DNA of 44,083 bases, taken from Bigelowiella natans CCMP2755. Its lineage: Eukaryota; Protista; Cercozoa. A program made the position numbers and the translations under genes. Position 1 is the stretch's first letter, and each line of letters begins with the position of its first letter. The stretch lies in NCBI GenBank assembly GCA_000320545.1, contig ADNK01001602.1, forward strand, positions 1 through 44,083. The letters are read 5' to 3'. This document shows, piece by piece, positions 1-44,083 of the stretch. Under the pieces are notes generated by a model. That model was not told the DNA's origin. It saw only the letters and a list, made by a program, of their open reading frames with translations, and did not search any database.

Positions 1-137
1 TGTGTGTGTGTGTGTGTGAATAAACTCGCTATCTATCTCCCCCCTCTCTCTCTCTGTGTGTGTGAGTTTTTGTGAGAGAGAGAGAGGGATGAGAGAGAGA
101 GAGAGAGAGAGAGAGCTCGATATATCTTTTTTTTACT

Positions 138-230
<93 letters not shown>

Positions 231-250
231 TATATATTAATATAATATTA
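1..250. repeat. Compound microsatellite tract (TG)n/(GA)n/(CA)n/(TA)n inside the kinase-gene intron. Similar di- and trinucleotide microsatellites fill most host introns in the window.
   Basis: Directly visible simple repeats. Confidence 0.95.
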
Positions 251-372
251 TAAATATGCCACCATATTGATGTCTAGCAGTGCAAAAAGTAACTTCCGAC
301 ATTTCTTGCTCCCCATCTCTTCCTCATCCTCCTATTCCTCTCACAGAAAATTTAGCACTAATAGAATGATAC

Positions 373-482
373 CGGGGCAACATAGGCGAGAGTACCACAC
401 GGCATCTTCATCAGCTCAGAAGGCCGCACGAATTTAGACAAACCAAAGTCCGAAATGATGACCTGCATGGAGAATGATGATA

Positions 483-518
<36 letters not shown>

Positions 519-1583
519 GCGACGGTGGCAGCAACACAACGGCGAAGATGATGACGCCGCGACGCAATGCATTTTAATAAAAACGCATACACTTTCAAGA
601 AATGAATGCCGGGCTCGAAACAACCCCGATTATTGCCCGTGCGACACAGAAATGCAGCAAAAAACAAACGCCCTTGTTCACGTGCGAAATCCGGAAATAA
701 TTTCGATTGATGTGACTTGACGAATATGATGGGCTTGGTTTTCTGCTCTGGAAAAAAGAGATTTGTCGGAACTCTCTGTAGGTTGCAGATGAGCCCCAGG
801 GCAAGGTGGTAATAATAGTGGCGAAGTGTGTGCAAGTAATACCACACTTTTGATGATTTTTACATCATCCCACTTCAATGCCATTTGATTCTCTTATGTC
901 ATCTTGCATCGTATGACGTTGTTACAGTACCAACTGCTACCCCCCCCCCCCCCCCCCTTCCTCCTATTACATACTTTGAGTCCATCGTTGATATTTGTGC
1001 AGAGAATATTCTCTGGTTTCAGATCACGATGTACGATTCCCCGACGGTGGAGGTAGTTTATGGCCGACAGAAGCTGAAAGACAATACTTTGCACCGTATA
1101 CCTTTGGTAAGAGTGGGGATAAATCTGTGTGTGTACCCATCGATGACCATGGAGATCATCATCATCATCACCATCATCATCACCACCACCATCACCACGA
1201 AGATGTGATGTATGCATGGAGGTGTACGTACTCAGGGAATATCTTGAATTTGATGATCCAGTTGAACAAATCTCCCGCCTTCATGAGATCCATGACGATG
1301 TAAATATTATCTCCAGTCTCAAAGATGTCCCTTTTTTCATCACCAATAACCATCATCATCATCATCATCATCATTGCCACCATCACCATCATCATCATCA
1401 TCATCGTCATCATCATCGTCATCACCTAGTTCTTATTATGTTTGGATGATGCACAAGCTTTAGAATGGCAATTTCCGTCCTGAGAGCCTGTCATGTCATC
1501 AAACCACGGCAAAGAAAACGTAATATATCAGATCAGATAACAACGACAACTAACACAGACTTCATATTCTTCTCCCATTGCTC

Positions 1584-1630
<47 letters not shown>

Positions 1631-2796
1631 ACGAACACACACACACACACACACAATGGCACCTCACGCTCTCGTTCCCTTATGCAAAGCTTCTTCTCTA
1701 TGATCTTCACAGCCACTTTCTGGCCCGTCGTCACCTCCACACCGCGGTGCACGATGGAGAACCTGCTCGTTCATTCGTTGGTCAGCAGCGACAGCCATGT
1801 GTTATTGCCGAGAGGAGACGCAAAAACACAAGAAGCAGGAAGAAGAAGAAGAAGAAGAAGAAGAAGAAGAAGAAGAGAAGACCAGAGAAAAGAAAGCTGC
1901 AGTGTTAAATACCACTGAACTTCCAAAGCATAGGAAGTCTCACCACTACTAATCATGTGTAGGAAGGAGAGACGGGGGAAGGTGAGGGGGAGGGGGGGGA
2001 AGGGATCTCTCGCACCTTCCTTTGCCGATTTTCGTCTCCCAGGTTATAACAATCCTCAAAGGGGGTACTTTTCCCTGCCCTTCTCAAAGCGTCCACCCAG
2101 GCCTGATGGCCGATCACGGGGAGGGGGGGGCCGATCAGGGAAATATCCGAATTGTATGTGTGTAGCATATGTATTGTTCTTCTTTTCTTCCTTCTTTTCC
2201 TTACCCTCCCACCCTCCCCTCCCCCCTCCTCCTCCTCCTCCTTCTTGCACGAGCTAGTCGAATGGCTGGTTGGTGGCGGAATAATGAGCTGTTGCGCAAA
2301 ATGCATGAAACGCGTCGTCGTCGTCGTAGTAGTAGTAGTAGCAGCAGTAGCAGTAGTAGTAGTAGTAGTCCAACCTCTTGCTCCGACTCTAACTTGGTGA
2401 AGTACCACTTCGAAGTCGACTTGTTTCGAGTCATCTTGATGGAGAAGTATCTGTATGATGATGATGATGCTTATTATTATTATTATTATTATTGTTATTA
2501 TTATAACTGTTTGTTGACCATCACCCCGGTTTTGAGGTGTCCCCTTTGGCGAAGAAATAGCCTTCCAAGTATATGACCTTAGAAGGCGTGCTGTCGCTCC
2601 TATTCTTAAACTCGTAAAAAAAACTGTTCTGCACTGTGCACCATCTACGCCGAAATCCACTGGTGGGGGGGGGGGGGGGTTAGGGCAAGCTCATAAGGAT
2701 CGCGATGATGATGATGATTATGATGATGACGATGTTTGCTTATCCACACACACACACACGCACATACACACACACACACGCACATACACACGCACC

Positions 2797-2848
<52 letters not shown>

Positions 2849-2942
2849 GAGATATGTTCGCTATCATTTTCTGTACGAGTTGTCCCTCCCCTCCTCCTCT
2901 GTTAACGCCGCTCCCCCGGCCAAAACTACAACAATAACAACA

Positions 2943-2976
<34 letters not shown>

Positions 2977-4540
2977 TAGTAGTAGTAATGCTACACTATC
3001 TACTGCACAATACCCTGTCTTTGCCCCGAGCTTAAAGAGGTACCCTTGATAACGATGAGCTACTGCTGGTATTGCTGCTGATGGTGATGGTGGTGCCGCT
3101 GCTGCTGCTGATGGGGGCAATAGCATGGGAATGCTGTTACCTACAATATAAAAACGACCAAGTGATGTTGCCGTCGCAATATTTCTACATAATTCGTATA
3201 TGCTGTGCGGGGTAGAACTTCGATTCCATCCACCACCACCACCACCACCACCACCACCACCACTAACAACAACGACAACAACGACAACAACGACAACAAC
3301 GACAACAACAACAACCTGCTCGTACAACATCTATCAGCAGCATCATCAACGATGCTCCCTATCACACGCTGATCAATCAGCAGCATTTTCTCCCTCATTC
3401 CGCACTCCCCCCCCCCCCCCCCCCCGACACGTACAGGTGGAAAGGACCGGGGGTGATGTCTTGTTGGAAGGTGTTGATTCTACGGAATTTTGAAGCTTTG
3501 GCTCCGGGGGGGGTGGGAAGGGCGGTTATCATGAGCTATCCGGAACCCCTCTGAGAGTACGTGTGTGATGATGAAATGTATGACAATGATGAAGAACACT
3601 ATGACGTATGGGCAATTTTGCAAATCCCGTCAGCTATGCGGCGTGGAAGTGATAGGTGAGAATTGCTAAATTGTTTCGAGCATCGAAGCCAACCACCCAC
3701 TAATACTATTGATCCTGATAACCTACCACCCTCCAAATGCACTTCTTTTTCTTCCTCCCTCCCCCCTCTCCTCCCCCCCGTCTTCTTCTTCTTCTTCTTC
3801 TTCTTCTTCTTCCAGAAAGGCGTTCTCTAGTTACCTTTGTCTTCATCGTGGTGAGAAAGTGCCACAACGGCTCGATCTGATTGTGGCCAAAATTGTAAAC
3901 CAAATAACTATTGTCAATGGAAGGCAGAAAACCATAGAAGATATATATATATATATTTATTTATTTATTTATTTATATCATCGTCGTCGTCATCCTAAAA
4001 CTGCGATTATTATTATTATTATTATTAGTAGTAGTAGTAGTAGTAGCAGCAGTGTTAGTAGTATTTTCCAAAAAAGATCAAAATCATAGAAAGCATGCCA
4101 ACGCCAAGGCTATTCTATTGCTGCGTCTTGACTTGGGAGCCAATGCTCCTTTTAAGACGCCCCACCACCCTTTTGCTCTACGCTACTATTAGCAGTATTG
4201 TTGCGCCATCGCCCCTCCATCAACGTTGTAATAAGAAGATCTGAATTCTCGTTTGACGACGTGTCTATTTCGTCTCTATCCCGCTATTCTGGCTGCTGAT
4301 GGATGATACCTGTTTGTGATCCAATAGGCTGCACTGAGCAGCCTTTTCCAAATCGCCGATTGTGACGTTGATCGACGGGGTTGATGACGAGGGAACGCCA
4401 TCATCCCCCCCCCACTGGATGCCTACAGGAGGAAGAAAAATAATAGGAGAAGGGAGGGGGGAACAATTAAAGGACAGCTCGGAGGGCAGGAGATCGATTA
4501 TATACGTATGATTACGTGCGTGTGTGTCTGTCTGTCTGTC

Positions 4541-4579
<39 letters not shown>

Positions 4580-5672
4580 GAGAGAGAGTTGTTTGTTAGC
4601 AGCGTGGGAAAGGGGGCGGGGTATGTATGTGTAATACGACTACAATTGCAACAACAACAACAGCAACAACCATTGCTACTGTTAGCAGCACTGATACGCT
4701 CATTCACCTTCTGCAGCATAAGATCCCTGTCTTTGATCACTGAGCGACGATCTGCAATTTACTTTTGTGAGCGCGCGTTTGCCGGTGCACGAGAGATTGT
4801 TGCGTGTATCATCACCTTCCCCTATTGTTTGTCTGATGAGCTTGATGATGATGATGGTGAGGAGGAGGAGGATGAACTTGAGAGCCGTGCGATGAGATAG
4901 AAGCCAGACTCATAGCAGAGCCCATAGACCGATTCTGATGGCAACAACAAAAACAGCAATAACAACACCAACAACAAGGTCATCATCATCAACACCGATC
5001 ATGGTGATGATGGTGGCTACTCTAACCCCTACCCCCATCTCAAGAAGACCAAGGAAGCAAGAAAAACGCGGATGGTAGTGGACAGAGTAGCGGTGCGTGA
5101 CAGTTTCGATTACTTTCACGAGATTATGAATGCAATCATAACTAGCAGCATCAGCAACTTGCTTCTCAAGCAGTAGCACTACTCGTAGCAGCAGTGCTAG
5201 GCTATCACCTGGTGATGATGATGAGAGAATTTGCCACTGGCTTCGTCTGTGGTAATTGCTGCCGTCCCTCTCCACTCTTCTCCCCCGCCTCCTTCGCCTC
5301 CCTCTTTTGTAGGGAATACACACCACGAGTTGGTGTAAAACAGCGTCTCTAATATTCGTTTGACCTAAGGAGAGGAAGGAGAGAGGAGGGGGAGGAGGAG
5401 GAGGAGGAGGAGGAGGAGGAGGAGGAGGAGGACAAGGAGGAGATCATTGCCCCCATGCAGGAGGAATGCAGATAATTAAATATTATATATATTTCCATAC
5501 AATTACTCACGTTATATTGCACACTCCTGTGTGTGTGTGTGTGTGTATGTGTGTGTGTGTGTTATACATTATGTTGTGCGACAAAGGCCGCTATCACAAC
5601 CACAATGTGTTTCAATTTTCTGCTGATACTTACCTGCAAAAAGGCTTATCTCATGTATGTTTTTTCTTCCCG

Positions 5673-5714
<42 letters not shown>

Positions 5715-6856
5715 CTACCCCCTCCCCCCCCCTCCCTCCGCCCTCTCCTACCTTTGGGTTGTGTGCGATCCACTGCTTGAATTCATAGAGATGGACTCGC
5801 TCCGATGCCTCCGCGTTGCAGCTTTATAGAGAGACGAGAAGACAACTGAGGTGCTTCTCATCTTGTAGACGACGATTTATACGTAGACGGTGAGCCGTGT
5901 GTAGGCTATTTCATACGATTTACACGTAGACGGTGAGCCGTGTGTAGGCTATTTCATGTGCTACAAAACATACGAACACAAGCTTGTTGGCTTGCTTTCA
6001 ATAGATACTAGACTCTATTCGTGTGTATTTGAGAGAGAGAGAGAGAGAGAGAGAGATGTTAACGTATAAAACTCACGTTTTCAGGCACTCCGCAACAAGA
6101 TCCTCCACCATGTTTTCCGTCTTCTCGTAGGCGGCCTAATGGCGCAAACACGTGCAACCAAACGAGCAATGGTATAATGCGAAACAGGGAGGGAACGAGC
6201 AAAGTAAACTAGGGTAAATATTGCCAGAAAGCTTTCGTAGGAACGTTTTTATCATCGGCGGCATCATCAATAATCAACGTCGTCCTCATCCATCATATGG
6301 CAATAGATCCCGTAAATCATTTCCATAAAGCGAAGTATCAACGCCCCGCTCAGGCGCTAGAGGGATCGGCTTAGTAGTCGACCATTTCCTATCACACAAA
6401 TTAAGATTCCCATTCTTATCCCCCCCCCCCCCCCCTTCATCCCTTCCCTAACGCAAGTGCAACTACAAGGCAGCAGTCAAGGGCACAGTTGGGTATCACA
6501 AACCTCTTCCTCCAATCGTAGACTTCTTGAAACGCCACGGTTTCTCTCAAATCCTGTGGATATCCTGAGCGTTGTCGGCATGAATCAGTTTGACTCTTTG
6601 TTACATTGGTCGATCAGCTTTCCCATAAAAAGGGCAAGATATAGGCTATATGTCCCCGATAATGCTTCTCCCTCTGCCTCCCCCTCCCTATCCCAACGCA
6701 CCTCCTCGGAGTCCCGTTGAGGTCAGTCGAAAGATGGCTCTTTTGAGAAGCCCTTCTCTCCTTATTACCCTTCCTCTCCCTAAAGGGGATTTGCAGTTTG
6801 AAAGATAGGTTGTATGATGCCAGAAACGTTAGAACCGCAACACTAGCTATCAGCAG

Positions 6857-6891
<35 letters not shown>

Positions 6892-7314
6892 TAGCTTGGA
6901 TTATTTACCTTAGGTTCGTTGCAAGCATTATAGTCGGTGACTTAGAATCTTCAGGTTGCTCCTTAGCGGCGGGGGTGAGTGGCTTCGAGGTGCTTGCGAG
7001 GGCGGTCTCAGGCGTAACGAGCGAATGCAACAACGTCGTCAGCTCGATCTTGGAAATCGATTTCTTCTCGTGGCCATCGTACATCGCGAACAGCATCTCC
7101 AACTTCTCGTCCATGCTCCCTCGGTAGTACTGAGCAAGCCCGCTGTTCACACGCATGCGTTTATTTTCTGCATGCGACGACTATGTTTGTAGCAAACATG
7201 TGGTGGAAGAGGTGAGTAGATAGGGTGAAGATGATTCGCCATGCATGATGAGGAGGAGGATGCACGTGATCCAAGACGAAGGACAATGGGCAACGCATAG
7301 AACGGCGGACAGAC

Positions 7315-7382
<68 letters not shown>

Positions 7383-8195
7383 CAAGCAGGTTATAAGAGG
7401 TAAATGGGGAGAAACAGAGAGAGGCACACTAAGACCTGAGGAATTCGCCACGATCGATGGTCCCGTTGTTATCTTTATCGAATACTTTGAAAAGGAGCTT
7501 CCCTATGATCCCGGGTAGCTGGAAAAAGGTGGCAAATGCATCTTTATCCATCGAAGGGCCCGGGGAGCGAGATGCGAGGTCTGGAAACATAGCGCGTAAA
7601 AGTAATGGAAGGATCATTAAACAAAAGCAGCTAAAGAGGGGGACGGGGGCTAAGGCAAGATGCATAAGATCACGAGACCTTTGAAAAGTTGCTCCAAGAT
7701 GTCAATCTCACCTGAATTAGTGTTAAAACCCACGGTAAGAGAGCTTCGTTACATAGATGATCATATTCAAACCTTTATGGAAGGCCTTGGTAGCCCCGCC
7801 CTTACCGGCATCCTCATGCCCCTTCGGGTGTTTGAGCCCCATTTAGCCAACCGTTGCGAAGAGGCTGCCTCTCTATAAAGTGAGCGACAGTAAACAATGT
7901 TGAACCTACATGAAGCTCTTTACATACAAGAACATCTCAAATCTCAAGACTACGCTCGTATCGTTTCTCACCGTGAAAAGAAAGGTTCCGGAGGTCTTCT
8001 TATAGCCAATGTTCCGAAGGTCCGTCTCGATCCTGGTGAGAAGAGGATATTGTTTACCGTTCAGAAGAATTTCCACCATTGACTCATTTTTGGCGAAACT
8101 TGCATTGTTGGCCATTCCAATGCTCTAGAGGGTGGAAAGTATGGAGCCAGGCTTACTTCGGGAATGCTTCGCTCATACAGCCGACTGCTCGCCAT
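373..8195 (-). CDS. CDPK7-like Ser/Thr kinase (N-terminal EF-hands, PH domain, C-terminal CaMK-type kinase domain); multi-exon, 3' end runs off the window
   Basis: EF-hand exons [47 protein letters not shown] (~7440-7580) and [22 protein letters not shown] (~6910-7140). PH-like exons YQGYLFKLG (~3020-3055) and AWVDALRRA (~2080-2103). Kinase motifs [47 protein letters not shown] boundaries give a continuous 5' frame from ATG 8195. One apparent +1 indel near 2038. Confidence 0.85.
5872..5957. repeat. Two-copy 43-bp tandem repeat in an intron
   Basis: ACGATTTA(T/C)ACGTAGACGGTGAGCCGTGTGTAGGCTATTTCAT x2. Confidence 0.85.
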
Positions 8196-8736
8196 TGCTC
8201 ATAGCACACACTCGGTAGTTGTGTTGATATTTAAACTCTTATCTTGAGATAATTCCGGTACAAAATATAGTCCATGATAAAAGAGCTGTTAAAATAATTA
8301 CAACAAGGAGAGCTTAAAATTTTCCTGGATTTGTCGAAGAAAGATTGTGACATGTCCGAGTCATTTTGGCCCGGATTTCTTTCTCTTCTCAGTGGCAATA
8401 CAGGGTTTTAGAGCTAGAAATAACGTGGAATATCTGCGGTTTTCCTCCTGCGTCAATCGATTCGTGTAGTCGTCTTTAATACTATTTATTTTCCAGTCGT
8501 ATTGTACGATTTTTCGCTGTCGGAAAAGGAAACCGTTGCTACCTTTTCAGCACCAATACCTTGTCAGTCGCTTCTGTACAATTGGTAAACGAAGGTGCAA
8601 AGACATCGTTTTCAGCACATATTACGACATAATTCGATTGATAAATGTCCTCATCTGTTTACTTTGTAACTAACAGTGTCTTAAAAAATTGTTAAGTTCC
8701 CCCACCCAGCGACGAGACCAACCCAACAAGAGGGGG

Positions 8737-9013
8737 ATGGCGGAGGTGGAGTGGCAACGGAGGTTCAACGAGCTGGCCGCCAAGTACAAAGCATCCCAGA
8801 TTGATCTGAAACGCTACACTCGGGTTGCACAGGAGCATGCATCCAAAAACCAACAGTTGCAAGAGGCATATCTGAAGGTAGGACGAGTTACAGAGATTTT
8901 TTTAGAAGTGTACGTACATGAGAAAACGAAAACTTAGACGAACGCACGCACGCAAGCACGCACGCACGCACACGCACACATATGTACACACACGCGCGGA
9001 CACGCACATGCAT

Positions 9014-9054
<41 letters not shown>

Positions 9055-9512
9055 AAACAGTATACATTCTTCATTATTATCTCGCCTTTGAAGGCTTGTG
9101 AAATATCCTAGCATGGGTTCGATGTGGATGACTTTCCTCTATAGTTTTGATGCTACATCAAAGATATTGTTTCGAATAACCACAGTTAAAAACCGAGTTA
9201 GAGAGGCAGCAGAAAGTTTTGGCCGACTTCCGACGCTTGGAGAAGGATAAGGAAAACGACAAGGTTCGACATATCTTTTTACATCACATGATCAGAGCTT
9301 CGCTGACTCATTCCTTTGACAGAAAATCCATGATGAACAATACCGCTCTCTCGCAGCGGAGTTTCAAAAAAAGAGAAGGGAGGAGCAGGAAGAATTTACA
9401 GACCAGACAGAGAAGCTCCGCGATATAACGTGCGTAGATTTGATGTATTCATGATGAAATGAAGAATTCAGATTTACTGTTGGTTCGTGAGATCTTGCTA
9501 TGATTAACACTG

Positions 9513-9546
<34 letters not shown>

Positions 9547-11293
9547 ACATTGATATGGGACCTAATTAATTGGATTCAGCGAGGCAGAGATAAAGCGTTC
9601 TTGCGAGCTCCAAGAGCAGCTGCAGAAATTGACTGGAAGTTGGAACGAGGTCTCTTTTATTTTGCCATATATCATTGAGTGAGTGTATGTTGCACCATAT
9701 ATATCTTATTTTAGTGAATCCTAAAACATAGGAGAGAGCACACTTAGAGGAGGTCAGGATCAAAGAAGCTCGTGCTTATGAGATGAAGTTGGCAGAAGTC
9801 GAAAATGAGAAGAAGCAGGTTATAACCATCCTACACGAGGAAAAGCAGCACATAAGCAAGCAATTGGAAGAATGGAAATCAAAGAACAAAAAGCTTCAGC
9901 AGCTCGTGAAGATGAACGAACAGGACACCAAGTTGCAGATGTGCGAGAAGGAGATTGAAGAGCTCCTTGTTAACAAAAAGCAGCTGATCGCTGACATTGA
10001 TATTGTGTGTGGGGAACGGGACAAGGCGGTAGCGGAGCTGCATTCTGAACGACTGCATTTCCTTTCTGAGAAGAAAAGTTTTCAGGGGAAGATCCAAATT
10101 GCTGAGGCTGAAGCAAAGTCCGTAAGACACGCTTACGAGCAGATCCATAAGGAGAATATGAGGCTGCAGAAAGAGAATGTGAAACTTGGGAATCAGGCTG
10201 TCGAATTAGAACGAGAAATAAATGAAAAGCATAAAGAGCTCCTCGACACAAATTCGGAAACAAGAGCAATAGAAGAGGTCTCCGGGAAACGTGTCAAGGA
10301 ACTCGAGCTTCTGGCTAAACAGAGCGCCGAGAAGTTCTCAGTTGAGGCTCAAGCCAGGGAAAGAAAGATCGATCAACTCACCAAGCAGTATGAGTCGATC
10401 AAGGCAGAGATGAACTATAACAAAAGGAATCACGTGGAAGTTCTTAAGCGCGTTGAGGAGAAAAATTTGGCTGAAAAGAGTCGATTAAAAAGAGAGCTCG
10501 AAGTAGTGACTCAAAAAGCTGATGATGTGAAAGAAAAAGGTGCTCAGCGCATAGCAGACCTGGAAGATAAGCTTGCAACCGCCCGGCAAATACAAGATGA
10601 TAAACTGAATGATCTGCAGCAGGCGAAAGCGATGATATCAAAGCTCACTGATCAGCTCGAGAGAATCAAGTCAGCATCAGAACAGACGCACAAAGACTTC
10701 CAGCTCCAGATGCGAGAATCTAGAGAGACGCAAACAGAGCTTGAAGTACTGCAGGCGATGCATCGGGACTTGAAGGAGAAAGAAAACAAAGTTAGCTCTA
10801 AATTACAGTCAATGAATTCTCAGAATTCTCTGCTAAGAAAGGAGGTACAAAGAGCCCGTGCTGAGAACAATGAACTGCGGAAATCAATCCTTGTTCGAGC
10901 GGCGAAAGTGAAAAAAACAGAGAAAGAGTATGAGGCAAGAATAAAATCTGCAAAGCAGGAACGAAAAGCTGAAGTCGGTGAACACAATAAGACTGTAGAG
11001 AAACTTACGAAAGACAAGAAAAAACTTAAGAAGATTGTATTGGTACTCCGAGAACACATCAAAGATCAAGCAGTAAGGACAGAGCAGGTATACCCAGAAG
11101 GAGAGAATAGACATTTTTCAGTGATTTCATAACCCTTGTCGTGTTTTATCGATTTCAGATGGAAAGGGCTAGTGAGACGGTCCTGGACACAAAGACGATG
11201 GAGATGGAAATGCTCAAAACCCAACTTCGAGATGCAGAGAGAGAGCGGGACGACATAAAAAGAAGGAGAATTGCAGAGATATCTTCCGATTAG
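8737..11293 (+). CDS. Long coiled-coil protein, multi-exon, function unknown
   Basis: Starts MAEVEWQRRFNELAAKY. Includes the 449-aa E/K/Q-rich heptad ORF 9783-11132 and short GT-AG-flanked exons. The last exon (MERASETV...SSD*) ends at TAG 11291-11293. Confidence 0.8.
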
Positions 11294-12360
11294 CAAACAC
11301 AAAACACATGAAACGTGTGCACTGCTAGACTTTGCACAAAAGAGTGTTGGATTGCGCTTGTGCGTCACACGGACATGATGCATGCAACCACCACATGTCA
11401 CTGATGTGCAAGTAGAACAAGTTCGTAAATTTTTGAGAGATTCGATCCTGCTCCTTGATCGATGAAAAATGCATGCACATCAGGTTTTCGAGCGCTTGCA
11501 GTGCACCATTGGGCAGCATGCGACAGCGTGTGCTAGTAGCGTTGTGGAATGTGAATGAGAACATCCACAATGCGTTCAGAACGTTGAACATCCACAGCCC
11601 ATGCAGGGCTGTGTGGCGCACGCACGTGTGAATGACACGTGTGGTTTCCGCATGGCATTGTTCTCGTCAACATGCGCATCTAGGCATGGCCAGAATGCAC
11701 GTGTTGTGAACACATGCAGTTTCTGCATCTGTTCTTGACAACGTGTGTTCCACAATTGCATGCACACTGAAGCACGTGTGTCACAAAGCACACACGAGCT
11801 CAGTGGTCACGTTTGTCCCAGAGAACACGTGCGTTCTGAACCCGGGTGCGCTCTGTGGCCCATGTGGGGCCACCACACAAACATTGAAAGAAAGAAACTT
11901 TCCCAATCGACCACACTTCCAACGTGTCACGTGACACTTCCACATGGCACGAAAAAAAATTTTTTTGAGAAAGCACCAGTTTGTTGATCGACGGCACTTT
12001 CTGGCTTTCAAAGTGATGCACGATCGACACTTGCAAAAGCTGAAAACTGCGAGGACTCACTGGTGTGAAAACCAGCACGATGTGAAATTGGCGTGCATGG
12101 CTGCTGGGAAGCAGCACAACTGCAATTGCATGACTGGTGGGAGAAAAAAGAACGACGCAGCGGGCCATCCTGACTGAGAACTTCCGGAAGGCTTTGTCAA
12201 TGAAGTGGTCCTTGTCCAGATCACCAGAGGGCTCACGCAACAAAACTCTGTTTCTGAGGAGGAAAATCGAGAAGCTAGGAAGCAGGTTGTGGATTCTGGC
12301 CGGTGTTCAAGTCCCGCGAAACACGGTGCCTCGAGCTGAACAATGAACAATGAACAATGA
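11294..12360. other. TpA-depleted (hypermutated) intergenic domain, probably a decayed repeat
   Basis: Very few TA dinucleotides and a glut of TG/CA/TGCA. Surviving TA is mostly CTAG or GTAG. Confidence 0.75.
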
Positions 12361-12776
12361 TGAAGAACTACATTTCCAAAATGTAACAAGACATTTGCAG
12401 TGTACGAAACGCAGTGCCTCGAACTAACTTTAGTTAGGACCATCTAGTGAAACCAAAAGGAATCAAGAATGGCATTGTAGCCACTCCTCCGTTCCTAGTT
12501 TCATTGTTGAATGCAACCCAAAGAGGAGAAGCTGTTCTCGCCTGCAGATCCGCATTGTCCCTCACCCCTCAGCCAGCTTTGGACAGTTTTCCGTTCGGAT
12601 TTTGACCACAATGACATTTCAGCACGATCATTGAGGCGGCAACAACAAGAACAACATCATCATTAAGACTTAACCATGACAAACTGCTACGACGTCGTAT
12701 CAGAGTACAAATGAATATCTAACACACAGACAGACCTCAGGGGCCGCTTCAGTGCTCGTTTCATCTGCAATACTTC

Positions 12777-14852
12777 ATGCTCATCAGAGTCTTTTCCGTG
12801 CTACTCGTCCTAGCGCATGCTGGTGATCTGACCCTTGAGAAGACGCTCTCTGGGATTCCTTATCGAACAGGGACGCAAGTCCCTACAGGTGTCAGGAGGA
12901 TCGAGTATGTCAGCGTTACGGTTGACGATCTCCCACTCGCGAAAAAGTTCTATGGCGGTGTACTTGGGGGTGTGGAGGTGGAGTTTTGCACAGGTCAAAG
13001 CCAATACTGCACTCAGGACGGCGCAGTGAGATTCAGTGGTGACAGCTTCAAGAACGCCATGTTTGGGACAGACATCGCTGCTGGAACTCCAACCCCGCCC
13101 ATTGGGGACAACGGAACCCACGAAGTTCATTCTGTCTGGTACATACTCGGAAATGCCTTGATTCAGTCAGTGAAATTTGTGGACAAGCAGAGCGGGGCTG
13201 TTTTCAATCTGCGAGAGCCCCTGACGTCTCCTGTTTGGATGGCGAAGGCGCACATCGATCTTTGGGTCAAGGACGGTGTCGATGGCAACAGGTTCATCTA
13301 CGACGTAGAGACACAATCGCACGCCCAGGGAGCAAAAGATGTGAAATTTAATCGCCCAGTTCCACAAGAAACACGGCAAGATCGTAACAGCGTTCCAATG
13401 TCTAAGTACATCAACAAGGTAATCGGAAGTCCTTTCGATGGACTAAGCTGGGCCTATTTCAAGGGACCAATTGGTGAACAGCTGGAAATTTATAAGATCA
13501 CTAGAACGATTAAGCAAGGTATTGGTCGTGCATACTGCGACAGGGGTGCGGTTAGCTCTGCGTTCATGCCCGACAGCGACCGGGTTTCGAACGGGACTTT
13601 GTCGGATCAGCTGTTTGGCTTGGTACAAGGAAAAATAGAATTGATTTCGAGACCCTTTTGCCTGTCATGTGAAGAGCCAGAGTCTTTTGGTGTGGATTGC
13701 GGTTTTACTTCCTGCAAACATTTAGTTTAGTCTGTGATATTCTACTTTTATGTTTACAATTTTTGGTAGTTCCAGTGGGGTTACCGCACGGGCGATCTGA
13801 ATAGAGCCGTAGGATTCTACACAGAAGTCCTCGGGGGAAATTTGATAACGTAAGTTACGTGTATTTGTGTCTTTATGTGTGATGTAGACTGAAATAGCGG
13901 TGTGCAAACTGGGAAAACACTTAAATACATATGAGTCCTCAAAGACTAACAAACACACAATCCCAGATACCCGACCCAAGGCATTGAAATCATGAGAGAC
14001 GATAGCGCACACTGGATGCTTCTCGCCAACGAGACCATCGAATCCTACGAATACGCAGCAGAAACCAACGTCCCCAGGGCCACAGCCATGAGGCACTTTG
14101 CCGTGGCTAACCTCAGTAGTACAGGCTTCGATCGCCTCGATCACAGGTTCATTCTCTTTGACAACTTCGTCGTCGAGCCCCTGAAATACACGAATGGCCT
14201 GACCTTCGGCGGCGATGGCTACGATCCCAAGCTCAACCACACTGCCTCTCCCGCATATGTCGGCACCATTGTGGGTGCGTTCGGCCTAGACAGAGGCCAA
14301 TCGGTCCAATCTTACCTCCCTGGCTTCAAGAAGCGCTTGGAGACTCAGGGGTTTCGCGACGTGCAGCCGCCGGCCGAAGTAGCTGTCTTCCCTGCCGGAC
14401 ATCCTTACGGCGGACTTGAGCTGGGATACGCGAAGGGCGTGGATGGAGAGACATTTGCGATCGTCCAGGTTGGGGAGGGGTCATTCATGAGTACGCTGAA
14501 GCCAGCAATGATCCAGGCTGGGGCCGTCTCGACGCTTTTCAACGAAACCAACATCTACAAGCAGGGGAAGATGAAGGAGTTCTGCGCCTACGCGGACCAA
14601 GTCACCAACGGGGCCGCTGTGGAAATCAAAAGCGTTGGAGACAGCCTGACGCCATCGGGCAGCGGGGACACCTGTGACAACGCGAGCGACGGCATTCCGA
14701 AGGATCTCACCGTTGCTGCGGTCGTGCTGGCGGCTCTGAACTTCGCTGTACTCCTCTGTGCCGTCTGCTATCTTTTCAACAGTAGGCGGAATGTTACCCC
14801 TGTCGAAGCAAACAGCGATGTAAACATGCAAGGATACAATGCAATGTCGTAG
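12777..14852 (+). CDS. Signal peptide + two VOC (glyoxalase/bleomycin-resistance-like) domains + C-terminal transmembrane helix; 3 exons (12777-13622, 13770-13849, 13967-14852)
   Basis: Hydrophobic N-terminus MLIRVFSVLLVLAHA. VOC-type motifs IEYVSVTVDDLPLAKKFYGGVLG...YFKGPIGEQLEI and FQWGYRTGDLNRAVGFYTEVLG...YAKGVDGETFAI. TM segment LTVAAVVLAALNFAVLLCAVCYLF. GT-AG introns keep the frame. Confidence 0.75.
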
Positions 14853-15708
14853 GTCCCCGTTTCGGGGACGAGTTGCCGGATTAGCAGGTCAATTGCACAG
14901 GGATATCGAAGCAAAAGATAGGCGATGAAGAATGAGCGTACCACTTCGGCAACAAGTCATGTACATGTTTAAGCAATCAACAGCGCTAAGCAAGACTTAA
15001 TATTATTTTCTTGAAAAAATATGAACAGATTACTCCGTAATGTATCACCGGGGGTTGGACTAGATAAACTTTAAAAGAAAATTTATAGATTGATAACAAA
15101 TTTTTCGTGGCATCATAGATTCATAAAATTCTAATTCTTACACAATAGCAGCTATCAAAAGAAAAGAAAATTTTACACGAACAAGGTAGCGCTACTCATC
15201 CTTACCACCATACGCTAACAGCTAGCAGCAAACGATATTGCTACTGACAGCACTAAGTCTAGTGAGTAGTCCGTGGGCAGGCGGTACACGCAGGTAGCGC
15301 ATCGTACGCGGCGCATTCATGTCACGGGATTGCGCAAGCTATGCTGTGTGTGACTGTTTGTTGTGGCAGCACCTGCATTATACACAATGCTGCGTGGACA
15401 TTTACACCTAGCTATGCAACATGAGCTAAGCAGAACACCTGGAATCGCCTAGGCGTGCATGCTTACATCATGTGCCTCAGGTGCATTTGAGATGTTCATT
15501 AATACTACACCCGTCTCAAATTTCTCGACTGTCGTTTATTAGAGAGAAAGACGTGCATGCACGACAAATCGTAGCATCTAGCATAGCTCTACTGAAGCTG
15601 GTGTGGAAACCAAAGCGGCAGGGTGCCATGCCTAATCCGACGCGAGTTATGTGGCGTTTGCCATGCGATCACGGCTTGGCATTTAGTCATGCACATGTAA
15701 TGTTGCAC

Positions 15709-15906
15709 AGCAGCAGGGTTATGACCATATACCCCACATTTCATTTCCCATCCACAATCAGTAGCAAAATTTGCGAAAATGCGCAACATGAAAATTTGCC
15801 TACTGACGACCTACTGCTGAACTGAATTGCTAGAATGACATGATGAAAACCACAGGCACATCCCATGTGTTTTGTGAAAACAATCTTTGTTAAAAATGAC
15901 ATAGCA
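15709..15906 (+). repeat. Solo, less-mutated copy of the inverted-repeat sequence that bounds the 28280-35106 element
   Basis: Shares GCAGCAGGGT...CCCCACATTT and CTGACGACCTACTGCTGAACTGAATTGCTAGAATGACATGATGAAAA...CACATCCCATGTGTTTTGTGAAAACAATCTTTGTTAAAAATGACAT with 28280-28615. Confidence 0.85.
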
Positions 15907-16493
15907 CTACGTACATGTGTGAGGATGAGCCATTGCACAAATTTATTAATCGATTAATTGCATCCGTATAGGGCGTCTTATGTTTTTAGGTTCATGCCGA
16001 ATAATGAACACAGTAATACTATATGTATACCGATCTGCGAAATGCGAGTCGTGGGGCAGTGTATAAGCATTACGCATGCTGCTGCGCTACAAAGGAAAGA
16101 TACAGTCATCACCGCTGAAAGCTCTAAAGACAACGTTATATTTTATGCAGTTCATATTATTGCACTTGCACATACAATTGCTGTGCGATACATGCAACCA
16201 AATCTATGATTTGTTTCCACTAAATGCATAGCAGCTAGCTTCGATCGATGTTAACTAAGAAGAACACTAAGACATTACGTTGAAGACATGTTCCCTCAGT
16301 ACTGTACATCTCTCTTGCTTTCGCCCATCCGAAAGCAAAGCACCAACGCCAGCCTGGAAATGTGCTACATTCGCTGTTTGTGACAAAACCAAATTCAGGC
16401 AAAAGTAAGGAAAGGATGGCCAAAGTCATAAATGCGATCGACGGTACAAGTTTCGCGACTTTTAGGTTTCGAAATGAAGCAATATTGATGTAA

Positions 16494-17023
16494 TCAGCAT
16501 AGACGGAGTTGCTCGTGCTGTACATCAATACTTCTCAAAAATAATTTCTGGATGAGAAGCAAACGTCATTTCCAACATCATCACTTCTACTCCAGCATTT
16601 AGCAAAAAGTCTCTTCTCAAAATCTCACCTTCGACTTGATTATTTGCTCGAAGTAGGACCGAGCAAACTGGACATTTTGGCGCACCGCCGCACATTCTTT
16701 TACGCATCATCATCATGAAGCAAACAAGCAAGCAAAAACATGTACTGATGAGACGCATGCCGCCGAGAAACCACGCTCATCACCAAGCACACACGATAGA
16801 TTCCACACATGCGACGATAATTAGAAGACAGGTTAGAAGTTAAGATATACTTACGGATTCTAGGATTGGTCATCACAACCATAATGTACGTGTTGCTGGT
16901 GAATACATCAACGAGAGCCGCAAACGTCGAGTTTTTGACCTCCATGCTGCGGAATCTGGCCTGTGTCTTCCTGTAGCAGCAACATCATATGGGAAGAGTC
17001 CCAACACAACAGTAATCAACTCA

Positions 17024-17067
<44 letters not shown>

Positions 17068-17408
17068 ATTGCAGGGATATTCGCAGCTTCGCCTCTGGTA
17101 AAGGTGTCTCCGTACCCGCACGTCAGCTTGTAGTGCTTTATGATGTTGCTTATTTTCTCGAATCTATGCTGGTCCTGGTGCTCGCTGGTGATGGCATGCG
17201 AGATGACTAAGAAAGTTGCCTTCTCGAACAGAACCACTTCGTCGGCACCGCAGAGCTTGCACAGCTTCGCAAGCTTTTCTTGCAACAGAGAGACGTTTGG
17301 AACAAGCTGGTATACAATCTCACTCCAAGCCTTCATGAAATGCGTATATTTATGTGAATTCAATCGTCAAATGCGACCCCCCCCCCCCCCCCCTCTCTCT
17401 CTTTCTCT

Positions 17409-17467
<59 letters not shown>

Positions 17468-17944
17468 TTTGTGGAAAGATACACGCACCTTGTAGAGCGT
17501 CTCGTCCCATATCGACGTTCGAAACACGGTCAACTTTCTCGGATTCGCAATTTTCGCCAGCTCCTCCGTCCTCTCCTCAAGCAGCTAAGTAGGTGGTACG
17601 CAACGACACTCTCAATGTTGTTGCTGAAAAGCCTTTGGCGTGTCCAATGGCGCGATTGTCCCTCTTGCTCTCGCTATTTTTTCATCATCATCATCATCAT
17701 ACCTTGTTACGATCGTCTTCGTTCTTTATCAGATCCATTTTGTGGATAAGGCAGAAAACGCGGGCTTCAGGCGATAGCTCGTTGATGCTTTGTAAGCAGC
17801 TTACAAACTGATCCATATCTTTTTTGTGCTGATTCGTGAAAAGATGATAATGATGATTAACCAATAAAAACGTGGTGTCAAAAGGGACTAGGGAAGTGAT
17901 AAATAGGAATATCTAACTGGACGCAACGAAGCGCTAAATGTAAA

Positions 17945-17989
<45 letters not shown>

Positions 17990-18887
17990 GTGTCTGTCTA
18001 TGTGTGAGTGCGTGCGTGCTCTTCGCCATCCACCTCGTGGCTATCTACGTCGAACACGTAAATGAGAACGTGGACTCCCGAGAAGGTTTGGGAGCGCTCT
18101 GAATTGAAGAAAGCCTCCATAAATGCGTCCTGCCTGTATTGAGCATGTACGTGCATGGGCGAGTGAGTTGGGACCGGAGGGGGGAATGCGGGCGAAGCGG
18201 AACCGTAGACACAACTTACCCTGTTTGACCCTAGAGCTTTAACTTTTTAAACTCACCAGTCCACCACCTTCCCCCTCGCCCCCTCCCCTGCTTTCCACTG
18301 AAAACATACCCTCCGCAGTCCCACAGATTGAGGACGAGATTTCCCAAGAATTTAACGTTGTCGTGGTCGACGTGCACTGTGGATAGCACGAAATGTACGG
18401 TGAAATTCCAGACACGAAATTAGAGGTGGGTGTTCTGGAAAATTTGTGATTTTCGTTAAGGTTCGACTCATCTCCGTGGGTTGCAGCTGGAGATTCATGC
18501 ATGCATATTTGCGTGTATTTTATGAGCGACATGGATATCAATGGAATTATGAGGGATTGGTCAAAGAAATATTGTGCAAGCTGCAGAGAAGGGTGCTACT
18601 GTTCCACTTACAAGTAGGTCCCAAACGCATCGTTGGCTTGGCTGAATGACACAAGTAGTATCATCAGTGTGGTTCACACATCATCATCAAGAAACATGCA
18701 CACAAACTCACCCAGAAAGTTGGCGAAGATAATGGAGCGCATGCTCGTCTTTCCTGATCCCGACTTGCCCATCAACAAAACCTGCATGCACAATGTTTAG
18801 CCAGCGGGTGACTTTAGCAGACATCCCCAAACCAATCTTAATTTCGATATTTGAACTGACTTTCTTCAAGCCCTTGCTTGACGCCAT
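16494..18887 (-). CDS. RRAGA: Ras-related GTP-binding protein RagA/B (Gtr1), TORC1 amino-acid sensing; ~11 exons, last exon uncertain
   Basis: Spliced translation [30 protein letters not shown]...[20 protein letters not shown]...LIYVFDV...FCLIHKMDL...[23 protein letters not shown]...[17 protein letters not shown]...[11 protein letters not shown]...[10 protein letters not shown] contains the diagnostic RagA/Gtr1 motifs. Confidence 0.95.
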
Positions 18888-19032
18888 TGTGAGGAGCTGT
18901 TCCCGATGGTGTGTCGGAGGGCGTGGGGTGATAGTGACGATGAATCTTTTCTCCGTACCAGTAGTCGTGAAGGTGTGGGGGCAGCCAGATCTGAAGAGAT
19001 CGAGACTCTCAGGAGATTCATTCACGCCCACT

Positions 19033-19088
19033 GGGGATTATCGGGGATTATCGGGGATTATCGGGGATCACAGGGGATTGCCGGGGAT
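19033..19088. repeat. 10-bp minisatellite (GGGGATTATC)n about 150 bp upstream of the RagA start
   Basis: GGGGATTATC x3, followed by the variants GGGGATCACA and GGGGATTGCC. Confidence 0.85.
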
Positions 19089-19362
19089 GGGGGGGCCAAC
19101 ATCCTTGCACCAGGGCGCACATGATTGTTGTCACACCAGTGGGTCCGCGTTGTTTTCAGCTCGAGACACTGCGTTTCGCACTTTGCAAATGTCATGCAAC
19201 ACTTTTGAAGTGTGGTCGATCAACAATGTCTCCTGTTTCTTGTCATCGATGATCCTTTGTGTCAGGTCCCCTGCTGGCCTGTTTGGAATTGAATCGCGCA
19301 AATTGGAGATCAATTGAAGCCCTGTTGAACGAATTGGAATTTGGCTCAGATGCATGCTGCGC

Positions 19363-19688
19363 TGTTGCGCGTAAGGTGTTCACAGGCCGAGGCGCTACGT
19401 GCACAAGTAGGCAGGGGGGGGAAAGGCACGTTTGCTTCCTTTTGAAGAGTTGTGTTTATTTTTATTAAAGATTATATTTTTATTAAATCGTGCACTGCGT
19501 AATCATTCGCGAAGCTTTCGCGAATGCCGCCGCACGTGGGGCAGCACACTTCCGGTGTGCTGCCATGAGTCCCGCCGGAACCCACGTGCCTATGCTGTAT
19601 TAATATCTACGTTATCTATATTCTATATCCGCGACAACCCCCTTTGTTGTCGCACGTGACTTGTGCCCGCGTAGTGGTACGCGCTACA
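19363..19688 (-). repeat. 3' LTR of the intact Gypsy element
   Basis: Direct repeat of 24753-25078, adjacent to the PPT. Confidence 0.95.
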
Positions 19689-19696
19689 CCTCCCCC
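19689..19696 (-). promoter_or_regulatory. Polypurine tract (GGGGGAGG)
   Basis: Purine run on the element strand immediately before the 3' LTR. Confidence 0.8.
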
Positions 19697-19739
19697 AAGT
19701 CACGTTGCTCCTTCCTTCCTTCCTTATTCCCTTAGACCT

Positions 19740-22700
19740 TCATCGCTTTCGGAACTTCACCAACCACCAGGTAATAGATTCCTCTCTAACCTTATCTCCT
19801 TTGTCGCTTACCCAGAACTCACCTTCGTCCTTAGGTTCGTGTCCATACCAGCCCTCTGCATCAAGGTCCCCCAGGACCTTATACCAGTGCTCAAAGGGTA
19901 AGTCGGGAACAGCTAGGTAGAGTAGCTGATATTTTCCGTCCTTTATTTTCATAGCTACCCTCTCCATATTTCGTAATCCAGGGTAGCCTAGATAGACAAT
20001 CTTCATGCGCCAATCGTCGTTCACCCTGACCTTATTGTTTCCATATTCCACATCGAACTTAGGTCGGGGTCCTAAACAAGGCATTGCTCGCTCCCACACA
20101 GTAGGGTTTACTTTAACATCCTCTAGGAGCTTCTCACCGATATCATAATTCTTTAGGTGACTGATGTGGCGCAAGGTGACCCTGTTCCCATCATAGATGT
20201 AGTACTGCTTCCTCCCCTTCCTCTCGGTAACCTTTGCAACGCCACCCCAGAAGGGGTCTTGTTTATTTCTCGATCTCAGATTTACCTTGGCCCTAACATA
20301 CTGTCCTTCCTTTAGAACTCGGCCATCGTACGGGACCTTCTCGTCTTCGCTCTCGGTATCGTCGTCGTTGTCGTCGCCTTCTTCCCTCTCCTTATCCTTG
20401 ATACCTCCCCCAGACGTGAAGGTGTCGTTTACTAACCCTTGTATCTTGTCTGGTGTGGTGCTATTTATCCTGCTTAGGTTGGCCAAGGTGCGGTGGAGTC
20501 GCTCTACCTTGGAGTTGGACTGGGCATAGTATACAGGTGAGGCATCAATATTAGGGTGTGGTAGCTGTAGAAGAGAGGTCTCATTATCCACATGTAACTT
20601 CTTTGGTATCTTGTTTATGCTAACTTCATCAGGGATAGCCTGGAGCTCAGACTCCCAGGTACGGTAGCAGTTAGTAAGCCTCTGCTTATATAAGCCTTTG
20701 TTCTTCTTAGCAACGTTGACCTTGATAATCTTTTTAACCCAGCACTTTCCAGTGGCCACATCAACGAAGGTAAGGTAGTGATAGCCATCGTACTTATAAA
20801 CATCAATTTGCACGATATCTAAGAAGTTCCTTGCTTTGATTTTCTTAGATGCACGGCTCTTGCTGGACTCCTTGGTGGCGACGCCTGCCGCCTTCAAGCT
20901 GGAGCACCTGCAGCCACGCAGGTATGTCCTTATCTCTTTTAGCTTGTAGGGCCAGTAGTAATGGTAGAGTAGAGCAGTGATATGGTTTTCTCCTACGTGT
21001 GCAGGTCCATGGGCGGTAAAGAGAAGGGCTCCCCTGGTCCGCCGTGGCACGTAGGTACGCCTAACATTATTAGTGTATACATATATCCTATCACTAAGTA
21101 CCTCATGCTTGTGTTTGTATTTATCCAGGTGTTCTTGAAGGTGCTGGAGCTCCTCTGGCTCAGGCAGGAAGTCGCCGTCCTCGAAGGTAATCGCGTTAAC
21201 CATAGGGGTGACCTGGGTAGGGACTTTCTTTTCGAACAGCCTGCTGAAATAGTCAGCAAGCTGCTTGTCTCCTGGTGCGTAGACCACTGTCCTCTTGTCC
21301 CTAAACTCTTCCGTGTCCGCCCTCATAGCTGCATACTCATCGTTAGGCGCTTCGAGCTTGCGGTCGATGCCTAGGAGGGGCTTGTGGTCAGTCATTAAGG
21401 TGAAGCTGGGCACCGACAGCAGGTAGTATCTTAGTTTCCTCTGCGCCTCAGTCATGGCTTTATACTCTCCTTTTGTAGGGCTGTACTTGGCCTCAGCTGC
21501 TGTGCAGGCCCTGCCCCACACCCGTATGATCTGCTGGTCTTGGGTAAGTACAGCAGCCATACCTAGCTTAGACCAGTCTGTCCATAGGGTAGCTGGTCTA
21601 GTAGTGTCTAGCTTAGCATTCAATAGGGTGTTGCTGCATAACTTTATTAGGTTATCGAAGTGGGCATCAAGGCCAGCCTTGGCCCACACCTTAGCGAAGC
21701 TGAGGCCTACAGAGTTCTCCTTCCGGTAAGCAGTAGTAAAAGCAGCTGCAGTCCTAGCGTAGGTAGGGGAGAACCTACGTAGTATCCAAGCTGCAGTCTG
21801 CAAGAATGACTTTAACTCCTTTGCATTCTTAGGTTTAGGGGCTTGCTGTAGTGCTGCTACTTTCTCGGGGTTTGGGGTGATGCGGCCTTGCTCCAGGTAA
21901 TATCCACACCACTTGATTCTTGTAGCTAGGAATGTACACTTCTGCAGTCTAATAGTAAAACCGAAGTGTGCAAACCTAATAAATATATTTTCCAGGAGGA
22001 AGATCTGAGCGACGACTGTGTTGGTACATATTATGTCATCATCCACATACACAAACACAAACACCCACAACACAGACGCCATCCCATCATGTGTGTATGC
22101 CCTGTAGTTCTGACTACTGAACGCATCCCCTGATATGCTTAGGCCGTAAGGGAATACGACGAAGTGCCACTTCCTGTGCCTGCTGGAGAACGCGGTAATG
22201 GGGCGGGAGGTTTTGTGGATGGGTGTCTGCATGTATGATTCATTTTTATCTAGGGAAGAGTAGTATTTGTATCCTATGACGTGTTCAATAACGTCATCTA
22301 TCCTTGGTGTAGGTGTCTGGATCCTCTTTATTACTCGGTTGTGGCGGATGAAGTTGTGCGCCAGGCGGAAGAAAGGGTAAGTAGGTTTCTTAGCTAGTAC
22401 ATGTCTCACGTTCCATGGTGAGTTGCTTGGCTCTATCTTCCCTTCCTTTGCCCATTCATTGATCTGCCACTCTATCTTTTCCCAGTCCGCTTCCGGTCGC
22501 CTATGTTCTGGGTCATTGATGATGCACTCTTCGTATCCCTTCTTTAGCTCGATCTTTACTGGGGTAAGCTTGCTGGAGGGCTTCGTCGTCGGCTTGGTGA
22601 TGTCAGAGTACTTCTCGTTTAATATTTTATTAATGTACTTTTTGCCTTTGTCGATATCCCAATCATCAGCTGGGGGGGTCTTGTCCAGTAGCTCCGTTAT

Positions 22701-24713
22701 CTGTCGGATGGTCTTGCCGGGGTTCTTCTTCCGTAGCTCGGTAGGTGTAGGTAGCTTGTTGTCCGCTAGGTCCATAAACTCTAACGCATTAACGCTTGAC
22801 TCAGAGGTCCACTCGTCAAGCCGTATCATGTTCTGGCTGATGGTCCTGCCTGACTTCTTTGGCAACTTAGCAAAGTATATCTTGTGATTGTAGAATGATA
22901 TGATCCCCCCTAATTTTTCTAGGGCATCCTGTCCGAGGAGTAGTTCCATGGATAAAGTCATGGCTACTCGGGTCTTGATTTGGGTCTCCGCGTCGCTGCC
23001 AGGTATCTGTAGCTTTAGCATTAGCTCACCGACGGTCTTCATGGAAGAGCTTCCGTCTGCTTGAGCATATTTACGTTCTTTCTTAGTCACTTGATCCAAT
23101 AGTCCTAACCTTCTTACTGTGCTTAGGCTTATGAAGGACTTCGGCATGCTGCCACTATCCCAAAGGGCAGGTAGTTTCTTGTAGTCTCCGTAGCTGTCTT
23201 TAACTTTAACCTTGGTCATAGCAACTTTGATAGTCCTGTTAGCGTCTTCGTCATTAATGTTGCATACTCCTAAGTTCTTTATGTCGTCTAGGGTCATGGG
23301 CTTGTCTTGGTCCTGCGTTGCTGGTACTGCTGTCTTCGTCGGCGCCTGCTTAAGGTGATCTAATATTCCGTTTATCTGCTGCTGTATAGCATTGATACTG
23401 TTCTGCTTTTTGTTCTTATATTTATTGTTCTTCCCGTTGTTGCTGCCTTGCCATTTGCTGTTGTTATATCCTTGTCCTCTGCCTTTCTTTCTCTTTAACT
23501 TCTCGTAGTGTTCGTTGAGCTGCCTGATCGTCATCCTGGGTCGTCCTTCTTTCCTGTCTCTGCAGTCTTTAGCGGTGTGTTTCCCTTTACGTGAGCAGTA
23601 TCCGCAACGTCGGTTACCTTCCCTGTCCTTGTACCAGTCTCGCTGCGGCTTAATAGCGTTAATGTTTCCTATGCCAGGTACCTTAGGGCTGGTAAACTTG
23701 CGGTCCTGCTCCTGCTCGCGTAGGGATATAGCCTGCACTGCTGCCTCCATCGTGGTGTAGCCTTTCTCCGTAACGTAAGTGGATTCCTTTATCTTTAACT
23801 TGAACTCTTCAAACCTTGCCTGATCATCACCTGTGTTGTAATTAAAATCATGTAGTTCGTCGATCATATCCTGGAAGCGCGTGGCAAAGTCTCTAACAGG
23901 TTCTCTCTCATGCTGCATCATTGCTCTGTATTTTCTAATAGCCTGGGGTAGGGAGTTAGCATCCTGTTCATTTACAAAAGCCTTCATTATCGCCTCAACG
24001 TCTCGTAGCCCACTAACTGTAGTGTGTATTTTCTCTAGCTGCCTGATCCGGGTCCTGCCTGTCTCGTAAAGGTCCATGGCTTGCTTTATTATAGCTAGCC
24101 ATTTGAGCTTGTCGTTTTCGGTGGGGTTAGGGGTAAAGTCGCAGAGTATACTCCTAGCGTTCTTCCACCACCTCCTTGCCTCACCTCTTTTCCCGTTGTA
24201 TTTCGTTATCATAACCGGTGCTGTTTTAACAGACATGAACTGGGTGTTCCGCTGTACCGGCTGCTGCTGCTTGACGGTGCTCTGGGTCGTCCCCCGCGAG
24301 GCGCCCAGACCCCCGTCGTTCCTAAACAAAGCTGCCCACTCTGGAGGTAAGTCTGCTTCGTAATCCATGATGTCCTGCATGATAGCTGCCCAAACATCAT
24401 GTGTCTGATACTTGTATTCTATCGATACTTTCAGTTTGGCGTAGTTGCTCGCCCTGGGTCGCAAGGCTCGTAATGCCATTACGACCTTCTTGCTTTCGGC
24501 GGCCACGTCCTCGTCGTCCGCCTCGTAGAAGTTCTCCAGTGCCTCTGCTGCTGCATCTGCTTTCTTAATCCCGGGTGCTGGTCCCGGCGGTGCCTGTGGA
24601 GGTGTTCCTCCTCCTTCCTTAGCGTCCGTATCGCCCTTCCTTTCCTGTTTCTGCTCGTGCCCTTGCACGGCCTGCGAGCCAAAGTCCTGCTGTTCTTCTA
24701 GCTGCTGTGACAT
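19740..24713 (-). CDS. Gag-Pol polyprotein (1657 aa): Gag with CCHC knuckle, aspartic protease, RT, RNase H, integrase, SH3-like region, C-terminal methyltransferase-like extension
   Basis: CGYCSRKGKHTAKDC; LWDSGS; SSLDKNESY...FPYGL...YVDDD; WTDWS...GEY...TDHKPL...LADYFSR; H-x3-H...CRC; QIDVY...VDNE...SNSKVERLHRTL. Confidence 0.95.
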   Translation of the reverse strand: MSQQLEEQQDFGSQAVQGHEQKQERKGDTDAKEGGGTPPQAPPGPAPGIKKADAAAEALENFYEADDEDVAAESKKVVMALRALRPRASNYAKLKVSIEYKYQTHDVWAAIMQDIMDYEADLPPEWAALFRNDGGLGASRGTTQSTVKQQQPVQRNTQFMSVKTAPVMITKYNGKRGEARRWWKNARSILCDFTPNPTENDKLKWLAIIKQAMDLYETGRTRIRQLEKIHTTVSGLRDVEAIMKAFVNEQDANSLPQAIRKYRAMMQHEREPVRDFATRFQDMIDELHDFNYNTGDDQARFEEFKLKIKESTYVTEKGYTTMEAAVQAISLREQEQDRKFTSPKVPGIGNINAIKPQRDWYKDREGNRRCGYCSRKGKHTAKDCRDRKEGRPRMTIRQLNEHYEKLKRKKGRGQGYNNSKWQGSNNGKNNKYKNKKQNSINAIQQQINGILDHLKQAPTKTAVPATQDQDKPMTLDDIKNLGVCNINDEDANRTIKVAMTKVKVKDSYGDYKKLPALWDSGSMPKSFISLSTVRRLGLLDQVTKKERKYAQADGSSSMKTVGELMLKLQIPGSDAETQIKTRVAMTLSMELLLGQDALEKLGGIISFYNHKIYFAKLPKKSGRTISQNMIRLDEWTSESSVNALEFMDLADNKLPTPTELRKKNPGKTIRQITELLDKTPPADDWDIDKGKKYINKILNEKYSDITKPTTKPSSKLTPVKIELKKGYEECIINDPEHRRPEADWEKIEWQINEWAKEGKIEPSNSPWNVRHVLAKKPTYPFFRLAHNFIRHNRVIKRIQTPTPRIDDVIEHVIGYKYYSSLDKNESYMQTPIHKTSRPITAFSSRHRKWHFVVFPYGLSISGDAFSSQNYRAYTHDGMASVLWVFVFVYVDDDIICTNTVVAQIFLLENIFIRFAHFGFTIRLQKCTFLATRIKWCGYYLEQGRITPNPEKVAALQQAPKPKNAKELKSFLQTAAWILRRFSPTYARTAAAFTTAYRKENSVGLSFAKVWAKAGLDAHFDNLIKLCSNTLLNAKLDTTRPATLWTDWSKLGMAAVLTQDQQIIRVWGRACTAAEAKYSPTKGEYKAMTEAQRKLRYYLLSVPSFTLMTDHKPLLGIDRKLEAPNDEYAAMRADTEEFRDKRTVVYAPGDKQLADYFSRLFEKKVPTQVTPMVNAITFEDGDFLPEPEELQHLQEHLDKYKHKHEVLSDRIYVYTNNVRRTYVPRRTRGALLFTAHGPAHVGENHITALLYHYYWPYKLKEIRTYLRGCRCSSLKAAGVATKESSKSRASKKIKARNFLDIVQIDVYKYDGYHYLTFVDVATGKCWVKKIIKVNVAKKNKGLYKQRLTNCYRTWESELQAIPDEVSINKIPKKLHVDNETSLLQLPHPNIDASPVYYAQSNSKVERLHRTLANLSRINSTTPDKIQGLVNDTFTSGGGIKDKEREEGDDNDDDTESEDEKVPYDGRVLKEGQYVRAKVNLRSRNKQDPFWGGVAKVTERKGRKQYYIYDGNRVTLRHISHLKNYDIGEKLLEDVKVNPTVWERAMPCLGPRPKFDVEYGNNKVRVNDDWRMKIVYLGYPGLRNMERVAMKIKDGKYQLLYLAVPDLPFEHWYKVLGDLDAEGWYGHEPKDEGEFWVSDKGDKVREESITWWLVKFRKR

Positions 24714-24729
24714 TGTTAGTCAAATCGTT

Positions 24730-24747
24730 TCCCGTGTGTGGAAGCCA
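24730..24747 (-). promoter_or_regulatory. Putative primer-binding site TGGCTTCCACACACGGGA
   Basis: Begins with TGG (complement of tRNA CCA) 5 nt inside the 5' LTR boundary and is conserved in the old copy (~35485-35502). The cognate tRNA was not determined. Confidence 0.65.
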
Positions 24748-24752
24748 AAGGT

Positions 24753-25078
24753 TGTTGCGCGTAAGGTGTTCACAGGCCGAGGCGCTACGTGCACAAGTAG
24801 GCAGGGGGGGGAAAGGCACGTTTGCTTCCTTTTGAAGAGTTGTGTTTATTTTTATTAAAGATTATATTTTTATTAAATCGTGCACTGCGTAATCATTCGC
24901 GAAGCTTTCGCGAATGCCGCCGCACGTGGGGCAGCACACTTCCGGTGTGCTGCCATGAGTCCCGCCGGAACCCACGTGCCTATGCTGTATTAATATCTAC
25001 GTTATCTATATTCTATATCCGCGACAACCCCCTTTGTTGTCGCACGTGACTTGTGCCCGCGTAGTGGTACGCGCTACA
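24753..25078 (-). repeat. 5' LTR of the intact Gypsy element
   Basis: Direct repeat of 19363-19688, adjacent to the PBS. Confidence 0.95.
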
Positions 25079-26111
25079 GCGCACGATTGCAATCGCCAAA
25101 TTCGACTCCCCACTGACCTCTCTGCTAGCCCCCCACCTCGACTTTTTTGCGGCGGTTTGTCGTCATCTCAAAGTCGCGATGACGTGTGACACGTGGTGAG
25201 TGCACGTTGCGGGCCTGCGATGTGTGGACTTGCAAGTCCCCGTCCAGCTGTGCGTGTGGTCTGTGACGTGTGCATCGACCACTTCACGTGCACCTCTGAC
25301 TTCACACGTGGCAAAAGAGCACGTGTGCTTTTTTCAGTGCACGTGAAGGATGGGCACACGTGTGTGCACGTTGCGCGTGGGGTGCCGCTCGGTGCTCAAG
25401 GCAAAGGCGCTGCGTGCACAAGGGGGGAAGGGGGACACGTTTGCTTCCTTTTGGATGGTTGATTCATTTTCATTGACAAACACGTTGTCATTGAATCGTG
25501 CACTGCGTGTTCATTCGCGAAGCTTTCGCGAAGCCGTCGCACGTGGGGCAGCACACCGGAAGTGTGCTGCCATGGGTCCCGCCGGAACCCACGTGCCTGT
25601 GCCACATTGACATCTACGTTGTCCATGTTCCACATCCGCGACAACCCCTTTGTTGTCGCACGTGACTTGTGCCCGCGCAGTGGCACGCGCTGCACCTCCC
25701 GCAAGTCACGTTGCTCCTTCCTTCCTTCCTTGTTCCCTTGGACCTTTGTCGCTTTCGGAACTTCACCAGCCACCAGGTGACAGATTCCTCTCCAACATCA
25801 TCTCCTTTGTCGCTTGCCCAGAACTCACCTTCATCCTCAGGTTCGTGTCCATGCCAGCTCTCTGCATCAAGGTCCCCCAGGACCTCATGCCAGTGCTCGA
25901 AAGGCAAGTCGGGAACAGCTAGGTGGAGCAGCTGATGTTTTCCGTCCTTTGTTTTCATGGCCACCCTCTCCACATTTCGCAATCCAGGGTGGCCTAGGTG
26001 GACAATCTTCATGCGCCAATCGTCGTTCACCCTGACCTCATTGTTTCCACATTCCACATCGAACTTGGGTCGGGGTCCTGAGCAAGGCATGGCTCGCTCC
26101 CACACGGTGGG

Positions 26112-26769
26112 GCGTGAAATTGCGGCTGTTCAGTGCCAGTGCAATGACGCCTAGCGCACAACACTGGATGGATGCAACAATTTCACAAGCAACATCGTGC
26201 ACGTGCATGACATGGATGGGCAGATGAGCAATTGGAAGGCTCTCGGAATGTTCCGAGATGCATTCCCAGAACATTCTTCAGAACATTCTGTGCGCGCGCA
26301 TGCTGATTCATCGGTGCAGGAGTGTGTCACTTCTCAAGTTGACACACTGCTGCATCAGGTGAAACCTCATTCAATCACATCACGACTTCTCAAGTTGACA
26401 CACTGCTGCATCAGGCCCTTGGCGTGCGCACTGATTGGCAGTGCACATTGTGCAGCGGAAGCGTGCAAAAGGCTGCATCTGAGAAGTGATTGCTGCAGAT
26501 TCTGAGTGAATCTTTGCGGGTCATGAAGTCCATGCGCAATGATGCGAAAATTCCCTTGCCAAAGTGCACTGGCAAGGACCCCACTCTGTTCCAAGAATGG
26601 TTTTCCAGGTTGACTGCTCACCTGAATGCACAGGGGAAAAGAGTGAGACAAGCACTGCACGGCAAAGGACCGTTCAAAGGATGCACCTTCACGGTTGCCA
26701 CAGTGCAAGATGGTGTCGATGACACAGCCAACCTCCTGGCTGAGCTGGGCCCACCGAATGGCCCCGTTC
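26112..26769 (+). mobile_element. Nested hypermutated fragment of a different retroelement (gag N-terminus-like) replacing ~2.5 kb of Gypsy pol
   Basis: No homology to the intact element. ORF IPLPKCTGKDPTLFQEWFSRLTAHLNA reverts to a gag-like IPLPKYTG...W...AYL. A 31-bp direct repeat (ACTTCTCAAGTTGACACACTGCTGCATCAGG) lies at ~26329 and ~26385. Confidence 0.5.
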
Positions 26770-28279
26770 ACATCCCAATCATCAGCTGGGGGGGTCTTGT
26801 CCAGTTGCTCTGTTGTCTGTCGGATGGTCTTGCCGGGGTTCTTCTTCCGTGTCTCGGCAGGTGGAGGCAGCTCATTGTCCGCTAGCATCCATGAACTCCA
26901 ACGCATTGACGCTTGACTCAGATGTCCACTGGTCAAGCCGCATCACGTTCTGGCTGATGGTTCTGCCAGACCGCTTCGGTGACTTGGCGCAGTGCACCTT
27001 GTGATTGCAGAATGACACGATCCCCCCCAATTTTTCCAGGGTGTCCTGTCCGAGGAGCAGTTCCATGGACAAAGTCATGGCCACTCGGGTCTTGATCTGG
27101 GTCTCCGCGTCGCTGCCAGGTGTCTGTGGCTTTGGCATCAACTCGCCGACGGTCCTCATGGAGGAGTTGCCGTCAGCTTGAGCAAACTTTCGTTCTTTCT
27201 CAGCAACCTGATCCAATGGTCCCAACCTTCTCACTGTGCTTGCTGGCTTGGGCTCACGAAGGACTTCGGCATGCTGCCACTGTCCCAAAGGGCAGGTGGT
27301 TTCTTGTGGTCTCCGCAGCTGTCTTTGACTTTGATCTTGGTCATGGCAACCTTGATGGTCCTGTTGGCGTCTTCGTCATTGATGTTGCATGCTCCTGAGT
27401 TCTTCACGTCGTCCAGGGTCATGGGCTTGTCTTGGTCCTGCGTTGCTGGCACTGCTGTCTTCGTCGGCGCCTGCTCAAGGTGGTCCAATGTTCCGTTTGT
27501 CTGCTGCTGCATGGCATTGACACTGTTCTGCTTCTTGCTCTTGTGTTTGCTGTTCTTTCCATTGTTGTTGCCTTGCCATCTGTTGTTGTCACATCCTTGT
27601 CCTCTGCCTTTCTTTCGCTCTTCAACTTCTCGCAGTGTTCGTTGAGCTGCCCAATCGTCATCCTGGGCCGTCCTTCTTTCCTGTCTCTGCAGTCTTCAGC
27701 GGTGTGCTTCCCTTTGCGTGAGCAGTGTCCGCAGCGCCTGTTCCCCTCCCTGTCCTTGCACCAGTCCCGCTGCAGCTTGATGGCGTTGATGTTTCCCATT
27801 CCAGGCACTTTGGGGCTGGTGAACTTGCGGTCCTGCTCCTGCTCGCGCAAGGATGTGGCCTGCACTGCTGCCTCCATCGTCGTGTGGCCTTTCTCCGCAA
27901 CGTGAGCAGATTCCTTTGTCTTCAATTTGAATTCCTCAAACCTTGCCTGATCATCACCTGTGTTGCAATTGAAATCATGCAGTTCGTCGATCACATCCTG
28001 GAAGCGCGTGGCAAAGTCTCTGACAGGTTCTCTCTCATGCTGCATCATTGCTCTGCATTTTCCAATGGCCTGAGATGGGGAGTTAGCGTCCTGTTCATTT
28101 GCGAAAGTCCAAATTGTCGCCTCAACGTCTCGTAGCCCACCAACTGCAGTGTGTTTTTCTCCAGCTGCCTGATTCGGGTCCTGCCTGTCTCGCAAAGGTC
28201 CATGGCTTGCTTCATCACAGCTAGCCATTTGAGCTTGTCACTTTCGGTGGGGTCAGGGGTGAAGTCACAGAGCACACTC

Positions 28280-28635
28280 GCAGCAGGGTGCACACCACAC
28301 CCCACATTTGATTTCCCATTTGCCGTTGGCAGGGGAATGACACAAAATTTTCATTTCAAAAATTCACCCACTGACGACCTACTGCTGAACTGAATTGCTA
28401 GAATGACATGGCAAAATTGCACGAGCATGACATGTCAAGTGTTCGACATTTGATTTCCCATCAGCAATCAGTAGCAAAATGTGCGAAAATGCGCAACATG
28501 AAAGCTTCACCTGCTGACGACCCACTGCTGAACTGAATTGCTAGAATGACATGATGAAAATCACAGGCACATCCCATGTGTTTTGTGAAAACAATCTTTG
28601 TTAAAAATGACATGGCAAAATCCACAGCAGAGCAT
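28280..28635 (+). repeat. Left inverted repeat (contains an internal duplicated CTGACGAC...GAATGACATG unit)
   Basis: Matches 34795-35106 (inverted) and 15709-15906 (direct). Confidence 0.9.
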
Positions 28636-28678
28636 TGCGTCATCACCCACACAGCAGAATTTCTCATGCATCATGGAA

Positions 28679-30691
28679 TTAAGTCTCCTTTTCCTCTAGT
28701 TCCAGAACACCTGGAAGGACAAATAGGTACTGACCGAGCTCCGATTTCAGCTGGGGAAAACCATCAACTTTTCCATATTCTACAACTTTCCCATTGGATT
28801 TTATATAGGATTGGTAGGCAAAATCTTTGACGTAGTCTTTGCCTCCACGCGAACTTCCCTCTGGGAGAACAAAAATGAGAACGTACCCTTCCAAATCCGA
28901 ATGTCTCTCTTTGGCCGCCTTCCACACTGCCCCGATTCCAGCAGTTTTAACAGGATGTCTAAGGGAAAATGTTATTTGAATAAGATACAAAATTTTCCCG
29001 GATATGAACAGTGAATCTATGCTTTCCAGGTTGCGCCAACTAGGCTCGTAGTAGGTATCGACTTTGAATTCACAATCTTGGAAGTTTTTCTGTGTGAAGT
29101 ACTCGTGCCCCTTGATGTTCTTTAAATCAACTTCAAGATCAGGGCCAGTCTTCTTGTCTGGCGTAACTAGTTTCCTAGTCGGCTTGAAAATGCCATCCAT
29201 GTTGGTAAAATGCATTGTGGTCAATCGTTCCAACCAATCTGCGTATTCGTGGTTCTCTATTGCCCCCTTTGCTGCCGCTGAAACCTTGTACCTTGCCATT
29301 TTGATGAAAAAAGTCGTGAACTTCTTACGAAAAAGGTTGGATACGTATGCACTAGCGAATCGGAAGTAATACTCCCTTCCAAGACCCCTGTTTTGAGGCA
29401 CCATGTGTGCCAGTCGACCAGAACTGAAAGCCTCCGCACTCTGATTTGTGGGGTAAAAAAAATCCTCCAGTTCGTTTCTTCTTACACTATCCACCAATTT
29501 GTCGATATCTTCGGAATCTTCGGATTTCTCAAAAATGTAGCGAAGAGAGGGTCCCCATTTTTTCATTCGCTCATTCATCTCAGATTTACTGAGCTGCGTG
29601 TAGCACCTTGAACGACAATCCCTAATTTCTTCCGAAAGCCACGTTGGAAAAATAATCATCTCATGTGCTGTCTTACCGAACAAGTCGTTCATGTCCCTAT
29701 ATTTATTCTTAGTGAGTAGGCTGGCCCTCTTTGGAGAAACCCATCCGACATGGATGATTAACTGGTTGTCTAAATCAGCAATTGGGTTGTCCCCTTGTGG
29801 GTCAATGAAGTTGAACACCTTACCTTCTGACACAGATAGCAAACAACGTATTGCATCATCCTCTTTACGGATGATTTCAATTTCGCCATGCTTGGGAAAT
29901 TGTTTTGGGATCCAAGCCCAAAGCCTTCCGAATTGAAAAAGGCACGGATACTCGAAAACCTCTTTCAATTTTTTCAACACTATGAGCGCTGCTGTGGTCT
30001 TTCCTCCCCCGGGCATGCCCGTGATGAGAAATTTGTCTACATTTCCACTCTGAAGCAACTCTTTAATTTTTCCTGCTATCTCAAAATAGCAAGAACGGCA
30101 ATAAACGACTTGTGAATGTTGATTCCTGAGGATTTCTCTATTCCAACGGAGGATGCCATACTTCCTATCTCTCCCAGTAGGATCCTCGATATTTTCGATC
30201 TTCGTTTCGAACAACACTTTGAAATCATTTTGGTATTTTTTCCTCGCCGTCTCGATCTCTGTTTTTCTTAACGCTCCGCTTTCATCAATTTCCATGGCTG
30301 AACACACAGGCAAAACTATCTCAGCACACCAATTGCTCATCAGATGTTACAAAAATACATTACCGGTTGCATCCTCGAATTTCTTTGACACGTCCTTCAG
30401 TTCTGCCTCCTTCGCCTGAATTTCCTCGTCCAATTTGTCAATAGCACCCTTGAGCGCCTCTTCTTTCTCCTTATTCTTCTCCGTTGCCCAAGCGATGCTC
30501 AAAGCTTTTCTTTCATCCCTCAATTTCAAGATTTCCTGCTTTGTAAGTTGGATCTGATTTCCCCATACCTCAGAACGCTGAGAACACATCAAAGCTTAAG
30601 CTCCCGAACGCAAGCCTCGTAGGATAAGTACCTGTGCTTTCGAACTTCTCCTGCTAGGGATTCTTTCATCTACCTTCCCACTACGCTTCAT
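28679..30691 (-). CDS. Crinkler/RHS-like protein: N-terminal coiled coil + P-loop NTPase + PD-(D/E)xK-type (REase-fold) nuclease; 3 exons
   Basis: VYCRSCY...FLITGMPGGGKTT (Walker A); FPTWLSEEI...KWGPSLRYIF; YYEPSWRNLESIDSL...LYLIQITFSLRHPVK is a typical CRN/RHS C-terminus. Introns at 30298-30363 and ~30578-30631 give an open frame from MKRSGKVDE (30691). Confidence 0.8.
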
Positions 30692-30937
30692 CGAGTCTGA
30701 TTTCGAGTCTGGTGTGAAGATCTTCACGGGAGACTCTCGTTGCGGCGAATCCCCGGAAAGAGCATTACCGGGAGTATTACCGGTATTGCCCGTTAGTGTC
30801 CGTTAGTGTCCGAAGATTAGGGACTCCCATTTTCATCCCGGAATGCCCAGCAGCGGGGAGAGTCTCCGGTGAAGAACTGACACGTGTGGCTGATATGGCA
30901 AAGACATTAAATGTCAAATTTTCGGGCACACGATGCC

Positions 30938-31700
30938 TCAAAGCTCCAGCCCAGTGATGGTGTTTTCGTACCCAGGTTTCACCCATTGATCCTCAAAGCC
31001 ATCTTCAAACTCAACATCCTGAGGGGTGTACTCACCAAATGCTGGGTAAGTCTGTTGATTATTTCTACTAAGATTACATTCCACACAAGTCAATCTACAA
31101 TCATTCCACAGATGAGGTTGAGCATTATCAATTCTATCCACAGAAACATTATCAGCAGTAAATCCACATCTACACACAGGGCAGTGAGGGTGATTATTAA
31201 CAGTTCTTTTCATCCATTTCTCATCAATATGTTCCTTCTCTTCCCATGTTCTACCAGCTCTTTTGTCCTGAGATCTATACGAAGACACTTTCATTCGTAG
31301 TTTTTGAGTAATCATACTTTCCTTTAATCTGTAGCATTCTTTATCGCTGTGCTGATATATTTGTATCTGTGATAGGTCAGTGGAGCGAGTCATAGCAGTC
31401 CAGAGCCACTTGCGATTAATTCTACAGGTATTTGCATCAAACACGGTGATAGGACCATCAACTGATAATCCTTGGAAACTATGACAGGTAGAGGCATATG
31501 ACAATCTAAAATGCTTACTAATTAATTCTATAGGAATTCTTATTTCTTCCATATCACATACATCTTGTATTACAAATTCTTTTTTATTTACTTTAATAAT
31601 TTCATAAGTGTAGTTCACATATAGTTTTGGTTTCTTATTGTACTTTTTACATACAATCTCCATACCAGCATAGTAGCTATGTGTGTGATGCTTGGATATT
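30938..31700 (-). pseudogene. 5'-truncated SF1 (RecD/Pif1-like) helicase C-terminus fused to an HNH-type endonuclease, as in Polinton-like-virus replication proteins
   Basis: Helicase motif V YASTCHSFQGLS and motif VI LWTAMTRS, then CPVC...SVDRIDNAQPHLWNDCRLTCVECN. The N-terminal helicase motifs are absent; an in-frame stop/junction lies near 31700. Confidence 0.75.
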
Positions 31701-31823
31701 TAATTGGTAGAGTATCGGCATCAATTAGTGATTTAGACCCTACAAATGATTATTTGATTATAAATTAAAAAAATATTTTTTTTTGAAATTTTGTTAATGA
31801 AAATTATCTAAATCTTTATAACT

Positions 31824-32429
31824 ATGAGTTCTTCTACCGCACATTTCCGTAATTCAGTTTTAATTGATGGATTACTTACCGGTCCTACTATTGTTAGAAT
31901 AGACACCGAAAAAACTGCTGTTCTTAACAGTCTTAATCAACAAATTTCTGACTTTCAAATAGCAGAAACAAACAATGCTCAAGCAAGAGCAGATTTACAA
32001 AATCAAATTGATAATGCTAATGCTTCTATGACTCAGGCTATGGGTGATTTAACCCAACTTGTTGATGACAACAAAGCAGATATTGAATGTAAATTAGCAA
32101 CAGAAACTAATGAAAGACTTTCATTAGCAAGTGAAGTAAGCAACAGAAATGCATTTGTAGATGGTGAAATTACCAGACTTGACCAACAACATGCTGATGA
32201 TGATGCTAGACTTACAGCTGTTGAAGCAACACAAGCTACTTTTAATTTAGATGTAGAATCTAAAATTCAAGAGAGAATTGATGCTCACAATGCTGATCTT
32301 GATAATACCCTTCCTCGTTTAGCAAAATTAGAAGAGTATTTTGAAATCGATGAATCAGGAACAGAACCAGTTGTAAGAATTAAAGGAGGTGTTAAATTTG
32401 AAGTAAGTGGCGATTTCGTCCAAGGTTAG
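31824..32429 (+). CDS. Viral-like coiled-coil protein (possible fibre or structural protein)
   Basis: Intronless, AT-rich and tightly packed; central heptad-like region. Its C-terminus resembles that of the next ORF. Confidence 0.6.
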   Translation: MSSSTAHFRNSVLIDGLLTGPTIVRIDTEKTAVLNSLNQQISDFQIAETNNAQARADLQNQIDNANASMTQAMGDLTQLVDDNKADIECKLATETNERLSLASEVSNRNAFVDGEITRLDQQHADDDARLTAVEATQATFNLDVESKIQERIDAHNADLDNTLPRLAKLEEYFEIDESGTEPVVRIKGGVKFEVSGDFVQG

Positions 32430-32478
32430 ATTACAAATGTGATTTAAATAACATATAAAAATCTAACAATTAATAATA

Positions 32479-32721
32479 ATGTCTAACATTAAAGGTGGTG
32501 GTGCTATTTTCAAAGAAACACCTACAATGGCAAACAATGTTGTAGGTCAAACAACAGATACTATTAATCAACAATTAAACGATAATAATGCACAAAACAC
32601 AGAAAATAAATTACAACCTGATTTTTTAAAAGAAGTTTTTATGATGGATAAAGAAAACAAAACTATTACGATAAATTCTGAATGTAAACTCATTGTGCCT
32701 AATGATTTAATTCAAGGATAG
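32479..32721 (+). CDS. Small viral-like protein
   Basis: Intronless 80-aa ORF; C-terminus TITINSECKLIVPNDLIQG parallels VVRIKGGVKFEVSGDFVQG of the upstream ORF. Confidence 0.55.
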   Translation: MSNIKGGGAIFKETPTMANNVVGQTTDTINQQLNDNNAQNTENKLQPDFLKEVFMMDKENKTITINSECKLIVPNDLIQG

Positions 32722-32760
32722 TTCGTTTAAAAATAGTATAGTTTTTTATAGTCATAAGTA

Positions 32761-33342
32761 ATGACTACAAGAAAAGTGTATTTTTATAGATTAACATGTT
32801 TAAATACAAGAGAAACATATGTAGGTAGTACTACTATGAATCCAAAATTAAGATTGCAAATGCATCTTGCTAATTTTAGAGCATATGAAAAAGGTTTTGG
32901 TAATTTTTGCTCTTCGTATCAAATTTTAAAAAGAGATAATTACATGTTTCAAGTTATATTAGAAAAGGATGCTAAAAAAATATCTGTTTATCAGAAAAGA
33001 AAGAAAGAAGCAGAACTAATAGCTGAAGAAAAAATGAAAAGAAAATGTGTTAATAAAAATATTCCAGGTAGAGATATAAAACAATATAGAATAGATAATA
33101 GAGATTATATTAATGCTTATGCGAGAGATTATTATGAAGATATAACAAAACACGATAAAATATATTGTCCCTTCTGTGATGGACATGTAATTAAAAAATA
33201 TTATGAACATCATATACACACTAAAAAGCACATAAAAAATCTTCTCAAATTAAATGATGAAAATAAAAATACCAGCGAAAGTAAGCAAGAAAGCAAGATT
33301 AGCATTGAAATTAAAGAAGCTAAATTGGAAAGGCACGATTGA
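32761..33342 (+). CDS. GIY-YIG endonuclease with C-terminal C2H2 zinc finger (NCLDV/PLV type)
   Basis: VYFYRLTC...TYVGST...RLQMH...E...VNKNIP; CPFC...HIHTKKH. Confidence 0.8.
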   Translation: MTTRKVYFYRLTCLNTRETYVGSTTMNPKLRLQMHLANFRAYEKGFGNFCSSYQILKRDNYMFQVILEKDAKKISVYQKRKKEAELIAEEKMKRKCVNKNIPGRDIKQYRIDNRDYINAYARDYYEDITKHDKIYCPFCDGHVIKKYYEHHIHTKKHIKNLLKLNDENKNTSESKQESKISIEIKEAKLERHD

Positions 33343-34000
33343 AACTGGAATGAAAAGAGCTAAACAATTAGCATGTGACGATACTATAGATGTTGAAGAT
33401 GTTGTCGTGATGAATGCTTGGTTTAGTAGGCATCAATGCACTTCTAAACCAGGATGCGACAAATGGAAAGCAGATGGCAAACCGATGGATCAAGGACAAA
33501 GAAACAAGAGAAGAGGTGCTGTTTCGTGGTTAGCCTGGGGAGGAAATGCTGGATTTGAGTGGGTTAACAGTAAAAAAGTTCAAGATGTCATCAAAAAGTA
33601 CAAGATGAGCAAAAATAAAAAGTATGTGCCTAAATCATTAAGCAAAGAAGATAGAAAAAAACAAATAGAGAGCATATTTTATGGCAGAGCACGGCCTAAA
33701 TTAAGAAGTTTTAAAAGCAAGAAATCCAAATGGACTGTCAAAGCTGACAAGCATTTCAAAGGTGACACATCCTCATCTAATGTGACTAAAGTTTTAGATG
33801 TTCCTTCAAAAGCATCAAAAAAAATTATGAAAAAAGGTGAAGGAGCTTACTACTCTGGGGGATCAAGACCGAATCAAAGTGCTGAGTCGTGGTCAAGAGC
33901 CCGTCTGCATTCTGTTCTGTTTGGTGGACCATCTCGTGATGTTGATGAAAAGATTGCAAGCAAATGTGACATTCCTTTGTTGGAACAAAAAAATCTGTAG
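33254..34000 (+). CDS. Basic viral protein(s): phage/NCLDV-type 'RAKQLA...FSRH...SWLAWGG' domain followed by a DUF5824-like domain; partly hypermutated
   Basis: GMKRAKQLA...MNAWFSRH...VSWLAWGGNAGFEW; KYVPKSLS...KGEGAYYSGGSRPNQSAESWSRARL. Apparent Tyr->Cys/His scars (HQCTSKPGCDKW). Confidence 0.65.
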   Translation: MMKIKIPAKVSKKARLALKLKKLNWKGTIETGMKRAKQLACDDTIDVEDVVVMNAWFSRHQCTSKPGCDKWKADGKPMDQGQRNKRRGAVSWLAWGGNAGFEWVNSKKVQDVIKKYKMSKNKKYVPKSLSKEDRKKQIESIFYGRARPKLRSFKSKKSKWTVKADKHFKGDTSSSNVTKVLDVPSKASKKIMKKGEGAYYSGGSRPNQSAESWSRARLHSVLFGGPSRDVDEKIASKCDIPLLEQKNL

Positions 34001-34007
34001 TGTCACA

Positions 34008-34166
34008 ATGGCATTAAAAAAATTAACCAAAAGACAGAAAGATTTGTTAGCCGCTCATGGCAAGCATCATGGCAAAAAACACATGGCTTCTGTGAGAATG
34101 AACCTGATGTCAGGTAAAACTTTCAAAGAAGCACACGAATTAGCAACTAAAAAGTGTGGCAAATGA
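34008..34166 (+). CDS. Small basic His-containing viral protein (PLV/phage-like)
   Basis: MALKKLTKRQKDLLAAHGKHHGKKHM...GKTFKEAHELATKKCGK, tightly packed after the previous ORF. Confidence 0.55.
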   Translation: MALKKLTKRQKDLLAAHGKHHGKKHMASVRMNLMSGKTFKEAHELATKKCGK

Positions 34167-34201
34167 TTTTTGTCATCATTGACAATGATGACAAAGTTCA
34201 T

Positions 34202-34794
34202 TCAAATGACAAGATGTTTTTTGTGACTGTCTTCAAGTTCAATGTTGTCTTTGTCATTGGATTTCTTGTGATGTTTGCGAAACAAGTCATCAAAATTTTT
34301 TGATTTGACATCATTGGGCAATGCCGTTTTCATTGTTCCTTCTGCAGATCCGTCGCTGCATTTCACTTTGAAGGTAGCAGGTTCTTGATGGTCATTTTTC
34401 TTTGCTTTGTTTGTGTGGTCCAATGTTTCAACGATGCATTTCTGCTTTTTGTTTCGCAGATTGCGTGCAGGTTTTGACTCAATGTCTGCAAGTTTTTCAA
34501 ATTGTTCACAATCCAATGGCCTTTTGCTGTCAGTGCATCCATGACATGACATGCAATCTTTTGATCTTGATGCTGGTTGAGTTCCCTCACCTTGACCGAA
34601 CTTGATGACAAGTTCTTCAGCAGATTTCCTTTTGCATGTGTCCATGTTGGACGATGTCACATGCAACAATCTTTTGTTCTTCAAAGATCCAAATTGTTCT
34701 TCCGTCAGCCATTTGTCCAATGGCTTTCCATTTTTTCATTTGAACATTCTCATTTGTCACTTCAGGTGAGAACAAATTTGCAGTGTTTTCAACG
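34202..34794 (-). pseudogene. Hypermutated viral-like ORF remnant
   Basis: Lys-rich 172-aa frame that is AT-rich yet nearly TA-free, with no Tyr and many His/Cys. Confidence 0.45.
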
Positions 34795-35106
34795 ATGCTC
34801 TGCTGTGGATTTTGCCATGTCATTTTTGACAAAGATTGTTTTCACAAAACACATGGGATGTGCCTGTGATTTTCATCATGTCATTCTAGCAATTCAGTTC
34901 AGCAGCAGGTCGTCAGTGGGTGAAGCTTTCACGTTGCGCATTTTCGCACATTTTGCTGCAGATTGCTGATGGGAAATCAAATGTCGAACACTTGACATGT
35001 CATGCTCGTGCAATTTTGCCATGTCATTCCAGCAATTCAGTTCAGCAGCAGGTCGTCAGTGGGTGAATTTTTGAAATGAAAATTTTGTGTCATTCCCCTG
35101 CCAACG
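34795..35106 (-). repeat. Right inverted repeat (outer ~40 bp missing)
   Basis: Reverse complement of 28324-28635. Confidence 0.9.
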
Positions 35107-35822
35107 TCTGCTTCGCAATCCACAATGTCCTGCATGACAGCTGCCCAAACATCACGTGTCTGACACTTGCATTCCATCGATGCTTTCAGTTTGGCGCAGT
35201 TGCTCGCCCCAGGTCGCAAGGCTCGCAATGCCAATGCGACCTTCTTGCTTTCGGCGGCCACGTTCTCGTCGTCCGCCTCGTGGAAGTTCTCCAGTGCCTC
35301 CGCTGCTGCATCTGCTTTCTCAATCCCGGGTGCTGGTCCCGGCGGTGCCTGTGGAGGTGTTCCTCCTCCTTCCTTGGCGTCCGCATCGCCCTTCCTTTCC
35401 TGTTCCCGCTCGTGCCCTGGCACGGCCTGCGGTCCAAAGTCCTGCTGTTCTTCTAGCTGCTGCAACATTGGCAGTCAAATCGTTTCCCGTGTGTGGAAGC
35501 CAAAGGTTGTTGCGCGCAGGGTGCCGCTCGGTGCTCAAGGCAAAGGCGCTACGTGCACAAGGAGGGAAGGGGGACACGTTTGCTTCCTTTTGGACAGTCA
35601 ATTTGTTTTCATCAATGAATGTGTTGTCATCAAATCGTGCACTGCGTGTTCATTCGCGAAGCCGTCGCACGTGGGGCAGCACACTTCCGGTGTGCTGCCA
35701 TGGGTCCCGCCGGAACCCACGTGCCCATGCTGCATTGACATCTACGTCATCTGTGTTCTGCATCCGCGACAACCCCTTTGTTGTCGCACGTGACTTGTGC
35801 TCGCGTAGCAGTGCGCGCCACA

Positions 35823-36400
35823 TGCATGCGCGTGCACGTGCATGGGCTTGCAAGTCCCTGTGGCGATGCAAGTTCACACTCATTGTGTCAACACGCAAAA
35901 AAACAACTCCAATCACTGTTTTGCACAGCATGGTTTTCATTGGAACAATTCCTGATTTTTTTGGTTTTTTTCCCAAAAATTGTCATCATCTACACGCTGA
36001 TCTTGGCAACTAGCCGTGGCGATCACAGACAACAGTGCAGTGTGCACGTGTTGACTGTGGTTGGCCATGTTGCACACATCATTGCGACGCCTGCGTCGCG
36101 AGCGGCATGACACTCACACATGGAACTTGCACATGTACACACGCTGTGATCTAGGAAATCATGCATGGCGCCAGATTTGATTCATTGACAGCACAGCTTG
36201 ATGCAAAATTTGCAAGGTTGCGTCATTTGACGGAAGATGTGCAACACTCCAACTCATGTTGATGTTGAATGGCAAATTGGAATGCAAGGACAGATCTGTG
36301 ATGTGTCATGAGTTGGCACCATTGCCATTCCACAAAACAAAGAATGTGATGATCACTTTTGTTTGGAGCGAGATGAGCGATGTTTTCAAGAAAGTTTCTC
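35823..36400. other. TpA-depleted flank domain
   Basis: TG/CA-saturated; the few surviving TA are mostly CTAG or CTAC. Confidence 0.7.
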
Positions 36401-37515
36401 CCGTAGAGTGGACACAATTTTTTCAAAAGCTTCAATTCCACCTTGTTGCCTTTTCAAGGTTAAGATGGCAAAGGCATTAGAACCATATTTCCTTTCATAA
36501 CCTTGGATGACGTTGCACTGAATATTGAGAGACTGAGGCGTAGATATTTCAAATTTTGTTTTCATTTTATCCTTATGTGCAATTTTAAAGGCTGTGCAAC
36601 TTTTGATATCTTTGATGATGTCCAACGTGGACTTTGGAGGTGATGAAAGAAGAAGAATTTTTTTTACATAAGGATCAAGGGATAGCTTCTCCATGCCACC
36701 TACAATTTTAATGTTTCCTAGTTCTCTCTCTCCACGCGGAAGGATTGATCTCGTGACTCGATGTTTCCTGATATTATACTCGACGGTGTATGGAAAAAGG
36801 TTTCGCTTCTTCAACCACACCTTTACGACTATCTGCGCTTCATCTATACATATTTTATTCCTATACGCGAGATCTCCAGTGAATATTTCTTTACATTCCA
36901 CGACCAACTTGTTAGAATTCCCCATGATGCACTCCACTTTCACATTCCCCAAAAAAGCGTTGAGTTGCTCTTCACATTTTTCCGCAGAATCAACGGCTTT
37001 GTCCAAAAGTTTGTCCGGTCTGATCGTCCTAAGAATAATTCAAATTCTCAGTCCACATACACTCTACACCGATCAGTATTACATCTTTAAGGGCTCGCCG
37101 TCGCCTTCCTGATTTACATAAATCAATTCAGCCGTGTACCTCACACATATTGTAACATAAGATTACTCGCTTCCACATCGTTCTAGCGAAGTCTTCACGG
37201 CGTCCAGCACACATAGCTGATGCATCAGTATCTTCTTTCTTGGGATTATCAATAAGTTTCGTGCCCTTTTCGCAGACAATTTTGTAGACATTCTCCATGA
37301 AACAATTGTATAGATGACGAAGTTTTTGTGGGCAACGTTCTCCAAATGACTTGAAATAATTAATTTTCCTCTCATATCCCTTTTCCTTCTCCCAATAGTT
37401 GTATAGATCCTTGTAACGATCTTTCACAACTGTGTTGTTGAAAAGAATATTTGTTTTCCTATTCTTTTTTCCCTTGACCCTAGCTGCAGCTTCCTTTTGT
37501 ATGTTTTTATGGAAC
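36386..37515 (-). CDS. Hypothetical spliced protein (5' end uncertain)
   Basis: Exons ...FARTMWKR | EGDGEPLKM | TIRPDKLLDKAVDSAEK...REKLS* are joined in frame by two GT-AG introns. No family recognised. Confidence 0.6.
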
Positions 37516-37644
37516 TACGGGCGTTCCCCCGTTGAATAAAATGTTAGTTCATCTCATAACCCAACAATGCCATCATTCAAATGTGAACTCAAATAAGATT
37601 CACATAAATCTCTTTCTCTCCATCCCCCAAACCCACCCCCCTCT

Positions 37645-37729
<85 letters not shown>

Positions 37730-38654
37730 TGTGTTTGTGGATGGGCAAACGCACGTTTTTGTGCAAAAGCCTCATTGTTTACACATGAAGTACCTCTTCA
37801 ACGTCAAGTCGTGATGAGGACGTGCTTGGTTTCGACTTCTTTGTGGCTTGGATTGCAGGACACCTGTCGCGACTTCTTTTCTGTCGGAATTCTCGTTTAT
37901 CATGCCTGAAACTTAGCAGGGCTTCAGTAACAGTGCTTGGAGTTCACCACGATAAACGGTTGTCAAACCTGGAGGCCATGTTGAGGTTGTAGGTGCTCAC
38001 CTGTCCTTCAGTGGGAGAAAGGTAGGGTAATTCACCAATGCGACAACTAAAATCCTTTGAAGTATTTTAGGTATTATAAGGTATGAAGTACTTCGGAATA
38101 ATCCCAAAATCCTACATCCAAGAACCCCATCTTTTGCAAGCGGTTACATCTGAAATTACGCCATGAAAGTCTAAATTCTAGCGACGAAAGCAGTACGACC
38201 CAAAAACACTGGGTGAAATCAGGTGAGATACAAACATCTGGCGTTGTCGTAACACAAAAATGCATATTATTTCAGGATACTATTCATACTCGTACATTCG
38301 CACAAGGTTCTTTTCGAGTATCTACTGCCCCTCCTCTAGCAGAGATGATTCCTTCATTTAGCGAAAATTTTTGGGATTTTAAAAGATGAACTGGTTCAGA
38401 ATTTAAAAGAGCACCGAATGCGTCAGATGACCATTTCCATGCTGAGAACGTGCTGCAGGGAACATGATATTGAGGGGTATTCTCGGAAAAACAAGGAAGA
38501 ATTGGGTAATATGATCTTTGAAGCAGCACAGGTAACAGAGTCGAGAAAGGTGCATGGTTGAGTTATGTTCGTATATCATGGTTTTGCCACTTGTTTGTGA
38601 ATGAAATGTGATTGAAACATTGCGTTTTCGTGTTCAACTGCGATTTGACCTATT

Positions 38655-38981
38655 TTGTAATTGTACAACTGTTTTGAAGTGATGATGCTAGACATTGACT
38701 CGCTCGCTCGTGTAGACTGTGCGTGTTTGTGTTATGTGTAGTCCCATCCCGAATCGAATATTTTTTTCTCAAGGCTAGCGAAGATTCATTTGAGTCCGAT
38801 GAGGAGAAGCGCGACCTTGTAATTGTACAACTGTTTTGAAGTGATGATGCTAGACATTGACTCGCTCGCTCGTGTAGACTGTGCGTGTTTGTGTTATGTG
38901 TAGTCCCATCCCGAATCGAATATTTTTTTCTCAAGGCTAGCGAAGATTCATTTGAGTCCGATGAGGAGAAGCGCGACCTTG
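38655..38981. repeat. Near-perfect 162-bp tandem duplication
   Basis: The unit TTGTAATTGTACAAC...GAGAAGCGCGACC starts at 38655 and again at 38817. Confidence 0.95.
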
Positions 38982-40501
38982 ATTACGAAGAGGAGAGCGG
39001 CGACTCTGGTCAAAAAAGAGCGAGTTTATCTACGATTGAAGAATTACCCATTCCTAGACCCAGCAAAAAGGTCATACTTTGGAATAGTACCTCCATATTT
39101 TGCAACTAACCAGAGGATCACAAGTGTGCTGCTCTTTTTACAGATAAAAACTGGAATTGTAAAGCAAAATGAGGAAAGCAACGGGCAGGAAAAGGAGAAA
39201 TTTGAAAAGTTTCTCAAAGAAGCACATCTCTCTGAATACATCCAAAAGTTGTGTAATGATAAATACGATCTCCTCAGGGACTTAAAAAATATGGTGATAT
39301 TTATGATCTAGATATATAAGGCAGATATTGATTTTATATTTAGTATTCTTCCTATTGTTATAACATCTCAGGAAAAAGAGGAAATTGAGAAATACTTCCC
39401 GACAAAACCGCACCGTAGGAGGTTCGAAATTGCAATTAAGAAAATTAAAGACGAAGATAGTGGCGGCAGCAACACTCCTGAAATTGGCGGCAAGCCGGTG
39501 ATTGACGGCAAGCCGGTGCCTAAATTTGCCCGCAAGTTTGCATTGATCATCGGCAATGGAAACTACAGGATGAACCCATTGGGATCAAACCCTGTCAACG
39601 ATGCACAAGCCATTAAGAAAAAGTTTGTTGAGTACGGCTACAAGGTCTTCTGTCATGAAAACCTGAAAAGTAAGGATATGAAGCAAGCTCTTTACAAATT
39701 TGAAATTGCTCTCTCCAGAAAGAAAGGCGAACTCTACCAATTGTATTTTTCGCCGGACATGGTATCCAACTAACGACAAAGAACCCGAAAGTCCCGGTCG
39801 AAAATTATCTGCTGGATATTGACAACAACTATACGTGTGAAAGGTAGAGAGGTATTGACTTTTCGATCATCATTCAAATAACTTCATTTTCCTGTCTTAG
39901 GGAGATAACATATGAAGACCTAACTACCGAACGTATAGTTAAAGCCTTGGAAGCAGCAGACGTCGACGCAAAGATTCTGTTACTAGATTGTTGTCGTAAT
40001 GTATCAGGTATTCCGAATCCATAAGCACCTCTCAAACAACGCGGCCATCATCTACTATCTTATTAGGACTGCCACGCTCGATACTAAGTAAGCATTGTTC
40101 ATTGGTGGGAAGTGGTTTAAAGATCGATGAAAAAGAGCTAAGAGGATGCATGACACTCTACGCTTGTCAGCCAGGTGCATTGATCTTTGGTAACACAAAA
40201 GATTCTTGGGGCCGAAGGATATTTTTGACTTGTGTGTGCTGTGTACATGTCAGGCGAAGAAGCTCTAAATGGAGATACTCAGAACGGACTGTTCACCCAA
40301 TCATTGCTAGAATCCTTCGAAAACATAAGAAAAGATCTGAGACGTAAGAAAAGAGCTGAACATCCTCCAAGATTCCTCGATCTCGTCAATGGAGCTGCGA
40401 AAATAATGGAAGAGCGAAACCAAAGGCCTGCTGTTCAAATTCCGGACAGCCAAGTCATTGACATTTGCATCGATGGAACCCTCTTCAAAGACTGGTTCTA
40501 A
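38936..40501 (+). CDS. SAM-like domain + caspase-family (peptidase C14, paracaspase/bacterial-type) protease; spliced, one apparent frameshift near 39730, 5' exons uncertain
   Basis: FLKEAHLSEYIQKL...YDLLRDL...KPHRRRFEIAI (SAM-like). RKFALIIGNGNY...NPVNDA; IVFFAGHG (39752-39763); ILLLDCCRN (~39986); TLYACQPG; NGLFTQSLL; NQRP. Confidence 0.8.
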
Positions 40502-40639
40502 AATATCAAAAATAGCTGAGAAGTCACAAGCACGCTTGCCACAGTGAAATGACGTAGAGGGGCCACAGCCTTCCACATTCATCTCTGATGACGCCGAAGG
40601 AAGGCCACGGAAACCGTTCCTCTTCACTTTTACGATAGT

Positions 40640-41450
40640 TGCTGGAAACATGTTTTGTGACAATGGACACGCTGTGCACATGACGATGTGTGCATCGTGC
40701 ACATGATTGCACACTGTCCACACTGCATGTGCAACATAGCATGTACGACAGATGTAATGAAATCAATGTTTTTTTCACATTTATTTCATCCTGTGATGTC
40801 AGATGTGCATTCACGAGCATTGCAGATGCAACTGGCTGCATGCATTCCACATGCATGACGTTGAAGGCAGCAGGCATGAAGTAGAGCATGTTGTTTTTCA
40901 CCATGATTGACTTTGCGTCTCTTGCGCAATGCACAATGGTGTGCGCATGACGACAGACTTTGTGTCTCTTGTCACATCAACACAAAATTGCACTTGTGCA
41001 TGCCACAGCGCTGCACTAGATGATGCTTAAGTGTGTTTTCCACATCATTCTTCATGACATTTCAACTTGTCTTGTCATTTGCTTCTGTGTTCAATGCCAA
41101 CTTCAAATCTGTCACGCGTGCAGTCACAATTGTGCGTGAAAAAACAACGCAGGGATTCTATACTCCAGCATATTTTCACATGCGTACATTGTTGTACCGT
41201 GCATTGACGCAAGCGTGAATTGTGACATCGACGTGTGACGGGTCGTTGAGTGTGGACTTGCTTTGTTGGCGCGACGCGGTTGTAGCAAAAGCGTGAGCCA
41301 GCACGCCACGCGCTGCGTGCGACACGATGCACATTGCATGACTACTAGACCAAATCGATGACCATTGCATGTCTAGATGCACAGCGAGCACACACGCATC
41401 ACTAGATCATTCAAATTTCCTATACTGATCTAGTGATGTCTAGATGAACA
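40640..41450. other. TpA-depleted (hypermutated) intergenic domain
   Basis: TG/CA/TGCA excess between two convergent genes; CTAG is over-represented among surviving TA sites. Confidence 0.65.
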
Positions 41451-41789
41451 ATGAATTACTGCAGAAAATCGATTAATACAACGAGCACCCGCTTGAATTC
41501 GACTTGCCCGTGCAAACATCTGATACAAGACATTACCCCGTGAGTCCATTCCCGCGATGGTATCGCGAAACGGCTGTGCGAAATAGTGTGATGCACAACC
41601 GGTGATGTTCGAATGAAGAACGCATTTATACGACTTATCCGCAAATGACTATAACTATGTCTTGAAAGAAACTTTATGAAGATTCCGGGAGAGATGAGGG
41701 ATGTGAGGGAAGATTTCTCGCTTCGACCTGAGGTACGATTTTCGTTATTAAGTTTAAAATACAAATACGAACTGGTACTCCAACGGCTT

Positions 41790-43740
41790 ACCTCCACATT
41801 TAGTTCTTCCTTCTGTTTCTGTTCCTCCTCTTCGTCCTCTTTCTTTTCTTCCTCAGCCTCCTGTTCCACCTCCTCTGCTGTTGTTTCTTCTTCTTCTTCT
41901 TTTTCTTCCTCTTCTTCGTCCTCTTCTTCTGTTTCCTCCCCATACATTTTTGCCATCTCTTTCCTAAGTTCCACTTCCTTCTCCTCTTGCTCTATAATCC
42001 CCTCTTCTACCAATCTTCCCCTCTCTTCTATCTTCTCTTCCGTCTCCTCTTCCTCCTCGTCCTCCTCTTTTCCAATTTCCTCATTGTCATCTGTTTGATC
42101 ATTTTCCTCTTCTATTTCCTTTTTCGCTACTATCTCTCCCTCATCCTCGTCTTCGTTCTCCCCCCCTTCTTCGAGAATAGGCCGGTCAGGATGAGAAACT
42201 GTAATCGTGATAGACTTTCTCCCGTCTGTATTCATCGCAGCCTGTTTTATCATCATCATCATCGTCGTCATCGTCGTTGTTGTCATCATAACGCTCATTG
42301 GAAGGTAAGGCAGTCGCCTATCATAATCGAAGCTCATCTACTAACTTGACAACGTTATTGTTCAACAAGTTTCAAGCATTCATAATGCAGCATGCACCTA
42401 CCATCACCATCATCATCATCGTCATTATCATCATCATCGCTCAGGACAAAAACCTTTGCAACGACACGTGAGAGGATGCCCGAGGAAGTGATGGAGATTT
42501 CCCCATATGCCAGCTCACAACTTATCTGTGATGATGGAAATCAGAGGAGAAATGAAGGATGAAGGCAGGTAAGAGAGTAGAAAATAGCAACATGATGAAT
42601 GAACTAAATGGTAACTCTTCCTCCTTCCCTCTTCCAGACAGCTTCAAAACACTCATTCGGGGGAACAACATTTCGCAATCACCAAAGTGAGCACTTCTTC
42701 GTATGTGAGGAAGTACTAAACATGCCGGTGTTGTTTCTGGTCCGGAGGGATACAACATAAAACTTTATGTCGTCATGCTCAGACGAAAAATCTCGAAAAA
42801 ACTTCCTCTGCTTTCGTCTCTACCTGGAATCGAGGTGCGAGGTTGTAAAGATCGGCTAGTTTCCTTTGCAGCGCGCCGAAGGGGTCTTCTTCTTGAATCT
42901 GAGTAGTAGCGGTAGTAGTAGCAGCAGCAGCAGCAGTAGTAGTGTAGTAGTAGTAGTAGTGGTAGTAGAACGAAACACGCAGCACGATGATAAGATCAAC
43001 GATGAAGAAGAAAAGGTGGCCAATGGCCTCGTCGCAAGGAAAAGATGTTCACTTTATCTAGACGTGCTCCAAATCGTAGCTATATGCATCGAATGCTGCT
43101 GCTGCTGCTGCTGCTGCTGCAAGTAGAACCTCTAAGTCGATCACAGAGGGCTCACCACTGGACAACAACTTCGAGTCAAAGTCCGTATGAACCTGTTAGT
43201 CGTGGTAGTTCGTTGTTCTGCTGTTGTCGTGTTACCCGTAACCACAGCAACCGCCCCTACGACGCTCATGCAGGACATACAGACAAGACTTCTATTTCCT
43301 CCCTGCGACCTTCACTCCCTGGCAGTGATGGCGACGAAACGGAAAACGCAACAAAGCATCAGCACCATACGCATCCTCATCATCATCATCATCATCATCA
43401 TCATTATCATCGTTATTTTATCATCCTACGTTAACTTCCACTTGTCCTTCTACCGCCAAAGATAACGATGGCGGTCGTGATGATGGCAAATAGCTGCTAC
43501 CGAGCAGCGATGGACTAAACGCATAGCTGCTTTCTGCGGGTGGGAAGCGAGTACTCATATGCTGAGGAGGGTCGGCAGTTTTTGCGGTGTTGTTTATGGT
43601 AGCAGCAACGCGAATTGGGGGAGGAGGGGGGGGGGCTGCTGGTGATGGGGGCGGTTTATAGCTCGTCGTCATTAAAGTCTCCATGGATTCGTATGCAAAT
43701 CGGCGATGATCTATCGTTTTAACATGACACGTAGGAGAAG
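41790..43740 (-). CDS. Multi-exon hypothetical protein with Pro/Ser-rich and long Glu-rich regions (boundaries uncertain)
   Basis: Exon-like non-repetitive segments between microsatellite introns, e.g. IQEEDPFGALQRKLADLYNLAPRFQ and AAMNTDGRKSITITVSHPDRPILEE...(E-rich). Confidence 0.5.
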
Positions 43741-44083
43741 AAAGAGGGAAAAGAAGAAGAAGATAATGATGATGATGATGACGATGATGATGATGACGAC
43801 AGGGCGGGGCAGAGGTGTTAGATTGACCCACTGCCATACCAATCCATTCTCTCGTCTCTCCTAAATAGTCAATTTTCCCTGTTCCAATGTTAATGTGTGT
43901 GTTGTAGTGTACGTTTGTTGTTGTTGTTGCTGCTGCTGCTACCTATTGGTGCCAAACTTGCGCGCGAAGCTTCTGGGGGCATTTGCTGGTGTGGAGGACA
44001 GAGGGGGGGGGGGGGGGGGCTTTAAAAAAACTGGGGCAAGGGTTCAACAACCCAAATACTGGGAAATCTTAGTTTGGGGGCCA

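Follow-up and report, generated by a model that had tools for sequence, protein, structure and literature searches.

A relic copy of a Gypsy-type LTR retrotransposon in Bigelowiella natans CCMP2755, together with about 0.6 kb of flanking DNA on either side, very probably bears the footprint of a post-integration A:T-to-G:C hypermutation confined to TpA, as reported by Mettrop et al. (bioRxiv 10.64898/2026.01.13.699255). The relic lies in a 44,083-nucleotide stretch of contig ADNK01001602.1 (positions 1 to 44,083 of the forward strand), referred to here as the window. The process is not new, and the relic constitutes a further footprint of a TpA hypermutation that the 2026 preprint has already shown experimentally: two integrated viral regions of B. 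natans mutation-accumulation lines gained 231 new mutations, of which 230 were A>G or T>C and all of those fell on TpA, and the genome contains 124 TpA-depleted clusters, with TpA-depleted coding sequences enriched in reverse-transcriptase and DDE domains (bioRxiv 10.64898/2026.01.13.699255). The view of the sequence-only reading that no such eukaryotic pathway had been described is hence superseded by this preprint, which proposes a housekeeping ADAT2-like adenine deaminase as the candidate enzyme (bioRxiv 10.64898/2026.01.13.699255).

The relic and the integrated NCLDV and virophage DNA studied by Mettrop et al. share changes that are almost only A>G or T>C, fall on TpA only, affect both strands, are regional and target foreign DNA, and the relic shows the A>G/T>C bias, the TpA confinement and the values beyond the cluster thresholds by which that process was defined. 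Whereas the preprint deals with viral regions in mutation-accumulation lines, the relic is an LTR retrotransposon at about 90% saturation, read from its history, and the analysis of copy against copy and of the LTR pair, the extended context (CTAG) and the chronology of flanks and nested insertions are present here and not in the preprint's main text. Credit for the process itself, which would have no natural precedent among A:T-to-G:C mutators targeted to regions of eukaryotic chromosomes, belongs to that preprint. The locus described here provides a natural experiment, with an LTR pair as internal clock and direction test, two dated nested insertions as a chronology and an unmutated sister element 300 bp away. 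It shows that retrotransposons are driven to roughly 90% TA loss, after integration and strand-symmetrically, with CTAG spared, and the constraints it yields are testable against the preprint's mutation table and published chromatin maps, among them B. natans histone-mark ChIP-seq (10.1101/2025.03.17.643675).

The reference for these comparisons is a young copy of the same family next to the relic, for which the open reading frame of 1657 aa and the identical LTRs noticed in the sequence-only reading were recovered (Table 1). This copy is flanked by a 4-bp target-site duplication (TSD), GCGC, contains 398 TA (rho TpA 0.9–1.35), and its LTRs, short TSD and protease-RT-RNase H-integrase order are those of Ty3/Gypsy elements, with a weak match for the protease (gag-asp_proteas, aa 513-599), matches to RVT_1 (aa 798-939) and RT_RNaseH (aa 1036-1118), and an Integrase_H2C2 match at about aa 1222-1269 that scores below the curated cut-off. 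Homology to this element is indeed found within the 25369-28279 interval to which the sequence-only reading had assigned the relic; the relic is nonetheless bigger, since a third piece at 35103-35822, split from the rest by a 6.8-kb element, had been missed. Three blocks align, with relic positions 25370-26112, 26772-28279 and 35106-35822 corresponding to intact positions 19375-20106, 22656-24153 and 24351-25078, respectively. The relic TSD, TGCA, abuts the outer edge of LTR_a and recurs after LTR_b. The 661-bp block within the relic has a single TA, at 26152, and no match elsewhere in the window, and Pfam scans of this and other TA-poor blocks returned no match.

Table 1. Features of the TA-erased domain and of the elements inserted in it (positions in the window).
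Feature	Positions	Strand	Evidence or remark
Left part of TA-erased flank	19040-19362		No TA in 19060-19362; scored TA-erased interval; holds a ~110-bp dispersed repeat
Young intact Ty3/Gypsy-type LTR retrotransposon, not hypermutated	19363-25078	-	Identical LTRs, 1657-aa ORF
Young element LTRs, 326 bp each	19363-19688 + 24753-25078	-	100% identical
Young element ORF, 1657 aa	19740-24713	-
TA-erased flank, young element to relic	25079-25369		1 TA in 291 bp (25126, within CTAG); partly short dispersed repeats
Relic Gypsy copy, broken, hypermutated	25370-28284 + 35103-35822	-	Homology to young element; TSD TGCA
Relic LTR_a (3' LTR in element's orientation), hypermutated	25370-25691	-	Three-way LTR alignment
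Relic internal, polyprotein C-terminal end	25692-26111 (aa 1537-1657 at 25749-26111)	-	tblastn 85% identity; Tyr 7 intact vs 0 relic
661-bp block without family homology, TA-erased	26112-26772		Occupies the place of intact 20106-22656 (RT, RNase H, integrase)
Relic internal, gag + protease (aa 186-693), hypermutated, frameshifted	26751-28284	-	tblastn segments 61-84% identity; 0 Tyr, 0 stops; DNA identity 87.3%
Later insertion splitting relic, 6.8-kb element	28280-35106		312-bp inverted termini, 28324-28635 + 34795-35106
Relic internal N-terminal end + leader, hypermutated	35103-35508 (aa 1-122 at 35103-35468)	-	tblastn 82% identity; Tyr 5 intact vs 0 relic
Relic LTR_b (5' LTR in element's orientation), hypermutated independently of LTR_a	35509-35822	-
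TA-erased right flank, ~0.6 kb	35823-36477		TA positions; erased interval 34142-36477

Over the roughly 3 kb of alignment, the relic differs from the intact copy at 364 positions, and 249 of these differences are A>G or T>C in the intact-to-relic direction. At the 202 TA sites of the intact copy the relic reads CA 97 times, TG 84 times, TA 11 times and CG once, so that nearly every TA has become TG or CA, as first noticed from sequence alone (181 of 202, about 90%; 181 of the 191 changed TA sites). Each TA changes only once because TG and CA both destroy the motif, the CG site being the single double hit seen. The dependence of A-to-G change on the 5' neighbor is pronounced, with 184 of 403 adenines affected after T (46%), against 24 of 404 after A (5.9%), 26 of 359 after C (7.2%) and 14 of 340 after G (4.1%), and the enrichment at TpA over other adenine contexts, on which the sequence-only reading had staked its claim, proves very strong (Fisher p = 1.2e-67); no effect of the 3' neighbor on A-to-G change was found in the same alignment. 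TG and CA outcomes show no strand bias (84 vs 97, p = 0.37), and a runs test for strand-coordinated, kataegis-type bursts was negative at saturation (88 runs vs 90.5 expected). The example strings that had been used to illustrate the pattern correspond letter for letter to the intact LTR and to relic LTR_a, and the peptide changes listed with them (CGYC>CGHC, YKKLPALW>HKKPPALW, DWYKD>DWCKD) are all present. Across some 740 residues aligned by tblastn, the 28 Tyr codons of the intact reading frame have no counterpart in the relic, where Cys replaces Tyr 13 times and His 13 times. Outside TA, the two copies diverge by about 6%. The retention of CG at 143 of 155 sites rejects CpG decay, and GC-biased gene conversion is likewise rejected, as A>G outside TA is not raised.

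The two LTRs of the relic provide an internal record of when, and on which strand, these changes arose. They differ at 26 TA-derived positions, and among 19 ancestral TA sites mutated in both, LTR_a and LTR_b read TG/CA at six, CA/TG at five, CA/CA at five and TG/TG at three, that is, 11 discordant and 8 concordant sites, matching the expectation for independent 50:50 choices. Because one LTR reads TG where the other reads CA, and vice versa, the changes must have arisen independently after integration and on both DNA strands: the hypermutation is post-integration, DNA-level, strand-symmetric and independent in the two LTRs. This test and the loss of all Tyr codons establish TA as the ancestral state and, together with the B. 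natans mutation-accumulation experiment, bear out the proposal of a mutator that targets DNA locally and turns A:T into G:C at TpA. From the preprint's numbers, a rate of about 1.1e-5 per TA per generation can be estimated, for which 90% loss would take some 2e5 generations; the 6.6% divergence of the relic LTRs at non-TA sites would be equivalent to an estimated 1e8 generations.

The LTR pair also weighs on other accounts of the pattern. Editing before integration, by an ADAR-like enzyme that prefers a 5' U and acts on element RNA or through reverse transcriptase errors, could draw on the preference of ADARs for a U before the edited A and on the edited retroelement copies known in animals (bioRxiv 10.64898/2026.01.13.699255), and yet it is very improbable: it predicts identical LTRs, and the relic LTRs differ as described, 11 times reciprocally, with both strands hit equally and intermixed site by site, and with non-element flanks and a later nested element also erased. 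For most changes the LTR test in fact refutes it, and the matching TGCA duplications argue against LTRs derived from different insertions. More improbable still is the opposite direction of change, or subfamily divergence, in which the relic would keep an ancestral CA/TG and the active lineage would have gained TA by a RIP-like C>T change at CpA. A pairwise comparison is by itself symmetric, and the copies also diverge by some 6% outside TA sites; nevertheless, the ancestor would have needed about 740 gag-pol residues without tyrosine and a mere 11 TA over 3 kb, a TA intermediate is needed to explain the reciprocal TG/CA of the relic LTRs, only about one third of CA/TG would have changed and yet the reading frame stayed open, and the direct experiment in B. 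natans shows TA turning into TG or CA (bioRxiv 10.64898/2026.01.13.699255). An assembly or base-calling artefact has just as little probability. The identity of the 22 other young copies might partly stem from consensus assembly, whereas the pattern in the relic is limited to one dinucleotide, has sharp domain edges, differs between two LTRs, lies 300 bp from an unmutated copy on the same contig and matches the signature of an independently sequenced experiment.

Several features of the locus delimit the process in space and time. The erased domain has sharp edges at about 19060 and 36400, TA density being back to normal from around 36404, and reaches about 0.6 kb into both flanks; these consist in part of short dispersed repeats that are TA-poor genome-wide, so that spreading is inseparable from the repeats' own history. 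In the right flank, 35863-36018 is a dispersed repeat of about 155 bp, whose roughly 20 copies are all TA-poor and thus uninformative on the direction of change there, and the remainder matches nothing else in the genome. Three consecutive 1-kb segments from 25079 show rho TpA of 0.09, 0.04 and 0.00 and rho CpA+TpG of 1.53, 1.72 and 1.60, and across all erased 1-kb segments these values (0.00–0.15 and 1.53–1.86) lie within the preprint's limits for a TpA-depleted cluster. The aligned relic has gained no TA: wherever it reads TA, so does the intact copy. The young element later landed inside the already TA-erased domain, parting the flank at 19040-19362 from that at 25079-25369, and is itself untouched. 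In the nested 6.8-kb element, of which one copy was read and which matches GIY-YIG, DUF5824 and UvrD_C_2 domains, the right ~950 bp are TA-erased and the middle is normal (rho TpA 0.02–0.14 over 34001-35000 vs 0.74–0.89 over 31001-33500). Its inverted termini are 96.8% identical, and 8 of their 10 mismatches fall on TA, TG or CA sites, including two reciprocal TG/CA sites; since the termini show both one-sided and reciprocal TA/TG/CA differences, the process was still active after the nested insertion.

A search of the 91.4-Mb assembly (3736 contigs) revealed 22 further full-length copies of the young element, 99.9% identical, with no diverged copies of the family in their flanks. Among all 23 scored 5.7-kb copies there are no TA-to-TG/CA differences and, apart from LTR homopolymer lengths, just two substitutions, a tally in which variants private to single copies may have been lost to consensus assembly: element position 3036 is T (in GTAC) in the window copy and C in the 22 others, and at position 4698 one copy carries T>C in a TG context. 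Because these at least 23 near-identical young copies are unmutated, copy number alone is no trigger, and the idea that the process is repeat-targeted in the sense of RIP is not supported. Surviving TAs are concentrated in CTAG (53% vs 3.9% outside erased DNA), which is relatively resistant to erasure, and a simple rule on the second base 5' of the A does not explain this resistance, because both strands of CTAC are hit equally (14 vs 13). It may tentatively be proposed, at somewhat less than even odds, that the process, rather than responding to repeat homology, is directed to a state of chromatin or silencing that spans the element and about 0.6 kb of either flank, that active multi-copy elements escape it, and that it follows a four-base rule under which CTAG is nearly immune. 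Were this so, it would suggest either that CTAG is protected by a modification or that a natural DNA adenine deaminase senses the sequence on both sides of TA. Both chromatin-state targeting and the CTAG rule are absent from the main text of the preprint (bioRxiv 10.64898/2026.01.13.699255).

A close analogy outside B. natans is fungal RIP, as known from Neurospora, of which the process is a mirror image. Both act on DNA after integration, through dinucleotide-specific transitions on both strands that can reach saturation and ruin transposons, and RIP also leaks into DNA adjoining its target. RIP, however, responds to duplication and turns CpA into TpA via C>T; the process described here leaves duplicated copies untouched and runs from TpA to CpA or TpG via A>G. 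Fungal RIP itself is rejected by the loss of TA, the missing Tyr codons, the lack of new TA and the unmutated duplicates, and the sequence-only reading was right that neither RIP, with its opposite direction, nor 5mC decay, given the CpG retention, fits. ADAR hyper-editing and APOBEC3 resemble the process in imposing deaminase-type transition hypermutation on mobile elements, with a 5'-U preference in ADAR, but they act on RNA or first-strand cDNA before integration, leaving one-strand polarity and identical LTRs, whereas the relic has divergent LTRs and changes on both strands.

In the mechanism favored here, a DNA-level process would turn A into G within 5'-TA-3' on either strand throughout the chromosomal domain around the relic. 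TA being self-complementary, either strand could be struck, giving TG or CA at equal odds, and either product would abolish the motif and limit each site to one change, in a reaction that would now be about 90% complete. The chemistry may be that of a TadA/ADAT-type deaminase which is drawn to foreign DNA once this has been silenced and hydrolytically deaminates its adenines to hypoxanthine, with irreversible inactivation of the element as its presumable effect and genome defense as its possible role, and the process may prove a source of natural DNA adenine deaminases. TadA and ADAT2-ADAT3 share with it an A-to-I chemistry read as G and natural substrates with U 5' of the edited A. To our knowledge, all A34 tRNA substrates of TadA/ADAT enzymes have U33 directly 5' of the edited A, a context that would fit the 5'-T rule, and we know of no natural TadA/ADAT-fold enzyme that erases TA across kilobase chromosomal domains. 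Relatives active on DNA comprise engineered TadA base editors and amphioxus BjADAT2 (as cited in bioRxiv 10.64898/2026.01.13.699255). In B. natans, Bn78255 and Bn77986 are candidate proteins taken from the preprint.

The same process and targeting could operate through another chemistry and no dedicated DNA adenine deaminase, by means of a polymerase or repair tract misinserting opposite T, or of a modified adenine, such as N6-methyladenine at TA, that is converted or miscopied. This variant is unlikely, though less so than the accounts weighed above; it gains from the fact that the deaminase proposed in the preprint is only a housekeeping ADAT2 homolog, and the resistance of CTAG could stem from a protein bound there or from DNA modified at that site instead of an enzyme preference. 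The Pol-eta-like polymerase put forward as a candidate in the sequence-only reading is disfavored, as its WA signature predicts raised change at AA, which at 5.9% is not raised over CA (7.2%) and GA (4.1%). Deamination remains the preferred reading: the changes at TA are limited to transitions, with neither transversions nor indels, and depend strictly on a single 5' base, as is typical of deaminases, and the genome holds at least six TadA/CDA-fold deaminase-domain loci (contigs C980, C3623, C3286, C3588, C570 and C1679) and one ADAT1/ADAR-type locus (C2414).

The intact Gypsy copy was aligned over ~3 kb with the old copy of the same family beside it (the relic); read from intact to relic, A>G and T>C account for 249 of the 364 differences. 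Change falls overwhelmingly on adenines preceded by T (184/403, compared with 24/404 for a preceding A, 26/359 for C and 14/340 for G; Fisher p = 1e-67), with no effect of the 3' neighbour in the same alignment. Among the 202 TA steps of the intact copy, 97 read CA in the relic, 84 TG, 11 TA and one CG; a single hit destroys the target. Across its length the relic has a rho TpA of 0.00-0.15 and a rho CpA+TpG of 1.53-1.86, reaching the thresholds for a TpA-depleted cluster of Mettrop et al. (bioRxiv 10.64898/2026.01.13.699255). The signature described in the sequence-only reading, a near-complete replacement of TA by TG or CA with CpG retained, is real, statistically overwhelming and was well interpreted: the window contains every example string and peptide change that it gave, TpA is enriched over the other A contexts, and 143 of 155 CpG sites are conserved.

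That reading correctly placed an old same-family copy directly to the right of the young one, but its extent (25369-28279) was too short. The relic continues beyond a nested element, and TGCA at the outer edges of both LTRs indicates that its pieces form one insertion. The RT, RNase H and integrase region is missing from it; in that place lies an unrelated block with no homology within the window and no Pfam match. In LTR_a (the 3' LTR in element orientation, LTR_b being the 5'), a perfect hairpin at 25552-25566 (stem GCAGCACAC / GTGTGCTGC) has CCGGAA as its 6-base loop, against TTCCGG in the other three LTRs (19545, 24935, 35680), which is a small hairpin-loop inversion and not a point mutation.

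Features of the relic, its flanks and the elements nested in it (forward-strand positions)
Feature	Position	Length	Remarks
Young LTR retrotransposon	19363-25078		ORF on minus strand; 326-bp LTRs, 100% identical
Left erased flank	25079-25369 + 19060-19362	594 bp in total	young element removed
Relic LTR_a	25370-25691		
Relic internal piece	25749-26111		
Unrelated block	26112-26772	661 bp	in place of RT/RNase H/integrase; only one TA
Relic internal piece	26751-28284		
Nested element splitting relic	28280-35106	6.8 kb	312-bp inverted termini, 96.8% identical
Relic internal piece beyond nested element	35103-35468		
Relic LTR_b	35509-35822		
Right erased flank	35823 to ~36403	~580 bp	

The earlier claim that TA is the ancestral state is borne out on several grounds. 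Over ~740 aligned residues the relic has no tyrosine, against 28 in the intact ORF (13 Y>C, 13 Y>H, 1 Y>F). Each TA left in the relic stands opposite a TA of the intact copy, and the ~3-kb alignment shows no case of an intact TG or CA turned into TA in the relic; an ancestor with no tyrosine and with 11 TA over 3 kb could not credibly have been functional. Furthermore, a retrotransposon integrates with two identical LTRs, and the pair in the relic now shows differences at 26 TA-derived positions. Both LTRs are mutated at 19 sites, of which 11 are discordant (TG opposite CA) and eight concordant, as fits independent 50:50 choices; the reciprocal states require TA as the common starting point. 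TG and CA outcomes are equally frequent along the relic (84 against 97; p = 0.37) and randomly ordered (88 runs, 90.5 expected). The LTR discordance, together with this balance and mixing, places the process on integrated double-stranded DNA and on both strands, with no transcription-strand bias. RNA editing and reverse-transcription errors are ruled out as the main source by the LTR differences and the intermixed, both-strand outcomes.

The sequence-only reading knew of no characterised eukaryotic pathway with this signature, but the process has already been demonstrated in a mutation-accumulation experiment in B. natans (Mettrop et al., bioRxiv 10.64898/2026.01.13.699255, April 2026 version), the only paper found on it, and the relic is a further instance. 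Of the 302 new single-nucleotide mutations in that experiment, 231 fell in two regions, one an integrated NCLDV and the other a virophage; 230 of the 231 were A>G or T>C, each of these GC-biased changes hitting TpA, at ~6e-7 per site per generation, ~1000x baseline, and in only some lines (Mettrop et al.). The same authors report 124 TpA-depleted clusters, with reverse-transcriptase and DDE domains enriched among TpA-depleted CDS, and propose an ADAT2-like adenine deaminase. To this, the relic locus adds direct LTR-pair proof for a retrotransposon and a case of near-saturated TA loss with erased margins of ~0.6 kb to left and right. It also provides a chronology based on two nested insertions, and shows that at least 23 near-identical young copies have escaped and that CTAG is resistant.

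As to mechanism, the most likely course, by inference, is that a TadA/ADAT-fold enzyme, recruited to foreign DNA that has been silenced, would deaminate the adenine of 5'-TA to hypoxanthine. Matches to the TadA-type deaminase domain occur at six or more loci of the genome, and one locus is of ADAT1/ADAR type. A Pol-eta-type polymerase, also put forward earlier, is disfavoured on its WA signature, since AA is not raised. The context data fit neither GC-biased gene conversion nor CpG decay.

All 11 TA surviving in the relic lie in CTA/TAG contexts, with survival of 5/9 for CTAG, 5/36 for CTAC/GTAG, 1/25 for CTAA/TTAG and 0/131 for the others (p = 5e-6). When erased DNA of this window is pooled with the flanks of four other young copies, CTAG makes up 28 of 53 survivors (53%, against 3.9% outside; p = 5e-24) and CTAC/GTAG 14 (26% against 14%). 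TA is hit more often when W (ATA 0.56, TTA 0.50) rather than S (CTA 0.34, GTA 0.37) stands two bases 5' of the A. A simple per-strand rule fails to account for CTAG resisting far more than CTAC or GTAC. The main text of the preprint holds no extended-context analysis of TA (bioRxiv 10.64898/2026.01.13.699255).

The erased domain reaches past the relic on both sides, with sharp edges. The flanks are made partly of short dispersed repeats that are TA-poor genome-wide, so that spread of erasure from the relic is plausible, not proven. One such repeat, of ~155 bp (35863-36018, and genome loci L028-L055), has more than 30 copies, all TA-poor, in which CA and TG alternate at the same positions (e.g., AACACAAC and AATGCAAC); the few TA that the family conserves are within CTAC or CTAG, and it may have been struck genome-wide by the same process. 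The nested element has GIY-YIG, DUF5824 and UvrD_C_2 matches and a 553-aa ORF that weakly matches an RHSP P-loop, its termini are present at dozens of genome sites (a fragment lies at 15736-15906), and it resembles the virophage- or transpoviron-like elements described from B. natans. Eight of the ten mismatches between its termini are TA/TG/CA states, two of them reciprocal TG/CA, and its right-hand ~950 bp are TA-erased, which indicates that the process was still active after this insertion. Non-TA divergence of the relic LTRs (6.6%) corresponds to ~1e8 generations at the baseline mutation rate, an estimated age far exceeding the ~2e5 generations needed for 90% TA loss.

The young copy, a Ty3/Gypsy element by its domain order (a weakly matched protease, RVT_1, RT_RNaseH and an under-cut-off Integrase_H2C2) with a 1657-aa ORF and a GCGC target-site duplication, lies inside the erased domain, yet retains 398 TA. 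At least 22 full-length sisters at 99.9% identity occur elsewhere in the genome, from which it differs by one substitution and LTR homopolymer lengths; one sister carries a second substitution, T>C in TG context at element position 4698. None of these differences was counted as TA-to-TG/CA among the at least 23 copies, although private variants could be lost where near-identical repeats are assembled to a consensus. The substitution at 22398 (element position 3036; GTAC here, GCAC in all 22 sisters) is either an ordinary C>T in the window copy or a single TA>CA in the master copy of the others; the relic is deleted there and gives no polarity.

At an estimated ~1.1e-5 hits per TA per generation (from 211 mutations, 6169 TA and 3132 generations in the preprint), 23 targeted copies would together be hit roughly once in ten generations. 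The young copies are hence evidently not targeted at that rate and, with the caveat that assembly may mask private variants, copy number or homology alone is not the trigger. The repeat-targeted mutator proposed earlier is not borne out in that form, and the process differs from RIP, which is triggered by duplication. At four other loci (L003, L005, L021, L022; contigs C1182, C1317, C274, C265), strongly TA-erased DNA adjoins one side of a young copy (rho TpA 0.02-0.20 over 1.5 kb); young copies may prefer TA-erased domains for insertion, 5 of 23 adjoining erased DNA with the window copy included, a proportion not significant on these numbers. Elsewhere in the window, a second TA-erased block (11535-12383; rho TpA 0.10-0.31, rho CpA+TpG up to 1.91) has ORFs with no Pfam match, and at 38655-38978 a 162-bp unit stands twice in tandem, the two copies being 100% identical.
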